A DNA stretch of 64,000 nucleotides from an uncultured bacterium. GTDB lineage: Bacteria > Fidelibacterota > Marinisomatia > SCGC-AAA003-L08 > JACNLC01. The first letter of the stretch is position 1; the number at the start of each line of letters is the position of its first letter. Below are positions 1 to 64,000 of the stretch, piece by piece. The position numbers and the translations under genes were made by a program. The notes beneath the pieces were generated by a model that did not search any database, was not told the origin of the DNA, and worked only from the letters and a program-made list of their open reading frames with translations. The DNA lies in contig CAYPCW010000002.1 of assembly GCA_964409335.1 (NCBI GenBank), forward strand, positions 26,637-90,636, given 5' to 3'.

Positions 1-593
1 TTTTCATAAGTGATCACTTTAATTGCATGGGGGTCAATCCGTTCAAAAAAGTTCACGTTGATTCCGCGGGGAGCAAATTCGGCGGCATATCGAATACCGG
101 GTGCAAATTCTGCGGCTTGTTTCATGGTAAATCGTTGCACTTCTGTGGCAAAATGGGTTGCGCCGGAATCCACATGGCGGCCTGAAAATCCTTCTACGGT
201 GATCAGATCGCTTTTGTACACAGGGGGAGTCATTTTCAAACGGATTTGGTTATCGTCCGACATATCCAATTCATGGGACCCATCGCCAGCTAAAAAATAT
301 AGATGGTTATCGACGACCGTACCCCTATTTTTAATAAATACTCCGGCACATCGTGCGCCGTTGGCACACATAGTCTCCCAGGTACCGTCGGAATTGTAAT
401 AGTCCATTTTAAAATCGAAGTCCGGCGCTTTTGAAAGCACCAATACCGCATCGGCGCCTACCCCCGTCCTCCTTTGGCAAATCCGCGAAATGAAGGATTT
501 TTCCCGAATGATATCCGGCGATTCCGCTGCATCAAAGATAATGAAGTCGTTTCCGGTACCGTGAGCTTTGGTGAATTTTATGCCGGTATTCAT
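1..593 (-). CDS. dapF: diaminopimelate epimerase, N-terminal ~197 aa (runs off left edge)
   Basis: Absent from the ORF track because there is no stop codon in the window. Manual reverse translation from the ATG (complement of 591-593) gives MNTGIKFTKAHGTGNDFIIFD...YNSDGTWETMCANGARCAGVF. This contains the GTGNDF motif and the first catalytic-Cys motif typical of DapF. The + strand ORF 10-399 is its antisense shadow. Confidence 0.85.
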   Translation of the reverse strand, partial: MNTGIKFTKAHGTGNDFIIFDAAESPDIIREKSFISRICQRRTGVGADAVLVLSKAPDFDFKMDYYNSDGTWETMCANGARCAGVFIKNRGTVVDNHLYFLAGDGSHELDMSDDNQIRLKMTPPVYKSDLITVEGFSGRHVDSGATHFATEVQRFTMKQAAEFAPGIRYAAEFAPRGINVNFFERIDPHAIKVITYE

Positions 594-632
594 CGGAGTT
601 CTTTGACCGGTTGTTGCAAATTGCCTCGGAAC

Positions 633-1046
633 TTACATTTGGACATAGTCAAAAAGGTCAGTCCCTAAATAGTAGGTAACAATTAATAAAATCAGGGCTG
701 TCACCCTGAGGAATATGATAAAACCAAAAGCCGAACGTCCTGTTTTGCAAGCTTTTTTCAGTTTTGCATTTGACCAGTGGATCAGAAGAATGGATAAGAT
801 CGCAAAAGTCAGTTTGTAATGAAAATTTGGAAACTTCATCCAAAATGGCTGGGTGATGATCATCCACAAACCCAGCAGGGGAGTCAGACCGGAAAAGATC
901 ATCTCGGTGATGAAAACTATTTTCGCCGTCAGGTTCGTGAGTACCTGGGACTTCTTTTTTAAAGCGAGGATAAAAAGCGTCATTGAAATCGACGACAGCA
1001 GGAATATACTGGCGAACCACAAATGGACAGTAGCGACTATGGACAT
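633..1046 (-). CDS. small integral membrane protein, SirB2-like (4 predicted TM helices)
   Basis: ORF 633-1061. Start moved to the internal ATG (MSIVATV...) because a GGAGA sits 5 nt upstream. The sequence is hydrophobic throughout. The family assignment rests only on size and topology. Confidence 0.5.
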   Translation of the reverse strand: MSIVATVHLWFASIFLLSSISMTLFILALKKKSQVLTNLTAKIVFITEMIFSGLTPLLGLWMIITQPFWMKFPNFHYKLTFAILSILLIHWSNAKLKKACKTGRSAFGFIIFLRVTALILLIVTYYLGTDLFDYVQM

Positions 1047-1153
1047 ATTTTCTCCAATCAATTAATATAAATTACATAATTCGGTGTGTCAGACCCAAAA
1101 TGATCTGTTTATTTCCAATTCGGGATAAAAATACAGGTAAAAAAATTTTCACT

Positions 1154-2497
1154 TTACAGATGGATATCCTTACCGGAAATCATCGTGATATCACCAAAAA
1201 CTTTGATTTGCGATTCGATTTCTTTGCCAATCCCGGAGAGGATGCAGGTATATCCGGTACGCAGAAAATACCGCGGAAGAATGGTCGAAATATCTGGTAC
1301 TGTTACCGCCTTTAGCGACGGAATATAATCGTTTACCCAGTCCGCAGGCAGATCGTATAATGCCATTCGCGTCAGTTTTGCTGAAAGCTGTTCCGCTGTT
1401 TCGAGAGACAGTGGAAAAGATCCGCACAAATACCGAACCGATTCCCGGATCTCGACATCCGATGGAGGATCGCTTCGGAGCCGGTCCAATTCCTCAAATA
1501 TGATCCGTATCATTTCGCCCGTGGATTCGGTTTTGGTAGATGTCCCGATTGTGAATGCACCCTGATGAAACATCCGGGTAAATCCGCTCGAAATGGAGTA
1601 TGTGAGACTCCGTTTCACTCTGATTTCAAGATTCAGCCGGGATGTAAATCCACCGCCAAATAATGAATTTGCCACAAGGATGGGAATCGTATCGGGGTGA
1701 TTCTGGTAAATTCCCGGGACACCCATGAGAATATCTGTCTGTACGGCATCTGACTTGTCCAGGACTATCAAACGGTTTTGAGACAGAAGGGGAATAGTTA
1801 TCCGCTGTTTTTCGTGGATTTCCCCGGTGTGCCATGAAGAAAAAATATCGGCAATTTTTTCAAAAGTGCCCTCAATCTGAAATTTACCTGTTAATACTAA
1901 AACCGCATTGTTTGCGATGATATGGCGGATATAAAAGGATCGGATATCCTCCGGCTGAAGTGCATGAATTTCTCTTAAAATTCCGTTTTCAGGGTTACCA
2001 TATGGGTGGTCGAAGCCATAAAAGTACGTCTGAAAAAAGTACGCACTCAGTGATGACGGATTATCCTTTATCCCCTTGATGGCGGCTGAAACCCGCTGTT
2101 GTGCGGCGTAAAACTCAGGGTCTGAAAAATGGGGTTTCATGACCATGCTGCCCACAAAATGCAGCGCAAGCTTCAGGTCTTTTTGGAGAAAATCCGCAGA
2201 TATGATGGAATAATCCGGTGCAGCGCCGGTATTCACCTGTCCCCCCAGAAAATCGATGGCTTCAGAAAATTTATCTGCTGAATATTTCCCGCACCCTTTT
2301 TTAAGCAATTCAAGCGTGAGCAACGCGCTTCCGGATTTTCCCTTTTCTACGGAAGTACTCCCGGATTTGATCAGACATTTCACAGAAACCAGCGGCATTT
2401 TGTCAATGGGCATCATCATCACTCTGAGTCCATTCGCCATCGTCCGGGTTTCAAAGTCCGGGAACCGGACTCGATCAGGAGTCATGAGGTGTCCCAT
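1154..2497 (-). CDS. M16 (pitrilysin/insulinase) family peptidase, non-catalytic-type subunit
   Basis: 447 aa with M16 N- and C-domain architecture. The position of the HxxEH zinc motif reads GSALLTLELLKKG, so the motif is lost. It overlaps the upstream M16 gene by 23 nt. Confidence 0.8.
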   Translation of the reverse strand: MGHLMTPDRVRFPDFETRTMANGLRVMMMPIDKMPLVSVKCLIKSGSTSVEKGKSGSALLTLELLKKGCGKYSADKFSEAIDFLGGQVNTGAAPDYSIISADFLQKDLKLALHFVGSMVMKPHFSDPEFYAAQQRVSAAIKGIKDNPSSLSAYFFQTYFYGFDHPYGNPENGILREIHALQPEDIRSFYIRHIIANNAVLVLTGKFQIEGTFEKIADIFSSWHTGEIHEKQRITIPLLSQNRLIVLDKSDAVQTDILMGVPGIYQNHPDTIPILVANSLFGGGFTSRLNLEIRVKRSLTYSISSGFTRMFHQGAFTIGTSTKTESTGEMIRIIFEELDRLRSDPPSDVEIRESVRYLCGSFPLSLETAEQLSAKLTRMALYDLPADWVNDYIPSLKAVTVPDISTILPRYFLRTGYTCILSGIGKEIESQIKVFGDITMISGKDIHL

Positions 2498-3881
2498 TCT
2501 GGTCCGGAATCAGTCTGATGATTATCCGGTTATCTCGTCGTAAATAAGTCTGTGCAGCCCTCAAGACATCCTGCCGGGTAACCGACATATACCGGTCGAT
2601 CATCCGGAATACCATTTTGTGATCATTGAATACCATATGGTAATTTGATATTTCGGTACACTTTCCCAACTGCGTTGATAATTCGTAAATCAATTGAGAC
2701 GTCAGTTGATTTTTGGCTTTTTGGAATTCTCTCGGTGAGACTAATTTTTCGGTAAGCTGGTCAATCTGGTCATCGAATTGTTGCAGCGCCCGGTCACCGG
2801 ATACGTCCGGACGAACCCTGAAATCGAACAGAAAGAGGTCCGGGTCAATCCCCCAGTGAAACGTGCCGGATACGTCAATCGCAATCTTGGCATCATGAAC
2901 AAGTTTTTTTACCAGCCGGGAACTGTCGCCGTCTGCCATAATCTGCTGAATGATGTCAAGCGCCGATGTATCAGGGTGGCTGCCCGCACAACCGAGGTAT
3001 CCCATTAGCCAGCGTTCCAGTTCAGCCTGCCGTCTGATTTCAATCTTTTTTTCACCGGAATACCCGGGTTCAATTGCAGGCCGGCAGTCGTCCACAATCA
3101 CTGGTAACATAGCGCCATATGCCGTCTCCAGTTTATTGATCAGTGGTGAAAATTCGACATCTCCTGCAACAATGAGAATAGCGTTTGACGGGGAATAATA
3201 TTTTCGATAAAAAGATTTGCAATCAGCAAGGGTCATTGCATTCAGGTCATCCATCCATCCGACGACAGGCCAATGATAAGAGTGGGTGGTGAAGGCATGT
3301 TTGTATAATGCTTCCCACATCGTCCCCGTGATGGAGTTTTCGGTGGACATGCGCCGCTCCTCTTTTACGATCTCACGCTCGGATGTAAACATTTTTTTGG
3401 TCAGTGAAAGATTGGCCATCCGGTCGGATTCCATGTCAATCACAAGATCCAGACATTCACTTGGGAATACATCATAATAAAAGGTCATGTCTTTGGATGT
3501 CCATGCATTTGAATTTCCCCCACTGGATTCAAGGAGATGGTCGAAGACGCCCTCGCCAAATTTTTTTGATCCGTTAAACATCATGTGTTCAAACAGATGA
3601 GACATTCCGGTAATTCCGTGGGACTGACCGGGTTTTTGGTACTCGTTTCTGGACCCTACTTTAAATGTCGTGCTGTAGCAGATAATGGGTAATGAATGAT
3701 CTTCGATGATCAGGACCAACAACCCGTTTGACAACCGGTGTTCCAGAATAGGGAATGTGTACGTAATCGCTTTCAATGATTCAAATATTCGCCTTGTTAA
3801 GAGCGCTGAATTTATGACGGTAATGGGAGGAAGGATGAGCGAAAAAACGGGGGTACCGGGAATTAAAAAAAGTAATTTCAC
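2475..3881 (-). CDS. M16 family zinc peptidase, catalytic-type subunit
   Basis: 468 aa with an intact inverted zinc motif, GMSHLFEHMMFNGS (HxxEH). The N-terminus is signal-like and hydrophobic. It is paired with the downstream inactive M16 paralog. Confidence 0.85.
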   Translation of the reverse strand: MKLLFLIPGTPVFSLILPPITVINSALLTRRIFESLKAITYTFPILEHRLSNGLLVLIIEDHSLPIICYSTTFKVGSRNEYQKPGQSHGITGMSHLFEHMMFNGSKKFGEGVFDHLLESSGGNSNAWTSKDMTFYYDVFPSECLDLVIDMESDRMANLSLTKKMFTSEREIVKEERRMSTENSITGTMWEALYKHAFTTHSYHWPVVGWMDDLNAMTLADCKSFYRKYYSPSNAILIVAGDVEFSPLINKLETAYGAMLPVIVDDCRPAIEPGYSGEKKIEIRRQAELERWLMGYLGCAGSHPDTSALDIIQQIMADGDSSRLVKKLVHDAKIAIDVSGTFHWGIDPDLFLFDFRVRPDVSGDRALQQFDDQIDQLTEKLVSPREFQKAKNQLTSQLIYELSTQLGKCTEISNYHMVFNDHKMVFRMIDRYMSVTRQDVLRAAQTYLRRDNRIIIRLIPDQNGTPHDS

Positions 3882-4240
3882 CCGATCGCATAAAACAGGA
3901 TATCATTTTTATATATCGGAGAATTTCACTCAAAAACCGGGCGATAGAGTTGAATTGAAAAATAATCAGATGGCGAATGACCGTGAAGACTTATACCTGA
4001 CATCCGGTCAGGCGGGTTCATCCCGTTGACCAGACGGACACTCAAATAATTGCCAGACTTGAATTTTTCAATCAATAATCTCCCGGACCAGCCACTTGCA
4101 ACCCTGCAAAATGACGAGGGAGCAGAGGCAACATTTTTTAATAATAATATTGTTTTGGCAGTTATAACCGGTGCATGGAGTACCCTCTAATTCCTGTAAA
4201 AAACGGTGATTTCCGCCTTATATTACGCGTTCGTTTTAAT

Positions 4241-5311
4241 ATGACAGAATCCACAAAATACCCGATCAATAAGATTAATACTCCGGAAAAATTGGACGAA
4301 GATTATCTTGCAGAACAATCCCTGCGCCCATCTCAATTTTCTGATTTCGTTGGGCAAAAAGAGACGGTTGAAAACCTGAAAGTTTACATCCAGGCAGCCA
4401 AACAAAGAACGGAAGCCCTGGATCATGTATTGTTGTTTGGTCCCCCCGGATTAGGCAAGACCACCCTGGCGAATATCATTGCCAGAGAACTGGGTGTGAA
4501 TATCAAACTGTCATCCGGGCCGGTACTTGACCGTGCCGGAGATCTGGCGGGTATCCTCACAAACCTTGCAGAACATGATGTCTTTTTTATCGACGAAATC
4601 CACCGTCTGAACAGTGTGGTTGAAGAATATCTGTATTCCGCTATGGAAGACTATACCATCGATATCATGCTGGACAAGGGACCGAGTGCGCGGAGCATCC
4701 AGCTAAACCTGAATCCGTTTACACTGGTCGGCGCCACCACCCGCCTGGGAAATCTGACCTCGCCTTTGAGAGACCGGTTTGGGGTTGTGCTTCGGCTGGA
4801 TTTCTATAACTATGAGGAGTTAATGCAGATCATCAGACGGTCGGCGTCGATTTTGGGCGTCAGGCTTGATGAAGAGGGCGGTCATGAGATATCCCGGAGA
4901 TCCAGGGGTACGCCGAGAGTGGCAAATCGCATTTTACGCCGTGCCCGAGATTTTGCCCAGGTCAACTCGAACGGGATCATCGACATCCATGTGGCAAAAG
5001 ATTCACTGGAAAGACTTGGTATTGATGAAACCGGTCTGGATGAAATGGACCGGCGTATTTTGGATGCATTGGTGAACAAGTTCAGCGGCGGACCCGTCGG
5101 ATTGGAATCGCTGGGTGTCGCCATCTCTGAAGATGCGCGCACCATTGAAGAAGTGTATGAACCGTATCTGATTAAAGAAGGGTTTATCCAGCGAACACCC
5201 CGCGGAAGAATCGCATTAGATAAAACATATTCACATTTGAACGTCGATCAAAAGACACGAAAAGATTCAAACGAATCTGGACAGAATCAATCAACATTAT
5301 TTGAAAATTAA
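4241..5311 (+). CDS. ruvB: Holliday junction branch migration helicase RuvB
   Basis: Motifs [12 protein letters not shown] and Walker [12 protein letters not shown], with FIDEIHRL and a winged-helix C-terminus. Start trimmed from 4175 to the ATG at 4241 (MTESTKY...) to give a normal RuvB N-terminal length. Confidence 0.93.
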
Positions 5312-5320
5312 AGAGGATTT

Positions 5321-6379
5321 ATGTTAATCGGATCACCTGAGAAACCCCCCCGTTTATCGGAATTTGAACTGGAAATACCGGAAAAATTGATTGCACAGTT
5401 TCCTGCAGAAAAACGAGATGAATGCAAACTAATGGTACTGGACAGATCAGATCTGTCCATCAAACATCGTCAGTTCAAAGATGTGGTAGAATATTTCAGA
5501 AAAGGGGATGTGCTTGCCGTAAACAACACCAAAGTGTACCCCGCCAGATTATTCGCCCGAAAAGACAATAACGACTCCATCGTAGAAGTATTTCTCCTTC
5601 GTGAATTGCAAAAAGATCTGTGGGAAGCCATGGTAAAACCGGCGCGGAAAGTCCGCATCGGCAATAAACTTCACTTTGGCGAAGACATCACCTGCGATGT
5701 CATTGACAATACCATTTCAGGCGGCAGAGTCGTCCGATTTGAATATTCTCTCGATTCTCTCTATCCTTTCATCGAAAAAGAGGGATTGTCCCCCTTACCT
5801 CCGTATATCAAGCGAGACCCTGTCCCGGATGATAAGATGAATTATCAAACGGTATATGCATTGGAGCGCGGCTCTGTGGCTGCCCCCACCGCAGGCCTGC
5901 ATTTTACCAAAGAACTTCTGGATAGCATACGTGCCAAAGGGGTGAAAGTGGTGGAAGTCACACTTCATATCGGGCTGGGTACATTTCGGCCGATCATGGT
6001 GGAAGACCTGACCCGTCACAATATGGACTCCGAGTACTTCCATATTTCTTATGAAGCAGCAGACACTATCAATGCGGCACGGAAAAAGAAACGGTCGGTG
6101 ATGGCAGTAGGTACATCCACGGTTCGCGCCATGGAAACCGTGGCAGTTTCCCGGACACAGATCACCGCCAAAAAAGCCTGGACCGATAAATTCATTTTTC
6201 CGCCCTATGACTTTAAAATGGTGGACAAACTGGTAACGAATTTCCACCAGCCTAAATCCACACTTATGATGATGGTCGCTGCATTTGGGAAAAAAGATTT
6301 CGTACTCGAAGCCTACCAGGAAGCGATCCGGAAAAAATACCGTTTCTACAGTTATGGCGATGCCATGCTGATCATTTAA
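5321..6379 (+). CDS. queA: S-adenosylmethionine:tRNA ribosyltransferase-isomerase
   Basis: 352 aa with typical QueA strings (FELEIPEKLIAQFPAEKRDECKLMVLDR, AAPTAGLHFT, TNFHQPKSTL). Confidence 0.93.
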   Translation: MLIGSPEKPPRLSEFELEIPEKLIAQFPAEKRDECKLMVLDRSDLSIKHRQFKDVVEYFRKGDVLAVNNTKVYPARLFARKDNNDSIVEVFLLRELQKDLWEAMVKPARKVRIGNKLHFGEDITCDVIDNTISGGRVVRFEYSLDSLYPFIEKEGLSPLPPYIKRDPVPDDKMNYQTVYALERGSVAAPTAGLHFTKELLDSIRAKGVKVVEVTLHIGLGTFRPIMVEDLTRHNMDSEYFHISYEAADTINAARKKKRSVMAVGTSTVRAMETVAVSRTQITAKKAWTDKFIFPPYDFKMVDKLVTNFHQPKSTLMMMVAAFGKKDFVLEAYQEAIRKKYRFYSYGDAMLII

Positions 6380-6414
6380 CCATCCACGCACCGGTACCAA
6401 CCGCAGGGATAAAC

Positions 6415-6882
6415 ATGAGAATCGGGCAGGGAATAGACACACATCAGTTGGCAGAAGGCATTCCGTTGATCATCGGGGGGGTGACGATTCCCTATCCCAG
6501 AGGATCGAAGGGCCACAGTGATGGTGATCCCCTGCTCCATGCCTTGGTGGATGCTCTTCTCGGCGCCATCGCCGAAGGTGATATCGGGACGCACTTTCCG
6601 TCATCCGACCCAAGATGGAAAGTTGCCAACAGCCGGATATTTATCACTCATGCAATGTCGTTGGTGAAATCCCGGGGTTTTTCCGTTGTCAACGCAGACT
6701 GTACGGTCCTGCTACAGCAGCCTGCTCTCAAGCCCTACATCCCCGAAATGCGTGAAATCATTGCCGGATTTTTGAACGTCGATACGACCCGAATATCCGT
6801 CAAAGCCACCACCACCGACCACCTGGGTTTCATTGGCCGGGGAGAAGGCATTGCCGCCATGGTCTCTGTAGCGTTGGAATAA
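6415..6882 (+). CDS. ispF: 2-C-methyl-D-erythritol 2,4-cyclodiphosphate synthase
   Basis: 155 aa: MRIGQGIDTHQL...GHSDGDPLLHALVDALLGA...GDIGTHFP, the canonical IspF metal and substrate motifs. Confidence 0.95.
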   Translation: MRIGQGIDTHQLAEGIPLIIGGVTIPYPRGSKGHSDGDPLLHALVDALLGAIAEGDIGTHFPSSDPRWKVANSRIFITHAMSLVKSRGFSVVNADCTVLLQQPALKPYIPEMREIIAGFLNVDTTRISVKATTTDHLGFIGRGEGIAAMVSVALE

Positions 6883-7091
6883 TTAAACCACGATGCGAAC
6901 GGCAAGTTGGGTGGCTTTCGACGCTTCGCCTGATCTTACCGGTTTTCCAATACCTAAAAATCACCCATCAGACTCCACCCGCCATTTTTCCAGAGTCAAT
7001 TCGTTCTGTCTGCAATACATTCATCAAGTCATTCACCCATCACCGCCGCAAAACACCGTAAATTTTCCCCGTTAAAGAAAGCTCCAAAACC

Positions 7092-9374
7092 ATGAGTGTA
7101 CATCCTTTTCAGACGTTAAATTGCCGGGTTATCAAAAACACAGTCATTTCCTTGTTAATCAGTGCGTTTCTGTTTACCCAAAGCAGCCGTGTCGATGATT
7201 CGTGGATGCTCTATGATGATACGGAAGTGGCCGTGGTTCATATCACTATTGACCCGGCGGTTCTCCAATGGATTTATGAAAATCCCGACAGTGACAGTCT
7301 GCATGTGGCACAGCTTCACTTTACTAACTCTCAAATTGATGAAGATGTAGTTGATATTGGTTTTCGACTCCGTGGTAACACTTCGAGGGATGCGCTGAAA
7401 AAGTCGTTCAAAGTGTCTTTCAATACCTTTGTACCGGGACGTGAATTTCACGGAATAGACAAAATGAATCTCAATGGCGAGCACAATGATCCGTCGATCA
7501 TGCGGTCAAAGATCTGCTGGGATATGTATCAGCGAGTGGGGATGAACGCTTCCCGGGCTGCTCACACTGCGGTGTACATCAATGGTGAATATTATGGGCT
7601 TTACATTTCCGTTGAACACATCGATGACGAGTTTCTGAACAAAAACTTTGCGGATGATACCGGAAATTTGTGGAAATGTCTCTGGCCCGCAGATCTCTCC
7701 TACCGTGGAGACAACCCGGAAAACTATCTGCCCTGGATTGATGAAAGCCGTCCCTACGAACTCACCACAAACGAAGACGGCAATGATTTCACGCAGCTTG
7801 CCCGACTCATCTCCGTCATCAATAATACTCCCGACAACCTGTTCGCAGATTCACTGGAACAGGTGCTGTATGTGAATGAAGTCCTGAAATATATGGCAAT
7901 GAATGTCCTCACCGGGAACTGGGACGATTATTGGTATCTCATGAACAATTACTATCTGTACTATGAACCGGACGCAGATAAATTTCACTGGATTCCCTAC
8001 GATTACGATAATTCGCTGGGCATCGACTGGTTCAATATCGAATGGTCTCAATCCGATCCCTATGCATTCCCGGTGATGAATAATGATCCCCGGCCGTTGA
8101 TAGAACGGCTCCTTGCCAACACCCGGTACCGGAATCTCTACACCCGTTTTTTATCCTTCTTCCGGGATATGATCGATTCTCCCGACTGGCAGCCTTACCT
8201 AGAGGATTTTCGAACGCTCCTCTATCCATGGGCAGAACCGGATCAGTACCGTCGGATGGATTATGGTTTCGACGATGAGGGCGGAATGGATGATTTCTTG
8301 AATTCGTACGATGCGAATCACTACGAAAATCTCCACGTCAAACGAAGCCTTGTGGAATTTCGGGACATGCGAATCAATTCCCTGCAGGGTGTTCTGAATT
8401 ATATTCCCACAGCGCCCCTCATTTATGACTGGCAGATGGTTCCCGCCTATCCGTTACAAGGAGATTCATTGATGATCTCCGCATCTGTATTTGACCCGAA
8501 CGGGGTGACATTTGTGCAATTGCAATTTACTCCGGCAGGCGGATCCCAGCAATTATTCAGTCTGCAGTACAACCCTGTACCGGGCGCCACAAAAGTTGAA
8601 GAAGCCGACCGGTGGCACGTCCAAATTCCATCATTGCCTGAAGTGAATACTGCGCAACTCCGGTTTGTGGCGATGGATAGTAACGGACAAATTGCATTTT
8701 ATCCGCCAACCGGAACGATCGTGATCACCCTTTTTAACAGCGTTGAATCCGGACTACGGTTGAACGAGCTGATGGCATCCAACTCCATAACCATCGCTGA
8801 TGATGAGGGTGAATTTGATGACTGGGTTGAACTGTACAATTTAAGCAATCATCCCATCGTGCTGGACGGACTGTATCTTAGTGACAATCCAAATAATCTC
8901 ACCAAATGGCAATTCCCCGCCATTCAACTTGAAATCCCCCGGGCAGACTATCTGATGGTTTGGTGCGATGAAGATGAATCACAGTTGGCATTGCATACCA
9001 ATTTCAAGCTCAGTGCCGGAGGAGAATTTGTGATCATCACTGCAACAAATGGAACGGATATCGTAGATCTGATCGAATTTGATGCTTTAGGGACCGATGT
9101 CTCCTATGGTCGATTTCCGGATGGCACCGGTGAGTGGGTGATTCTGCCTGAAGCATCTCCGGGTAGCTCAAACGACCTTGGGATAGGATGTGGTGTGGGA
9201 GATCTCACCTGCGATGGCAGCGTGGATGTTTTGGATATCGTCGGGCTGCTAAGCTGGATATTAACCGGCTACGCCCCGGATCCGTGGGAGTTCCTCTCGG
9301 CTGATGTGAATACCGATGATGAGATGGATATTTTGGATGTCGTCATGATAGTGGATATGATATTGAACGGGTGA
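7092..9374 (+). CDS. secreted CotH-family protein with lamin-tail (LTD) domain and C-terminal dockerin
   Basis: Signal-like N-terminus followed by a CotH-like region (about aa 40-400: HFTNSQIDEDVVDIGFRLRGNTSR, KMNLNGEHNDPSIMRSK). The LTD-like segment is about 8752-9170 (LRLNELMASNS...EFDDWVELYN...GEFVII). Two dockerin Ca-binding repeats lie at about 9198-9371 (GDLTCDGSVDVLDIVGLLSWIL and ADVNTDDEMDILDVVMIVDMIL). Confidence 0.8.
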   Translation: MSVHPFQTLNCRVIKNTVISLLISAFLFTQSSRVDDSWMLYDDTEVAVVHITIDPAVLQWIYENPDSDSLHVAQLHFTNSQIDEDVVDIGFRLRGNTSRDALKKSFKVSFNTFVPGREFHGIDKMNLNGEHNDPSIMRSKICWDMYQRVGMNASRAAHTAVYINGEYYGLYISVEHIDDEFLNKNFADDTGNLWKCLWPADLSYRGDNPENYLPWIDESRPYELTTNEDGNDFTQLARLISVINNTPDNLFADSLEQVLYVNEVLKYMAMNVLTGNWDDYWYLMNNYYLYYEPDADKFHWIPYDYDNSLGIDWFNIEWSQSDPYAFPVMNNDPRPLIERLLANTRYRNLYTRFLSFFRDMIDSPDWQPYLEDFRTLLYPWAEPDQYRRMDYGFDDEGGMDDFLNSYDANHYENLHVKRSLVEFRDMRINSLQGVLNYIPTAPLIYDWQMVPAYPLQGDSLMISASVFDPNGVTFVQLQFTPAGGSQQLFSLQYNPVPGATKVEEADRWHVQIPSLPEVNTAQLRFVAMDSNGQIAFYPPTGTIVITLFNSVESGLRLNELMASNSITIADDEGEFDDWVELYNLSNHPIVLDGLYLSDNPNNLTKWQFPAIQLEIPRADYLMVWCDEDESQLALHTNFKLSAGGEFVIITATNGTDIVDLIEFDALGTDVSYGRFPDGTGEWVILPEASPGSSNDLGIGCGVGDLTCDGSVDVLDIVGLLSWILTGYAPDPWEFLSADVNTDDEMDILDVVMIVDMILNG

Positions 9375-9520
9375 TCGTAAACCTGAAGAATTCCTTTTAT
9401 CTGAACAGGGCAATCAGGATTTTCACCACAAAATACCATGAATGGTTAATGGAGGCATTCAGCCCTGGATCATCGGGATATCAAAAGGATCAGATGAAGG
9501 AAATCCCGCAAGAAATATAT

Positions 9521-9577
9521 CCTGTTTGCCATCTAAATAGCATCGACAAAAACCCTTTTTATCCTGTGGCAAACAGG
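9521..9577. repeat. 11-bp perfect inverted repeat with 35-nt spacer
   Basis: CCTGTTTGCCA (9521-9531) pairs with TGGCAAACAGG (9567-9577). It lies in the intergenic region between the CotH-family gene and the M15 peptidase gene. No T-run follows. Confidence 0.6.
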
Positions 9578-9626
9578 CTGAACATGGTAACTTTTTAAAC
9601 CGAAAATAACCAGGAAATCTAAATTT

Positions 9627-10376
9627 ATGAACAGAAAAACGTTTATCAAAGGCATCACGGGTGCCGGAATGCTGGCAGCCATACCTAAATTTGTTTGGGC
9701 ACAAACCCCTCAACCCGCCAGAAAATATTCCATCATGGAATTGGTGGGTAAAAGGAAACCGGAACTCTTTGGCACCGAGGTCAAACTTCGAAAGCGGTCG
9801 TTTGAAGCGTTTTCCGACCTTCAAAATGAGGCATTTAAAGTCGGGATCAATGTGTATTCCCAGTCCAGTTATCGGAGTTTTGATCACCAAAAACAAATAT
9901 GGAACCGGAAAGTGAAACAGTTTTTGCAAACCGGAATGACACCGGAACAGGCGATTAATGAACTGATAAAAAGTTCGACTATTCCCGGGACGTCCCGCCA
10001 TCACTGGGGAACTGAACTGGATTTTATCGATATGGCCGTCCAGCCACAACCTCTCGATCGCCTCGAAGTTAAAAATTATAAACCCGGGGGTGAATACGAG
10101 CATCTGCAGTACTGGCTGTTGGATAACGCTGAAAAATTCGGTTTCTTTCTCACCTATACGGACGACCCCAACCGCAAGGGCTTCCGATATGAACCCTGGC
10201 ATTACAGTTTCGCTGAAGAAGCGAATCCAATATTCAAGGAATTTATCAACATCAACTGGAAAGAACATGTAACCGATATTTCAATATCCGGTAGTCATCT
10301 GTTCACTCCGGAATTTCTGGACAAATACTACCGCGAGAACATATTGGGAATTCCTGCCGCCTTGTTGAAATTGTAA
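9627..10376 (+). CDS. M15B/VanY-type D-alanyl-D-alanine (LD/DD) carboxypeptidase family protein
   Basis: 249 aa with a signal peptide (GAGMLAAIPKFVWA) and the zinc and catalytic motifs SRHHWGTELD and EPWHYSF. Confidence 0.8.
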   Translation: MNRKTFIKGITGAGMLAAIPKFVWAQTPQPARKYSIMELVGKRKPELFGTEVKLRKRSFEAFSDLQNEAFKVGINVYSQSSYRSFDHQKQIWNRKVKQFLQTGMTPEQAINELIKSSTIPGTSRHHWGTELDFIDMAVQPQPLDRLEVKNYKPGGEYEHLQYWLLDNAEKFGFFLTYTDDPNRKGFRYEPWHYSFAEEANPIFKEFININWKEHVTDISISGSHLFTPEFLDKYYRENILGIPAALLKL

Positions 10377-10386
10377 GATTTATCTC

Positions 10387-11787
10387 ATGAAAAATAATTC
10401 TTCGCTCAGGATACAGTTTTTAGGCGGGGCAAGTACGGTCACGGGATCAAAAACATTAGTGGAGGTTGGCAACTGGCGCATCCTTATCGACTGCGGTTTA
10501 TTTCAGGGATTAAAACAATTGCGATTATTGAACCGTGAGCCGTTCCCGGTCAATCCAGCATCGGTTGACGCGATTATTCTGACCCACGCCCATCTTGATC
10601 ACTGCGGATACATTCCCCTCATTGTGAAGTCTGGGTTTACGGGAGCTATTCATTGTACAGCGCCAACGCTTGACCTGACGGGTATCATTTTGAAAGACAG
10701 TGGAAAAATTCAGGTGGAAGATGCACATCATGCGAATTTGAACCGGTACACCAAACATGATAAGGCAATACCTCTGTACACTCAGGAAGATGCTGAGATC
10801 GCCATGCAGCAATTTATTCCCCACAACACCAATGAATGGGTGGGCATTGATGACAATTTAAAATTTCGCTTTTTAAACAACGGTCATATACTCGGCTCTG
10901 CGTTCGTTGAATTACAGGCCGGTGAAAAACGTTTTCTATTTTCAGGCGATATGGGACGGACGGATCCGCTGTTAATGTATCCGCCTGTGAACGTCTTTAG
11001 CACTGACTATCTGATTCTTGAATCCACCTACGGGGATCGGCTACACCCGGAGGAAGACGCCAAAACTGTTCTGTTAGATATCATTAAAAGTACGTTCCGG
11101 AAAAATGGTATACTGATGATCCCCACATTTGCCGTGGAGCGTGCGCAGGAGATCATTTATCTTTTATACCGACTGAAAATAGAAAAAAAGCTACCAAATA
11201 TCCCGATCTACCTTGATTCCCCGATGGGGATAAACTCCTCGAATGTTTTTGAGGCGTACCCCATCTGGCAAATTATCCCAAATGACCAAATCAATTCGAT
11301 GTATGATATTGTCAAATTCATTATGAATTTTGAACATTCAAAGATGGTCGTGGCAGACAATAAGCCTAAAATTGTCCTTGCCGGGAGCGGCATGCTGGAG
11401 GGCGGACGCATCCTCCATTACCTGAATAACCATATCAATGATGAAAAAAATACATTGTTGTTTGTGGGATATCAGGCAGCTGGCACTCGTGGTCATTCAA
11501 TTCTTAATGGTGCAGGCGAGATTAAATATTATGGATCGTATCATAAAATTAAATGCCGGGTGAGGGTAATTTCTTCAATGTCCGCTCATGCGGATCAGCA
11601 GGAGATTATCACGTGGCTTCGTCATTTTAAGGAAGAACCGGAGCGCATATTTCTCAACCATGGTGATCCCCATGCCATTGATGCATTACGGGTCAAGATC
11701 AATAATGTGTTGGGGTGGGACTGCCAAATCCCCCGAATGCACTCTGTATATCATCTTGTCAAGGCTCCGGAGACGGCTGAGAATTAA
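10387..11787 (+). CDS. MBL-fold metallo-hydrolase, beta-CASP (RNA-metabolising) family
   Basis: 466 aa with the HAHLDHCG metallo-beta-lactamase motif. The downstream beta-CASP-type layout ends with SAHADQQEI and NHGDP. Confidence 0.8.
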   Translation: MKNNSSLRIQFLGGASTVTGSKTLVEVGNWRILIDCGLFQGLKQLRLLNREPFPVNPASVDAIILTHAHLDHCGYIPLIVKSGFTGAIHCTAPTLDLTGIILKDSGKIQVEDAHHANLNRYTKHDKAIPLYTQEDAEIAMQQFIPHNTNEWVGIDDNLKFRFLNNGHILGSAFVELQAGEKRFLFSGDMGRTDPLLMYPPVNVFSTDYLILESTYGDRLHPEEDAKTVLLDIIKSTFRKNGILMIPTFAVERAQEIIYLLYRLKIEKKLPNIPIYLDSPMGINSSNVFEAYPIWQIIPNDQINSMYDIVKFIMNFEHSKMVVADNKPKIVLAGSGMLEGGRILHYLNNHINDEKNTLLFVGYQAAGTRGHSILNGAGEIKYYGSYHKIKCRVRVISSMSAHADQQEIITWLRHFKEEPERIFLNHGDPHAIDALRVKINNVLGWDCQIPRMHSVYHLVKAPETAEN

Positions 11788-12037
11788 CCGGGATTTGATG
11801 ATATTGAGTATTTTAGTAAAAGACTATCCTTTTCAGGGATCTGGCTGTGATTCTATTTCCTACGGAGTCATATATTTTATGTAATCGAACGAATAAAAAA
11901 ACGAAAAAATGATATTGAAACAATTACAGATAGTATCCGGATTTTTTGATAAAAGGAAAAAAATGCCAGGATTGTTTCAAATATTCAGAGTCATTTCGTT
12001 TTTACTGTAAAAGACGAAAAGATATCGTCTTATGGAG

Positions 12038-12598
12038 TTACGCTCTGCCGGTCGGACCACCGAAATCCATGATATCGATACCAAAGTGGCTGGCAGCGTT
12101 TTTCCATTTCTTATTGTCTGGGGTATTGAATATGAACCCCGGAACAGCCGGCATCAACAGCCAGTCTCCGTTTTCAATTTCCCGTTCAAGCTGACCGGCG
12201 CCCCAGCCGGAATATCCCAGCGTAAACTGAAATTTTCTGGGTCCTTTGTCATAGAGGATATCATCAATGATCTCCGGATTTACCGTCAAGGAGATTTCAT
12301 CCGATATTGATAAGGTTCCATCAATGGAATAGCTGTGGTCATGGAGAAAAATCCCCTGTTCAATTCTGACGGGTCCTCCGAAATATACCATCGGATGGGG
12401 TTTTGCCTTATCCAATTGTGTCTGTCTGAGAATGTCTTCTACTTTGTTGGTTATCATCGGTTTGTTGATGATCAACCCCATGGCTCCCTTGTCATCGTGA
12501 TCACAAAGATATACTAATCCCTGACGGAAAATAACATCTATCATATGGGGCATAGCTATGAGAAAATGGTTGGAGTAATTATCCATATTTGTCCACAA
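12038..12598 (-). CDS. YqgE/AlgH family protein (UPF0301)
   Basis: 186 aa: NHFLIAMPHMIDVIFRQGLVYLCDHDDKGAMGLIINKP...GYSGWGAGQLE, which is characteristic of the family. Confidence 0.85.
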   Translation of the reverse strand: MWTNMDNYSNHFLIAMPHMIDVIFRQGLVYLCDHDDKGAMGLIINKPMITNKVEDILRQTQLDKAKPHPMVYFGGPVRIEQGIFLHDHSYSIDGTLSISDEISLTVNPEIIDDILYDKGPRKFQFTLGYSGWGAGQLEREIENGDWLLMPAVPGFIFNTPDNKKWKNAASHFGIDIMDFGGPTGRA

Positions 12599-12764
12599 TT
12601 TAAACAGAATTCAGTCGAATTAAGAAATAAATATCACCTAAAATATAGTTCGATTTTCAAACGCCATAACTGGATTAAAACCGGTAACGCTTTTTATTTC
12701 AAATATTTACACCTAATTTCCGATAATATTCAACTCGAATTCCCGGATCATAAAAAGGAACGCA

Positions 12765-13499
12765 ATGAACAAAATGACCATAATGCCCTTGCCCTGGAGG
12801 TTGATCCAGGCGACCTTTGTAAGCCGCCCCAACCGGTTTATCACCATTATTGAGTTGAATGGCATTGAATATGAAAGCCACCTGCCGGACCCGGGCCGAC
12901 TGAAGGAATTATTACAACCGGGTGTAAAACTCATGGTGAAAGCAGAACCGGGTGAACATCGAAAAACCAGGTTTTCTACCCAGGCTGTTTATCTTGGGAA
13001 TACGCTGATTTCCCTGAATTCCTGGCTGCCCAACCGGTTTGTGGATTTCCTCATCGCCGGCGGTCATCTCCCGTGGCTGCGGGGATGGTCTGTGTGCCAG
13101 CGTGAGTTTACAATCGGACACAGCCGCTTTGATTTTCTCCTCAAGAATGGAAAAGATACCCGGTTATTAGAAGTAAAATCCGTTACGCTGGTGGAAGGTA
13201 TGATAGCGAAATTTCCGGATGCCGTGACGGTTCGGGGCGCCAGACACCTGAATCATCTGGCGGAATTGAGTAAAAGCGGACGAAAATCAGGAGTGTTATT
13301 TGTGATCCAGCGGGAAGATGCCACGCTATTCCGGCCGCAGTGGGAACGAGATCCGAAACTGGCGTATGCCTTGGTAGCCGCCCATGAATCGGGTGTGGAT
13401 GTGCGCGTGATAAAAATGAAAATGACCCCAGAACTGTTAATCTACCTGGGCGAGATTCCATGGGATCTAAGGCGCACCGGGGATATTCCCAAAATCTGA
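12765..13499 (+). CDS. sfsA: sugar fermentation stimulation protein SfsA (nuclease-fold DNA-binding protein)
   Basis: 244 aa: FVSRPNRFI...LLEVKSVTL...FPDAVTVRGARHLNHL, the SfsA signature. Confidence 0.88.
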   Translation: MNKMTIMPLPWRLIQATFVSRPNRFITIIELNGIEYESHLPDPGRLKELLQPGVKLMVKAEPGEHRKTRFSTQAVYLGNTLISLNSWLPNRFVDFLIAGGHLPWLRGWSVCQREFTIGHSRFDFLLKNGKDTRLLEVKSVTLVEGMIAKFPDAVTVRGARHLNHLAELSKSGRKSGVLFVIQREDATLFRPQWERDPKLAYALVAAHESGVDVRVIKMKMTPELLIYLGEIPWDLRRTGDIPKI

Positions 13500-13563
13500 T
13501 ATTCTCCGCCAGCGTGTATCCGGTACGGTCACCCCGCTACGGGATTTAATGGTCTGATACCTG

Positions 13564-14796
13564 CTATCCAAATACGACATTAAAAATCCCAGTCGGGGGA
13601 AGGTTGGGGCAGTCGGAAAATATCATCCCGATCAGTTCATCAGGTCCGTCCAGTTTATCGGTAAGGCGTAGTCCCGATGCAGAAACGGCGCCCAGCCACA
13701 ACCGTGAAAAGGCACCGACCGTCGCTGTCAGAGTTGGCAGATCAGCATGAACACCGGGTTCAACGACAGACTCTTTTCCCAAAGTCAGGATATAATTTCC
13801 TGTTATCCCCCGCCATATTGCAGAATTATCCAGATATTTTTCAACAGGATCGTACAAATGCAGGTTGAAACTCAATGGATCGCCCGTAGCATGAACGGCG
13901 GAGATACATCGGGACAGATCACAAATTCTCACCTGCCAATAAGCGGTAGCATTATTCCGGTGTTCAAAGACGGATTTGTTGGTGATCCTACGATAGGAAA
14001 AGGGTTTGTCTAAAAAATCCTGGAACTGCATCCCCCGGGGTTCACGAACCGTTACGAGCCGTACCTGCTCTTCAAAAGATTTTACCACCCCCAACAATTC
14101 CAGGAACTGTTCATCGTTCTGGTAAGTCATCCATCCGATATTATAGGGTCCCGTTTCGTAATTTTCTGTCGAAAATCCCAAATGATGGGTCAATTCTCCG
14201 GTATCGTCATTGGTAAATCCCAGTCCGAAACTGTTTTCTGTAAACTGAAATTCCGCAGAGGTAATATTTTGTGAAAATAAATTACAGGAACCGTGTCCGC
14301 GCTTACGGTTCAACCGGGATTGATGCATCAGCATCGCATCGTCCTTGGTGAGACGGCGGGGAATTCGGGGTTTTTTCATGATCTTCAATTGGGCAGGATC
14401 AAATGCAGTGAAATGCTCATACCCCCCGGTACCAAATCCCAGCCGGTCATAAAATCCCTGTTCAAACATCCCCAATGTACAGGCTGCCGCGCCATTAAGC
14501 GCCGCTTCCACGATGGCCATGGCTGTCATATTACCGGCAATTCCCTGCTTTCTGGCTATGTGACTTGTGGTGACGCCGGTGATACATGACATTGGGAGCA
14601 ATTCATTCATGTATTGGATATCCCCATCTGCAGCAATGACCAGGCATTCTGCAGCCGAACGGATTTCTGTCACCCATGCATGTTGTCCTTTCAAAAACAG
14701 TTCCAGCAGACTGTCCTGATCCGGTTTGATCCAGCCGCATTCCATCCAAATCCGTTTGATCGCTTCAAAATCACGTTCCGGTTGATAATTTCTCAT
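13564..14796 (-). CDS. GNAT N-acetyltransferase, Eis-like (GNAT plus sterol-carrier-like C-terminal domain)
   Basis: 410 aa. The acetyl-CoA loop-like string ARKQGIAGNMTAMAI and the overall length and layout fit three-domain Eis-type enzymes. Confidence 0.6.
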   Translation of the reverse strand: MRNYQPERDFEAIKRIWMECGWIKPDQDSLLELFLKGQHAWVTEIRSAAECLVIAADGDIQYMNELLPMSCITGVTTSHIARKQGIAGNMTAMAIVEAALNGAAACTLGMFEQGFYDRLGFGTGGYEHFTAFDPAQLKIMKKPRIPRRLTKDDAMLMHQSRLNRKRGHGSCNLFSQNITSAEFQFTENSFGLGFTNDDTGELTHHLGFSTENYETGPYNIGWMTYQNDEQFLELLGVVKSFEEQVRLVTVREPRGMQFQDFLDKPFSYRRITNKSVFEHRNNATAYWQVRICDLSRCISAVHATGDPLSFNLHLYDPVEKYLDNSAIWRGITGNYILTLGKESVVEPGVHADLPTLTATVGAFSRLWLGAVSASGLRLTDKLDGPDELIGMIFSDCPNLPPTGIFNVVFG

Positions 14797-14885
14797 TCTG
14801 CCAACTCCTTTTCGGTTCTAAATTATCTGTTTATCCGACGTAAAAATAACATTAAATCCGAAGGAAAAATACAGGTTTCTTATCT

Positions 14886-16358
14886 ATGCTGACCATATTC
14901 GATTTGTCTGCGCGGCAGGCAACACTCACCTTTTTGCTCTCTGCCGCATTCAGGGAGGTAGTCCCGCATACCAAGCTGATCGTGGAACACTCATTCACGG
15001 ATGGCTATTTCTGCCACCTGGAGAACTGGGCGCCCATTACACCAGAAGATACCGTAAAAGCAGACTCGGTCATGCGCCAATGGTTGGCATCGGATATTCC
15101 CATTGAGTCTGTTTGTCTTTCAAAACCCATGGTGCGCCACCTGTTCAGCCAAAGCCATCTCATGAATAAGACAGCGATGGTTGATCTCTGGCCCAATAAG
15201 GATATCTCCGTCATCCGGTTGGGGGATATCGTAGATTATCAAATCGAACCTATGTGCCTGGATAAATCACAATTGTCTTTGTTTGAGCTGATGTCTTATG
15301 ATCATGGGATGCTCATCCGGTTTCCGTCAATCCTTGAACCGGCGCATGTTCAGCCTTTTCATGACTATCCCCAGTTGTTTGAATTTATCGAAGAATACGA
15401 ACAGTGGGGGTCCATCCTGCATATTGAATCTGTTGCCCAATTGAACGAACATATCAGAACCTGCGCCATCCGGGAACTGGTGTGGGTTGCCGAAGGTCTG
15501 CACGAAAAGAAAATCGCTAAAATTGCCGATGCCATTTGTGAAAACTTCCCTCATCGGCGGATTGTCTTTGTCGCAGGTCCGTCTGCGTCCGGGAAAACCA
15601 CCTTTGCCAAACGCCTCAGCATTCAGCTTCGGGTGAATGGATTCACAACCCGGCACATTTCTATGGATGACTATTTTATCAATCGGGAAAATATCCCAGC
15701 CGATGAACACGGACATCAGGACTTTGAATCCTTTGAAGTGTTGAACACTGACCTGTTGACCCGGCGGTTGGATTATCTCTTACGAGGGTACAACATTCCG
15801 GTTCGACGGTTCAATTTTTCATCCGGCATAGGCCAGGATACAGACCAAAGGATTCAGTTGTCAGAGAAGGACATCGTCATTGTTGAGGGGATCCACGGTT
15901 TGAACCCTCAGTTGACTCGTGAACTGTCCGGAGATGACGTATGTAAAATTTATGTCAGCGCCATGACCCAGTTGAACATAGACGGCAATCATCGGTTTTC
16001 TACGTCCGATAACCGTCTGCTGCGCAGAATCGTTCGAGATTATAAATTCCGCAACTACACGCCTGAAGATACATTTTCCCGGTGGGATTCCATTCGCCGG
16101 GGCGAGGTCACCCATATTTTCCCCTATCAGGAAGGGGCAGATCACTTTTTCAATTCGGCGCTCATCTATGAATTACCCATCCTCGCAAAAAATGTCCTGC
16201 CATTGCTGGAATGTATAAATCCGGATTATTTCCTGATCACTCAGGTGAACCGGCTGAAGTTACTGCTCTCCCTCTTTATCCCGCTGAATGAAAGTATCGT
16301 TCCGGGGATATCCCTATTGCGGGAATTTATCGGAAAAAGCGAGTTTGACTACTCCTGA
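14886..16358 (+). CDS. uridine/nucleoside kinase family protein with N-terminal extra domain
   Basis: 490 aa with P-loop GPSASGKTTFAKRL and uridine-kinase-like downstream motifs (IVEGIHGLNP, DNRLLRRIVRD). An extra N-terminal domain of about 200 aa is present. Confidence 0.7.
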   Translation: MLTIFDLSARQATLTFLLSAAFREVVPHTKLIVEHSFTDGYFCHLENWAPITPEDTVKADSVMRQWLASDIPIESVCLSKPMVRHLFSQSHLMNKTAMVDLWPNKDISVIRLGDIVDYQIEPMCLDKSQLSLFELMSYDHGMLIRFPSILEPAHVQPFHDYPQLFEFIEEYEQWGSILHIESVAQLNEHIRTCAIRELVWVAEGLHEKKIAKIADAICENFPHRRIVFVAGPSASGKTTFAKRLSIQLRVNGFTTRHISMDDYFINRENIPADEHGHQDFESFEVLNTDLLTRRLDYLLRGYNIPVRRFNFSSGIGQDTDQRIQLSEKDIVIVEGIHGLNPQLTRELSGDDVCKIYVSAMTQLNIDGNHRFSTSDNRLLRRIVRDYKFRNYTPEDTFSRWDSIRRGEVTHIFPYQEGADHFFNSALIYELPILAKNVLPLLECINPDYFLITQVNRLKLLLSLFIPLNESIVPGISLLREFIGKSEFDYS

Positions 16359-16374
16359 GAAAATCCGGTTACCG

Positions 16375-16992
16375 TCAAAATTTTTTGCTTTTGATAAACG
16401 GAACGAACCGCACAAATATATCATTCTGTTGAGTGAGATTTCCGCCCTCATCCCTGGTGATGATTGTCAACCGCTGCGCCTGATTCTGACTTCCCACCGG
16501 GATGATCAGGCGGCCGCCGGTCTTCAGTTGTTCTGTAAGGGCATCGGGGACCGATGGTGATGCCGCCGTCACTATGATCCCATCAAATGGGGCATATAGA
16601 GGATAACCGGAATGCCCATCGCCTAAAAACACGGACACATTATGATATCCCAGATCTGCCAGCCGTTTTTTGGATTGCTCATATAACGAAGGGATTACTT
16701 CAATGGTGGTGACCTGCCGGGCGATTTTTGCCAGGATCGCCGCCTGAAACCCGGATCCGGTTCCGATCTCCAATATGTGATGGTAAGGCAGGATGTGCAG
16801 CAACTGGGTCATATGCGCCACGAGGCTGGGCTGGCTGATCGTTTGTCCCTCACCGATGGGCAGCGGATCGTCCAGCATTGCAAATTTACCAAGGGATGCA
16901 TCAATAAATAATACGCGGTCCACTTCCTGAAACGCAGTTAAGACAGCCGGGTCGGTGATCTCATGGCGCCGAAGATGGAAAGGATCATCCAT
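16375..16992 (-). CDS. pcm: protein-L-isoaspartate O-methyltransferase
   Basis: 205 aa: QTISQPSLVAHMTQLL, with SAM motif LEIGTGSGFQAAILA and C-terminal FVPF. Confidence 0.9.
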   Translation of the reverse strand: MDDPFHLRRHEITDPAVLTAFQEVDRVLFIDASLGKFAMLDDPLPIGEGQTISQPSLVAHMTQLLHILPYHHILEIGTGSGFQAAILAKIARQVTTIEVIPSLYEQSKKRLADLGYHNVSVFLGDGHSGYPLYAPFDGIIVTAASPSVPDALTEQLKTGGRLIIPVGSQNQAQRLTIITRDEGGNLTQQNDIFVRFVPFIKSKKF

Positions 16993-17551
16993 TTGAAGCC
17001 TTCAGCCGTTTTAACAACTCATACTCAAAAGGTGTATTGACGTTGATCAGTTCTGAGCGAAATTTCTCGACGTTGACGGTGACCGGGTGAAGTTTTTTCA
17101 CCACGGACAATAATTTGTAACTCTCCTGTTGCAAAGCCCTGTCAAACACATCGGCTGTACTCTGATGATACATGGCGCAGGTGGGATAGGACCTGCCATC
17201 TGCGACCGGGAATATCACACCCGAATTCTCCCCGGCAGCTGCCGGGTGAAGTAATTTTACCAGCGCACGGGACACCGCCGGCATATCCACGCTGATAAAA
17301 AAATTCCAGCCGCTGTCGGAATATTGAAGGCCTGTGAGAATCCCGTTGAGAACCGTCTGGGATGAAAACCGGTCTTTCAAAAAAGGAAGATGCGGATGAC
17401 GGTTTTCTTTTCCAACAATGGTCACGGTGTCAAAATCCGGTGTAAAAGCACGGACCAGAATATCTGCAAATGTGACACCGTTAAACGTCAAAAGGGATTT
17501 ATCCTTACCCATCCGCCGGCTGTCTCCGCCTGTGAGGATAAATGCATTCAT
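16985..17551 (-). CDS. MobA-like nucleotidyltransferase (molybdenum cofactor guanylyltransferase family)
   Basis: Start trimmed to MNAFILTGGDSRRMGKDKSLL, the GG-x-S-x-RMG-x-DK signature. It overlaps the pcm start by 8 nt. Confidence 0.7.
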   Translation of the reverse strand: MNAFILTGGDSRRMGKDKSLLTFNGVTFADILVRAFTPDFDTVTIVGKENRHPHLPFLKDRFSSQTVLNGILTGLQYSDSGWNFFISVDMPAVSRALVKLLHPAAAGENSGVIFPVADGRSYPTCAMYHQSTADVFDRALQQESYKLLSVVKKLHPVTVNVEKFRSELINVNTPFEYELLKRLKASNG

Positions 17552-17734
17552 TTTGCGGTGGCCGGATGGTAAGGCAGGTGGTGTGTGTTGATCATTATTT
17601 TGCTCCGTGATGATCGAAAATTTAACAGGCGGAACAGACTGTGAAAAAGCATAAACCAATCCATCATATCAGGGTAAAACATCTTGCAGGGTATGAAATA
17701 TCACAATTATTTTTCATCCTTTTGAGGATATAAA

Positions 17735-18442
17735 ATGGAACAAACATCCGATACTGCGGGACATTATTCACGCATGCGAAAAAAATTTTTAGACGGAGGT
17801 CTCGACGGATTTCTGGACTATGAAGTGGTGGAATTATTACTGAAACTGGCAGACAACCGCCGGGATCAGCGTCCCACTGCAAAACGATTAATCCGGGAGT
17901 TTAAATCTCTGAAAGGGGTTCTTGAATCCCAGCCGGATGACTTGAAGAAAGTCGAAGGCGTTGGTTCTGCCAATGTTTTCGGGATCAAGTTAATCCAGGC
18001 TGTTTCACGACGGTATCTTAAATCGCAGGTCATCAATGCCAATATTGTCAGATCATCGCAGGAGGTAATGGATTATCTACGTCACCTGTTGCGGGACAAA
18101 AGCCGGGAGTGCTTTGAAGTGATTATGCTGAACGGCAGAAACCGCATATTAGGGATTGAACAATTGTTCATTGGGTCCATCACAGCCAGCGCCGTATATC
18201 CCCGTGAAGTAATCAAACTGATATTGCAGAAGGATGCCGCCGCGGTGATCTTCGTCCATAATCATCCATCCGGGAATCCCATGCCCTCCAAAGAAGACCA
18301 TGCCATTACCCGCAAGCTGGTAGCGGCATGTTCCACGATTGACGTATCCGTCCTGGACCATCTCATTATCGCCGGTGATCTGATCACCAGTTTCGCCGAC
18401 AAAGGAATTCTGCCCACCGGGAAGAAAGACATGCGGGTTTGA
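17735..18442 (+). CDS. radC: RadC-family JAB/MPN domain protein
   Basis: 235 aa with an N-terminal helix-hairpin-helix region and the JAB motif FVHNHPSGNPMPSKED. Confidence 0.88.
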   Translation: MEQTSDTAGHYSRMRKKFLDGGLDGFLDYEVVELLLKLADNRRDQRPTAKRLIREFKSLKGVLESQPDDLKKVEGVGSANVFGIKLIQAVSRRYLKSQVINANIVRSSQEVMDYLRHLLRDKSRECFEVIMLNGRNRILGIEQLFIGSITASAVYPREVIKLILQKDAAAVIFVHNHPSGNPMPSKEDHAITRKLVAACSTIDVSVLDHLIIAGDLITSFADKGILPTGKKDMRV

Positions 18443-18558
18443 AATGCCCATTGCCCATCATTCAAGAGAGAGACGCAGTTGAGGAATCCTGACGCCGTGC
18501 ATTGTCTTTTGGACTTACTTCGGGAAAAAGAATTCTCTCATTGAATGGAAACGACTGT

Positions 18559-19776
18559 TTACAGCGATCCCACAGCCCGGCGAATATCCTCCAGCAGATC
18601 ATCTGTATCTTCGATACCCACAGATAACCGTACCAAACCGTCGGACAGTCCCAATCGGTGTCGTTTTTCAGCAGGTACAGACGCATGCGTCATGGTGGCG
18701 GGGTGACATACCAGGCTTTCCACACCTCCCAAACTCTCCGCCAGCGTGAAAAGTTCAAGATGCTTTACAAACCGGCGTGCAGAATCAATATCCCTTAGCT
18801 CGACGGAGATCATTCCTCCGTATCCCGGATTCCCCATGGGGTCCACCTGCTGAGTGGTGGCAAGGGTATGGTGAGGGTGAGACAGGAGACCAGGATAAAA
18901 TACCCTGTTGAATCGACGGGAATCCTCCAGTTCTTGTGCAATCGTCATCGCATTCCGGTTATGCGCCTGCATCCGGATGGCGAGGGTCTTCAGCGATCGA
19001 AGTGTAAGCCAGCAATCGAAGGGACCGGGGACAGCGCCCACGGTCATTTGGATGAAGCGCAGCTTTTCCAAAAGAGATTCATTATTACTGATGACCATTC
19101 CGCCAATAACATCGCTATGACCATTCAGATATTTTGTGGTGCTGTGAACCACAAGATCAGCGCCCTGGGTAAGGGGTCTCTGAAAGTATGGCGACATGAA
19201 AGTATTGTCCACAGCAAGCAGAATGCCCGATTCCTTTGCCAAGTGTGCCGTTCGGGAAATATCGGTTATTTGCATCATGGGATTGGTCGGAGTTTCGATG
19301 AAAATCAACCGGGTTCGGTTTGTGATGGCATCATGAATATGATCAATGGAAGACGTATTTACCCACGATGCACTCAGACCCAATCGGCTGAAAATTTTAT
19401 CCACAATCCGGAATGTCCCACCGTATACATTATCCGACAGAACAATATGATCTCCTGCCGAGAGCAACTGAAAAACCGATGATTCTGCCGCCATTCCTGA
19501 TCCGAATGCCACTGCCCCGGTGCCATTTTCGAGAGAAGCGATGCAGTGTTCGAGATTTTTTCGGGTGGGATTATCAGCCCGCGAATAATCGTATGTAAAT
19601 TCCGCAAAACCCTTTTGCTGATATGTGGAAGTCTGGAAAATAGGAGATACGACAGCGCCGGTAAGTGCTTCCGGTTCCTGTCCGATATGAATTGCCCGGG
19701 TTGCGAATCCGGGAACCGATTTTTTCAAATCAGGTAATCCTTCCGTGACATTTTTTATATTTTTTCCCACTGCCAC
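18559..19776 (-). CDS. Cys/Met-metabolism PLP enzyme (cystathionine gamma-synthase/beta-lyase family)
   Basis: 405 aa with the PLP-lysine motif HSTTKYLNGHSDVIGG. The listed GTG start overlaps the secA 3' end by 47 nt. An alternative TTG at 19728, preceded by GGAAGGA, lies just past the secA stop, so the 5' end is uncertain. Confidence 0.85.
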   Translation of the reverse strand: MAVGKNIKNVTEGLPDLKKSVPGFATRAIHIGQEPEALTGAVVSPIFQTSTYQQKGFAEFTYDYSRADNPTRKNLEHCIASLENGTGAVAFGSGMAAESSVFQLLSAGDHIVLSDNVYGGTFRIVDKIFSRLGLSASWVNTSSIDHIHDAITNRTRLIFIETPTNPMMQITDISRTAHLAKESGILLAVDNTFMSPYFQRPLTQGADLVVHSTTKYLNGHSDVIGGMVISNNESLLEKLRFIQMTVGAVPGPFDCWLTLRSLKTLAIRMQAHNRNAMTIAQELEDSRRFNRVFYPGLLSHPHHTLATTQQVDPMGNPGYGGMISVELRDIDSARRFVKHLELFTLAESLGGVESLVCHPATMTHASVPAEKRHRLGLSDGLVRLSVGIEDTDDLLEDIRRAVGSL

Positions 19777-22700
19777 AGGGACAGGGGTCGTTTTTACCTA
19801 TTTTTTCTTCAACATGCACCGGCTGGACCCGCTGGTGTCGCGTGGGCATGGTACCGGTGGAATGTTGTCCGCCCTGCATAGCTCCGACAGGAACCACTCC
19901 CCCTGCGTCGTCATGTTTATATTGCACATTGACCGCTTGGGGAATCAGAGAAGGTTGTCTTTGCTGGGCTGACCGTATCTGAACTCTGAATATTCTACGC
20001 AATGTTTCACGGTTGGTGTCTTCCATCACATCGGTGAACATGCTGTAACCTTCGGATTTATACTCGATCAACGGATTTTTCTGTCCGTATGCCCGAAGAT
20101 TGATGCCTTCACGAAGTTGATCCATACCGTGAAGGTGTTCCATCCATTTTTCATCGATGGTCTTCAGGATCACAAATTTTTCAAAATCTTCAAATTTATC
20201 CGGATCGACCAATTCTTTCTTTGCAGAAAGTATGGCATTGGAAGCATTCCGGATCATATCCTTCAACTCATCGATTTTGGTGATACCCATTTCATGAGAT
20301 TGGATATTCAGGGAAAATGTAGACAGTAACTCCTGGTTGAGCCCTTCCCAGTCCCATGAGCCGGGGCTATCGGGTTTCGGGCAATAGGCAGCGGTCGCAT
20401 TCTCCAGGTATTCATCCAGGATCTCGTTCAAAAGTTCACCGACATTTTCACCCATCAATGCATAATTACGCCGGTCATAGACAATCTCCCGCTGATTGTT
20501 CATCACATCATCGTATTCCAGAAGGTGTTTCCGGATGCTGTAATTGTGACCTTCAACCTTTTTTTGAGCACGTTCAATAGATTTACTTACCATTGAGTGA
20601 GTAATCACTTCGCCTTCTTCGATTCCGAGACGGTCCATGATCTTTGCCACCCGGTCTGATCCAAACAGGCGCATTAAATCATCTTCTAAGCTGAGATAAA
20701 AAACGGATTCACCCGGATCTCCCTGCCGCCCGGATCGCCCCCGTAACTGAAGATCAATTCGACGGGATTCTGCCCGGCTGGTGCCCAGAATAAACATACC
20801 GCCGAGGCTGCGGGTAGTGTCCGTCAGTTTGATATCCGTTCCCCTGCCTGCCATATTTGTGGCGATGGTGACGGCGGATCGCTGCCCGGCAAGCTGTACA
20901 ACCTCTGCTTCGCGCCGGTGCTGTTTCGCATTCAGAACATTGTGAGGTATTTTGATCCGCCGAAGCATTCTGGACAGGGTTTCTGATTCTTCAACGGAAG
21001 TCGTACCCACTAAAACCGGTTGACCCTTACGGGACAGCTCCTCAATTTTAGTCACTGCGGAATTGTATTTTTCCCGCTTTGTTCTGAAAATCTGATCCTC
21101 GTTGTCCTTTCGGATGATTGCCACATTGGTAGGGATCTCCACCACATCGAGTTTGTAGATATCCATAAATTCTGAGGCTTCAGTCACGGCGGTCCCGGTC
21201 ATCCCGGCCAGTTTTTCGTACATCCTGAAATAATTTTGGATCGTGATAGTTGCCATCGTTTGGGTTTCTTTTTCCACCTTCACATCTTCTTTGGCTTCTA
21301 ATGCCTGATGAAGACCGTCGCTATACCGCCGGCCATGAAGAACCCGCCCCGTGTGCTCGTCGACGATGAGAACCTTCCCCTCCTGTACGATATAATCTAC
21401 ATCTTTTTCAAACAGAGTGTAGGCTTTCAACAGTTGGTTGATGGCATGAATTCTATCGCTTCGACTGGCGTGAAGCGCCTGGGCTTCGTCCTTTTTTTGA
21501 ATTTTTTCCGCTTCGGATAATTCCGGATCAACATCAATGTCATGCAGCATCTCCGGCAGGTCAGGGATAATAAAATCTTCAGGGTTAGATGGTGAAAGTG
21601 TATTTCTGCCCATCTCGGTCAGGTCAATGACATTTGATTTTTCGTCCACGCTGAAATACAATTGTTCGTCTACCTCATTCAACTTTTTATCCCGGATGAA
21701 TTCGCTCTCAACCGATCGGACAAGCTGCTTTGTCCCCTGTCGCTGGAACAACTTCATCAGTCGTTTATTTTTGGGGATTCCCCGGTTGGCAGTGAGGAGG
21801 TTAATCCCCGCTTCCTTTTCTTTTTCGCTAAGACCCATTCTGGAAGATTCATCTTCGCCGATACTGTCCAGAATTTGTTCCCCGGCAGCGACCAGTTCAT
21901 TGACCAAATATGACTGTTTTCTCACCAGGTTTTCAACCAGGGATTTATGCTCCTGATATTGACGGTTCATGGGGGCATTCACCTGCCCGGATATAATCAG
22001 GGGTACGCGGGCTTCATCGATCAGAACCGAGTCGACTTCATCGACGATTGCATACACATGTCCCCGTTGCACCTGGTCTTCCCGCGAAATTGCCATATTA
22101 TCCCGAAGATAGTCGAAACCGAACTCCTGATTCGTTCCGTAGGTGATATCCCGGTTATACATCTCACGTCGTTGCTGAGAGTTCATCTGATTGAGTATAC
22201 AACCAACGGTAAGTCCGAGAAATTGATAGAGATGTCCCATCCATTGACTGTCACGTTCCGCAAGGTAATCATTGACAGTAATTATATGTATGCCTCTGTC
22301 GGTGAGTGCATTGAGAACAATGGGTAAGGTGGCAACCAGCGTTTTTCCTTCACCGGTTTTCATTTCGGTGATTTTCCCCTGATGCAGAACAATCCCACCC
22401 ATCAACTGAACATCGTAATGGACCATTTCCCAGGCGATCTCCTGCCCCATGACTTTAAACAGAGAACCGGATAACCGGCGGGCTGCATCTTTAATGATCG
22501 CAAACACTTCTGGCACATACTCATTCAGAGCATTTTGTTCGGCCTTATAAATAAAATCATCCAGATCGGTTCGGGTTAAACCATCGGTTTTACCCTGTTT
22601 TCGGGCGCTGATCCGTTGAGCGTCAACATCCTTCTTCACCGACATTAATTTATCCCTCAGCGCCTCATCTGACAATGATACGAGATCGGAATAAAATCGG

Positions 22701-22792
22701 TTGATCTCATCAACGATCGGAATCAGCGTTTTGAGATCTTTGTCGGACTTTTTACCGAAAATACGGGTTACAATATTAGTTATTACAGACAT
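19730..22792 (-). CDS. secA: preprotein translocase ATPase SecA
   Basis: 1020 aa with DEAD-like motor motifs (MKTGEGKTLVA, DEVDSVLIDEAR) and the C-terminal zinc finger CPCGSGKKYKKCHG. Confidence 0.97.
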   Translation of the reverse strand: MSVITNIVTRIFGKKSDKDLKTLIPIVDEINRFYSDLVSLSDEALRDKLMSVKKDVDAQRISARKQGKTDGLTRTDLDDFIYKAEQNALNEYVPEVFAIIKDAARRLSGSLFKVMGQEIAWEMVHYDVQLMGGIVLHQGKITEMKTGEGKTLVATLPIVLNALTDRGIHIITVNDYLAERDSQWMGHLYQFLGLTVGCILNQMNSQQRREMYNRDITYGTNQEFGFDYLRDNMAISREDQVQRGHVYAIVDEVDSVLIDEARVPLIISGQVNAPMNRQYQEHKSLVENLVRKQSYLVNELVAAGEQILDSIGEDESSRMGLSEKEKEAGINLLTANRGIPKNKRLMKLFQRQGTKQLVRSVESEFIRDKKLNEVDEQLYFSVDEKSNVIDLTEMGRNTLSPSNPEDFIIPDLPEMLHDIDVDPELSEAEKIQKKDEAQALHASRSDRIHAINQLLKAYTLFEKDVDYIVQEGKVLIVDEHTGRVLHGRRYSDGLHQALEAKEDVKVEKETQTMATITIQNYFRMYEKLAGMTGTAVTEASEFMDIYKLDVVEIPTNVAIIRKDNEDQIFRTKREKYNSAVTKIEELSRKGQPVLVGTTSVEESETLSRMLRRIKIPHNVLNAKQHRREAEVVQLAGQRSAVTIATNMAGRGTDIKLTDTTRSLGGMFILGTSRAESRRIDLQLRGRSGRQGDPGESVFYLSLEDDLMRLFGSDRVAKIMDRLGIEEGEVITHSMVSKSIERAQKKVEGHNYSIRKHLLEYDDVMNNQREIVYDRRNYALMGENVGELLNEILDEYLENATAAYCPKPDSPGSWDWEGLNQELLSTFSLNIQSHEMGITKIDELKDMIRNASNAILSAKKELVDPDKFEDFEKFVILKTIDEKWMEHLHGMDQLREGINLRAYGQKNPLIEYKSEGYSMFTDVMEDTNRETLRRIFRVQIRSAQQRQPSLIPQAVNVQYKHDDAGGVVPVGAMQGGQHSTGTMPTRHQRVQPVHVEEKIGKNDPCPCGSGKKYKKCHGRIT

Positions 22793-22983
22793 GTTTACTC
22801 ATCATTTTCAAGTGAAATCTATATGAAACGGAAAGCCAAAGTTACCACTAATTCACGGATCGGACGGTGGAAAATTCCACGGGTAATCCACAGATCCCGG
22901 CCTGTTTTCATGATCTCACTATGAACGGATATTCGGTTTTCAAGTGCTATGAAATATGGCTGATAACCGTTAAATTAAATACA

Positions 22984-24387
22984 ATGTATGCGCTGCAAAT
23001 CATAGATGACGATGCGAATGTTCTCCATGCGCTCTCGGAGTTCTTTGAGCAAGAAGGCTACGAAGTATTCAAATATAAAAATGGCGAAGAAGCTCTGTCT
23101 GCCATCAATACGGATCTCCCTAACGTCGTATTATTAGATTTGAAACTCCCCGGCATGGACGGATTTTCGATCCTTCATAGAATTAAACAATCCCACCCCG
23201 AAATAGAAGTCATTATCATCACCGGAAACGTGGATGTCATGTCCGGTGTGAAAGCGATGAAGCTTGGTGCAATTGATTATGTGACCAAACCATTCAATCT
23301 TGATGAGGTGAGTGTATTGGTCGGGAAGGCTATATCAGCCCAAAAGCAGTATGAACAACTCGTGTATCTCCAAAAAGAAAAAAAACTAATTTCAGGTGAG
23401 ATCATCGGTACCAGTGATGCCATGCAGAAAGTATTTAAATTTATCGATCAGGTTGCCGAATCCCCCAGAACTTCCGTATTGATTCACGGTGAAACGGGAA
23501 CCGGCAAAGAACTGGTTGTCAAAGCGATTCATTATAACAGTTCACGAGCCGACAAACCTTTCATTGAGATCAATTGTTCTGCATTTCAAAGTACACTTCT
23601 GGAATCAGAATTATTCGGGTATGAGCCGGGTGCATTTACCGGAGCAAAAAATCGAAAGAAAGGTCTGCTCGAACTGGCGGATGGCGGTTCCTTCTTCCTG
23701 GACGAAATCGGGGAAATGGATCTGGGACTGCAGGTGAAATTGCTAAAGGTGATTGAGGAACAATCTTTCCGGCGGATTGGCGGCACAAAGCAGATTAAAA
23801 TCGATACCCGGATATTAAGCGCCACTTCCAGAGACCTGGTAAAGGAGGTGGAAGAGAACCGGTTTCGCAAAGACCTTTTCTACCGGTTAAATGTGGCGTC
23901 CATTAAACTACCGCCGCTTCGGGAGCGAGGCGAGGATATTCTGCTATTGGCAGAACATTTCATTCGTCAGTATAACCGGGAGTTCAAACGCAATATCGGA
24001 GGGTTGGACCATCTGGCGATGGAACAGTTCAAAAGGTATTCATGGCCGGGTAATGTAAGAGAACTGAGAAATGTGATCGAGCGTGCAATGCTGTTTGAAA
24101 AAGGCACAATGATCCGCCCGGACAGCATTAATATTGCTGCCGCATCCGTTAAAGATCATAATCCCGCCCCATTCGAAAATAATAAAGATGATCTTGAGAG
24201 CTTATATTTGAAATTAGACATTTCAAAAGAGCGCTATACGTTAATGGATTTTGAAAAACAGCTCTTTCTTAAAGTATTGGAACTAACAAAAGGGAATCAA
24301 TCCAAAGCCGCCGGAATTCTGGGAATCTCCCGGCAGCGGATGTCCTACAGAGTGAAAGTGCTCGGTATCTCGCCGGATATTAATTAA
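22984..24387 (+). CDS. sigma-54-dependent response regulator (NtrC-family enhancer-binding protein)
   Basis: The REC domain is intact (IDDD, LLDLKLPGMDG, IIITG, VTKP). The AAA+ domain has GETGTGKE and the sigma-54 contact loop GAFTGA. A Fis-type HTH lies at the C-terminus. Start trimmed from 22867 to MYALQIIDDD at 22984. Confidence 0.9.
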   Translation: MYALQIIDDDANVLHALSEFFEQEGYEVFKYKNGEEALSAINTDLPNVVLLDLKLPGMDGFSILHRIKQSHPEIEVIIITGNVDVMSGVKAMKLGAIDYVTKPFNLDEVSVLVGKAISAQKQYEQLVYLQKEKKLISGEIIGTSDAMQKVFKFIDQVAESPRTSVLIHGETGTGKELVVKAIHYNSSRADKPFIEINCSAFQSTLLESELFGYEPGAFTGAKNRKKGLLELADGGSFFLDEIGEMDLGLQVKLLKVIEEQSFRRIGGTKQIKIDTRILSATSRDLVKEVEENRFRKDLFYRLNVASIKLPPLRERGEDILLLAEHFIRQYNREFKRNIGGLDHLAMEQFKRYSWPGNVRELRNVIERAMLFEKGTMIRPDSINIAAASVKDHNPAPFENNKDDLESLYLKLDISKERYTLMDFEKQLFLKVLELTKGNQSKAAGILGISRQRMSYRVKVLGISPDIN

Positions 24388-24414
24388 TTCAACTACCCTT
24401 ATTTAATCAGCCAT

Positions 24415-25143
24415 ATGATTTTAAAACAAAACGTTCATTCCGATGACCCGCCCTGGTCTTTTCAGCAAAAAGAATTAGATTTTATTGACCGGATTTTGAC
24501 CTATTCTACGATGGCATTTTGTCGTGAAACTTCACACACGATGAATAATTTATTGACATCCCTGACCATTTATATTTCAATGTTAAAGAACAATCTGAAC
24601 AAAGGGAATATTGATAAAGCGTATAACGGTATTGAGGCTATCGAAAAATCGCTGAATAATATCACTGAATTCACCACTAAACTCTCCCGGAAAGCAAATT
24701 ATACGCAGAACGTTATATCGGTAAAGCCAAATTCGGAAGTCAGGGATGCGTTGACATTATGCAGCATTCTCTTCAAAGAATCCCGATGGTCGCTCATTAC
24801 CGAGTTTTGTGAAATGGATTCGAAATTGCAGACCGATTCATCCATTATACAGATGGCTCTGGTCACCTGGTTTTCCATGAATCTGAAAATCTATAATTTC
24901 CCTTCGATGATCGTCCAGACCATGTGGGAACCCGAGGGACAGCAATACGCCATATCCTGTACAGTCACGGCGAAGAAAGAAGATAGCGCATCGGCGATTA
25001 TTTATCGTGAATCCGGGGAAAGAGCGGGTGAGATCCCCTTAATTACCATGAAACGGATCATCCATTCAAACTTTAAATTTGCCGATCTTAAAATCATCCG
25101 GTCTGAGGGAAACGATTTTATACTTACCCTGTCGCCCGTGTAA
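24415..25143 (+). CDS. histidine-kinase-like protein with H-box but no recognisable ATP-binding boxes (pseudo-kinase or phosphotransfer protein candidate)
   Basis: 242 aa. SHTMNNLLTSL (His41, nt 24535-24537) parallels the H-box AHDFNNLLQVV of the hybrid kinase at 27795. The C-terminus ends kinase-like (GNDFILTLSPV). I found no DxGxG (G1) or GxGxG (G2) motif anywhere in the protein. Confidence 0.45.
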   Translation: MILKQNVHSDDPPWSFQQKELDFIDRILTYSTMAFCRETSHTMNNLLTSLTIYISMLKNNLNKGNIDKAYNGIEAIEKSLNNITEFTTKLSRKANYTQNVISVKPNSEVRDALTLCSILFKESRWSLITEFCEMDSKLQTDSSIIQMALVTWFSMNLKIYNFPSMIVQTMWEPEGQQYAISCTVTAKKEDSASAIIYRESGERAGEIPLITMKRIIHSNFKFADLKIIRSEGNDFILTLSPV

Positions 25144-25218
25144 ATCTTTCCGGTTCCCGGTATCCTCATTGCGATGATCCTGTCCAGCGCATCGAATATT
25201 TAATACACGCCGCCCTCA

Positions 25219-25260
25219 TTGACGACAACGAAATTGTCAAAATATTTTGACACGTGTCAA
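25219..25260. promoter_or_regulatory. cluster of overlapping dyad symmetries on TTGAC/GTCAA half-sites (candidate enhancer/UAS)
   Basis: A perfect 18-bp palindrome TGTCAAAATATTTTGACA lies at 25235-25252. A perfect 14-bp palindrome TTGACACGTGTCAA lies at 25247-25260. A TTGAC-N12-GTCAA dyad lies at 25219-25240. The cluster is about 170-200 nt upstream of the -24/-12-like elements. Confidence 0.4.
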
Positions 25261-25429
25261 TAATTTTTGATGCAAACCAAACGATCACCCCCTGATGTGC
25301 TCATCAATACCATGAGGATTTGGTTAAATTTCAATAAAAATAAAATAATTGTAAAATCCTCATAATTTCAATAATATCAACTATTAAACGTGAAGTTGGT
25401 GAAGGGGATAAAAATTTAATCAGGTCTTT

Positions 25430-25475
25430 TGGTAATGATCCTGCCAATCTTTCTCATTTTGGTACGGTAATTGAA
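25430..25475 (+). promoter_or_regulatory. two tandem sigma-54 (-24/-12)-like promoter candidates
   Basis: TGGTAATGATCCTGCC (25430-25445) has the correct GG-N10-GC spacing. TGGTACGGTAATTGAA (25460-25475) matches TGGcACGr-N3-TTG but has A in place of the -12 C. These are the best GG-N10-GC candidates I found by eye in an intergenic region. They lie about 130-170 nt upstream of the 25604 ATG, which has an AGGAG ribosome-binding site. Confidence 0.3.
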
Positions 25476-25603
25476 ATTAGTACGTTACCCGTTTCAAATC
25501 TGAGGGTTTTTACCGGGGGATATGTAGAATTATGCTATTTATTATTGCAATGGTAGCCCTATCATATTAACTATAATGAAAATTCAAAAAAAGAGGAGAA
25601 GAA

Positions 25604-26170
25604 ATGAATTTTAGTGCATTAAGTAAACACGTAGCAGGCAGCTTATTTATTTTATTGTTGTTGTTTGGTTGCAGCGAAAATCCGATTTTGGGTGTACCCT
25701 CACAGCCTGCAGGGATTCCGACGGATCAAATGTCATTTGTTCAGTGGACGCCTGAAATGGTGTCTTTGCTTCAATCGACAGCCCGTCAGGGTCTCGCCAG
25801 CCATATTATTCTCCCCGGTGTGGGTGGTACCGTCGGCGGGAATCAGACTTATGGAAATAGTGTATACATTCCCGGAGACGCCATCTCGGAAGCAACCGAA
25901 TTTTCAGTAGAAGTCCTGTGTGTTGATAGTCACCAGCAGTGCGGCGCCGGTGTGGAATTTCTGCCCGGAACCGATTTTGAAGCCCCGGTTCAAATCACCC
26001 TCTCTTTCGAATACCTGAATCTCAGCGATCAGCAGATTGAAGATCTTTACATCTATTTTAGCCAGGACGGTAATTTCTGGTACCCGATTGACGGATTTGA
26101 AATAAATGATGAGAATGAAACCATTTCATTCTGGATAGATCATTTTACAGTATATGCATGGGAATTTTAA
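25604..26170 (+). CDS. lipoprotein of unknown function
   Basis: 188 aa with a lipobox signal, LLLLFGCSENP. An AGGAG ribosome-binding site precedes the ATG. I recognise no family. Confidence 0.6.
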   Translation: MNFSALSKHVAGSLFILLLLFGCSENPILGVPSQPAGIPTDQMSFVQWTPEMVSLLQSTARQGLASHIILPGVGGTVGGNQTYGNSVYIPGDAISEATEFSVEVLCVDSHQQCGAGVEFLPGTDFEAPVQITLSFEYLNLSDQQIEDLYIYFSQDGNFWYPIDGFEINDENETISFWIDHFTVYAWEF

Positions 26171-26179
26171 GAACGGTGT

Positions 26180-27451
26180 ATGGGAGATATCATGACCAAT
26201 AACAATACACAACTCCAATCTTTCCTCGCGGAAGTTCTGGACAGGGCAGCGTCGGTCTGCAGCGATGAGTTCCTGAAATACTTCAGGTTTATACAGCAGG
26301 AAAGGGAACGTCTGTTAGACAGCGTCTGGCACGAAATCCCCGCCGGGGAACAGACGCCGGATATGAAGCAGTTTGTCTTTAAAGAAATTGATTTTGATTC
26401 CATCGTTACCCATTCTAAAAGTTACATTACAAATGCTGAGGATTATTTCAGACTGGTCTTCGATATCGCCGTCATCGCCATCAACTACGGATACTTTGTA
26501 AAAGCGGCGCTGCTTCTGAACCGAATTGTTAAAAATAACCAAAAAGGTATTGATGAGCGGTTAAAAGCCAATTCTTACAAAAAACTGGGTAAAATTCACT
26601 TTTATAAGAACAACTTTATTTTAGCAGAAGAATCTATAGAACAAAGTCTAAATTACTTTTCTATTTTAAAAGATACATTGGAAATTGCCAGGAATAAAAA
26701 CTCTTTGGGCATCATCCGTGTCGAGAAGAACCTTCCTGTTGAAGGCAAACTTTTGTTTTTGGAAGCCCAAAAACTTTCAGGTGACTTTAATGACGCTCAG
26801 TTAACCATGAAAATACTGATCAATCTGGGTATTGTCAGCCATCGCCTGGGTGAACTGGGTGAAGCCATGGAATACTTTCAGGATGCCCTGAAGCTGGTGA
26901 ACGGGGACGCAAATAAGGCACAGCGCGCCAGTGTCCTGCACAATATTGGCGTCGTGTATAAATCGAAAGAAGAATACGGGAAAGCCAGCGCATACTTCAT
27001 GAAATCGATTTCATTGTGTAAGGAAACGTATAATGTTTACCAAAAAGGTCTTTCATATCTCGAATATGCTCATGTAACGGCACATATGCGCGATCTGCCA
27101 AAGGCGATGGCATTGGCGACAACCGCGTTCCCGATATTTTCTGAACTGGGTGCAAAAATGCATATCGCAGAAGTGTATAAACTATATGGAATGATCAACC
27201 GGATGGGAGGCAAATACGACATCGCGCTTTCTTACCTTGAGAACAGTAAGCGGATCAATCATGAGTACAACAATCACTTTAACCTGGGTGAGACGTATTT
27301 TGAAATGGGTGAATATTACCGGGCAACGGGAGATAAAAAGCAATCGCTGGAAAATTATCAGGAGTCCATAAAGCAATTTCAATTTATCCAGGCCAATAAA
27401 AAAGCAGCTGATGTTGAATATGTTATGAACAGGCTGCCGTTGTCGAATTAG
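26180..27451 (+). CDS. tetratricopeptide-repeat (TPR) protein, cytoplasmic
   Basis: 423 aa. About 120 aa of unassigned N-terminal region is followed by repeated 34-aa TPR-like units (A/Y/L periodicity, for example ALEYFQDALKL and GKASAYFMKSISL). An alternative start lies at 26192. Confidence 0.7.
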   Translation: MGDIMTNNNTQLQSFLAEVLDRAASVCSDEFLKYFRFIQQERERLLDSVWHEIPAGEQTPDMKQFVFKEIDFDSIVTHSKSYITNAEDYFRLVFDIAVIAINYGYFVKAALLLNRIVKNNQKGIDERLKANSYKKLGKIHFYKNNFILAEESIEQSLNYFSILKDTLEIARNKNSLGIIRVEKNLPVEGKLLFLEAQKLSGDFNDAQLTMKILINLGIVSHRLGELGEAMEYFQDALKLVNGDANKAQRASVLHNIGVVYKSKEEYGKASAYFMKSISLCKETYNVYQKGLSYLEYAHVTAHMRDLPKAMALATTAFPIFSELGAKMHIAEVYKLYGMINRMGGKYDIALSYLENSKRINHEYNNHFNLGETYFEMGEYYRATGDKKQSLENYQESIKQFQFIQANKKAADVEYVMNRLPLSN

Positions 27452-27560
27452 ATGACCTCGCCATGGCTTTCAAATAAATTATTAATTTAAGTCCGCCGTA
27501 CAGATCAATAATTGGTTCGTGTTATGGAGAGATCAATGATTGGTTAGTGTGGTTTATCGT

Positions 27561-27602
27561 AGCAGAAAGCGGCATCGGATTGACGTCGCTTTCTGCTTTT
27601 TT
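27561..27602 (+). terminator. rho-independent terminator after the TPR gene
   Basis: An 11-bp perfect stem, AGCAGAAAGCG (27561-27571) with CGCTTTCTGCT (27587-27597), is followed by a T-run to 27602. Confidence 0.7.
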
Positions 27603-27794
27603 ATCCTGTTTTCAGGTCATTGTAAAATCTCATTTTCAGAATGATCCCGCCACCCGTTAACCGGGATTGCACCATCGGGGGAATTGTTGAGATAGAAGGG
27701 TCGTGATTCAATCAAAATAACGGTTACAGATTATGATAAAAAATGTTTAATTTGAAAATTATAGATTAAGATTATTTTACAGTTCTACTGAAAC

Positions 27795-29312
27795 ATGAAC
27801 CATTCTGAAATTCAAGACACAGCCGCCGCCAACAATTTCAAAATTTCTTCCCAGGAGATATTGAACTATCTGACCGATATTATCGTTCTGTGCGATCCGG
27901 AATATACCATCAAGACAAGTAATCGATCGGCAAATGTGATCTATGGCGTGGGAGACTCTGTCGTCGGGGAGAAATGCTACGAGGTCATTCGGGGTAAGTC
28001 CGGTCCTTGCGAAGACTGCCCCTTGCAGGAGTCTATCCGTGACCGGCGATTGATCCCCATCGAAAACTATGATGAACGGATCGGGAAATACATGGAGGAG
28101 AAAACGCATCCGGTCATGGATCCTGAAGGGAAACTGGTGGGATTTGTGTTGGTGGTAAAGAATGTGACTCATGACAGGGAGATTAAAGACCTCTCTGTTC
28201 AGACAAAAAAATTATCCGCCATCGGACGGATCAGCGCCGGCGTCGCTCACGATTTTAATAATTTACTCCAGGTCGTCCTGGGACGGGTGAGGCTTCTTGA
28301 AAAACTGGTGAAGGATAAAAATATTATTGAACAATTGCGGATCATAGAATCAGCAGCCAATAACGGCGCTGCCACCGTAAAAAAAATGCAGGAATTCACC
28401 AGAATCAGCAAGGATGATCATTTGCTCCCGGTGAATATCAGCAATTTAATCAAAGATGCCGTTCAACTCACCAGTCACGAACTTCGGGAATTCAGCGAAC
28501 GAAACGGAATTCTGGTCCAAATCGTTGAGAATATTGACGATGACCTGTTTATAAAAGGAAACGGCACCGACCTGCAAAATGCCGTCACCAATATTATTTT
28601 TAATGCTGTCGATGCGATGCCTGATGGCGGCGTATTGTTCATCAAATTACATCTCGTTGAAGACACAGTTACGATTTCCTTTATTGATACCGGGATCGGA
28701 ATGACAGAGGAAACAAAAGAGCGAATATTTGATCCATTTTACTCAACGAAGGGGGTGGAAGGAAACGGTCTGGGGATGAGTGAGGTTTATGGGATTGTCA
28801 AACGATCCCAGGGTAAAATTTCCGTAATGAGTGAGCAGGGGAAAGGAAGTACCATTCTCATGGAATTCCCACAGACATCAGATCGGGATCAACCGGCGGA
28901 ACAACCGGTGATCGTCCCGAATGGATTATACCGGATTCTCGTCATCGACGATGAACAATTTGTTCTGAATGTCATTGAGGATTTACTCACCGATCTGGGA
29001 CACATGGTTTATGGATTCACATCCGCGAAACAAGCGTTGGAAAAATTGCATGAGACAGAATACGATCTGGTGATAACCGATTTAGGCATGCAGGAAATGA
29101 CCGGTAAAGAGGTCGCCGAAAACGTGAAACGATTCTCACCCCAACTGCCAGTGATTCTGTTATCAGGTTGGGAGGTAAATCTTCAGGAGGACATAGAACT
29201 GGGAAGTGTCGTGGATTTCAGTATCACCAAACCCTTTCAAATGGATACTATTCAGCAGACGATTCATAAAGCCATAACCAAATATCAGGATCGGGAAGAC
29301 CCTGAATTATAA
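27795..29312 (+). CDS. hybrid sensor histidine kinase (PAS-HisKA-HATPase-REC)
   Basis: The PAS-like N-terminus has a C-x10-C-x2-C motif. The H-box is AHDFNNLL, the N-box NIIFNAVDAM, G1 DTGIGM and G2 GNGLGM. The C-terminal receiver is intact (VIDDE, LVITDLGM, LLSGW, ITKPF). Confidence 0.9.
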   Translation: MNHSEIQDTAAANNFKISSQEILNYLTDIIVLCDPEYTIKTSNRSANVIYGVGDSVVGEKCYEVIRGKSGPCEDCPLQESIRDRRLIPIENYDERIGKYMEEKTHPVMDPEGKLVGFVLVVKNVTHDREIKDLSVQTKKLSAIGRISAGVAHDFNNLLQVVLGRVRLLEKLVKDKNIIEQLRIIESAANNGAATVKKMQEFTRISKDDHLLPVNISNLIKDAVQLTSHELREFSERNGILVQIVENIDDDLFIKGNGTDLQNAVTNIIFNAVDAMPDGGVLFIKLHLVEDTVTISFIDTGIGMTEETKERIFDPFYSTKGVEGNGLGMSEVYGIVKRSQGKISVMSEQGKGSTILMEFPQTSDRDQPAEQPVIVPNGLYRILVIDDEQFVLNVIEDLLTDLGHMVYGFTSAKQALEKLHETEYDLVITDLGMQEMTGKEVAENVKRFSPQLPVILLSGWEVNLQEDIELGSVVDFSITKPFQMDTIQQTIHKAITKYQDREDPEL

Positions 29313-29353
29313 ATTACCCGTTTTGGCGCTCACCATCAGATTAAAACACTACC

Positions 29354-30640
29354 ATGAAAAATAATCCCACACCCGAAAAAAAGCGGATATTGGCATTATT
29401 CAGCGAACATGTCTCAAAAGGTAAAGCCCGGTTTTTTCAAAAGTACCACATGAACTTTGTCATGGGTTCCCGTGAAGATGCCGTGATACGGGACATTGAC
29501 TCAACCCTTCAACTCATCAATTTACATTGCAATGGCGGCGTATTTAATCTGGGACATCGGAATCCGGAGATCATCGGCGAGTTGAAAGCTGCGTTGGAAG
29601 ACACCGATATCGGCAATCATCATCTGATGAGCAGGTATCGGGCAGAGCTTGCGGAAAAAATTGCCAACACCATGCCCGGAGATCTGAATATCACCATCTT
29701 TGGTGTCAGTGGCGGGGAAGCGGTGGATCTGGCGATAAAGACAGCCCGGGCGTATACTTCCCGAAAATCGATTATTTCCATAACCGGCGGTTATCATGGT
29801 CATACCGGGCTTGCCCTCTCCACGGGCGATCCGAACTATATAAAGCCATTCGGTTCCAGACTTCCCGGGTTTATCCAGGTGCCGTTTGAGGATATTGCAG
29901 CCCTGCAACAAGCCATTCAATCTGATGCTGCTGCGGCTGTCATCGTGGAAACCGTTCAGGCGACCGCGGGTATCCGGATTCCCTCAAAAGCATATCTGCA
30001 AATGGTTCGAAAGATCTGCGATCAAAACGGTGTATTATTGATCATGGATGAAATTCAGACCGGCCTTGGGCGCACCGGGAAATTGTGGGCATTTGAGTAT
30101 TTCGATATTATCCCGGATATGGTCGTACTGGGGAAAGGACTTTCAGGAGGGATTTATCCCATCTCGGCAACGGTACTTCGCAAGCCTGTCGGTGCCGTTT
30201 TTGACTCTCATCCATTCAGCCATATATCCACTTTTGGCGGCAGTGAATTAGGCTGCAGGGTCGCCGGCAAAGTCCTGGATATTTCCACCTCACCGGAATT
30301 TTTGCGCCATGTCCGTGATCTTGGGGACCGGTTTCGCACGGAACTCAACCGCTTGTGTCAAAAATACCCGCGATTTTTTGTGGAAATTCGCCAACTTGGT
30401 CTTATGATCGGATTGAAATTGAAAAATCAATCCGCCGGTCCGGCGCTGACAAAGGCCGCATATGACCACGGACTGCTGATCGTTTTTGCGAACAATGATC
30501 CGTCGGTTTGTCAATTCCTTCCACCCCTGACTCTGAAGACGGATATGATACCGGACATAATATCCAGACTCGATGCCTCATTGAATTCAGCGAGGAAATG
30601 GTCCACGGTACTGGAATTGAAAAGGAAACTAATAATCTGA
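29354..30640 (+). CDS. class III PLP-dependent aminotransferase family enzyme (aminotransferase or phospho-lyase type)
   Basis: 428 aa: GGYHGHT, LIMDEIQTGLGRTGKLWAFEYF, and the PLP-lysine context VLGKGLSGG. Confidence 0.85.
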   Translation: MKNNPTPEKKRILALFSEHVSKGKARFFQKYHMNFVMGSREDAVIRDIDSTLQLINLHCNGGVFNLGHRNPEIIGELKAALEDTDIGNHHLMSRYRAELAEKIANTMPGDLNITIFGVSGGEAVDLAIKTARAYTSRKSIISITGGYHGHTGLALSTGDPNYIKPFGSRLPGFIQVPFEDIAALQQAIQSDAAAAVIVETVQATAGIRIPSKAYLQMVRKICDQNGVLLIMDEIQTGLGRTGKLWAFEYFDIIPDMVVLGKGLSGGIYPISATVLRKPVGAVFDSHPFSHISTFGGSELGCRVAGKVLDISTSPEFLRHVRDLGDRFRTELNRLCQKYPRFFVEIRQLGLMIGLKLKNQSAGPALTKAAYDHGLLIVFANNDPSVCQFLPPLTLKTDMIPDIISRLDASLNSARKWSTVLELKRKLII

Positions 30641-30664
30641 ATTTTCGATTCCCATGGAAGTAAA

Positions 30665-31597
30665 TTGAATCATTCCCCCAACATTCAACAGGTATTGGAA
30701 TCTTTTGAAAAGCAACTTCTTCCTGCGGAATTTATCAGTGGTTTTTTCGGGGCGTCTGTAATTGGCTATGGAGAAATTTCATCCGTGCTGGCATTGCAGG
30801 ATCTACCGGGTCTTGCCCTGAAACGAATGCCCTTATTTACCTCGAGGGATGAGGCTGAACAATACATCCTGATTTACCATGACTATTGCCGGTTATTGAA
30901 AGAAGCGGGTATAGTCCTGCCCGAAGATTCCACCTTCATTCTTGAAATCCCGGGTCGTCCGGTGGTGTTATACCTTCAGCAACGGGTGTTTGCCTCAGAA
31001 AAATTTGTCCATCATCTAATCCGTCAATGGTCTGAAGATCATATTAGGATTGTGTTCGAACGAATTCTCAACCACATTCAGCTCGTCTGGCATTTCTCTG
31101 AGAATCGGGCGCCGGGACTTCGGATTGCTTTAGATGCCCAACTGTCCAACTGGGTCGTCGAAGGCGATGCGGGGAACGGCGTTATTTATTATGTTGATAC
31201 CAGTACACCTTTGTATCAGGTTGAGGGTAGAGAACAATTAAATCCGGAACTGTTTCTGAAAAGTGCGATGCCGGGATTGAGATGGGTCATTCGTAAATTC
31301 TTTATCACCAATGTGATCAACAGATACTATGATAAACGATCGGTACTCATCGATCTGACTGCAAATCTGTATAAAGAACAATGTCCTCATTTAATCCCGA
31401 TCATGCTTAAATTGGCTAACGGTCTGCCCGGACTTTCTCATACCCCAATATACGCTGATGAGGTCAAATCATATTATAATGAAGATAGGCGGATCTGGGA
31501 AATAGTACAGTTTTCCCGAAAACTCCATCGGTGGGGGGTAACGAAACTAAAAAGAGGGAGATATGAATTTATTTTACCAGGAACCATACACCGATAA
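30665..31597 (+). CDS. orphan protein with protein-kinase-like motif series (atypical kinase-fold candidate)
   Basis: 310 aa with a TTG start. In kinase order it has a Gly-rich loop IGYGEISSV (GxGxxSxV), a beta3-type Lys in LALKRM and an acidic helix DEAEQY. These are followed by a D-x4-N catalytic-loop-like LDAQLSNW and a metal-binding-like YYVDTS. Confidence 0.4.
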   Translation: MNHSPNIQQVLESFEKQLLPAEFISGFFGASVIGYGEISSVLALQDLPGLALKRMPLFTSRDEAEQYILIYHDYCRLLKEAGIVLPEDSTFILEIPGRPVVLYLQQRVFASEKFVHHLIRQWSEDHIRIVFERILNHIQLVWHFSENRAPGLRIALDAQLSNWVVEGDAGNGVIYYVDTSTPLYQVEGREQLNPELFLKSAMPGLRWVIRKFFITNVINRYYDKRSVLIDLTANLYKEQCPHLIPIMLKLANGLPGLSHTPIYADEVKSYYNEDRRIWEIVQFSRKLHRWGVTKLKRGRYEFILPGTIHR

Positions 31598-31608
31598 TTC
31601 CGGAGCAT

Positions 31609-32937
31609 TTGATGTGTGATACATTTGTAGTGCTGCCCGAAAACACCGAAAACGGGTCGATTATTTTTGGGAAGAACAGTGACCGGGAGCCAAACGAGGC
31701 TCAGTCCGTCGAGACCCATCCGGCGAAAGATTACCCGCCAGGTGAGCCGTTGGAATGTTCATACCTGACCATCCCGCAGGTAAACCATACCCATCGCATT
31801 CTCATCAGCCGGCCCTTCTGGATGTGGGGTGCGGAAATGGGCGTGAATGAGCATGGGGTAGTCATCGGAAATGAGGCTGTTTTTACGCGGATTCCCTGTC
31901 ATATCAAAACCGGGTTGACGGGCATGGATCTCCTTCGCCTCGCTCTGGAACGTACAGATACCGCCAGATCGGCAATGAACATGATCACCCATCTGATTGG
32001 TGAGTACAACCAGGGCGGCAACTGCGGGTACACCAGTAATTTATTCTACCACAACAGTTTCATACTCGCCGACTATTCAGAAGCCTGGATTCTTGAAACG
32101 GCAGGTAAATACTGGGCTGCAAAGAAAGTGTCAGGATATCAGGCAATCAGTAACCGCCTGTCTATCACGAGGGATTTTGATCTGATCCATCCCGAGGCAA
32201 TTTCCTATGCGGTCGCCAGAGGTTGGATAAAATCGACAAAAGACTTCAATTTTGCAAAATGTCTTTCTGAACCCGTGTACACCCGTCTCACCGGGTCCCG
32301 CACACGATTGGATACCGCACAATGTTTGCTGAAGGATACTATCGGAAATTTCACAATCAGCACGGCGATGGCACACCTCCGCAGCCACGGAAGCGACCCA
32401 TACGATCCCAAAGGACAACCCTTGATGGACAGCATTTGCGCGCACTCTGCAAATCCGGTAACCCGGCACGCCGCTCAAACCTGTAACTCAATGATCGTGG
32501 AGTTAAAAGATGGTTTGATGACCATCTGGACAACGATGACGGCTGCCCCCTGTACATCTGTATACAAACCCCTTTGGCTCGAAGCAGTGCCGGATCAGAT
32601 CCTGAAGGATACGGCTGCCGCACATTTTTCAGGTGATTCACTATGGTGGCGGCATGAAAAACTGCACCGCGCTATACTGCTTGATTATCGTCGCCGGATC
32701 ACCCCGGTGATCGACAAGTTCCAGGCCATGGAAAAAAAATGGATGTCCCGGATCAGCCCTTATATGTCATCCACCGAAAAAATGACTCTTTCAACGCATG
32801 CCATAGAGGAAACCCGGCAGACCACCGGAACACTCACTGAAAAGTTGGAATCGGAACCCAAAAAACGATATCCCGGGATCGTGTACCGGTCATATTGGTC
32901 CAGGCAAAACAAAGCAGCGGGTCTGTTGATACGGTGA
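31609..32937 (+). CDS. secernin-like / C69-family N-terminal-nucleophile (Cys) hydrolase
   Basis: 442 aa starting MCDTFVVLPENTENGSIIFGKNSDREPNEAQ. Cys2 follows the initiator Met and the GKNSDR-x-PNE string matches the secernin/C69 Ntn signature. Confidence 0.75.
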   Translation: MMCDTFVVLPENTENGSIIFGKNSDREPNEAQSVETHPAKDYPPGEPLECSYLTIPQVNHTHRILISRPFWMWGAEMGVNEHGVVIGNEAVFTRIPCHIKTGLTGMDLLRLALERTDTARSAMNMITHLIGEYNQGGNCGYTSNLFYHNSFILADYSEAWILETAGKYWAAKKVSGYQAISNRLSITRDFDLIHPEAISYAVARGWIKSTKDFNFAKCLSEPVYTRLTGSRTRLDTAQCLLKDTIGNFTISTAMAHLRSHGSDPYDPKGQPLMDSICAHSANPVTRHAAQTCNSMIVELKDGLMTIWTTMTAAPCTSVYKPLWLEAVPDQILKDTAAAHFSGDSLWWRHEKLHRAILLDYRRRITPVIDKFQAMEKKWMSRISPYMSSTEKMTLSTHAIEETRQTTGTLTEKLESEPKKRYPGIVYRSYWSRQNKAAGLLIR

Positions 32938-34562
32938 AATGCAGATTCGACAAATTTCTTATCCTTCTTTCCATACTTTTTTATTCAGCTGATATCGTAT
33001 TTAATCAGGTCGTCATTACTGAAGTTCTGTTTGATCCGGACTGTCCCCTTTCCAACCAGGAATTTGTAGAAATCCTCAATCTCGGACCCGATCCTGTGGA
33101 TATCACCGGTTGGAGGTTGGCGGATAATCATTCAACGGATGATCTTATATCAGATTTTTCATGGTTGGGCGTCGGTGAATACGGGGTGATCCTCGAACAG
33201 GATTATTCCGGATGTTTTGATAGTGTATTTCCCGATGAAGTCAATTTTATTTACGTGGATGATAACAGTATCGGAAACGGACTGGGAAATACCACAGACA
33301 TGGTTCAAATTATAAATGCAGAGGGAGATACGATTTCCATAATGAGTTGGACATCCGGCATTACCCACGGGCATTCTCTTGAGAAAGTCGTCCCGGAATA
33401 TGACAATTTATCCGGAAACTGGAGAGTCAGCATTGCCCCCCTTGGAACACCAGGCAGTGAAAACAGTGTCGCATCTCACCTGATCGATATCGGCGTCGAT
33501 TCTTTATGGATAGCGCCGGAGCATCCGGACGATGGGGAACCATTTGAGATTATGGCATCCATTACCAACTTCGGGCTCCTTCCATCTCAGACGCAAATCC
33601 GGGTAAATGATGAAACCGCTGCCTTCCTTTGGGTTGACTCGGTACAAACCATCGTGTCTCCGGTAATAATTACACACCGGGCTTCCGGCGTTCACCCCTT
33701 TATTGTCAGTACTCTGACGGAGGAGGATTACGACCCGGGCAACGATTCCCTTTCCATCCAGGTGATCGTTTCATATGAGTATGGAGACATGCTCATCAAT
33801 GAAATCATGTACGATGCGCTGATCGGCCAACCGGAATGGGTAGAGATCGTTAATGTTTCCCAATCCGCAATTTCATCCTCAGGATGGCGTATCAATGACC
33901 GGGACAACTTCCCTGCGGTGGGAATATCCGCGGCAGCCTCAATCCCTGTATTCGGTTTTGATGTTGTTTCGAAGGATTCGCTGTTTCCCGGGTCGGCGAT
34001 TCAAAGCAGTTTTCCGGTGTTGAATAATACGGAGGATCAGGTGTATTTATTCGATCCCTCCGGTAAGATGATCGACCATGTATTTTATCAATCCTGGTGG
34101 GGCGGGGGTGACGGATTCTCCCTTGAACGGATCACTCACTTCCTGGACTCAAATAATCCTGAAAACTGGGGAACGTGTGTTTCAGGTTCAGGGTCTACAT
34201 CCGGATACCAGAATGCGCTTTTCGTGGGTGAGATCATCTCAGAAGGGGTAATCACCGTAACCCCAAACCCATTTTCCCCGGATGATGATGGATTTGAGGA
34301 TGAGACGATCATTTCATTTCATGTTCCTTTTACCCAGGCGTATATTCATGCGGTGATATACGATGTTCGCGGACGGGAGATCGACACTTTATTTGACCAG
34401 ACATCTGCAGCCGAAGGAATTTTCAGATGGGACGGAAAAATGACAGACGGTTACCGTTGCAAAACAGGTCAGTATATCCTGGTCATGGAGGCGACGAATA
34501 GTTTTACGAGATCGGTTTGGAAGGGAAATTCCCGGATCATCATCGCCAGTCATTTGAAATAA
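32934..34562 (+). CDS. secreted protein with two lamin-tail (LTD) domains and a C-terminal FlgD-Ig/T9SS-like beta-sandwich
   Basis: Start trimmed to the GTG at 32934, a GTGA overlap with the upstream stop. This yields the signal peptide (M)KCRFDKFLILLSILFYSA. LTD strings are VVITEVLFDP...EFVEILN and MLINEIMYDA...EWVEIVN. The tail reads VTPNPFSPDDDGFEDETIISFHVP...GQYILVMEA. Confidence 0.7.
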   Translation: MKCRFDKFLILLSILFYSADIVFNQVVITEVLFDPDCPLSNQEFVEILNLGPDPVDITGWRLADNHSTDDLISDFSWLGVGEYGVILEQDYSGCFDSVFPDEVNFIYVDDNSIGNGLGNTTDMVQIINAEGDTISIMSWTSGITHGHSLEKVVPEYDNLSGNWRVSIAPLGTPGSENSVASHLIDIGVDSLWIAPEHPDDGEPFEIMASITNFGLLPSQTQIRVNDETAAFLWVDSVQTIVSPVIITHRASGVHPFIVSTLTEEDYDPGNDSLSIQVIVSYEYGDMLINEIMYDALIGQPEWVEIVNVSQSAISSSGWRINDRDNFPAVGISAAASIPVFGFDVVSKDSLFPGSAIQSSFPVLNNTEDQVYLFDPSGKMIDHVFYQSWWGGGDGFSLERITHFLDSNNPENWGTCVSGSGSTSGYQNALFVGEIISEGVITVTPNPFSPDDDGFEDETIISFHVPFTQAYIHAVIYDVRGREIDTLFDQTSAAEGIFRWDGKMTDGYRCKTGQYILVMEATNSFTRSVWKGNSRIIIASHLK

Positions 34563-34589
34563 AAAAGGGCATCATCGGATGCCTTTTTT
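34561..34589. terminator. bidirectional rho-independent terminator
   Basis: AAAAAA-GGCATC-ATCG-GATGCC-TTTTTT. The stem spans 34568-34583, flanked by an A-run and a T-run. It sits between convergent genes ending at 34562 (+) and 34605 (-). Confidence 0.8.
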
Positions 34590-34604
34590 GGGTAAACCGA
34601 AAAG

Positions 34605-35648
34605 TTATCTGAGCGAAAAGCTGACGCCAAGATTAAAGGCGTCATAATCGCCTTTGTTGTACTCACCCTGAAGGGAAAGGAACAATAATTTCATACGCAC
34701 ACCTGCAGTGATTCTGGATTCGTTAATGCCATCCATGGTGAATTGAATAGGCTCATCTTCCGTACTTTCCCCGGATTGCCAGATATAATTCACGTCAACG
34801 CTGGTGGTTTCAATGCCATATCCGCCATAGACCGTCAGGAATAACAGTTTTTTACTCATCTGTATATTGGTGATGGTATTTTCCATGGATATGATATCGC
34901 CAATGTCCAGATTGGTCAAATAATATCCGGCTGAAATTCTCGGCAGGATTCCGATATTAAAGGGAATGAATTGATTCAGTCCGATTTTACCGCCAAACCC
35001 CACCATTGAAACCTCCCCGATATTCTCAAGAGTAGTCTTGGGTAGCATGCGGACCATGACATCAATATCCAAAGGTAATCCGACGGATACCTGTGGAATA
35101 ACGGCCTCCATGGTATTGAAGTCAAATCCACCCGGCATGACGAGGGTAAGTTCTGACGCTATTGGACCGCTGAGTGCCTGGGCATCTGTATGGGGTATCG
35201 AAAATTGATCTTCCAATGCACCGGTTACATAATCCTGGTTGGGTGTGAAAGTCTTTGAGTCGGTGGATCCGAATATGGTGGATACGGTGCGGTCCTGTTG
35301 GTAAAGCATGTCGCCATCCAGTTGCAGATTCGAATTAATCCCCCCATAGGTGAACGGAATGTCAATCTGATCAGGAATATAAAACTCAAATGTCAGATCC
35401 CGGTCCGGTACAGGTACAAACGCAAGGTTTGCGGTGATATCGAATCCGAGAAATTTATGGGTTGCAGCCGTATAGAATGTGCCTGAATTCAAGGCAGTCC
35501 CGAACGACGAAACCAAAGGAAGTGAATATCCGCGGGCATTTTGCTCTCCCATATTTTGAATATTCGACAATAAATCTTCTGTAAATCCAGGCGTAAAAAG
35601 GCTGAAAATCGTTGCAAGTACTAACGATCTTTTAAATCGAATTAACAT
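34605..35648 (-). CDS. outer-membrane beta-barrel-like protein of unknown function
   Basis: 347 aa with a signal peptide (LVLATIFSLFTPGF). Amphipathic strand patterns alternate through to the C-terminal ...AFNLGVSFSLR. I could not name a family. Confidence 0.5.
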   Translation of the reverse strand: MLIRFKRSLVLATIFSLFTPGFTEDLLSNIQNMGEQNARGYSLPLVSSFGTALNSGTFYTAATHKFLGFDITANLAFVPVPDRDLTFEFYIPDQIDIPFTYGGINSNLQLDGDMLYQQDRTVSTIFGSTDSKTFTPNQDYVTGALEDQFSIPHTDAQALSGPIASELTLVMPGGFDFNTMEAVIPQVSVGLPLDIDVMVRMLPKTTLENIGEVSMVGFGGKIGLNQFIPFNIGILPRISAGYYLTNLDIGDIISMENTITNIQMSKKLLFLTVYGGYGIETTSVDVNYIWQSGESTEDEPIQFTMDGINESRITAGVRMKLLFLSLQGEYNKGDYDAFNLGVSFSLR

Positions 35649-35757
35649 TTTTTCTCCTTCGTTTTGATGTGTGTATTATTTATCGATTCTAATGCAGAAA
35701 ATTTATGACTCATATCCGTAATAACTACCAAAAATAAATTTTGGTCTTATCGTTTAC

Positions 35758-36708
35758 ATGAATACAAACCAGGATTCTGATCTGAAATTATCACCAGAAG
35801 ATGTCCTCCGGGATTTCCCCTGGATCATGGAGAAGGACCGCCTGTTTATCGCCTCTGCAGACTACGACGGTTTGATCTGTGCCGTGTATTTACACCATGT
35901 TTTACAGTGGCGGCTTGCGGGATTCTATGATCTGTCCACTATCTGGATTTCCCATGAGGGTACTCGAAACCGGGACAAGGTGATATGGGTGGATCTGAAT
36001 ATACTCCCCAGGCAGGGAAAAGCCATCGGCGGGCAGATCATCTCCATTGATGGCGAACTCCCCGCAGGATTCAGTTCGTCCTGCAATCCCAATATTTTGA
36101 TGAAATTAACGGCAGGAGATTTTCAAAAAAAATATCCTTTCTCAACGCTGCTCTTTTTATTCTGGCTGCATCGATATTTACCAACTCTCAATGATTTGTC
36201 CCGAATGTTGATCTTAAATAGCGATGCATCGTGGTTGAAATATCAGAATTATCCTGAAAATTCTAAACGGTGGATGACGATTTTAAGCGAATATTCCTGG
36301 GACGTCCTTTTTCACCGGGCTAACTCTGCCCGGTTTGAAAACAATATCTATTCGGGATTGTATCCGCATCTGAAAGAAACCGGAGCCGGTCTTACCCGGG
36401 GGAAACTATCCGGTAAGTTTAAAAATCGGGGTTCCTGCCAGATCCAAATAAATCCGGATTGGGACACGGATATCATCTATCGTTTGTTTGCCCTGATCGG
36501 CAACGCCACCGGATGGACACCTCCGGGACTGCCCCCATTTGAAAAAGTGATTGAAGGAAATCGCCACAAAATCAAATTAACCGCCGTTATGAAGGAAGGA
36601 CTGAATGCATTTTTAAAGGCAAACAAGGTATTTTCTTATGCGATAACATCCCCGGAAACGTTAAATTTTACATCATTCGAATCGGTAAAAGGATCCGTGA
36701 CCCAATAA
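35758..36708 (+). CDS. hypothetical protein, translationally juxtaposed to pabB
   Basis: 316 aa with no signal peptide. Its stop TAA abuts the pabB ATG (TAAATG). The only motif-level resemblance is a DHH/RecJ-like motif-I string, FIASADYDGLICA, which is weak. Confidence 0.5.
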   Translation: MNTNQDSDLKLSPEDVLRDFPWIMEKDRLFIASADYDGLICAVYLHHVLQWRLAGFYDLSTIWISHEGTRNRDKVIWVDLNILPRQGKAIGGQIISIDGELPAGFSSSCNPNILMKLTAGDFQKKYPFSTLLFLFWLHRYLPTLNDLSRMLILNSDASWLKYQNYPENSKRWMTILSEYSWDVLFHRANSARFENNIYSGLYPHLKETGAGLTRGKLSGKFKNRGSCQIQINPDWDTDIIYRLFALIGNATGWTPPGLPPFEKVIEGNRHKIKLTAVMKEGLNAFLKANKVFSYAITSPETLNFTSFESVKGSVTQ

Positions 36709-37929
36709 ATGGACTCCCTTCATTCCCTCATATCCCGATATGGCGAGCCTGACGCGCTTATTGATCATCACGATCCACACTCAAATCGATATGCTATCTG
36801 GGGGTGGGATGATGTGTTTGTCATACCGGATACTGAACAATCCGTCGCAGGATTAATATCCGGATATGACGGGGTGAATTCTCTTCAAGGCAGGCTGGAC
36901 CTTTGGAAAAACCATTCGGAAAAAATTTCTGCAGTGGGCTGGGTAAGTTATGATGCAAAAAATATTTTTTACCCCAACATACCGTTTAAAAAAACGGATG
37001 GTGAAATTCCCGTGATGTGGTTTGGAAAGCCCGGCATTGTCAAAGCGTATTCGTTGGATGAAGATGTAGATGAGCGTCCCGAATCCCGGTCCGGACTGCA
37101 GGTGATCCCCGATCAGATCTCAGTAGAAACATATTTCAGAGATTTATCCACCATCCGGACTAATCTTGAGCAGGGGAATGTGTACCAGGTGAATTACACA
37201 TTTCCCAGGAAATTCAAAGTAACTGAGAATCCTTTTGATTTGTATTTAAATTTGAGAAAATCAGCCCGTCCGGCAAACGGAATGTTCATCAGAACCGATG
37301 GACTTTCAATATTATCCTTGTCGCCGGAACGATTTATCAGGACCACCGGAAGGCATATTGAGACATTTCCCATCAAAGGGACCCGTAAGCGGTGCGATGA
37401 GCCCGGGCGTGACAGAGCGCTTGCGGAAGAATTGCAAAAAAGTGAAAAAGACCGGGCAGAGCATCTGATGATCGTGGATTTGATGAGAAATGATATTGGT
37501 AAAATATGCTCCTTTGGCAGTGTAAAGGTAGACGGGCTGTTCGGTATTCATTCATTTCCCACCGTTCATCACATGATATCCAGGGTCTATGGTCTGTTGA
37601 AGCCGGATATTCGAATCCGGGATATTTTTAAAGCGGTCTTTCCCGGCGGGTCTGTCACCGGGGCGCCCAAAGAGAGTGCGATGCATATTATCGATGAACT
37701 GGAGAATTACTCCCGTGGCATGTATACGGGGAGCACAGGATATGTGACTCCGGTCGGAGACATTGATTTCAACATTGCCATTCGAACAATGACAGTAAAA
37801 AATGGGATTGGCACCTACCCGGTTGGCGGGGGAATTGTTTGGGATTCCGATCCGGTTGATGAATGGAATGAAGCCATACAAAAGAGTAAAATTCTGTCAC
37901 CCCTTATTGAGGATAAAAATGAAATTTAA
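36709..37929 (+). CDS. pabB: aminodeoxychorismate synthase component I
   Basis: A chorismate-utilising enzyme: PERFIR, DRAEHLMIVDLMRNDIGKIC, GGSVTGAPK, GMYTGSTGY. The PabB-diagnostic PIKGT lysine is present (FPIKGTRKR). It is followed by pabC. Confidence 0.85.
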   Translation: MDSLHSLISRYGEPDALIDHHDPHSNRYAIWGWDDVFVIPDTEQSVAGLISGYDGVNSLQGRLDLWKNHSEKISAVGWVSYDAKNIFYPNIPFKKTDGEIPVMWFGKPGIVKAYSLDEDVDERPESRSGLQVIPDQISVETYFRDLSTIRTNLEQGNVYQVNYTFPRKFKVTENPFDLYLNLRKSARPANGMFIRTDGLSILSLSPERFIRTTGRHIETFPIKGTRKRCDEPGRDRALAEELQKSEKDRAEHLMIVDLMRNDIGKICSFGSVKVDGLFGIHSFPTVHHMISRVYGLLKPDIRIRDIFKAVFPGGSVTGAPKESAMHIIDELENYSRGMYTGSTGYVTPVGDIDFNIAIRTMTVKNGIGTYPVGGGIVWDSDPVDEWNEAIQKSKILSPLIEDKNEI

Positions 37930-38770
37930 CCCGATCGTTTACCTGAATGGGCATTGGACAAAACAATCCAAAGCGATGATCCCGATCACTGATGGCGGAT
38001 TTTTATATGGAGACGGTCTATTTGAAACGATCCGCTTTCAGAATCGCTGCCTGTTTCGACCGGAAAACCATTTTAAACGACTCCGGAATGGAATGCAAAT
38101 ATTGGGTCTGTATCTGGAAATCCCCGACCACCAGCTAAGAGCGCTTTTGGATGAATCCATTGCCCGAAACCGCCTCGAAAACGGACTGTTGCGGGTCGTC
38201 ATTACCCGGGGGTCGATTACCACGGCGCCCTGGATTCAGTCCGGGAAGCCATCGGTGTATATTTTACCAAGGCTGTTGTCACCCGTCCCGCCATTTCCCG
38301 TCAAAATTATCTGGGTGAAAGAGACTGCTTACCCGTTAATCCGGTATAAGCCGGCAATCAAGTCCGTCAATTACCTCGGGAATATGATGGCCAAAAAAGA
38401 TGCTGAAGCGGCGAACGCCTTCGAACCGATATTCATCGATCGGGATGGATTTATCACCGAAGGCGCTATCAGAAATATTTTTTTCGTCCGGAAAAAAACA
38501 GTGGTAACTCCGGACCTCAATTTGGGTGTGCTACCCGGTGTCATGCGGGAGACGATCATCGAAGTTGTAAAACAGTTGAATCTGGATTTCCACGAAGAAT
38601 GTATCCCCCAAACTGAAGTAAACCGGATGAATGAAGCCTTTATCTCTTCAACAGGAATTGGCGTCCTGCCTTGTTATTGGGAAGGGTGGATCTCCGATTA
38701 TCAGGTGACGAATGCCATTAAAAACAGGATAGATAAAGCGTTAAGTACTCATTCTATTAAAGATGAATGA
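37919..38770 (+). CDS. pabC: aminodeoxychorismate lyase (class IV aminotransferase fold)
   Basis: Start trimmed to the ATG at 37919 (MKFNPIVYLNGHW...), an 11-nt overlap with pabB. Class IV fold strings are DGGFLYGDGLFETIR and GVLPGVMRE. The functional call relies on the pabB linkage. Confidence 0.7.
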   Translation: MKFNPIVYLNGHWTKQSKAMIPITDGGFLYGDGLFETIRFQNRCLFRPENHFKRLRNGMQILGLYLEIPDHQLRALLDESIARNRLENGLLRVVITRGSITTAPWIQSGKPSVYILPRLLSPVPPFPVKIIWVKETAYPLIRYKPAIKSVNYLGNMMAKKDAEAANAFEPIFIDRDGFITEGAIRNIFFVRKKTVVTPDLNLGVLPGVMRETIIEVVKQLNLDFHEECIPQTEVNRMNEAFISSTGIGVLPCYWEGWISDYQVTNAIKNRIDKALSTHSIKDE

Positions 38771-38964
38771 CAGACCGATGAGCCTCATTTTTATCCCGGA
38801 TAAAACAGTTTTTTACCTTTAAGATTAAATTAAATAGAATTTTCTTGGTATCCGACGGGAACTTCCTGTAAATTTTTCCTTGAATTCGAGGGGATAACTT
38901 TACTATAAATTCTATATTAGTCATTAATTTCAATAATTAATTAATAGTAACATGGGAGAATAAC

Positions 38965-41900
38965 ATGAAAAGAGCGTTAATAATCCTTGTCATCACGATG
39001 CCTTTTTTCCTGTTTGCACAGGAATTTGGGAAGGTATCAGGAAAAGTAGAAGCGGGTGGAGGCGGACGAATTCTGGCAGGCGCCAGTATTGTCATCGAAG
39101 GTACTTCCTTTGGTTCGGCTGCCGATGAACACGGTAACTATACGATCCTGGGGGTACCTGTAGGGACGTATGTAATCCGGGCGGACTACATTGGATACCA
39201 ATCGGTCAAAGTATCCGGCGTCACGGTTTCAGCCAACCTTACAACGACCGTTGATTTTAGTCTGAAAATATCAGCAATCAAAGGAGATGTGGTAGAGATC
39301 GTCGCAGAAAAGCCACTTATTAATCAGAACTCTACCAATACCACACGGATCATCGATTCCCAAACCATCAAAAATCTTCCTTTGCGTGGCGTTGAAGCAG
39401 TTATCGCACTTCAGACCGGAACGGTTGCCGATGATGAGAATATCTATGTCAGAGGGTCGAGAGCCGGTGATGTCGCCTATTATGTTGATGGCGTGTACAT
39501 GAACAATTCGTGGGATCTGACCAATTCGAGTACGGTCTCCAACAACGCTATGGAAGAAGTTCAATTTCAGTCAGGTGGGTTTAGCGCTGAATATGGTAAT
39601 GTGAATGGTGGTGTGGTCAACACGACGACCCGTACCGGTAGTGACAAATTCTCATTGTCCGGCGAACTGATTTCCGGAGTCGGGAAATCCGGTGCTGATG
39701 TCAGCAAAGGGTTATACTCTTACGGGTATAATCTCTTTAATATCAGCGCAGGCGGACCCCTGACTCAGAATGTAAAATACTTCTTCAATTTTGAAGGAAG
39801 AACCACGGATGATCCAAACCCGTCACGGGAACCCTTCCACAAAATAGACCGAAACGATATTACTTGGGGCGGTATAACCAAAACAGAAGCCTATGCGGGA
39901 ACCGACAGCGCATTTACCTACTGGACCGGCGACCTTTCCATTAACAATACCCCTGTTGGAGGATGGGATGAACACCTCTATGACCTGCCGGACGCGACCG
40001 AAGTCTATGGATCCACGGAAACTCTGAACTCTATTCTTGGCATGTATATCAGATCAGGCTCTGACACCCTGGGGCTCGCCGGATATAGTTTGGTAGACCT
40101 CACCAAAGTGAACAGAACCGGTCTTTCTTACAATGCGGTTGATGGTGAAGATGCTGTTCTCAGCGGGTACTCCAATTACCGGACTGTTTATGGTGCCAAA
40201 CCCAATGCAGGGAGTGACAGGCTGACTTTTACCGGTAATTTGTTGTTCGATATATCCGGTATTCGGTTCAAAGTAGGGGGTCTGTTCAACAGTGATAAAG
40301 GGAATTTTTATAACCATAACTATAGTCTGGTGAATAGCAATAACAATGCACAATATGAAGAATCAACCCTTTCACTTTTTGCAAATATGACCTATTCATT
40401 ATCCTCAAATTCATATTTTAAATTAAATTTCTCAACATTTGGTTATAACTATGAAGAGGGTGACGGTAGATACTGGGATAATATAATGGGTTATGGGACC
40501 ATTGGAAATAACTCCTATCTGGTAAATTGGGGACAGAATCCCACCGCTATTCAGGGATTGGCTAATTTTACCGGCTATGGTGCGGTTTATGATGACTATT
40601 CTCTGAATAAAACGAATTATTTTTCATTGAAAGGGGATTACCTGAACCAGATGGGAGACCATGAAATAAAAGCCGGGTTCGACTATCGGAAAAACACCAT
40701 CAAATATTACAGAGTCGCACAGCCTATCGAAATTGCTGAACGTTTTCATCTCGCAGGCGAAACCGGGACGGTCATAGACGATCAATGGACCTATCTGACC
40801 TATATGAATGCCTACACAGAAAACCTGGGATATTCAATTGACGGAAAGAGTAGCGGAGCAGGATTTCAGGATGCGGGTGAACCGGTGATCTTTGGAATGT
40901 ATATCCAGGATAAAATCGAGCTGGAAGATATGATCGTCAATGTAGGCTTACGATATGACTTATTTGATGCCGCCACACAGGAAGCTGCCGACTGGAGAGA
41001 TATTTGGTTGACAGACGGCCATATTGACCGGCAATTGTCTCAATATAGGGACGTAAAGGCTGAAACATATTTAAGTCCCAGAGTTGGATTTTCATTTCCG
41101 GTGACGGACCAGACAAAGTTTCATGCCGAGTATGGTAAATTCACCCAACATCCTATCCTGAACAGACTGTACCTTTCCGACAGCCGGCTTGCAGCCAATC
41201 TGTCCCAGGGAAACATGACGGTTTCGCCAAATCCAAGTCTGAAACCCGAACGTACGACCCAGTACGAAATTGGCTTCACTCAGCAGGTAGGGAATTTTGC
41301 CGCTTTGGATATCACGGGATTTTTCAAGGAAGTCCGCGATTATACCATGTTGACCAATCTGGCAGGCGCCAAGAAAAACGGGTCCGAATTTATTTGGGCA
41401 CAATATGTAAACGGTGATTTTGGTGTTGTGAAAGGGATTTCCTTCAACCTGAATATGAGGCGCGTGAATGGTCTGATGGCCAATGCCAGCTATACCCTTT
41501 CTTTCGCTGAAGGAACAGGCTCTGATCCTCTGGATAACTGGAATATCGCCTGGACAGGTGACACCTACCCGACGATGATCAACCCACTTGAATATGACCA
41601 AAGACATACCGGTTCGATCATGCTTGATTACCGGTTAGGGGTACAGGGCAGCCTTCTGGCAAATACAGGTATAAACTTCCTGTATCAGTTTGGTTCGGGA
41701 ACCGCTTTTACACCCTCAAGAATCGAATCTGATGTATTTGGTCGTGGATGGTATACGCCGATTGCAGCGATCAATTCTGCTTACAAGCCATGGACCAGTA
41801 CCCTGGATATGAAAATTGACAGAGATGTTCAATTGGGTGCGTACTCTGCTAATATTTATCTCTGGGTGACCAACCTGACAGACAGATCAAATGTTGATGA

Positions 41901-42075
41901 AGTTTTTGTAGGAACGGGTGACGCTGCCAGCGATGGATATTTGAGTACTCAGGAAGGTAAAGTGTGGGCAACAGGAAATCCTGATGTTGTGGATTTCTAC
42001 AATGCACAGTTACGTAATCCGAGAAATTGGGGTGAGCCCCGACAGGTTCGTTTCGGCGTTCAATTTGATCTTTAA
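38965..42075 (+). CDS. TonB-dependent outer-membrane receptor with N-terminal CarboxypepD_reg-like domain
   Basis: 1036 aa with a signal peptide. The CarboxypepD_reg-like domain reads GKVSGKV...GASIVIEGT...GNYTILGVPVGTYVIRADYIGY. The plug region reads IYVRGSRAGDVAYYVDGVYMNN. A long beta-barrel ends ...RQVRFGVQFDL. Confidence 0.9.
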   Translation: MKRALIILVITMPFFLFAQEFGKVSGKVEAGGGGRILAGASIVIEGTSFGSAADEHGNYTILGVPVGTYVIRADYIGYQSVKVSGVTVSANLTTTVDFSLKISAIKGDVVEIVAEKPLINQNSTNTTRIIDSQTIKNLPLRGVEAVIALQTGTVADDENIYVRGSRAGDVAYYVDGVYMNNSWDLTNSSTVSNNAMEEVQFQSGGFSAEYGNVNGGVVNTTTRTGSDKFSLSGELISGVGKSGADVSKGLYSYGYNLFNISAGGPLTQNVKYFFNFEGRTTDDPNPSREPFHKIDRNDITWGGITKTEAYAGTDSAFTYWTGDLSINNTPVGGWDEHLYDLPDATEVYGSTETLNSILGMYIRSGSDTLGLAGYSLVDLTKVNRTGLSYNAVDGEDAVLSGYSNYRTVYGAKPNAGSDRLTFTGNLLFDISGIRFKVGGLFNSDKGNFYNHNYSLVNSNNNAQYEESTLSLFANMTYSLSSNSYFKLNFSTFGYNYEEGDGRYWDNIMGYGTIGNNSYLVNWGQNPTAIQGLANFTGYGAVYDDYSLNKTNYFSLKGDYLNQMGDHEIKAGFDYRKNTIKYYRVAQPIEIAERFHLAGETGTVIDDQWTYLTYMNAYTENLGYSIDGKSSGAGFQDAGEPVIFGMYIQDKIELEDMIVNVGLRYDLFDAATQEAADWRDIWLTDGHIDRQLSQYRDVKAETYLSPRVGFSFPVTDQTKFHAEYGKFTQHPILNRLYLSDSRLAANLSQGNMTVSPNPSLKPERTTQYEIGFTQQVGNFAALDITGFFKEVRDYTMLTNLAGAKKNGSEFIWAQYVNGDFGVVKGISFNLNMRRVNGLMANASYTLSFAEGTGSDPLDNWNIAWTGDTYPTMINPLEYDQRHTGSIMLDYRLGVQGSLLANTGINFLYQFGSGTAFTPSRIESDVFGRGWYTPIAAINSAYKPWTSTLDMKIDRDVQLGAYSANIYLWVTNLTDRSNVDEVFVGTGDAASDGYLSTQEGKVWATGNPDVVDFYNAQLRNPRNWGEPRQVRFGVQFDL

Positions 42076-42103
42076 TCAATAGATATTTAAAGGAGCAAGA
42101 TTG

Positions 42104-45100
42104 ATGAAAATAAGTTTAATGAAAATGTTTAAACTAATGGTACCGGGCCTGATAATAGGCATCGTGACCTTAGTTGCAAATGCAGCTGAACCTGCCGGAA
42201 ATGCATCCCCGCAATTGCTAAAATCCGATACAGGTCAGTTTACGGGGAACCGTATTTATAACTACCTCGAAAATAACGGTATGATCGTTTCGCACCGAAT
42301 TACCGGTAACTCCGGTATGGAATGGCCTGGTGGAACCCATTTATTATCTAACTTTGCATCCGGCATCTGGTTTAGCGGTATCGTTGACGGGAATAAACGA
42401 ACGGCAGTTGGCGAATACGGACCGGAATTTGTTGCCGGCCCCTGGGCAAGTGACTTTAATGCGAATGAACACCAGCTATACATTGTGAATAAAAGTGATC
42501 TGGCGGACCCATTGGAAAATAGTGATTTCCAGAATTGGCCGGCTGATTTAGGCGCTCCCTGGGTGGATGAAGACAACGATGGTGTGTATTCTCCATTACC
42601 AAACGGACCGGATCATCCGGATTTCATCGGCGACCAGGTCATCTGGTATGTGATGAACGATGGAGATGGGGCAACTCATGCCAATATCTTCGGAACTCAG
42701 CCACTGGGTATAGAAGTCCGGGTCACCATATGGGGGTATAATCGTCCTGACGCATTCGGGGATATGATGTTTGTGAAAGTCCAGGCATTCAACAAAGGTG
42801 GAGAGGATATCACAGGCACTTTTATCGGACTGTGGGATGACCCTGATTTGGGTTATGCCGGTGATGACTTTGTCGGGTGTGACACCCTGCTCAGTTTAGG
42901 GTACTGTTATAACGATGGCGCAGATGACGACTATGGCACTGCAGCACCCGCAATTGGGTATGACTTCTTTCAGGCAGCAGTTCCGGGAGCAGCTACAGAT
43001 ACGACCTTTGCATTTGGCGAAAGAAGAGCCGGGTGGAAGAACCTGCCAATGTCTTCCTTCACGAAGTACATAAACAGCGATGCTGTTTATGCCGATCCGA
43101 ATGATGCAGAAGAAGCGTATAACTACATGTCAGGGTATAAAAGAGACGGAACACCGTTTATCAACTCAGCAACCGGACAACCCAGCAAATTTGTACATCC
43201 TTGCGATCCGAACAATAACACTGGTGCAGCCGACAACTGCTGGGTAGACAGTGATGACCATTCATCCGGTGACCGTCGTTTTCTGATGAATGTCGGACCC
43301 TTTAACTTCATGGACGGCGATTCTTTGGAAGTGGTATTTGGTATCATCATGGCACAGGCAAGCGATGCTTTGTCATCAGTAACCTTACTGAAACAAACTG
43401 ATCAGTTAGCTCAGTTGGCATACGATATCTTCTTTGCGCTGCCACCGTCTCCGCCTCAACCCACCGTAACAGTCACTTCAAATTTCGAAGAGGTCATTCT
43501 GGAGTGGGATGATATTGCTGAAGATTATGTCGCAGAAGACCAATTAGACCTGGATGAAAATGGTGATCCTACTTATTTTCATTTTGAAGGGTACAACATC
43601 TGGCAGCATGAAAATCTTTCCGGAACCGGCGGAAGACAGTTATTGGCAACCTATGACCTTGTAAACGGAATTACCGAAATTTGGGACCCGAATACATTTG
43701 ATCCCAATTGGGGGGTAAATGTAAATGTTCCGGTTCAATTCGGGACCGATTCCGGTATTAAACGGTATCTGCACATTACCAGCGACAAACTCAACGGCGG
43801 TTTACCATTGATGAACGAACGGGCATACTATTTCACCGTCACTGCATACGGATACAATGAGATCGGGATTCCCCGTACGCTTGAAAGTCCGAACAACATC
43901 TTCCTGGTCCGTCCGCAAAAAGATGCTTACGTTGATCCGTCGGCAGACACCGGGTTCTCTGACTTTGACGTAACGCATATCGGTCCTTCGGATGGCTCCA
44001 TTCAGGTCACAGTGGTTAATCCTTATGATGTCACCGGCCATGAATACCGGGTAGAGTTCGGTCATTATATGTATATTGCAGACCTGGGCTATGCCGGAAA
44101 GGATTGTGCCGGTGAATGGTACACTGCAGATGACGGTCCGACCCATGATATTGACTGTGCGGGAAACTGCGGAGACCTCAGTTGGATTGGCGACGGGTGG
44201 TGCGATGACCCTGCTTCACCAGATTATGCCGGCCAGTTTTGGAACTGTGCCGAATGGAATTATGACAATGGAGATTGTGCCTCGCTTTCACCGCCATCAG
44301 ACAGAGGACCATCAGACCGGGTTTCCTCCGTCATTCATCCGGAGCTTCCGCTTGCTGTGGATACAGATGAAGAATCGCCTTTCATCTACTGGTGGGTACT
44401 GGATGTAACCGACGGCGCATATGTCACTCCAAAACAGGATGTCCAAAGCGGTTTGAATGGGATGACCGGTGAAATCGATGGAGACTACACTGCGCCTATT
44501 TTCGATGGCGTACACGTGATCGTGAACGGTCCGTCTGGTGGGATACACGGCATCTGGCAGACCGCTAATGCCAATGGTCCGATTCCCGGTGTGGATGAGG
44601 ATGTGAATGAGAACATTTTGTGGATCAACTTCCTTAACGCGCCGGACTACCCCACAGAGCAGGCTCAGGGCGGCTGGGCATTTGTAACGGGCGGCGGCGC
44701 TGACAATGATATAGATTCGTTCTACGAAAGAGTCTTCAGAGGGTCTAATTTCAGCCGGGCAATCCCCAATGATTTTGAAATGAGATTTACGAACGATGCG
44801 CTGGCAAACGGAATGGGCTACAGACGGTTTGAAGACGGACTCATCATGGGCAATGTCCCGTTTGAACTATGGAATTTGGGACCGGGCGCCGATGATACCA
44901 GTGATGATTTCAGGATGTTACCCGCAATCCTGAACGGGGCGGGTCTCGATACAACAAACAATGATAACATTGACGCTTTTGACCTGTGGGGTGATGATCC
45001 CAGTTCAGGTGGAGATGATGATCCGTCATCAGACTGGGTATATTGGGGAAATCCGGACGATATGTCTGCCGGCCAGGCAGGGTATGATGCATTCTTTGCG

Positions 45101-45646
45101 CCCGGTATCGGAAACTCACCATCCGGTGGATGGACAGAAGTCATCGCCCGGTCACGGCTGATGAACTGGAACCGGTATCTGGGCGGCGGAGGCGGTACGC
45201 TTGATTCTGCAGCAGCAGAACTGGCAATGCCCGAGGTCGGCACGATCATCCGGTGGATCACCAATAAACCCAACACAACAGCCGACACGTTTACCTTCAC
45301 TACTGCAGACGTCGCTCCGGATATGCATGCATTTGATTGTAAAGAAATAAACGTGTGGCCCAATCCGTACTATGGATACAACCCTGAAGAGAGAACACCG
45401 GTTGACTATCAACTGCATTTCACAGATATGCCGGACATGGCGACCATCCGTATTTATAATATGGCGGGACATCTGGTCCGTAAGATCGAGCATGCAGGCG
45501 ATCAGACGGAGATCTGGAATTTGCAAAACAACTTCGATATCCCGGTGGCATCAGGTATGTACATCGCGGTTGTTGAGGCGGATAATTGCGAGGCAGTAAT
45601 TAAAATTGCTGTAGTTATGCCTGAACAACGAATAGATGTCTATTAA
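42104..45646 (+). CDS. large secreted protein of unknown function with LNR-like Cys module and T9SS-type C-terminal sorting domain
   Basis: About 1180 aa. The ATG at 42104 lies 8 nt after an AGGAG. The signal peptide is KLMVPGLIIGIVTLVANA. Acidic Ca-binding-like strings are present (VDEDNDGVYSP, GDDPSSGGDDDPSSD). The C-terminus VWPNPYYGYNPEERTP...IRIYNMAGHLVRKI...GMYIAVVEA resembles T9SS sorting domains. Confidence 0.7.
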   Translation: MKISLMKMFKLMVPGLIIGIVTLVANAAEPAGNASPQLLKSDTGQFTGNRIYNYLENNGMIVSHRITGNSGMEWPGGTHLLSNFASGIWFSGIVDGNKRTAVGEYGPEFVAGPWASDFNANEHQLYIVNKSDLADPLENSDFQNWPADLGAPWVDEDNDGVYSPLPNGPDHPDFIGDQVIWYVMNDGDGATHANIFGTQPLGIEVRVTIWGYNRPDAFGDMMFVKVQAFNKGGEDITGTFIGLWDDPDLGYAGDDFVGCDTLLSLGYCYNDGADDDYGTAAPAIGYDFFQAAVPGAATDTTFAFGERRAGWKNLPMSSFTKYINSDAVYADPNDAEEAYNYMSGYKRDGTPFINSATGQPSKFVHPCDPNNNTGAADNCWVDSDDHSSGDRRFLMNVGPFNFMDGDSLEVVFGIIMAQASDALSSVTLLKQTDQLAQLAYDIFFALPPSPPQPTVTVTSNFEEVILEWDDIAEDYVAEDQLDLDENGDPTYFHFEGYNIWQHENLSGTGGRQLLATYDLVNGITEIWDPNTFDPNWGVNVNVPVQFGTDSGIKRYLHITSDKLNGGLPLMNERAYYFTVTAYGYNEIGIPRTLESPNNIFLVRPQKDAYVDPSADTGFSDFDVTHIGPSDGSIQVTVVNPYDVTGHEYRVEFGHYMYIADLGYAGKDCAGEWYTADDGPTHDIDCAGNCGDLSWIGDGWCDDPASPDYAGQFWNCAEWNYDNGDCASLSPPSDRGPSDRVSSVIHPELPLAVDTDEESPFIYWWVLDVTDGAYVTPKQDVQSGLNGMTGEIDGDYTAPIFDGVHVIVNGPSGGIHGIWQTANANGPIPGVDEDVNENILWINFLNAPDYPTEQAQGGWAFVTGGGADNDIDSFYERVFRGSNFSRAIPNDFEMRFTNDALANGMGYRRFEDGLIMGNVPFELWNLGPGADDTSDDFRMLPAILNGAGLDTTNNDNIDAFDLWGDDPSSGGDDDPSSDWVYWGNPDDMSAGQAGYDAFFAPGIGNSPSGGWTEVIARSRLMNWNRYLGGGGGTLDSAAAELAMPEVGTIIRWITNKPNTTADTFTFTTADVAPDMHAFDCKEINVWPNPYYGYNPEERTPVDYQLHFTDMPDMATIRIYNMAGHLVRKIEHAGDQTEIWNLQNNFDIPVASGMYIAVVEADNCEAVIKIAVVMPEQRIDVY

Positions 45647-45662
45647 GAAAGGAGTTTCAAGA

Positions 45663-46721
45663 ATGTTAAATTACAAATACATGTTTAAAACGTTGATTTT
45701 CCTGTCAGTTTTAACACTTACCATGGCAGGGACCGGTAAGTCCACCGGCTCGGCCGGTGCGTCTGAACTCCTTATCCCCACGGGGGCAAAAGGGGTTGCA
45801 TTGAATGGCAGCTACAGCGCCACGGTTTCAGGTGCGGATGCTGTATACTATAATCCCGCCGGGATATCCAATTTTGGTACCCCGACGGATGCACAGTTCT
45901 CAAACACCAAATATTTTGCAGATATTGGGATGAGTTATGCAGCCTTTGCATTCCATTTGGGGAAAGGAACCGTGGGAATGTCTATCAAGAACTTCGATTT
46001 TGGCGACATCAAACTGACGACGGCAAATGACACCCACGGAATATCCGGGCGGACATATTCCCCTTCCTTTGTCACCCTGACATTGGGATATTCCAAGGCA
46101 TTCTCAGACCGTATCCGGTTTGGGGTGAATTCCAAGATCGTGAACGAAACCATTCAGGAGACCTCCACACGGGGTCTTGCGCTGGATATGGGCGTTCAAT
46201 ACACCCACAGCACCCTTCCTTTGAATTTGGGGGTGGTGTTGAGAAATCTGGGTCCGAAAATGCAATTCAGTGGAAGTAACCTGGAACAAACGCTACAACC
46301 CGATGGCACCGAACCCGGTACACTGGATGAACACCTGGCCATCATTTCACAGGCATTTGAGTTACATGCACAGTTGGATATTTCCATGACATACAAACCC
46401 GTGGATAACGTGGACGTTCACGGATCATTTGTGAACAATTCATTTGGTTTTAATGAATTGCACCTGGGTGTGGAATATGCCATGGACCTCAGCGGTCTTG
46501 AAACCTGGGTTGGCGGCGGCTTCAGCGTACTCTCTGTCGATGACATCACGGATAACTGGGATAACGAATATACCGACAATACCTTCGGACCATCTTTCGG
46601 CGGTGGCTTCAAAGTCCCATTGGGAAATAGTATGACATTCGGTGTGGAATATGCCTTTAAAACGGTAAATGCGACAGGACTGGAAAATAACAGCGTTCTC
46701 GCATTTTCGGTCGGGTTCTAA
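45663..46721 (+). CDS. PorV/PorQ-family (FadL-superfamily) outer-membrane beta-barrel protein
   Basis: Start trimmed to MLNYKYMF..., with AAGGAG 13 nt upstream. After the signal peptide comes GASELLIPTGAKGVALNGSYSATVSGADAVYYNPAGIS, the N-terminal hatch plus NPAG motif of the family. The size of about 350 aa fits. Confidence 0.7.
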   Translation: MLNYKYMFKTLIFLSVLTLTMAGTGKSTGSAGASELLIPTGAKGVALNGSYSATVSGADAVYYNPAGISNFGTPTDAQFSNTKYFADIGMSYAAFAFHLGKGTVGMSIKNFDFGDIKLTTANDTHGISGRTYSPSFVTLTLGYSKAFSDRIRFGVNSKIVNETIQETSTRGLALDMGVQYTHSTLPLNLGVVLRNLGPKMQFSGSNLEQTLQPDGTEPGTLDEHLAIISQAFELHAQLDISMTYKPVDNVDVHGSFVNNSFGFNELHLGVEYAMDLSGLETWVGGGFSVLSVDDITDNWDNEYTDNTFGPSFGGGFKVPLGNSMTFGVEYAFKTVNATGLENNSVLAFSVGF

Positions 46722-46747
46722 TTCCACCGGGAATCACCATACATCTG

Positions 46748-46779
46748 GAAAGGGTCACGTTTGTGACCCTTTCTTTTTT
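46748..46779 (+). terminator. rho-independent terminator after the PorV/PorQ-like gene
   Basis: GAAAGGGTCAC-GTTT-GTGACCCTTTC followed by TTTTTT. It lies inside the 5' extension of ORF 46669, which argues for the later start at 46837. Confidence 0.8.
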
Positions 46780-46836
46780 CCGGGGATTGTCGGAATTCAT
46801 TTAAGTTTACAGGCGAAATTCCGGCTAATTTTTCAC

Positions 46837-50372
<3,536 letters not shown>

Positions 50373-50409
50373 CAGGCGCTCATTTATCACCCCAACACGG
50401 AGAAAATCC

Positions 50410-51441
50410 ATGGATACCATGAAACAAGTGATCATCACAAAATACGGTCCACCCAAAGTATTACAGGTACGATCCGCACCTGTCCCATCACCCGGTGCGA
50501 ATGAGGTACTCATCCGGATCCACTATGCGGGTATCAATTTTTCTGAGATCATGGCACGGATGAAACTATATCCCGGCGCACCCAAACCGCCCTGCGGCAT
50601 CGGGAGCGAAGCCAGCGGGGAAGTAATGGCGGTGGGGAAGAGAGTCACTCAATTCAAATCCGGACAGCCGGTTATGACCTTTTGTCGCTTTGGAAGTTAC
50701 AGCACCCATTGCTGTGTAAATGAAAATATGGTGATGCCCCTCCCGAAAAATTTCTCGCTAAAGCAGGGTGGCGCTTTCCCTCTGGTGTATATCACCGCAT
50801 ACATGATGATATTTCAACTGGGTAACCTCCAAAACGGTGAAGCCGTTTTGATCCATGGCGCCGGCGGTGGTGTGGGAACAGCGGCGATTCAGTTAGCGCA
50901 ATCTGTGAATGCGGGGATGATCTGCACCGCCTCCGGGTGGAAACATGACCGGTTGAAAGCCATGGGTGTCACGTACTGTATCGACTACCGGTCAGAGGAT
51001 ATTTTACAGAGAGTCATGGAAATCACCCACCAAACCGGTGTTGATCTGATCCTCGATCCACGGGGTGGAAAAAGCTGGAAAACCGGCTATAAACTGTTGG
51101 CGCCCATGGGGAAACTCATCGTGTACGGAGACCAGAAAATGGTAAGCGGCATCCGACGGAATCCCATTGCAATACTGAAAGAAGCCTGGAATATTCCCCG
51201 CTTCAACCCTGGGTTTATGATCGGGGAAAATAAAAGTGTGATGGGATATCATCTGGGAAAACTGGCAGGCGCCGGGCATAAGATCAAATATGCCGCAGAT
51301 AAACTCATCGCCATGGCAGAAGCCGGTAAAATCGATCCGGTTATCGATCGGGTGTTTCACTATTCTGAAGCGGCAAGCGCACATCAATATATCCAGGACC
51401 GAAAAAATTTTGGGAAGGTGCTGCTGGATTTTACAGTGTGA
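50410..51441 (+). CDS. medium-chain dehydrogenase/reductase (quinone oxidoreductase / VAT-1-like)
   Basis: 343 aa with a GroES-like N-terminal domain and the Rossmann motif IHGAGGGVGTAAIQLA. Confidence 0.8.
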   Translation: MDTMKQVIITKYGPPKVLQVRSAPVPSPGANEVLIRIHYAGINFSEIMARMKLYPGAPKPPCGIGSEASGEVMAVGKRVTQFKSGQPVMTFCRFGSYSTHCCVNENMVMPLPKNFSLKQGGAFPLVYITAYMMIFQLGNLQNGEAVLIHGAGGGVGTAAIQLAQSVNAGMICTASGWKHDRLKAMGVTYCIDYRSEDILQRVMEITHQTGVDLILDPRGGKSWKTGYKLLAPMGKLIVYGDQKMVSGIRRNPIAILKEAWNIPRFNPGFMIGENKSVMGYHLGKLAGAGHKIKYAADKLIAMAEAGKIDPVIDRVFHYSEAASAHQYIQDRKNFGKVLLDFTV

Positions 51442-51695
51442 AAAATTTGTGTTCCCGGTTGTAAATACCCTCCCGTTGTCAATCATCACGGATTTTTTGA
51501 AGAATGATCAAATGGTGTTTCAATGAGATTATTCAGGTATCAGGGATACACACCATGATTCACTAAATAACCGAATCATTCCGCCAAACCGGATTTTAAA
51601 AAGATTGTAACAAGTTTTAAAAAATACGGTAACCTCTTTTTTTTATGATGAAAAATACCTAAATTCATGCCTGAACTCATACCGTACCCAAAAAT

Positions 51696-51799
51696 GTGTC
51701 TATCAAAATAAAAAAGGTGATTTTCACAAGTTAACTTCGTAATAGTAAAGGGTGTCTATCTAAAATTAGATTTTTCACAAGTTAACTTCGCAATAGTAA
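51696..51799 (+). repeat. tandem ~50-bp direct repeat with palindromic core, upstream of the giant surface-protein gene
   Basis: Copy 1 (51696-51748) is GTGTCTATCAAAATAAAAAAGGTGATTTTCACAAGTTAACTTCGTAATAGTAA. Copy 2 (51752-51799) is GTGTCTATCTAAAATTAGATTTTTCACAAGTTAACTTCGCAATAGTAA. They share a 19-nt exact core, TTTTCACAAGTTAACTTCG, which contains the 10-bp palindrome AAGTTAACTT. Confidence 0.8.
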
Positions 51800-51871
51800 T
51801 AAAAAAATATGAAAACCCAAATCAGATTTCCAAAAAACCAATTACCATTAACAATCACAGGAGGATTCAAC

Positions 51872-54800
51872 ATGAATCGATTCACCCATCCGTTAACGCG
51901 GGCATTTAAAATACTATCTGTTTTTATTTTACTCACCATCTCTTTTGTTCATGCACAGTTTGTTAACATGTCCGGACATATAATTGCCGGAGAGATGAAC
52001 GGTATTGTCGCACCTCTACCCGGCGCCCATGTCAATATTCAGGGGACAGATGCACAGGCAGTCTCGGATTCAACCGGTTTCTACGAATTATCATTTTTAT
52101 GGAACTGGAACGGTCCGGTCACGGCTGAATGTCATGCCGAAGGATTCGGTTCTCAAAGCGAGACCTTTTTCCCAAACTCTGATACCGTTGAATTGGATTT
52201 TCTGCTCAACCCGCTCCCCGATGAGGATATCACCCATTTGCAAGGTCATATCCTGCAGATTGAATGCGGTGATTGTCCCATTCCGGGAGCGCAGATCACT
52301 GCATTCAACATCAATAGTCCTTCGGATGAAACCTACACGACCCATTCTGCAGAAAACGGGCATTACCTGTTACCCCTTCCGCTGGTACCTGAATACGGAT
52401 TTACGTGGAATATCACGGTTCAGCATCCCGGGTTTCAAGCACAGTCGCTTCAATTGGAAATCGGACCGGCGGGGATGATCCACGATTTTATTCTGGCGCC
52501 TGCTGCACCGGATCCCACGATCGGCGTTTACGGTCATGTGTTTGCCCCGTCTCCAAACGGAATGGCAATACCGGTGCCGGGGGCGCTGATCAGTGTTTAT
52601 TCTGCAGACAGCAGTGATGTCTCCTATACCACAGAAAGTAATACAGACGGATATTATGAACTTCATTTTGGTCCCGGTAACTATACACTGACTTGTACAA
52701 GGGATGGATTTATCCCCTATGAAACATCCTTTTGGGTTGGAGATGTCCCCGTGCATCTGGTCATAGTCCTTCAGCATCAATTCATGGAAGACCACCTGGT
52801 CTTTTCGGGTACGGTAAATGGCGCAGTCGGGGGGATGCTCCCCGCATATGAACCTCTGCACGGCGCACATGTTGAGGTGTTCTACAGTGATGATTCTTCG
52901 GATACCTCGGTTGAAACCACTACCAATGCCGAGGGACATTTTTCATTCTTTGTAGATGAGAATCTGCAGGGATTTCCCCTATTCCAGGAAGCGCTGGTCA
53001 GGGTATCTGCCGAGGGATTTGCCATGCAGGGAATCTGGCTGAACTTCAACGACTGGCCTGTATTCCATCAATTCTTTCTGGAGTTGATTCCCACGGATGA
53101 TGTATTTCTATCCGGGTATGTGATGAATGCGGGGGATGAGGATCCGTCGTTAACGACTCCCATAGCCGGTGCGCATGTGCAGATTTTCGGTGGATTCAGC
53201 GGTGGATTGCTGGCTGAAACCCTGACTGAAGACGACGGATACTATCAGTTCGGAGACGTGGTTTATGCTGCGTATATGATCCGGATCAGTGCGGAAGGAT
53301 ACCTGTATCAGGAACATCCTCTGCCCGGGTATAACGGACAATATCCCATGGAATTGGATTTCATCCTGACACCCGGAGAAGACCCTCTGCCATACATTGC
53401 CGGACATGTCTATTCTGCAGATTCCCTGGGGACAAATTTGATTATCCCCGGCGCCTTCCTTCATCTGAATGGGTTTGATAACACTGTCATTGAAGAAACC
53501 CATTCCAATCAGAATGGATATTATCAGTTTATGTCCAACGGATTGACCATTGATGTATCTGCATTTGGTTACATTTCCCAAACGGTGGACGTCCCGCAGG
53601 TAGATTGTTCGCCGGGGAATCATCGTTGCTGGCCCGTCGATCTGGATATCTATCTTCAGCCGGATGATGTCCCGCCGGGAACGGGCATTGTATTTGGTGT
53701 GGTGACTGCCCAACTGTCACCCATGGGTCCTCAATTTCCGGTAGCTGGCGCTCAAATCATCGCAACCTCTCTGTGGGGAAATGACCTATACGAATCCACA
53801 GAAACGAATGACCTGGGCGAGTATTCCCTCGAACTGCCGGCAAATAACGTCCCATGGATTGTCACATGTTCAACCGAATATGGCACCCAAACCCATCAGG
53901 TCGTTGTGCCGCCCAATGGTCTGATACCATTGAACTTTCATTTCAATGCGTGGCAGGAACCTCAAATCCCGGCGCCCTATAATTTGACCGCTACTCCAGG
54001 TACCGATGAAAACGGGAACCTCGTGGTTTTCCTGAACTGGCAATATCCCCCCGCCCCGGATCCAACCATATTCACCCAGTTTTTTGTGTATCTTGTTCAA
54101 CCGGATAATAATGAATGGATACTTGTGGGAACGACGCCTGAAACGGGGTTTGTCTTTGTCCTGAATAATATGCCAGACCATCCGCTGTGTTTCGCTGTCA
54201 ATGCCGCATCAGTGGGGATGGTATCCGAATTTTCGAATACTGCCTGTGCCCACTTCAACGAAGCAGAATGTTTTGATTTATCCGGTATCGATTTTGGACC
54301 CTGCGATATGGTATTGGGTGCGGGATTGTACGGAGACCAATGTGCCTGGATTTCAGGATGCAACACTGAATCCGGCGGGGTCGATTATTCGATGTATTTC
54401 TTTGATACCATGGAGGGATGCATGGATTCCTGTATATCACCTCCTGAAACAGGTGTTGTGTATGGCTGGGTCACAGTTCAGTTTTCACCCGAAGGACCGA
54501 CAATCCCGATCTCCGGTGCAGAAGTGACCGCCGGATTTCCGAATGATATTGACGGTCTGGCTACCGCCATCACCAATGAGGAGGGATACTACGAGATGGT
54601 ACTGCCTGCCCATAATTGGGGATATATCATCAGTTGCACGACGGAATTCGGCACCCTTCATCACACCATTTCGTTACTTCCCGGCGCAGAGGTAAACGTG
54701 AACTTCCATTGGGATACCTGGCAGGAACCCACAGTCCCCGCCCCCTTTGATCTTACCGCAACATACAACCCGGATATTCCCTCCTGGGGTGGGATTTTCC

Positions 54801-56911
54801 TGCAATGGCAGTATCCGCCGCTTCCCAATCCGGATGCTCTCCCCGAATTTCATGTTTATGGTAATTTCGTCGATCCGAACGGCGGTTGGACGGAGATCGG
54901 GTCCACTGAAAACATGATGTTCGTCTATCATTTGACAGGGCTATGGAACCCGCAGGAAGTCTGTTTTGCCGTGACTGCTATGGTGAACGGAGTGGAATCA
55001 GAATTATCAAATATTGCGTGTTCCCAAACCACCCCCACTGAATGTTTTGATTTATCCGGTATCGATTTTGGAGATTGTGAGATGGTTTTGGGTATTGGGT
55101 GGAACGGTGAAGAATGTGTGATTATTTCAGGCTGTTCAACCCAGGTGGATGGTATCGATTATGCGCCCTACTTCTTCTCAAATTTTATGGAATGTCATGC
55201 CGCATGTGAAAATGCCCCCCCGTGGGGAACAGCCATACTGACGGGTACGGTATATTATCTGTTCGGAGATGTTTTTGATCTGATATCAGGAGCTCAAATT
55301 GTCGCCACCGGGAGTTCCGGAATTATCTATGAAACTCTGTCCAATAATATAGGTACTTACGAGCTTCAGATGATTGCAGGGACCTATACTGTAACCTGTA
55401 CCCTCCCCGATTCCGGAGAATCTCATTCCGAATCCATCACCATTACCGACGGGGATATCATGGTCCTGGATTTCTGGTTTGGAGAGTCTTACCTTCAATA
55501 TGTACTATTCGGAATGGTGTACAGTGAATCGCTCAACGGTGAAGTGCAGCCCCTGGATGGCGCACATATCATCGTTCATTTTTCCGGGACTGTTTATGAT
55601 GGATATTCCAATGAAGGCGCTTACTGGATTACTCTGCCGCCCATACCCGGGGAATATCTGGTCTCCGTTGACGCCGAGGGCTATATCGGAAGTGAGGAAT
55701 GGGTGAATGTTTCGGGTTTGACCGAATTAAATTTCTTCCTGCAGCCGTTGGATAGCGGGTTATTTGTGGTGAATCTGAATCTTGGATCTGCAACCGCCAT
55801 GCCCGGAGATACGGTGAGTATCCCGATTGTCGTTGGGTCCGAACTGCCTGTCGGCGGTGTTCAATTCACGGTGACAGATATCCCGGATGAGGTTACGGCA
55901 ATTTCCTACCTCTCACATTTTGAATGTTTTACCGCCAGTTTTAATGAGGTTGCGGGTTCAGTCATTACCATCTTTTTCAGTCCTGATGGATGTGTGCTTG
56001 ACCCGGATGATCATGATATCGCAACATTGATTTACGTCATTAGTGCTGCGGCGCCTGCCGGGGATATCATTGAACTGACCCCTGTTGATGTGGTGATTGC
56101 CAATCCCAACGGTGAAGCCATGGAGGTAATTGCCCAGGGCGGTAGTATTACCTTGGGAAGCGTTGGGGATGTCAATATCGACTCTGAAGTGAATGTTCTG
56201 GACATCGTTCAATTGGTCAACTTTATTTTACAGGTGAGCGAACCTGGCGAATATGAATTCTTTGCGGGTGATATAAATGGTGATAATGTGTTGAATGTAC
56301 TAGATGTTGTACAGTTGGTGAACCTGATTATGGGAGAAAACAGACGAAGTCCGGGTGACCGGAGTTCATCCGTTACGATCCAATCAGGTAACGGCATCCT
56401 TTCGATACAGGGCAGCGGCATTGCAGGATTCCAGTTAGAGACTCAATCTACTATTCACCTGAACGGGTGGGATCTGCCGGAGGGGTGGATCATTAGTACT
56501 TTCGATGACCGGCTGGTGGCATATACGATGAAGGAACCCATCAACGGTATATCGGAATTGTACTATTCCGGCGAACTCATCATTAATGAAGTACTGTTTT
56601 CGGATATGAGTGGTCAGGCCTTTCCGGTAAATCAGGGAATGCTTCCTCAGCAGATTCAACTGTATCCGATTTACCCGAATCCCTTTAATCCGGTAACCCA
56701 TATCGGTTTTGAAATTCCCACATCCGGCGACGTGACGGTGACAATTTATGACATTACCGGACGCAGGATCGCCGGATTGGTGGACGGATACCTTGCTGCC
56801 GGATTTCACAGGGTGGAATTCAATGGTGAAGGCCAAGCCTCCGGCACCTTTATTGTCACACTCAAATCAGACGGTCAGGTTCAATCCAGGAAGATATTAC
56901 TTCTGAAGTAG
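51872..56911 (+). CDS. giant multidomain surface protein: CarboxypepD_reg-like repeats, 2x(FN3-like + six-Cys module), cohesin-like domain, dockerin, T9SS C-terminal sorting domain
   Basis: Start trimmed to the ATG at 51872, preceded by AGGAGG at 51858-51863, giving signal peptide MNRFTHPLTRAFKILSVFILLTISFVHA. The cohesin-like segment is about 55755-56157 (LGSATAMPGDTVSIPIVVGSELPVGGVQFTVTD...GGSITLG). The dockerin is about 56164-56334 (GDVNIDSEVNVLDIVQLVNFIL / GDINGDNVLNVLDVVQLVNLIM). The T9SS tail is about 56658-56908 (YPNPFNPVTHIGFEIP...VTIYDITGRRI...GTFIVTLKSDG). Confidence 0.85.
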   Translation: MNRFTHPLTRAFKILSVFILLTISFVHAQFVNMSGHIIAGEMNGIVAPLPGAHVNIQGTDAQAVSDSTGFYELSFLWNWNGPVTAECHAEGFGSQSETFFPNSDTVELDFLLNPLPDEDITHLQGHILQIECGDCPIPGAQITAFNINSPSDETYTTHSAENGHYLLPLPLVPEYGFTWNITVQHPGFQAQSLQLEIGPAGMIHDFILAPAAPDPTIGVYGHVFAPSPNGMAIPVPGALISVYSADSSDVSYTTESNTDGYYELHFGPGNYTLTCTRDGFIPYETSFWVGDVPVHLVIVLQHQFMEDHLVFSGTVNGAVGGMLPAYEPLHGAHVEVFYSDDSSDTSVETTTNAEGHFSFFVDENLQGFPLFQEALVRVSAEGFAMQGIWLNFNDWPVFHQFFLELIPTDDVFLSGYVMNAGDEDPSLTTPIAGAHVQIFGGFSGGLLAETLTEDDGYYQFGDVVYAAYMIRISAEGYLYQEHPLPGYNGQYPMELDFILTPGEDPLPYIAGHVYSADSLGTNLIIPGAFLHLNGFDNTVIEETHSNQNGYYQFMSNGLTIDVSAFGYISQTVDVPQVDCSPGNHRCWPVDLDIYLQPDDVPPGTGIVFGVVTAQLSPMGPQFPVAGAQIIATSLWGNDLYESTETNDLGEYSLELPANNVPWIVTCSTEYGTQTHQVVVPPNGLIPLNFHFNAWQEPQIPAPYNLTATPGTDENGNLVVFLNWQYPPAPDPTIFTQFFVYLVQPDNNEWILVGTTPETGFVFVLNNMPDHPLCFAVNAASVGMVSEFSNTACAHFNEAECFDLSGIDFGPCDMVLGAGLYGDQCAWISGCNTESGGVDYSMYFFDTMEGCMDSCISPPETGVVYGWVTVQFSPEGPTIPISGAEVTAGFPNDIDGLATAITNEEGYYEMVLPAHNWGYIISCTTEFGTLHHTISLLPGAEVNVNFHWDTWQEPTVPAPFDLTATYNPDIPSWGGIFLQWQYPPLPNPDALPEFHVYGNFVDPNGGWTEIGSTENMMFVYHLTGLWNPQEVCFAVTAMVNGVESELSNIACSQTTPTECFDLSGIDFGDCEMVLGIGWNGEECVIISGCSTQVDGIDYAPYFFSNFMECHAACENAPPWGTAILTGTVYYLFGDVFDLISGAQIVATGSSGIIYETLSNNIGTYELQMIAGTYTVTCTLPDSGESHSESITITDGDIMVLDFWFGESYLQYVLFGMVYSESLNGEVQPLDGAHIIVHFSGTVYDGYSNEGAYWITLPPIPGEYLVSVDAEGYIGSEEWVNVSGLTELNFFLQPLDSGLFVVNLNLGSATAMPGDTVSIPIVVGSELPVGGVQFTVTDIPDEVTAISYLSHFECFTASFNEVAGSVITIFFSPDGCVLDPDDHDIATLIYVISAAAPAGDIIELTPVDVVIANPNGEAMEVIAQGGSITLGSVGDVNIDSEVNVLDIVQLVNFILQVSEPGEYEFFAGDINGDNVLNVLDVVQLVNLIMGENRRSPGDRSSSVTIQSGNGILSIQGSGIAGFQLETQSTIHLNGWDLPEGWIISTFDDRLVAYTMKEPINGISELYYSGELIINEVLFSDMSGQAFPVNQGMLPQQIQLYPIYPNPFNPVTHIGFEIPTSGDVTVTIYDITGRRIAGLVDGYLAAGFHRVEFNGEGQASGTFIVTLKSDGQVQSRKILLLK
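53672..55222 (+). repeat. in-frame tandem duplication of a ~258-aa module inside the giant gene
   Basis: Module A is about 53672-54439 and module B about 54440-55222. Each contains a CarboxypepD_reg-like unit, an FN3-like unit (WQEP..PAP..LTAT...LNWQYPP) and a six-Cys unit. A 33-nt exact DNA identity, GAATGTTTTGATTTATCCGGTATCGATTTTGGA, occurs at 54266-54298 and 55040-55072, which is 774 nt or 258 codons apart. Confidence 0.85.
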
Positions 56912-56927
56912 ATCTGATTATTTTAAA

Positions 56928-56980
56928 CCCTGACAGGCTTCCGTACATTTTCTAATCAATGATCTACGGACCTGTCAGGG
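56928..56980 (+). terminator. long imperfect hairpin downstream of the giant gene (possible terminator)
   Basis: CCCTGACAGG...CCGTA (loop) TACGG.CCTGTCAGGG. The outer 10-bp arms are perfect. Only a weak T-tract follows (GTAAGTTTTC). Confidence 0.4.
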
Positions 56981-57159
56981 GTAAGTTTTCGTTATGGCCT
57001 CCGGTGTTGGTACAACGGGGCATACTGTTTTAAACCCGTCCGTCTCTCATGCAAAATAAACCATCCAATCCCGCACTGCGGGGAGCGACCGCATTGATGT
57101 ATGAATTAATCCGTGGATACTGCCGGTAAATCCCTTCCTGAATGGCATATCGTAGTCAG

Positions 57160-57173
57160 GTAAAATTTTTTAC
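57160..57173. promoter_or_regulatory. candidate GntR-family operator
   Basis: Perfect dyad GTAAAA-TT-TTTTAC, of GT-N10-AC type, lies about 55 nt upstream of the GntR-family gene start at 57229. Confidence 0.35.
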
Positions 57174-57228
57174 TGGGTTTGTTTTGTAAATTAGCGTTAT
57201 ACTACACCATAACACCAACACTGAAAAC

Positions 57229-57603
57229 ATGATTTTGAATTTAAACGCGGATACACCTATCTACCTGCAGATTGCCCACATGATCCGGGACGCCGTCTTA
57301 TCCGGTGATCTGAAAGCAGGAGATCCAATTCCATCTGTCCGGCAGATGTGCACCGAATATAGTATTAATCCGCAGACCATTCTGAATGCCACTCAAGTCC
57401 TGATCCGGGAAAATATTCTCGAAAAACACCGGGGCATGGGAATGTTTATTACCGGGCACGCACGACAGGCGCTTCTGCAGCGTGAATCGATTAAATTTAC
57501 CGAAGAGGACATTCCCCAAATGCTGCACCGGGGACAGCAACTGAATATGACTGCTGACGATATTTGTACACTCATCAAATCCATCTCAAAGAAAGGAAAT
57601 TAA
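57229..57603 (+). CDS. GntR-family transcriptional regulator, YtrA-like (short effector domain)
   Basis: 124 aa with the winged-HTH strings IPSVRQMCTEYSINPQTILNATQVL. Its short length and the downstream ABC ATPase plus permease are typical of the YtrA subfamily. Confidence 0.85.
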   Translation: MILNLNADTPIYLQIAHMIRDAVLSGDLKAGDPIPSVRQMCTEYSINPQTILNATQVLIRENILEKHRGMGMFITGHARQALLQRESIKFTEEDIPQMLHRGQQLNMTADDICTLIKSISKKGN

Positions 57604-58457
57604 TGGAAAATTTGGTGCAAATTTCCCATGTAAATAAACGGTACGGAAGAACGACCGCATTAAATGACGTATCACTTACAATTCCCGCAGGGAGAATTAT
57701 TGGGTTGATCGGGCCGAATGGATCCGGGAAAACCACGCTATTACGGGCAATGTCAGGTCTTATTTCATACGACGGAAATATTTCAGTTATGGACATAGAA
57801 CCGAAAACCAGACGACCGCAGCTAATGGCTTACACCGGTGTAATTCACGATATTCCGGTCTTACCACCGTGGATGACTATTCGCCAAACCATCCTGTTTA
57901 CCGAAGGTATGAAACCCGAATTTGACCGCGAAAAATGTCAGCGATTTCTGGACAAGACCGCCATCAAACCGGAAAGTAAGGTAAAACATCTATCAAAAGG
58001 GATGAAAACCCAACTTCACCTGGCATTGGTATTGGCAACTGATACCCGATTACTGATCCTGGACGAACCTACGCATGGATTAGATATTCTCTTTCGTAAG
58101 GAATTGTACTCCCATGTTTTGGAGGATTATTTTGACACCCATAAATCCGTCATTATTTCAACCCATCAGGTGGAGGAAGTTGAACATATTTTAAGTGATG
58201 TCGTCTTTATCCGGGAAGGAAAAGTCGTGCTGTTTGAATCCATGGAAGCCTTGAAAAGCCGGTATTTTCAGGTCATCGTATCTGAAGACAAAGCGGATAA
58301 CATCCGTAAAATGTGCCCGGTATCCGAGCGACGGTTTTTTGGTAAAACTGTTTTTTTGATGGAGAACCGCAATAAATCCGAACTATCGAAATATGGGGAG
58401 GTCACCTCACCGTCCATATCGGATATTTTTGTAGTGATCATGGGAGGTCAGACATGA
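57603..58457 (+). CDS. ABC transporter ATP-binding protein
   Basis: Start at the TAATG overlap (MENLVQISHVNKRYG). Walker A is GPNGSGKTT, the signature LSKGMKTQL and Walker B LLILDEPTHGLD. Confidence 0.9.
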   Translation: MENLVQISHVNKRYGRTTALNDVSLTIPAGRIIGLIGPNGSGKTTLLRAMSGLISYDGNISVMDIEPKTRRPQLMAYTGVIHDIPVLPPWMTIRQTILFTEGMKPEFDREKCQRFLDKTAIKPESKVKHLSKGMKTQLHLALVLATDTRLLILDEPTHGLDILFRKELYSHVLEDYFDTHKSVIISTHQVEEVEHILSDVVFIREGKVVLFESMEALKSRYFQVIVSEDKADNIRKMCPVSERRFFGKTVFLMENRNKSELSKYGEVTSPSISDIFVVIMGGQT

Positions 58458-59413
58458 AATTATTCCTGGTTCTTTTAAAACGGGAATGGTGGGAATGGAA
58501 AAACACCATTTTCTGGGTTGCCGGTATTTACACGTTTATATTATTGATGTTACTGGTACCGGTTTCAAGGCTGTCTCACCACATCAACCCGGACAGTGTG
58601 AAGATCGAATTCGATCGTTCCTTCACCGGAGGGTCTGATAATCAGACTTACGGACAAGATTCGTACGAAGACTGGGATTCCTCAGAACCGTCCGTAAAAG
58701 CCGTGATGGTATATGCAGGTGGGGTGACCAGTGGTATATTGCTTCTGCAATTCCTGCTGCTGTTCATCGGGTTGTTTTATTTTGCCGACTCACTCTATAA
58801 CGAGCGTATGGACTTTAGTACATTGTTTGTCAGGAGTCAACCCGTCTCGGATCACACCGTCATCATTTCGAAAATTGCCGGAGGTGTTCTGGGTATTATG
58901 GGTGTGTCCCTGGTGATGTCCCTTGTCTTTTTGCTGTTCACCAATGGCGTAATTTGGATTCTGCGACCTAAAATCGGCGAATTTGCGATGAACGTGGTAG
59001 ATAAAATCCGGCTTTTCGATCTTTACGGGGACATGGTGGTTTTTCAATTTATCACCCTGATCTGGCTCAGTCCATTTATCCTGTTTCTCATGTGGATTTC
59101 GGCAAGTGTCAGGAAGCGCCCGCTGATCATTGGTTTGGGCGCACCGGCTCTCGCTGCTTTATCGCTGTATATTTTGTTTGGAAATACGGATATGATCCGG
59201 CAGATTTTCCTGACAACCGCAACCATAAAAGATATGTTGGTGGAACAACTTCTGGTCAGTTCGAAGTGGATGACATTACCGGAAAAAGTCGAGTTATTTG
59301 ATTCCTTTTTGGGATATCTGGCAACACCAAGAACCGGGGTATCGATCGTAGCTGCATCCGGTTTTTATGCTTTGGCATTGTTCGCTTACCGTAAAAACAT
59401 CCCTGTAAGCTAA
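58454..59413 (+). CDS. ABC-2-type transporter permease-like membrane protein
   Basis: 319 aa, ATGA-coupled to the ATPase gene. It has about 6 hydrophobic segments and the string YNERMDFSTLFVRSQPVS, reminiscent of ABC-2 permeases. Confidence 0.6.
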   Translation: MKLFLVLLKREWWEWKNTIFWVAGIYTFILLMLLVPVSRLSHHINPDSVKIEFDRSFTGGSDNQTYGQDSYEDWDSSEPSVKAVMVYAGGVTSGILLLQFLLLFIGLFYFADSLYNERMDFSTLFVRSQPVSDHTVIISKIAGGVLGIMGVSLVMSLVFLLFTNGVIWILRPKIGEFAMNVVDKIRLFDLYGDMVVFQFITLIWLSPFILFLMWISASVRKRPLIIGLGAPALAALSLYILFGNTDMIRQIFLTTATIKDMLVEQLLVSSKWMTLPEKVELFDSFLGYLATPRTGVSIVAASGFYALALFAYRKNIPVS

Positions 59414-59681
59414 AGATAAAGGATAAAGGTTGAATCACCCGATGTACTTTACGGTAAATTCTATTCCGGCGGTAACCATATTGGCGGAAAAAACCTGAAG
59501 GTTTTTCGGTTTTCGGCATCACACTGATAAAGAAATTGCGTCATTAACATAGTAAATATCTCCGAAAACAGATGCGTTGAACCGTTATTTTTTCCGCAGA
59601 TTAGATGTCAATCCGATGATCTTCATACCCAAAAGCAGATCAGGACATCCTAAATTTTCGATAATAATTACAGGAGATTTT

Positions 59682-60380
59682 ATGGAACATATACTCAGAA
59701 TTTTCACAATTTGGTTTACACCTGTAAAATCCTTTGAGGCTTTTCCACGTGGCATAACACCGGCACAATGGTTGATCCCTTTAATAATCATACTGGCATT
59801 TTTAGGGGTTACAACATACATATCTGCTCCTTATGTACAAGATATGCAGATGGAGATGATACAGATGAACCCCAACTTCCCGGATGATCAACGCGCCGAA
59901 ATGATGGATCGGCTGAGTACGGATTCATTGGGCGCTATCACCTTTGCAACGGCGCTGGGTGGCGCACTGATATGGTATCTGTTGCAAACCGGGATCATCT
60001 TTGGTATCGGCACTCTGACACTGGGGATCAGCAGCACCTTTAAATCATTTTGGACTCTGATCGTGTTGATCAATACAACGAATATTATTGAGTTGGCGGT
60101 AAAAGTCCCTCTCATTATTTCCACAGGTAATTTGATGATTGAATCGGGACTTTCGATGCTGTTACCGAATTACCTCACCGAAACCTTTATCTATAATTTT
60201 CTTTTTCAGTTTGATTTTTTCTCTATCTGGAGAGTCATTCTGATCGGTCTTGGGCTGACGATCATCCATGGGACAGACCGTACGAAAACCTTTAGCATCC
60301 TTTTTGGGGCATGGATTGTCTACGCCCTGATTTCGACGCAGTTAATGAGCCAATATGGATTATTCATGACGAGGGGCTAA
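59682..60380 (+). CDS. Yip1-domain family integral membrane protein
   Basis: Start trimmed to MEHILRIFTIWFTPVKSF, with AGGAG 11 nt upstream. It has five hydrophobic segments. The N-terminal P-x-x-F motif region and overall layout resemble bacterial Yip1/DUF1282 proteins. Confidence 0.55.
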   Translation: MEHILRIFTIWFTPVKSFEAFPRGITPAQWLIPLIIILAFLGVTTYISAPYVQDMQMEMIQMNPNFPDDQRAEMMDRLSTDSLGAITFATALGGALIWYLLQTGIIFGIGTLTLGISSTFKSFWTLIVLINTTNIIELAVKVPLIISTGNLMIESGLSMLLPNYLTETFIYNFLFQFDFFSIWRVILIGLGLTIIHGTDRTKTFSILFGAWIVYALISTQLMSQYGLFMTRG

Positions 60381-61633
60381 TGAAAAATGTAATTCTCCTG
60401 ACATTCCTGTTCGCAGTACCGTTATTTTCCGGTGCAGGCGAAACGCAGCTCCAGGAATTCATCAATATCGCATTGAAAAACAACCATGATGTCAATATCG
60501 CCAGCCTTCAGTTAAAGGGGGCACGATCACAGCAAAAGGGGTCCTATTCCGGATTTCTTCCAACCGTAAACCTATCCGTTGATAAAGGACTGAGTCAATC
60601 GACCATACCGGATTTATATTCATCGAGGGTATCTGTCAGTGAGACGATTTTTGACGGCGCCCGATCCTGGTATGCTAACCGGAATATTGAAAATCAGATT
60701 AATGTATCTGCGATCAATCTGCAGTCAAAGGAGGAGCAGGTCATATATGCGGTGAAATTTGCATTTTATTCCTACCTTAAATCCAGAGAACTGACTGATG
60801 TGGCAAAACTTGCCTTGGAACTAGCGATCTCCCAACTCGAACTGGTTCAACAGCAATTTGACCTTTATGCGGTCAGTGAAACCGATTTGCTGAAGGCGAA
60901 GGTTCATAAAGGACAAGCAGAGGCGCAGATTATTCAATCCTTGCAAGGGGAACGGATAGCTATGAATTCACTAAATATTGCCATTGGCGCCACACCAGGC
61001 AATCCCCTGGCTATTAAAAGCATGAATGTCCAACTTCAGTCAATTCCATCCTTTGATGAAGCAAAATCTGCGTTATTTTCCCGAAATGCCCAGCTCCAGA
61101 TTGCCCGTTATCAGGAAGAAGGATCAAAAATTGCGCTGAAAACGCAAACGGGTATATTTTATCCCACCGTTTCAATTTCATCATCCTATTCCACAGAAAA
61201 AACTGATTTCGGTGATCTTTTCGATGGATATATATCCGCCGGTCCCACTACGGGACTCAATATTTCTTTCCCTATTTTCACCGGACTCTCCCGGGTAAGC
61301 CGGTACCATAACTTAAAATACGCCATGTTGGCATCCAGCGTGATTGTGGATCAAACAGAAGACAACCTCTTATCCGACCTGGATAATGTTATCACTCAGA
61401 TTGATACGTATCATCAACTCATCCCCATTAATGAGGAGATTATTTTATCCGCAGAAATGGATTTCAGACTGGCGGAAGAAAAATACGATCTGGGCGCTAG
61501 TGATATATTGGAGTTGTTAAACGCACAGGTATCTCTCATTCAGGCGAAAAGCGACCTGGTCCGGCTCAAGTATGATGCAAAGGTATCAGAATCAAAACTT
61601 GAAGTATTGATGGGAACTGTTACCCCCTATTAA
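60380..61633 (+). CDS. TolC-family outer-membrane efflux protein
   Basis: Start at the TAATG overlap (MKNVILLTFLFAVPLFSG). The structure is a two-fold repeat with coiled-coil-rich segments, beginning LQEFINIALKNNHDV, as in TolC/OprM-type factors. Confidence 0.85.
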   Translation: MKNVILLTFLFAVPLFSGAGETQLQEFINIALKNNHDVNIASLQLKGARSQQKGSYSGFLPTVNLSVDKGLSQSTIPDLYSSRVSVSETIFDGARSWYANRNIENQINVSAINLQSKEEQVIYAVKFAFYSYLKSRELTDVAKLALELAISQLELVQQQFDLYAVSETDLLKAKVHKGQAEAQIIQSLQGERIAMNSLNIAIGATPGNPLAIKSMNVQLQSIPSFDEAKSALFSRNAQLQIARYQEEGSKIALKTQTGIFYPTVSISSSYSTEKTDFGDLFDGYISAGPTTGLNISFPIFTGLSRVSRYHNLKYAMLASSVIVDQTEDNLLSDLDNVITQIDTYHQLIPINEEIILSAEMDFRLAEEKYDLGASDILELLNAQVSLIQAKSDLVRLKYDAKVSESKLEVLMGTVTPY

Positions 61634-61652
61634 CACCATTTACGAGGATTCT

Positions 61653-62939
61653 ATGAAGAAGATTATCATTATTGGAATAATTCTCATTATCGTTGCGCTG
61701 ATCATATGGAAAAATATGACCAAAGATCACGACATAGTGATTGAGGTCCAAATGGAAAAGATACAGCGGACAGATATTGAACAGGTCGTATCTGCAACAG
61801 GGAATATCGTTCCTGTCTCAGAAGTAAAACTGTCTGCAAACATCAGCGCTGAAATAAAAAGTATCCTGGTCATGGAAGGAGACGCCGTCAAAACCGGACA
61901 AACACTGGTTATTCTGGACAGCCTGAAATACAGTGCTTCTGTCGAACAGTCAAAATCAGCGCTACGGGCAGCACAAGCCAGTTATCGTAAGGTAAAAGCG
62001 GAATATGAGCGGGCAAAGCAGCTATTCCAAAACAGGCTGATCAGCAGTCAAGAGTTGGAAGCCCTCGATGCATCCTATCAATTAAGTGAATCCAATGTTG
62101 AACAGGCTCAGGCACGTTTGGATCAAACGACGGATGATCTGCATAAAACAATCCTGCTGGCACCCATTGACGGAACCGTCACGTCCATTAAAAAGGAAGT
62201 AGGAGAGATGGCTCTGGGATCGGTATTCCAGGCGGATGTACTCATGACTATTTCTGATCTGTCTGCGATGGAACTGATTATTGATGTGGATGAGACCGAT
62301 GTAATCGATATTGCTCTTGGGAACCCGGTTAAAATCGATGTGGATGCGATTAATGATTTGACCATAGCAGGAACGGTGAGCCAGATTGCAAATGCCGCAA
62401 AGACAACATCGGGTATCAGTTCTCAGGATGAAATAGTCAATTACGAAGTCAGAATCATGGTGGATATGTCCACCATGGATCCGAGAATCCTCCCGGGTAT
62501 GTCTGCTACTGCAAATATTACGACCGCTACCCGGGAAAACGCGCTGGCCTTGCCGATCCAATCTCTGACTGCCCGGCCTAAAAAGGAAAAGAGCGACGCT
62601 GATAAATCAGGCCAGGAGGAAACCAGATTTTCCGAAATATCCCTCTATAAAAAAGTAAAAGAAGAAATGGAAGATGTCGTATTCGTTGCGGTCTCCGAAG
62701 ACAGCAGTAAATCATCAGGTTTCAGTTTTAGGAAGAAAAATCCCATATTTATTGCTGAAAAACGACCGGTTGAAATTGGTATTTCATCTTCTTTATTCTA
62801 TGAAATTATTTCAGGTGTCGGGGATGGTGAGATGATCATCACCGGAAACTATAAAGCAATCAGTAAAGATTTGGATGACGGCAGTAAAGTGAGAAAGAAA
62901 AAAACTGCAAACCCTCAAAATTTCAAGGGTAAAAAGTAA
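61653..62939 (+). CDS. efflux periplasmic adaptor (HlyD/MacA family)
   Basis: 428 aa with an N-terminal TM anchor, a lipoyl-like segment (GQTLVILD), a long coiled-coil hairpin and a beta-barrel region (LAPIDGTVTSI). Confidence 0.85.
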   Translation: MKKIIIIGIILIIVALIIWKNMTKDHDIVIEVQMEKIQRTDIEQVVSATGNIVPVSEVKLSANISAEIKSILVMEGDAVKTGQTLVILDSLKYSASVEQSKSALRAAQASYRKVKAEYERAKQLFQNRLISSQELEALDASYQLSESNVEQAQARLDQTTDDLHKTILLAPIDGTVTSIKKEVGEMALGSVFQADVLMTISDLSAMELIIDVDETDVIDIALGNPVKIDVDAINDLTIAGTVSQIANAAKTTSGISSQDEIVNYEVRIMVDMSTMDPRILPGMSATANITTATRENALALPIQSLTARPKKEKSDADKSGQEETRFSEISLYKKVKEEMEDVVFVAVSEDSSKSSGFSFRKKNPIFIAEKRPVEIGISSSLFYEIISGVGDGEMIITGNYKAISKDLDDGSKVRKKKTANPQNFKGKK

Positions 62940-63674
62940 ATGACTGAAAAACCCGAACTGATCCATTTCGACCATATTTCCAGAATTTACCAAATGGGGA
63001 CAGAAACGATTCGCGCATTGGATGATGTTACCCTGACCATTCGTAATAACGATTATATATCCATTATGGGACCTTCCGGATCCGGTAAATCGACCCTGAT
63101 GAATATAATCGGATGCCTCGACACACCGACGACCGGTGTGTACAGGTTTGAAAAAGAAATCGTCTGTGATATGAATTCTGAAAAAACGATTAAAATGAAT
63201 GACAATCAATTGGCTGGTATCCGGAATAAAAAGATCGGATTCGTATTTCAAACCTTCAATCTGCTTCCCAGGGCATCTGCATTTCAAAATGTAGAATTGC
63301 CGTTGATCTATGCGGGCATTTCCCGGGGGCAACGTCGTGAGATGGCGATGAAGGCGCTTGAAAACGTGAGTCTGTTGGATCGGGCATCCCACAAACCCAG
63401 CGAATTATCCGGTGGACAGCGTCAACGGGTTGCGATCGCCAGGGCGCTGGTGAATTCGCCATCCATCATTTTGGCTGATGAGCCTACGGGCAATCTGGAT
63501 TCGGAAACTTCCCGGGATATCATGACATTTTTCGATGAACTCCATCGCCGGAATAACACCGTGATATTGGTCACCCATGAACCGGATATTGCCGCTCATG
63601 CTCACCGGATGATCCACATTCTGGACGGTAAAATTGATAGTGATGTGGTCAATCACAAAATGGTGAAAAATTAA
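62940..63674 (+). CDS. MacB/LolD-type ABC transporter ATP-binding protein
   Basis: Walker [11 protein letters not shown]-loop FVFQTFNLL, signature [15 protein letters not shown] and Walker [18 protein letters not shown] junction with the adaptor gene. Confidence 0.92.
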
Positions 63675-63677
63675 GGC

Positions 63678-64000
63678 ATGCTGGAAATTCTGAAAATGGC
63701 GATCTCTGCACTGACCGCTCATAAAATGAGGGCGGTTTTGACCACTCTGGGTATCACAATCGGCGTTTTCACGGTTGGCGCCATAACGGCAATTATCGAG
63801 GGATTGAATTCTTCATTTGAAAGCCAGGTATCCATGATGGGTTCCGATGTGTTTTATATCAGCCGCGCCAGTTGGTTCGGCGGGTATGATGAGTGGATTA
63901 ACGCCAGAAAACGAAAACCCATAGATGCGGGCCTGGCTGAATACATCAGCGAGCATGCAACCTATGTAACAGCCAGTTCTCCAATGGTTAGTATGCACAC
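63678..64000 (+). CDS. MacB/FtsX-type ABC permease, N-terminal ~107 aa (runs off right edge)
   Basis: Absent from the ORF track because there is no stop codon in the window. Manual translation from the ATG at 63678 gives MLEILKMAISALTAHKMRAVLTTLGITIGVFTV..., the typical MacB_PCD/FtsX N-terminus. Confidence 0.8.
   Translation, partial: MLEILKMAISALTAHKMRAVLTTLGITIGVFTVGAITAIIEGLNSSFESQVSMMGSDVFYISRASWFGGYDEWINARKRKPIDAGLAEYISEHATYVTASSPMVSMH

Follow-up and report, generated by a model that had tools for sequence, protein, structure and literature searches.

What does a protein do that carries the phospho-acceptor histidine of a sensor kinase, has none of the boxes that bind ATP, and is encoded directly behind a sigma-54 activator? 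This question is raised by a gene of an uncultured bacterium of the Fidelibacterota, which lies in a stretch of 64,000 nucleotides that was analysed as a whole and is called the window below. A preliminary description of the locus, made from the sequence alone, had proposed a Spo0B-like phosphotransfer protein standing between a hybrid kinase and the activator, with a dedicated phosphatase as the alternative. Our analysis leaves about an even chance that the protein is a ChpT/Spo0B-like second-histidine (H2) relay, probably reversible and arranged like luxO-luxU.

Predicted fold, ATP-binding boxes and family of the pseudokinase

The gene (Table 1) starts with ATG, stops with TAA and encodes 242 aa. 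Its coordinates and the gap of 27 nt to the activator gene agree with what had been described, and both H-boxes, SHTMNNLLTSL with His41 in this protein and AHDFNNLLQVV in the hybrid kinase, as well as the kinase-like C-terminal end GNDFILTLSPV, could be read in the ORFs. The codon of His41 (CAC, 24535-24537) is located inside RETSHTMNNLLTSL, and the protein ends with ...SEGNDFILTLSPV.

Table 1 Features of the pseudokinase locus, with positions counted in the window.
Feature	Position	Strand	Basis
Sigma-54 enhancer-binding response regulator, REC-AAA+-HTH_8	22984..24387	+	Pfam and NCBIfam matches, orthologue lengths
Pseudo-histidine-kinase gene, 242 aa	24415..25143	+	ORF and translation, homologues, predicted fold
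DHp-like helical hairpin, residues 13-92	24451..24690	+	AlphaFold secondary structure, sub-threshold HisKA match, HK853 DHp alignment
H-box E38-L50 (ETSHTMNNLLTSL)	24526..24564	+	Family alignments, HK853 alignment
Catalytic-domain-like alpha/beta domain, residues 100-239	24712..25131	+	AlphaFold, Foldseek, motif scan, HK853 alignment
GEIPLITMKRII, degenerate remnant at the place of the G2 box and the next helix	25027..25062	+	Alignments
Perfect 18-bp palindrome TGTCAAAATATTTTGACA overlapping TTGACACGTGTCAA	25235..25260	.	Kept in orthologous loci
TGGTACGGTAATTGAA, putative sigma-54-type -24/-12 element (GG-N10-GA)	25460..25475	+	Locus comparison
188-aa predicted lipoprotein, lipobox LLFGC	25604..26170	+	Orthologous in all three lineages
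423-aa TPR protein, conserved cassette member	26180..27451	+	Domain and homologue searches
Soluble PAS-HisKA-HATPase_c-REC hybrid kinase	27795..29312	+	Pfam/NCBIfam matches, motifs

The AlphaFold model of the protein (pLDDT 81) consists of a DHp hairpin, with helices at residues 13-61 and 67-92 and a near-invariant Gly64 in the turn, and of a kinase-type alpha/beta domain, which reaches a pLDDT of about 90 across most of its length. A relative of 18% identity was predicted with the same long helical hairpin and alpha/beta domain (pLDDT 76). The best PDB matches of the pseudokinase model are true histidine kinases, covering DHp-CA (Foldseek E 6.5e-10, probability 1.00), and the DHp-CA neighbours of both models include CckA, ZraS, HK853 and DesK as well as the atypical kinases RetS and DivL, while ChpT and Spo0B are absent from the top 50 structural matches of either. 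In addition, the family profile matched the DHp and N-box region of Thermotoga HK853 (E 3.6e-5), whereby His41 falls on the phospho-acceptor His260. From the profile match and the Foldseek match we conclude that the resemblance to histidine kinases exceeds chance, in line with the kinase-like architecture that the preliminary description had suspected.

The alpha/beta domain, by contrast with that of a canonical sensor kinase, has no N-box Asn, no G1 DxGxG, no F-box and no G2 GxGxG. The earlier remark that the DxGxG and GxGxG motifs are missing was borne out by a regex scan of the whole protein, in which neither D.G.G nor G.G.G, nor even G.G, occurred. Across the family, D.G.G occurs in none and G.G.G in one of 20 members, the N-box Asn positions in the HK853 alignment are substituted, and an N...N or N..N pattern is neither found at the N-box helix of the window protein nor recurrent there among its relatives; the set of ATP-binding boxes is thus missing in 20/20 members. 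The remnant GEIPLITMKRII is kept in two of three lineages and gone in the third, and in the 20-sequence alignment one lineage has lost GEIPL, with the catalytic-like domain decaying further there. Judged from these sequences, the domain is predicted to be no longer able to bind ATP. It is accordingly hard to credit the protein with an unconventional ATP pocket that would make it an active kinase and the true cognate partner of the activator. With roughly 19 residues, the segment from the last sheet strand to GEIPL does have about the length that separates G1 from G2 in the hybrid kinase, so that a lid-like loop exists, but this loop is poorly predicted and deleted in one lineage, the N-box Asn, the G1 Asp, the F-box and the G2 glycines are missing in every lineage, the residue at H+1 is non-acidic, and a sensor domain is lacking.

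Profile searches gave a similar picture. HisKA was the sole recurrent Pfam match, found in 8 of 17 members and always below threshold (best E 2e-4; residues 38-87 in the window protein); no Pfam or NCBIfam family matched the pseudokinase above threshold, and no member scanned with Pfam matched HATPase_c. Likewise, the ChpT family PF10090 was not matched up to E 10 among 17 members, SPOB_a and SPOB_ab were not matched in any member, and ChpT and Spo0B chains were absent from the PDB sequence matches of the family profile. Hpt (PF01627) was not matched in family members either, and its monomeric four-helix bundle differs from the two-helix hairpin plus alpha/beta domain found here. By sequence, the protein belongs to none of the ChpT, Spo0B and Hpt families. 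What it has in common with a canonical sensor kinase is the DHp hairpin with an H-box His, and not the ATP boxes, the HATPase_c profile or the acidic residue at H+1, which is Thr in the window protein; a kinase-like DHp joined to an ATP-blind Bergerat-like domain is, on the other hand, the architecture of ChpT. The gene product is most likely a soluble pseudokinase derived from a histidine kinase, which we infer to be dimeric. Of the phosphotransfer reading in the preliminary description, the parts based on fold, His41, gene pair and ATP-motif loss have gained support, and each computational check that it had suggested turned out favourable; the label "Spo0B-like" may describe how the pseudokinase works, not where it comes from.

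The family comprises 17 clusters among 1.8 billion representatives and has no annotation; the source databases label its members "hypothetical protein", and all named records are from Marinimicrobia/Fidelibacterota. A search for loci with a back-translated H-box DNA pattern yielded three in GTDB species genomes and three in JGI metagenomes, from which we conclude that the family is rare. His41, Asn44 and Asn45 are its only invariant residues (20/20 members, down to 17% identity), so that the His41 conservation on which the earlier proposal depended is given, while the remaining protein surface drifts to 17-25% identity. Of the 20 members, only two (P0019, P0022) have Glu at position H+1; the other 18 have Ser, Thr, Ala or Gln there. 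In HisKA proteins, an acidic residue at H+1 is needed for autokinase activity and Asn or Thr at H+4 for phosphatase, but not kinase, activity (PMC3510030); Asn45 at H+4 therefore marks phosphatase competence, which is not the same as activity. Since nothing but the His and the two Asn is invariant, and one lineage shows further decay of the catalytic-like domain, selection appears to preserve phospho-histidine chemistry in this family.

The five-gene cassette and its hybrid kinase

The pseudokinase gene is part of a cassette with the order activator, pseudokinase, lipoprotein, TPR protein and PAS hybrid kinase-REC, which is kept in three lineages with differing outer flanks (secA, a rotamase, others). 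Wherever the gene immediately upstream of the pseudokinase could be identified, it encodes a sigma-54 activator. Conservation is not limited to the gene pair noticed at first but extends to the entire cassette with its hybrid kinase. Activator, pseudokinase and hybrid kinase are the only two-component proteins among the window ORFs scanned; ten further large ORFs of the window contained no other two-component gene. Other lineages show additions: a conventional PAS-GAF kinase is encoded just upstream of the activator in one locus (L018), and elsewhere a REC-HisKA_2 kinase or a stand-alone REC occurs, the latter as a free REC gene in L017.

The activator gene probably starts at the ATG at 22984 (467 aa) and not at the GTG at 22867 (506 aa), since 467 aa lies in the size range of the orthologues (458-467 aa). 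Its REC domain has the canonical residues (Asp52, Thr80, Tyr99 and Lys102, numbered in the 467-aa form). Activator and pseudokinase are probably co-transcribed, and the operon that is activated probably begins with the lipoprotein gene. Upstream of it, the palindrome TGTCAAAATATTTTGACA is a candidate activator-binding site, and TGGTACGGTAATTGAA is putatively assigned as a promoter from its sequence; this element is nearly invariant in L001 and L003 (one change), and its sigma-54-type spacing recurs as TGGCACGGGGTTTGAC in three of four loci of a distant lineage, with the variant TGGCATGCGATTTGTC (-12 GT) in L015. A terminator scan of 22700-27850 gave four sites, which is at shuffle level (shuffle mean 4.6). 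Sigma-70 promoter-like sites in the same region are commoner than in shuffles (23 vs 13.2, sd 3.3) and are scattered on both strands, with none marking a transcription unit. For the TPR protein, an identity as aspartate phosphatase of the Rap type was considered and rejected: Rap chains were matched (6t3h, profile E 1.8e-10), but designed TPRs, LGN and others rank higher, which makes the match unspecific.

The hybrid kinase has the H-box GVAHDFNNLLQVV, with His152 in AHDFNNLL, together with G1 (DTGIG at 298) and G2 (GNGLG at 323), and no Hpt domain was found in it by Pfam. Its REC domain carries Asp429, the stretch P-V-I-L-L-S457-G-W459 and Ser476 at the usual aromatic switch position. The motif reads LLSGW in five orthologues and LLTGW in L017, L-L-S/T-G-W being invariant, and in all lineages the residue at Lys-3 is Ser or Val in the hybrid RECs, in contrast to Tyr or Phe in the activator RECs. 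For the REC of CckA, an FxSGY motif ("FATGUY") and a lost aromatic switch have been described, and FATGUY was seen in RECs partnering ChpT- or PhyT-type proteins, although its meaning was left open (PMC9981736). The hybrid REC looks like an intermediary of this CckA type, the type that feeds ChpT, where the agreement in both features, a FATGUY-like beta4 motif and the missing beta5 aromatic switch, is at the level of patterns only.

The similar H-boxes of pseudokinase and hybrid kinase could suggest a recent duplication as the origin of the former. This was excluded, since BLASTP found no match between the two (E about 10) and the profile-profile match covers the DHp only (hhalign E 0.0039, probability 8.6%); as far as these comparisons go, H-x-x-N-N-L-L is a class-level motif. 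The shared H-box class is nevertheless one argument for a quite different role, in which the protein would be a non-catalytic binding partner, either sequestering the activator in the manner of NifL-NifA or forming a DHp heterodimer with the hybrid kinase in the manner of RetS-GacS; in a sub-variant, the catalytic domain of the hybrid kinase would phosphorylate the pseudokinase in trans. RetS and DivL, atypical kinases that act via protein contacts, are among the structural matches, and the gene is probably co-transcribed with that of the activator, in a likely 1:1 ratio. We regard such a role as improbable all the same: invariance confined to the H-box His and two Asn, with the rest at 17-25% identity, is unexpected for a pure binder, and targets of the NifA type are without REC, whereas the activator here has a canonical one.

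A possible relay and the phosphatase alternative

According to the relay reading, the PAS hybrid kinase would autophosphorylate on His152 and transfer the phosphoryl group to Asp429 of its own REC, from where it would pass to His41 of the pseudokinase and further to Asp52 of the probably co-transcribed sigma-54 activator. The phosphorylated activator would then switch on the adjacent lipoprotein/TPR operon via the sigma-54-type promoter and, as the relay would be reversible like other relays, the pseudokinase could also drain phosphate off it whenever the hybrid kinase works as a phosphatase. The predicted fold, the loss of the ATP motifs, the invariant His/Asn/Asn, the conserved cassette and the canonical phospho-acceptor residues in both RECs are observed, and from them we infer each phosphotransfer step and its direction.

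Several results support the relay. The H+1 acid required for autokinase activity is lost in 18 of the 20 members, the linkage of activator and pseudokinase and the cassette recur in three lineages, and the hybrid REC looks like an intermediary. Moreover, a relay needs an H2, and the hybrid kinase is without Hpt, while the three cassette proteins are the sole two-component proteins in the scanned ORFs. The relay is weakened by the fact that the family is not related in sequence to ChpT, Spo0B or Hpt, with ChpT and Spo0B outside the top fold matches, and by the PAS-GAF kinase of L018, which could phosphorylate the activator directly. In view of the added REC-HisKA_2 kinase or stand-alone REC in other lineages, the wiring may also exceed a linear relay. 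For helix 1, covariation of the pseudokinase with the two RECs shows all partners changing together, in effectively only three independent lineages.

Invariant Asn45 also fits a phosphatase-only role, and the relay and phosphatase roles are inseparable from sequence. The protein might be what is left of the activator's cognate kinase, with only the HisKA phosphatase function kept; as a negative regulator or dedicated phosphatase it would then reset the activator after the latter's direct phosphorylation by the hybrid kinase or another one. Asn at H+4 combined with a mostly missing H+1 acid is a kinase-minus, phosphatase-plus signature (PMC3510030), an activator followed by a kinase-like gene is the layout of an ordinary cognate pair, a full kinase adjoins the activator in L018, and a precedent exists in RedE, which dephosphorylates RedF (PMC2755868). 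On the other hand, His41 is strictly invariant, the cited ATP-blind DHp proteins ChpT, Spo0B, PhyT and RedE all carry phosphate on His, and PhyT itself was initially mis-assigned as a phosphatase (PMC5898713). The cassette also keeps the hybrid kinase, whose REC looks like an intermediary and as such would require a His further down the chain to accept the phosphate. That direct phosphorylation of a free response regulator by a hybrid kinase is rare counts against the phosphatase role as well, and we consider this role unlikely, if less so than that of a binding partner.

Comparison with known phosphotransfer systems

A close analogue of the proposed relay is ChpT of Caulobacter and Brucella (HPTransfase PF10090), which has a kinase fold, does not bind ATP and shuttles phosphate via His33; as predicted for the pseudokinase, it combines a dimeric DHp hairpin carrying a phosphorylatable His with a Bergerat-like domain unable to bind ATP (PMC3433190). 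The feeder hybrid kinases also resemble each other: that of ChpT combines an H-box of the AHDFNNLL type with a REC of the FxSGY type (PMC9981736), and the one here has AHDFNNLL and LLSGW. However, ChpT stems from another phylum and has no detectable sequence relation to the pseudokinase, its terminal acceptors are CtrA and CpdR and not, as proposed here, a sigma-54 activator of the same operon, and its lid is replaced by helix turns, whereas the length of the lid segment is retained in the pseudokinase.

Spo0B of Bacillus sporulation likewise consists of an H2 hairpin, which dimerises into a four-helix bundle, and a degenerate kinase-like alpha/beta domain. Its H-box HDWMN has the His with Asn at H+4, as in the pseudokinase, but keeps Asp at H+1, where the pseudokinase family mostly has Ser or Thr. 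Spo0B receives its phosphate from the free REC protein Spo0F and not from a hybrid kinase, although a free REC gene is added in the relative L017. The DHp-CA fold is also that of RetS and DivL, whose function is not that of a conventional kinase but the regulation of other kinases. Both are large multi-domain proteins, DivL with Tyr in place of His and RetS acting on GacS. The pseudokinase family, in contrast, has an invariant His, and its partner gene encodes a response regulator. PhyT is of the HWE/HisKA_2 type and RedE keeps a recognisable HATPase_c domain; the pseudokinase family, unlike these, is soluble and HisKA-like, and HATPase_c models do not recognise it.

Nevertheless, PhyT and RedE are kinase-derived, receive phosphate from one REC and act on a second, and in both the boundary between phosphotransferase and phosphatase is blurred (PMC5898713, PMC2755868). 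PhyT, a membrane-anchored degenerate kinase, was initially regarded as a phosphatase, before work showed it to act as a phosphotransferase, and Gottschlich et al. suspect that it originated from a histidine kinase via degeneration of the catalytic domain (PMC5898713). RedE is kinase-like, cannot autophosphorylate and takes phosphate from a REC domain (PMC2755868). The proposed wiring itself resembles that of LuxU-LuxO, in which hybrid kinases feed a small H2 protein that acts on a sigma-54 activator (PMC5394107). LuxU is unlike the pseudokinase in that it is a monomeric Hpt four-helix bundle of unrelated fold. As for gene order, luxU lies directly downstream of luxO.

Characterised kinase-derived, ATP-blind phosphotransfer proteins are few, and those cited here (Spo0B, ChpT, PhyT and, in part, RedE) were all found by genetics in model organisms, while standard annotation overlooks the pseudokinase family and a literature search for Marinimicrobia, two-component systems and sigma-54 found no papers. 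It is tempting, if rather doubtful, to go further and suppose that the Fidelibacterota independently made an ATP-blind His-phosphotransferase from a histidine kinase. This would be a further origin of the Spo0B/ChpT/PhyT type. In a self-contained five-gene cassette, the pseudokinase would be the obligatory gate that phosphate from a cysteine-motif PAS hybrid kinase passes on its way to the sigma-54 activator, with the TPR protein and the pseudo-catalytic domain controlling phosphoryl flow. If true, another sequence-unrelated family, from an uncultured marine phylum and wired to sigma-54, would indicate that the conversion of kinases into relays recurs in evolution. A phosphatase-only remnant would instead represent a natural kinase-minus, phosphatase-plus state, which is otherwise made by mutagenesis. 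The compact syntenic cassette, uniting sensor kinase, putative relay, activator, putative promoter and target genes, could be rebuilt in vitro and serve the study of the mutual recognition of pseudo-catalytic domains and intermediary RECs of the FATGUY type.

A kinase-derived family without ATP-binding boxes

The gene of the pseudokinase, a histidine-kinase-like protein of the window, was found as the preliminary description had it: an ORF from ATG to TAA that starts 27 nt after the end of the activator gene at 24387, with His41 in an H-box (RETSHTMNNLLTSL) and a kinase-like C-terminal end (SEGNDFILTLSPV). No other ORF of at least 60 aa overlaps it in any frame. The reported absence of DxGxG and GxGxG was reproduced by a regex scan, in which D.G.G, G.G.G and G.G were all missing; the same scan located DTGIG at 298 and GNGLG at 323 of the hybrid kinase. 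A cryptic ATP-using kinase, against which the missing ATP boxes speak, is thus highly improbable. The likeness of the H-box to that of the hybrid kinase stands as far as the H-box class goes (GVAHDFNNLLQVV with His152) but not beyond it, since BLASTP found no match between the two proteins and hhalign aligned the DHp region (the helical-hairpin His domain) alone, at a probability of 8.6%.

When all 1.84 billion cluster representatives were scanned, 17 family proteins were found at E <= 1e-3, of about 200-250 aa except for P0017 (330 aa), and a word-indexed search added three further members. Those records that are named all read 'hypothetical protein' and belong to Candidatus Marinimicrobia/Fidelibacterota, and the back-translated H-box DNA pattern occurs in no more than three GTDB species genomes (two Neomarinimicrobiota) and three metagenome contigs. 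From this we conclude that the family is small, phylum-restricted and unannotated. The sole Pfam match of the pseudokinase is a sub-threshold HisKA (E 0.036, residues 38-87), and NCBIfam gave nothing but weak, partial matches to the PgtB, AtoS and CckA kinases. HisKA is also the only recurrent Pfam match among the 17 members (8 of them, each below threshold), none of which matched HATPase_c, HPTransfase (ChpT), SPOB or Hpt.

Across 20 sequences, with identities down to 17%, His41 is invariant together with Asn44 and Asn45 only, and Thr48, Leu50, Leu61 and the hairpin Gly64 are nearly so. At H+1, directly after the His, 18 members have Ser, Thr, Ala or Gln and the remaining two, P0019 and P0022, have Glu. 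A motif scan found the G1 box in 0/20 and G.G.G in 1/20 members, while a remnant at the G2 position, GEIPLxTMKRI, is kept in two lineages and missing in the third. According to Willett and Kirby, the acidic residue at H+1 of HisKA proteins is essential to their kinase activity and dispensable for the phosphatase, and the reverse holds for the Thr or Asn at H+4 (PMC3510030). Read against these roles, the family has lost both requirements for autophosphorylation, the ATP site and, except in P0019 and P0022, the acid at H+1, and has retained those for His-Asp chemistry on the surface of the DHp. The one G.G.G, GTGHG at the G2 position, is that of P0017, which also has an internal insertion of ~76 aa duplicating the helix-2 and linker region.

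The alignment of the family profile with Thermotoga HK853 (E 3.6e-5), which spans the DHp and the N-box helix, places His41 on His260 and Asn45 on Thr264 and shows the N-box Asn positions substituted. The structure prediction that had been proposed gave a DHp hairpin (helices 13-61 and 67-92) followed by a kinase-type alpha/beta domain of five strands (pLDDT about 90; whole AlphaFold model pLDDT 81, pTM 0.74), and the model of P0020, 18% identical to the pseudokinase, has the same layout. Foldseek grouped both models with kinase structures of the PDB comprising a DHp and a catalytic ATP-binding (CA) domain (E 1e-7 to 6.5e-10, probability 1.00), namely YF1/FixL chimeras, ZraS, CckA (5idj), WalK, HK853 and DesK. 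The atypical kinases RetS and DivL are also among the matches, in agreement with a regulator that acts by binding only, as NifL or RetS would, including trans-phosphorylation within a heterodimer; however, conservation focused on His-x-x-Asn-Asn is difficult to square with such a role, which we regard as rather unlikely.

A cassette kept across three lineages

The gene pair proved to be conserved, with the activator adjoining upstream in every locus that has an identifiable upstream gene, including the partial locus L011 (54% identical). The order activator, pseudokinase, lipoprotein, TPR protein, hybrid kinase is kept in the close relatives (L001, L002, L003, L020), in L017 of a middle lineage, where L018 and L022 match across the parts covered by retrieved DNA, and in a distant lineage (L006-L010, L015, L016). 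Outer flanks vary (secA in one case, a rotamase/PRK block in another). Additional signalling genes are a REC-HisKA_2-HATPase kinase 3' of the hybrid kinase in L006, L008, L010 and L015, a free receiver (REC) gene ahead of it in L017, and a classical kinase upstream next to the activator in L018. The cassette appears to act as a hub that takes in further inputs. ATG 22984 (467 aa) is most likely the start of the activator rather than GTG 22867 (506 aa), because its orthologues are 458-467 aa long and align from there.

Coordinates of features in the window and, where named, in relatives' loci
Feature	Position	Strand	Details
Upstream part of mechanical activator ORF	22867-22983		first 39 codons, probably untranslated
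Sigma-54 activator	22984-24387	+	canonical REC-AAA+-HTH_8; Pfam Sigma54_activat E 5e-68
Pseudokinase	24415-25143	+	242 aa
His41 codon	24535-24537		CAC
Palindrome	25235-25260		TGTCAAAATATTTTGACA, perfect, 18 bp; overlapping TTGACACGTGTCAA
Sigma-54-type element	25460-25475		TGGTACGGTAATTGAA; ~200 nt beyond palindrome
Predicted lipoprotein	25604-26170		188 aa; signal peptide with LLFGC
TPR protein	26180-27451		423 aa; present in every cassette
Hybrid kinase	27795-29312		PAS-HisKA-HATPase_c-REC; soluble
TonB-dependent receptor	38965-42075		
1700-aa protein	51809-56911		CarboxypepD_reg repeats, dockerin domain, type IX secretion sorting tail
L017 free REC gene	3876-4379		167 aa
L018 classical kinase	5546-7942		Tll0287-PAS-GAF-PAS
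L010 hybrid kinase orthologue	11597-12847		416 aa; ends early, within REC

The shortened orthologue in L010 probably reflects a frameshift or assembly error of the metagenome-assembled genome. An origin of the window in the FCB group (Marinimicrobia) is in keeping with both the TonB-dependent receptor and the 1700-aa protein. Three Cys in the PAS domain of the hybrid kinase (residues 61-77; C61 and C72-x-D-C75-P-L) are invariant in all orthologues and may form a metal, Fe-S or redox-sensing site, which would then determine the signal that the cassette senses.

The proposed phosphorelay

The two-component stations of the cassette are His152 (H1) and Asp429 (D1) of the hybrid kinase and Asp52 (D2) of the activator, whose REC domain also has Thr80, Tyr99 and Lys102. 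Pfam found no Hpt domain in the hybrid kinase, and the cassette of the window's lineage holds neither an Hpt nor a second ATP-competent kinase, so that the pseudokinase, with its invariant His on the DHp surface, is proposed as the natural H2. Phosphate would pass from His152 to Asp429, on to His41 of the pseudokinase and from there to Asp52, with the pseudokinase as a reversible H2.

The hybrid REC reads P-V-I-L-L-S-G-W, in which LLSGW is invariant in five orthologues (LLTGW in L017). At the site three residues ahead of the conserved Lys, which is Tyr or Phe in the activator REC, the hybrid REC has no aromatic but Ser or Val. It thereby shares both features that Bruderlin et al. described for the intermediary REC of CckA, an FxSGY-type ('FATGUY') motif and a lost aromatic switch (PMC9981736). 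Such motifs occur in REC partners of kinase-derived phosphotransferases, i.e. CckA-REC and CpdR with ChpT, and SdrG with PhyT; the authors suggest that the aromatic residue may touch the partner's CA-like domain, but leave the meaning of the motif unsettled (PMC9981736). The alternative that the pseudokinase is left over from the cognate kinase of the activator and works solely as a phosphatase is unlikely, though likelier than a binding-only role: it agrees with Asn45, with the residue found at H+1 and with L018's classical kinase, yet would leave unexplained why the cassette keeps a hybrid kinase whose REC is of the intermediary type.

Precedents for the relay exist. ChpT, a protein of kinase fold that does not bind ATP, serves as a phosphate shuttle through its His33 (PMC3433190); PhyT, a degenerate kinase, was initially taken for a phosphatase and later proved a phosphotransferase (PMC5898713); and RedE, which is unable to autophosphorylate, takes phosphate from one REC and dephosphorylates another (PMC2755868). 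Based on the conserved His, the CckA-like REC and these precedents, we favour the reversible H2 relay, to which we give about an even chance. The earlier Spo0B-like label thus suits the proposed mode of working, in which ChpT and Spo0B are the closest systems, but not the sequence, which fails the membership tests for ChpT, Spo0B and Hpt as well as the ATP-box test of a true kinase. The proposed wiring is analogous to LuxU-LuxO; luxU lies directly downstream of luxO. In that system, LuxN, LuxQ and CqsS send phosphate by way of LuxU to the sigma-54 activator LuxO (PMC5394107). The relay would be unsurprising in principle. Judged by sequence, the proteins are best classed as pseudokinases derived from HisKA that form an unannotated family in Marinimicrobia; their origin is apparently independent, and the phylum and the proposed terminal partner are new. 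Matches of the TPR family profile in the PDB include Rap aspartate phosphatases (6t3h, E 1.8e-10), ranked beneath generic TPR proteins, and at most hint at a Rap-like checkpoint on the relay.

Spacer elements and putative output

The 460-nt spacer 3' of the pseudokinase gene contains the palindrome and the sigma-54-type element, both kept in L001 and L003. TGGTACGGTAATTGAA has the form GG-N10-GA with TTGA, not TTGC, as its -12 element. The 64-kb window has one match to this pattern, where 0.08 were expected. In the distant lineage the palindromes differ (GGACTATATAGTCC, two copies), and three of four loci have TGGCACGGGGTTTGAC with identical GG-N10-GA spacing, the variant in L015 being TGGCATGCGATTTGTC, with GT at -12. 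These are candidate sigma-54-type promoters and upstream activator sites, through which the activator would drive the lipoprotein/TPR operon. The lipoprotein, which matched no Pfam or NCBIfam family, is orthologous across all lineages (a 390-aa form with an insertion in the distant one) and probably represents the chief output of the activator.

Follow-up and report, generated by a model that had tools for sequence, protein, structure and literature searches.

Within the window analysed here, a stretch of 64,000 nucleotides, three consecutive genes form one operon coding for a cytoplasmic three-enzyme module, comprising an enzyme of the class III aminotransferase fold (AT3), a kinase-fold protein of the DUF6206 family and a putative hydrolase of the C69/secernin type. 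This trio is a previously undescribed module that is retained across hundreds of bacterial species in many phyla. Its most likely role is to break down an amino alcohol held in amide linkage, and our best reading of its chemistry, which we infer and hold tentatively, is amide hydrolysis followed by phosphorylation and PLP-dependent elimination of phosphate. The C69 enzyme would cut an amide or peptide-like bond to release a vicinal amino alcohol, with adjacent primary amine and hydroxyl groups, DUF6206 would phosphorylate the hydroxyl using ATP, and AT3 would form a PLP aldimine with the amine and eliminate the phosphate, in that presumed order; the resulting enamine would hydrolyse to an aldehyde or ketone and ammonia. 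By analogy, such a route would mirror the ethanolamine kinase/ETNPPL, hydroxylysine kinase/PHYKPL and aminopropanol kinase/phospho-lyase pairs. The points in its favour are the operon anatomy, the conservation of the genes, the predicted competence of the kinase, the active-site residues of AT3, an analogous operon in the Rhodobacterales and the genes that replace C69 at other loci.

Organisation of the operon and its enzymes

No terminator-like sites were found on the + strand within positions 29354-32937, which span the trio (Table 1). The initial annotation had described gaps of 24 and 11 nt between genes on a single strand. The shared + strand and the first gap, between the TGA ending at 30640 and the TTG at 30665, were borne out, whereas the 11 nt of the second junction leads to the TTG at 31609 and the gap is really 14 nt. 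The start of the C69 gene was moved to the ATG because its orthologues begin with M-C-D-T-F (20 of 20 aligned orthologues, and invariant across 21 sequences) and a GGAG ribosome-binding site lies 6 nt before it. Upstream, a gene encoding a hybrid PAS-histidine kinase-receiver protein stops 41 nt short of the AT3 gene, and a homologous gene adjoins the module upstream in sampled loci L004 and L017 and downstream in L002/L025. Its product is a possible regulator of the module, though of uncertain membership, and the adjacency could be due to chance since such genes are abundant in these genomes.

Table 1. Positions of the trio and of the adjacent upstream gene within the window
Feature	Positions	Strand	Length	Start codon	Description
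Hybrid PAS-histidine kinase-receiver gene	27795..29312	+			Pfam HATPase_c, Response_reg, PAS, HisKA
AT3 gene	29354..30640	+	428 aa	ATG	Class III aminotransferase-fold PLP enzyme, distinct clade
DUF6206 gene	30665..31597	+	310 aa	TTG	Predicted protein-kinase-like phosphotransferase
C69 hydrolase ORF as first called	31609-32937	+	442 aa	TTG	
C69 gene, start corrected	31612..32937	+		ATG	Secernin-like N-terminal-nucleophile (Cys) amidohydrolase

The three family assignments made initially all held, with Pfam matches to Aminotran_3 (PF00202, E = 5.5e-84), DUF6206 (PF19709, E = 9.5e-21) and Peptidase_C69 (41.4 bits against a cut-off of 23), the last protein also matching AAT/C45 weakly. The AF2 model of the C69 protein (pLDDT 88.7) found its best PDB fold in the C69 Cys dipeptidase of L. 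farciminis, 5iau (TM 0.72, E = 1.6e-18); bile-salt hydrolases, penicillin V acylase and IAT came next. The protein begins Met-Cys-Asp, and a mature Cys-Asp-Thr-Phe terminus is expected once Met is removed. Sequence and model together indicate a Cys N-terminal-nucleophile amidohydrolase of the C69/secernin type.

AT3 scored less than half of the cut-off against all NCBIfam equivalogs (for example, 276 bits against 612 for PatA). Its best PDB match was PatA/YgjG (2e-65, as against 1.4e-34 for ETNPPL), and in a neighbour-joining tree its clade (100% bootstrap), the members of which are always linked to DUF6206, was sister to PatA (87%) and apart from the ETNPPL-type phospho-lyases. These scores and the tree place AT3 outside the known phospho-lyase family. 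Because AT3 lies outside that clade, a lyase function would need convergence; AT3 would then derive separately from a transaminase resembling PatA, and its kinase from a different family.

The residues that contact PLP are kept in the alignment (Y147, D232, Q235, K261 and T293). Relative to PatA, E243, R426 and K183 are replaced by T204, Q387 and H150, substitutions that are invariant in 22 family members, and AT3 lacks the Glu/Arg ‘gateway’ for 2-oxoglutarate as well as the Arg for the distal carboxylate. At what we take to be the position of the Arg used by pyruvate-type enzymes, Arg is also absent from AT3 in the alignment (sequence ‘ANNDPSVCQFLPPL’). The Glu/Arg/Arg residues are required for 2-oxoglutarate use by class III transaminases; ETNPPL, a lyase, has His at the position of GabT R141, and the lyase PbfA lacks all three residues (PMC4244111; PMC8154272 supplement). 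In AT3, H150 occupies the R141 position, and the ETNPPL-type enzymes aligned here likewise lack Glu/Arg/Arg. AT3 thus appears able to bind PLP and unable to use 2-oxoglutarate canonically, and PLP-dependent elimination, one of two options named in the initial annotation, agrees with the loss of three transaminase residues that known lyases of this fold have also lost. The same losses are compatible with a transaminase acting on non-carboxylate partners, a racemase or a mutase.

Conservation and variation of the module

Relatives of DUF6206 are present in 560 species genomes (760 representatives at 50% identity), and the neighbourhoods of 80 sampled loci were surveyed, with counts taken over assessable loci only. 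The gene immediately 5' of DUF6206 was AT3 in 69-70 of 75 loci, the one immediately 3' was C69 in 41 of 69, and the complete trio was present in 38 of 64. The trio spans at least eight phyla, was also found in a distant Myxococcota branch (L097), and often has overlapping gene ends; the recurrence of the three-gene arrangement is far above chance expectation. The three families are therefore co-conserved, as the route proposed in the initial annotation would require, and the kinase proved a near-obligate partner of AT3. The AT3-kinase pair is taken as the obligate core because 28 of 69 loci (~40%) have no C69 next to the kinase, and C69 would then be a frequent feeder step, sometimes replaced or encoded elsewhere.

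The position downstream of the kinase is variously occupied. In L030, a different amide hydrolase (Amidohydro_3) lies 12 nt 3' of the kinase instead of C69, whilst the genes after the kinase in L028, L054 and L076 encode a PhnS2/PhnU2-like ABC transporter of the small amino-phosph(on)ate type. In L019 the gene directly 3' of the kinase is of the histidine-phosphatase family (His_Phos_1), in L098 C69 gives way to a PlsC/DAGAT-like acyltransferase, and in 10 Marinimicrobia loci the module has a PlsC-like acyltransferase and an EamA transporter as flanking genes; these last three variants point towards a biosynthetic or lipid-linked role and against catabolism. No further gene family was conserved around the trio in the sampled loci, nor did any transporter or regulator accompany the module consistently. 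A nutrient-catabolic island would usually have such genes, and their lack weighs against the catabolic three-step reading.

An operon of comparable content was identified on Thioclava plasmids and in Pseudooceanicola, encoding an amidase, a C69 protein, an APH kinase and an AT3 enzyme beside a Dpp-type ABC transporter and an M81 peptidase. Its C69 protein is 34-38% identical to that of the window, its AT3 enzyme, a true phospho-lyase of the ETNPPL type, matches the phospholyase 5g4i (1e-102) and ETNPPL 6tor (3e-97), and its kinase and AT3 enzyme each match a different end of the ~1000-aa fusion families PRK06148 and PRK06149. This Rhodobacterales operon is itself uncharacterised. It shares with the trio the same three enzyme types, a homologous C69 and short intergenic gaps, but its kinase and AT3 enzyme are not orthologous to those of the window, its hydrolase comes first, and it has the extra amidase and transporter. 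Its occurrence in two related genera only limits its weight for the three-step reading.

The phosphatase and acyltransferase neighbours also bear on a biosynthetic alternative, which we consider unlikely. Here, the kinase would make, or the cell would supply, a phosphorylated carbonyl compound, and AT3 would be a transaminase with two non-carboxylate substrates, passing the amino group of a donor (a diamine, for example) to a phospho-aldehyde or phospho-ketone; the amino-alcohol phosphate would later be N-acylated or processed, for instance to an aminolipid or head group, with C69 as an acyltransferase or maturation hydrolase. Loss of the Glu/Arg gateway would abolish carboxylate recognition only, not transamination itself, and PatA, the closest relative, already accepts a non-carboxylate amine (PMC4244111). 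The weak matches of the C69 proteins to the acyl-CoA:6-APA acyltransferase family and the missing transporter and regulator would also agree. However, each acyltransferase or phosphatase neighbour is limited to one lineage and none lies within this window, the C69 model most closely resembles a hydrolytic dipeptidase in structure, the L030 substitute is another hydrolase, and the Rhodobacterales operon joins C69 to a catabolic-type phospho-lyase, an amidase, a peptide transporter and a peptidase.

It is rather improbable that the AT3-kinase pair alone is the functional unit, with C69 a general cytoplasmic dipeptidase or amidase that is often co-transcribed and has no dedicated substrate link. 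The loci lacking an adjacent C69 fit such a pair, as does the wider secernin-like C69 family, the more than 5,000 members of which are mostly found beside peptide-type ABC transporters or alone, without the kinase or AT3; both points count against the three-step reading too. Against this, C69, where adjacent, follows immediately, usually after 0-15 nt, across phyla that have no other shared synteny; it recurs in the Myxococcota branch, its trio-linked sequences are strongly constrained (59% mean column identity), and its Rhodobacterales homologue is again operonic with a kinase/AT3 pair, this time a non-homologous one.

The kinase-fold protein

DUF6206 had initially been described as an orphan kinase-fold protein, and structure prediction supported that description; on the basis of its AF2 model (pLDDT 90.3, pTM 0.88) a protein-kinase-like fold can be confidently predicted. 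An APH-type assignment was not sustained, in that the protein belongs to its own Pfam family and hhalign detected no relation to APH kinases; no sequence match was found in the PDB. The protein carries a glycine-rich loop (G34-Y-G-E-I-S39), K53, D157-x4-N162 and D178-T-S-T-P, of which the Lys, D-x4-N and Asp are invariant in 22 sequences. The catalytic core thus appears intact, and DUF6206 is predicted from motifs and model to be an active phosphotransferase.

That DUF6206 is instead a regulatory protein kinase or pseudokinase controlling AT3 or the hydrolase, rather than a metabolic enzyme, seems very improbable. The top Foldseek matches in the PDB (E ~1e-5, TM 0.35-0.41) were protein kinases of the eukaryotic type rather than APH or choline kinases, and so modest a fold match (TM ~0.4) weighs against the three-step reading; yet this ranking does not discriminate, given the low TM scores and the preponderance of protein kinases in the PDB. 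Some relatives are extended at the N-terminus by helical or transmembrane segments, and a hybrid histidine kinase is often nearby, both of which would be consistent with regulation. However, gene-end overlaps with a metabolic enzyme that recur from phylum to phylum are typical of pathway partners, the known precedent of a kinase with an AT3 enzyme is metabolic, fusion proteins included, and Pfam searches found no substrate-docking or sensor domains in this small protein of 310 aa.

Finally, a chance arrangement of an ordinary putrescine, ornithine or GABA transaminase with two unrelated neighbours is effectively refuted, the best database names (putrescine aminotransferase, ArgD) notwithstanding: equivalog scores are low throughout, the defining Glu/Arg/Arg is absent and the arrangement is kept in hundreds of species. 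The grouping with ordinary transaminases and lack of kinase linkage that the initial annotation had set against its proposal was found only in so far as AT3 is sister to PatA, its clade being separate and its kinase near-obligate.

Comparison with known systems

The ethanolamine kinase/ETNPPL (AGXT2L1) and hydroxylysine kinase (AGPHD1)/PHYKPL (AGXT2L2) pairs were reportedly described by Veiga-da-Cunha et al. in 2012 (cited in PMC8154272), and their bacterial split or fused homologues correspond to NCBIfam PRK06148 and PRK06149. As in these pairs, an Aminotran_3-fold PLP enzyme of the window, without Glu/Arg/Arg and with the His of ETNPPL, lies beside a dedicated kinase of protein-kinase-like fold. 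Unlike them, AT3 is in a separate, PatA-sister clade and ~21% identical to ETNPPL-type enzymes, the kinase has no detectable sequence relation to APH, and C69 is a frequent third member.

PatA/YgjG of E. coli is the closest characterised relative of AT3 (33% identical). The two have in common a PatA-type N-terminal helix region, and neither has Arg at the position of OAT R180. PatA keeps E243 and R426, uses 2-oxoglutarate (PMC4244111) and has no kinase partner; its Q119, F91 and L419 correspond to H89, G61 and N380 of AT3. PbfA, an (R)-1-hydroxy-2-aminoethylphosphonate ammonia-lyase, also has the class III aminotransferase fold and was annotated as a transaminase, yet is a 1,2-elimination lyase, recognised through its gene context and loss of Glu/Arg/Arg (PMC8154272). 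It differs in acting on a phosphonate, from which it eliminates water or ammonia, and not on a phosphoester with loss of phosphate, in having no kinase partner, and in belonging to a different clade, with AT3 scoring 209 bits against the NCBIfam PbfA model (cut-off 525).

The window C69 protein shares the Ntn-hydrolase fold with cysteine dipeptidases of the Lactobacillus PepD type, such as 5iau, and the Cys directly after Met with both these and the secernins SCRN1-3. Its Cys-Asp dipeptide matches Cys6-Asp7 of SCRN3 (PMC9285064), and its homologues are named ‘secernin’ by several sources; the substrates of secernins are not known (PMC9140057). It differs from dipeptidases and secernins in having no propeptide, from the solved C69 dipeptidases in its very weak sequence similarity (profile E = 0.005), and from the NCBIfam C69 model in its score (41.5 bits against a cut-off of 250).

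In ceramide catabolism, the Cys Ntn hydrolase acid ceramidase works together with sphingosine kinase and with S1P lyase, a PLP-dependent enzyme. All three are from other families, and the S1P lyase reaction is a retro-aldol cleavage, making the comparison an analogy only, but the proposed route would share its succession of Cys-Ntn amide hydrolysis, amino-alcohol phosphorylation and PLP-dependent cleavage of a phosphate ester.

Organisation and distribution of the gene module

The class III aminotransferase-fold PLP enzyme (AT3; Aminotran_3), the DUF6206 kinase-fold protein and the secernin-like cysteine Ntn amidohydrolase (C69; Peptidase_C69) are encoded by consecutive genes on one strand of the window, with 24 nt separating the first two and no plus-strand terminator-like site found inside the trio. 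The initial annotation had described a compact arrangement with gaps of 24 and 11 nt; the layout and the first gap stand, and the second becomes 14 nt, as the TTG start listed for the C69 gene lies one codon too early. The start was moved to the ATG at position 31612 because all 20 aligned orthologues have the N-terminus M-C-D-T-F and GGAG precedes this ATG.

Coordinates of the module genes, of their neighbours in the window and of selected regions in sampled loci from other genomes
Feature	Location	Coordinates	Strand	Description
AT3 gene	Window	29354-30640	+	428 aa; Pfam Aminotran_3 (PF00202), 5.5e-84
DUF6206 gene	Window	30665-31597	+	310 aa; Pfam DUF6206 (PF19709), 9.5e-21
C69 gene, as listed	Window	31609-32937	+	442 aa, TTG start; Pfam Peptidase_C69
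Response regulator-like gene	Window	22867-24387	+	Resembles sigma-54-type response regulators by sequence
Hybrid kinase gene	Window	27795-29312	+	PAS-histidine kinase-receiver
Lamin-tail-domain gene	Window	32895-34562	+	T9SS-type C-terminal domain
DUF6588 gene	Window	34605-35648	-
316-aa protein gene	Window	35758-36708	+	No Pfam or NCBIfam match
406-aa ORF	Window	36709-37929		Counterpart in L003 is chorismate-binding (pabB-like)
Aminotran_4 gene	Window	37802-38770		pabC-like
PFK-domain and DUF6206 region	L001/L033 (contig_7208)	5859-10047		PFK-domain protein of about 700 aa
ABC transporter genes	L028 (Desulfobacterales)	11204-14278		Follow the kinase gene
Acyltransferase gene	L098 (Myxococcota)	7929-8786		PlsC/DAGAT-like; in the C69 position
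PlsC-like and EamA position	L009	6876-7598		Same position in L034, L037, L062, L070, L073 and L074
C69 region	L090 (Labrys miyagiensis)	7001-10972		Secernin-like C69 between transporter and Gln-synt_C genes

In a pattern search of one genome per GTDB species, at least 560 genomes contained a DUF6206 relative; 80 loci were analysed by calling ORFs and searching these with the three window proteins. The AT3 gene lay directly upstream of the DUF6206 gene in about 70 (69-70) of the 75 loci with enough flanking sequence, C69 was directly downstream in 41 of 69, and the full trio was present in 38 of 64, frequently with overlapping gene ends. Carriers were labelled as Neomarinimicrobiota/Fidelibacterota, Desulfobacterales/Thermodesulfobacteriota, Calditrichaceae (including Caldithrix abyssi), Chlorobiota, Lentisphaeria, Gammaproteobacteria and Acidobacteria; Aminicenantes occurred among the named protein matches of the window DUF6206 protein, the nearest named relatives of which were from Marinimicrobia/Fidelibacterota. 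The Caldithrix abyssi locus (L029), from a MAG assigned to that species, appears to contain the AT3-DUF6206 pair. When 1.84 billion representatives were searched with a profile, 760 family members were obtained (representatives at 50% identity), and no relatives were found in 72,556 plasmids. In a distant branch, assigned to Myxococcota/Polyangiaceae where the source gives a name, the AT3 gene overlaps the DUF6206 gene, and at one such locus (L097) the latter is followed by a C69 gene whose product is 39% identical to that of the window. The neighbourhood survey shows the three genes to be co-conserved, in keeping with the shared route suggested in the initial annotation, and the locus counts and the Myxococcota branch together indicate that the AT3-kinase pair is the ancient core of the module, with C69 as a frequent third member. 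All-against-all clustering of neighbouring ORFs returned no further family in more than 18 of the 80 loci, the largest being hybrid histidine kinases, a very common type of gene.

A hybrid kinase gene also lies directly upstream of the trio in the window, with a gene resembling a sigma-54-type response regulator further upstream; similar hybrid kinases adjoin the module in several unrelated loci, possibly by chance. Downstream are a lamin-tail-domain gene, whose TTG start, probably placed too early, makes it overlap the last 43 nt of the C69 gene, and a convergent DUF6588 gene, both of which are syntenic in the Marinimicrobia locus L003. The 316-aa protein gene beyond these ends exactly where the 406-aa ORF begins, and the same order (316-aa protein, pabB-like, pabC-like) recurs in L003; the 316-aa protein may act as a partner protein in PABA/folate metabolism. 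No tRNA gene, or Rfam family at gathering score, was detected in the whole 64-kb window (1-64000).

At L001/L033 a PFK-domain gene precedes the DUF6206 gene in place of AT3. This gene was rejected as a module member and read as lineage synteny, since in five further Desulfobacterales-type loci it is found 2-3 kb upstream of modules that do contain AT3. The C69 gene at L001/L033 is broken into two ORFs that overlap, and penicillin-amidase ORFs close by are in fragments as well, which suggests either assembly indel errors or decay of the module.

Predicted catalytic features of the three proteins

The window DUF6206 protein scored 74.6 bits against PF19709 (cut-off 30.4), and its AF2 model (pLDDT 90.3) has a bilobal kinase fold that matched 440 kinase chains in the PDB at E <= 0.001, the best at about 1e-5, with low top TM scores of 0.35-0.41; by sequence, even with a profile, no PDB match was obtained. 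Invariant across 22 family sequences were G34/G36 of the glycine-rich loop (beta1-beta2 in the model), K53 in the third strand, D157-x4-N162 in the catalytic loop and the metal-binding D178 at the DFG-equivalent position, and the alphaC glutamate was not invariant. We take DUF6206 to be an active phosphotransferase, as predicted from these residues and the model. An APH or choline-kinase-type identity was ruled out, as there was no Pfam APH (PF01636) match and hhalign gave a probability of 0.1% against the APH kinase of Thioclava. Several relatives (P0294, P0305, P0273, P0321 and P0389) carry 110-200 additional N-terminal residues, helical by eye and with an apparent transmembrane stretch in P0389, in which no Pfam domain was found.

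AT3 was matched to PF00202 at 282.6 bits (cut-off 30.5). Its best solved relative was E. coli PatA/YgjG (2e-65), followed by LysJ/ArgD, PigE and OAT, with ETNPPL (6tor) at 1.4e-34; no NCBIfam equivalog cut-off was approached, the best scores being 276 for PatA (cut-off 612) and 276 for argD (cut-off 410). In a neighbour-joining tree with bootstrap support on bipartitions, the DUF6206-linked AT3s formed one clade (100%) that was sister to PatA (87%) and apart from ETNPPL-type sequences. Membership of the ETNPPL/PHYKPL-type family was ruled out by the two E-values and this placement.

The active-site residues of PatA (PMC4244111) were mapped onto the AT3 alignment. The PLP-binding residues are kept as K261, D232, Y147, Q235 and T293 (PatA K300, D271, F180, Q274 and T332), invariant in 22 family members and covering the catalytic lysine, the pyridine-nitrogen aspartate, the stacking aromatic residue and the threonine contacting the PLP phosphate from the other subunit; PatA T151 is replaced by glycine. 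Class III transaminases bind 2-oxoglutarate and carboxylate substrates through a Glu/Arg pair and a second arginine (PMC8154272 supplement). The pair, or 'gateway', comprises E211/R398 in GabT, E235/R413 in OAT and E243/R426 in PatA, and the second, distal-carboxylate arginine is R141 in GabT and R180 in OAT, with lysine in PatA (PMC4244111, PMC8154272 supplement). AT3 lacks all three (PatA E243, R426 and K183 correspond to T204, Q387 and H150), and other substrate residues have changed as well (Q119 to H89, F91 to G61, L419 to N380). T204, Q387, H150 and G61 were invariant in 22 members from several phyla, H89 was present in 21 and N380 in 18 of the 22, and equivalents of T204, Q387 and H150 also occur in the Myxococcota branch.

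Because the Glu/Arg pair and the second arginine are lost, transamination of putrescine, ornithine or GABA with 2-oxoglutarate is, judging from these residues, a very unlikely activity for AT3. Their absence is consistent with a reaction independent of keto acids, although it is not proof of one. The aligned ETNPPL-type enzymes likewise lack the pair and the second arginine. In ETNPPL histidine stands in place of the latter, and all three residues are missing from the lyase PbfA (PMC8154272 supplement). The initial annotation had raised the possibility of a phospho-lyase-type enzyme. The adjoining, apparently dedicated kinase and the lost 2-oxoglutarate residues, with histidine at the GabT R141 position, speak for that suggestion; membership of the known phospho-lyase clade, which it might have implied, is contradicted by the tree. 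No AT3-kinase fusions were found among 150 DUF6206 representatives.

The window C69 protein scored 41.4 bits against Peptidase_C69 (cut-off 23) in a match spanning only the N-terminal 190 residues, and at 41.5 bits it did not reach the cut-off of 250 of the 'C69 family dipeptidase' NCBIfam equivalog; its sequence resembles those of characterised C69 dipeptidases very little. The initiator methionine is followed at once by Cys2, which precedes an invariant aspartate and is the predicted N-terminal nucleophile. The model (pLDDT 88.7) has the alpha-beta-beta-alpha Ntn fold and best matched the L. farciminis C69 cysteine dipeptidase 5iau (TM 0.72, E = 1.6e-18), followed by bile-salt hydrolases, penicillin V acylase and isopenicillin-N acyltransferase. 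The same Cys-Asp arrangement is present in SCRN3 at Cys6-Asp7, where the cysteine can become a glyoxylyl group (PMC9285064), and the substrates of secernins, including the human homologues, are not known (PMC9140057).

A Rhodobacterales analogue and variant neighbours

Searching plasmids by tblastn with C69 as the query retrieved those of Thioclava, and a protein look-up added Pseudooceanicola. In these Rhodobacterales, an operon beside a Dpp-type ABC transporter and an M81 peptidase encodes an amidase, a C69 protein, an APH phosphotransferase and an AT3 of true phospho-lyase type (Arthrobacter phospholyase 5g4i, 1e-102; ETNPPL, 3e-97); this kinase and this AT3 correspond to opposite ends of the PRK06148 and PRK06149 fusion families, of about 1000 aa. 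A homologous C69 protein is here combined with a non-homologous kinase and a non-orthologous, known-lyase-type AT3, and a secernin-like hydrolase is therefore linked to such enzymes in a second lineage. This operon offers the strongest support, though limited, for the three-step route of the initial annotation. It appears confined to Thioclava and Pseudooceanicola, because none of 32 loci in a metagenome scan for further C69, APH and phospho-lyase clusters had a kinase or AT3. Neither occurred when this C69 family was viewed in five further genomic settings, and many of the settings show peptide-type binding proteins instead. In Labrys miyagiensis (L090), genes for a Dpp-type ABC transporter, a secernin-like C69 protein, a glutamine-synthetase-like protein (Gln-synt_C) and an iron-dependent alcohol dehydrogenase come in this order, an arrangement that we take to resemble gamma-glutamyl-amine pathways for amino alcohols.

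The third position of the module varies between loci. A metal-dependent amidohydrolase (Amidohydro_3) occupies it 12 nt downstream of the kinase gene in L030, a PlsC/DAGAT-like acyltransferase in L098, and a histidine-phosphatase-family gene (His_Phos_1), with no adjacent C69, in L019. In three related Desulfobacterales loci (L028, L054 and L076) the genes after that for the kinase encode an ABC transporter whose binding protein and permease best match, below cut-offs, the putative 2-aminoethylphosphonate transporter PhnS2/PhnU2. In about 10 Marinimicrobia loci, genes for a PlsC-like acyltransferase and for an EamA transporter shortly precede AT3, and the PlsC-type neighbours hint at a lipid connection that our preferred model does not explain.

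Candidate pathway, alternative readings and relation to known systems

The initial annotation had envisaged amide hydrolysis, phosphorylation and PLP-dependent elimination or transamination. We tentatively prefer a version in which C69 would cleave an amide to free an alcohol that carries an amine, DUF6206 would phosphorylate the freed alcohol, and the AT3-fold enzyme would eliminate the phosphate, with ammonia and a carbonyl as products. The sequences and comparisons show the operon and how it is conserved, kinase and PLP sites that are intact, the lost recognition of 2-oxoglutarate and the Ntn-Cys fold; we infer which class of substrate is used, in what order the steps run and that the chemistry is that of a lyase.

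The main rival, which we regard as unlikely, is a biosynthetic route in which AT3 would transaminate a phosphorylated intermediate, with both partners of the reaction lacking carboxylates. The amidohydrolase, histidine-phosphatase, PhnS2/PhnU2-like, PlsC-type and EamA neighbours of other loci keep such a biosynthetic or lipid-linked reading alive; no homologue of any of these is encoded in the window. That C69 is only loosely attached to the AT3-kinase pair is less likely still: it is not adjacent in some loci, yet it recurs at the Myxococcota locus. A regulatory role for the DUF6206 kinase, its gene paired with that of a PLP enzyme throughout most of the sampled loci, seems improbable. An ordinary transaminase, suggested by the affinity of AT3 to PatA, is highly improbable given the missing 2-oxoglutarate residues.

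It is conceivable, though doubtful, that the module represents an undescribed and widespread pathway, in which a new kinase family (DUF6206) and a non-transaminating, for example phosphate-eliminating, PLP enzyme arisen independently from a PatA-like ancestor would act with a secernin-type Cys-Ntn enzyme on an unrecognised class of metabolite. If true, this would place secernin-like proteins in a metabolic context for the first time; it also leaves open that the conserved Cys-Asp N-terminus could give rise to an electrophile of the glyoxylyl type, as that of human SCRN3 can, instead of serving in hydrolysis.

The literature searched on DUF6206, on secernin substrates and on clusters of C69 with aminotransferases yielded no description of the trio. 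The module is uncharacterised, widely distributed and currently mis-annotated, the annotation of these AT3 genes as putrescine or acetylornithine aminotransferases being very probably wrong. Were the preferred elimination model correct, DUF6206 would gain a role as a metabolic kinase family, the class III aminotransferases would contain a second, independently evolved non-transaminase lineage, and the secernin-like C69 proteins would acquire a testable biochemical context. The carriers, among them Marinimicrobia, Desulfobacterales, Calditrichia, Aminicenantes and Myxococcota, are mostly uncultured degraders that are abundant in marine water columns and sediments, hence the pathway may process a common but overlooked compound relevant to nitrogen and phosphorus. 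Amongst known systems, the closest to the module in its presumed mode of action are the pairs of kinase and phospho-lyase that act on ethanolamine, hydroxylysine and aminopropanol, yet the module lies outside those families, since AT3 falls outside the phospho-lyase clade and DUF6206 is not an APH kinase.
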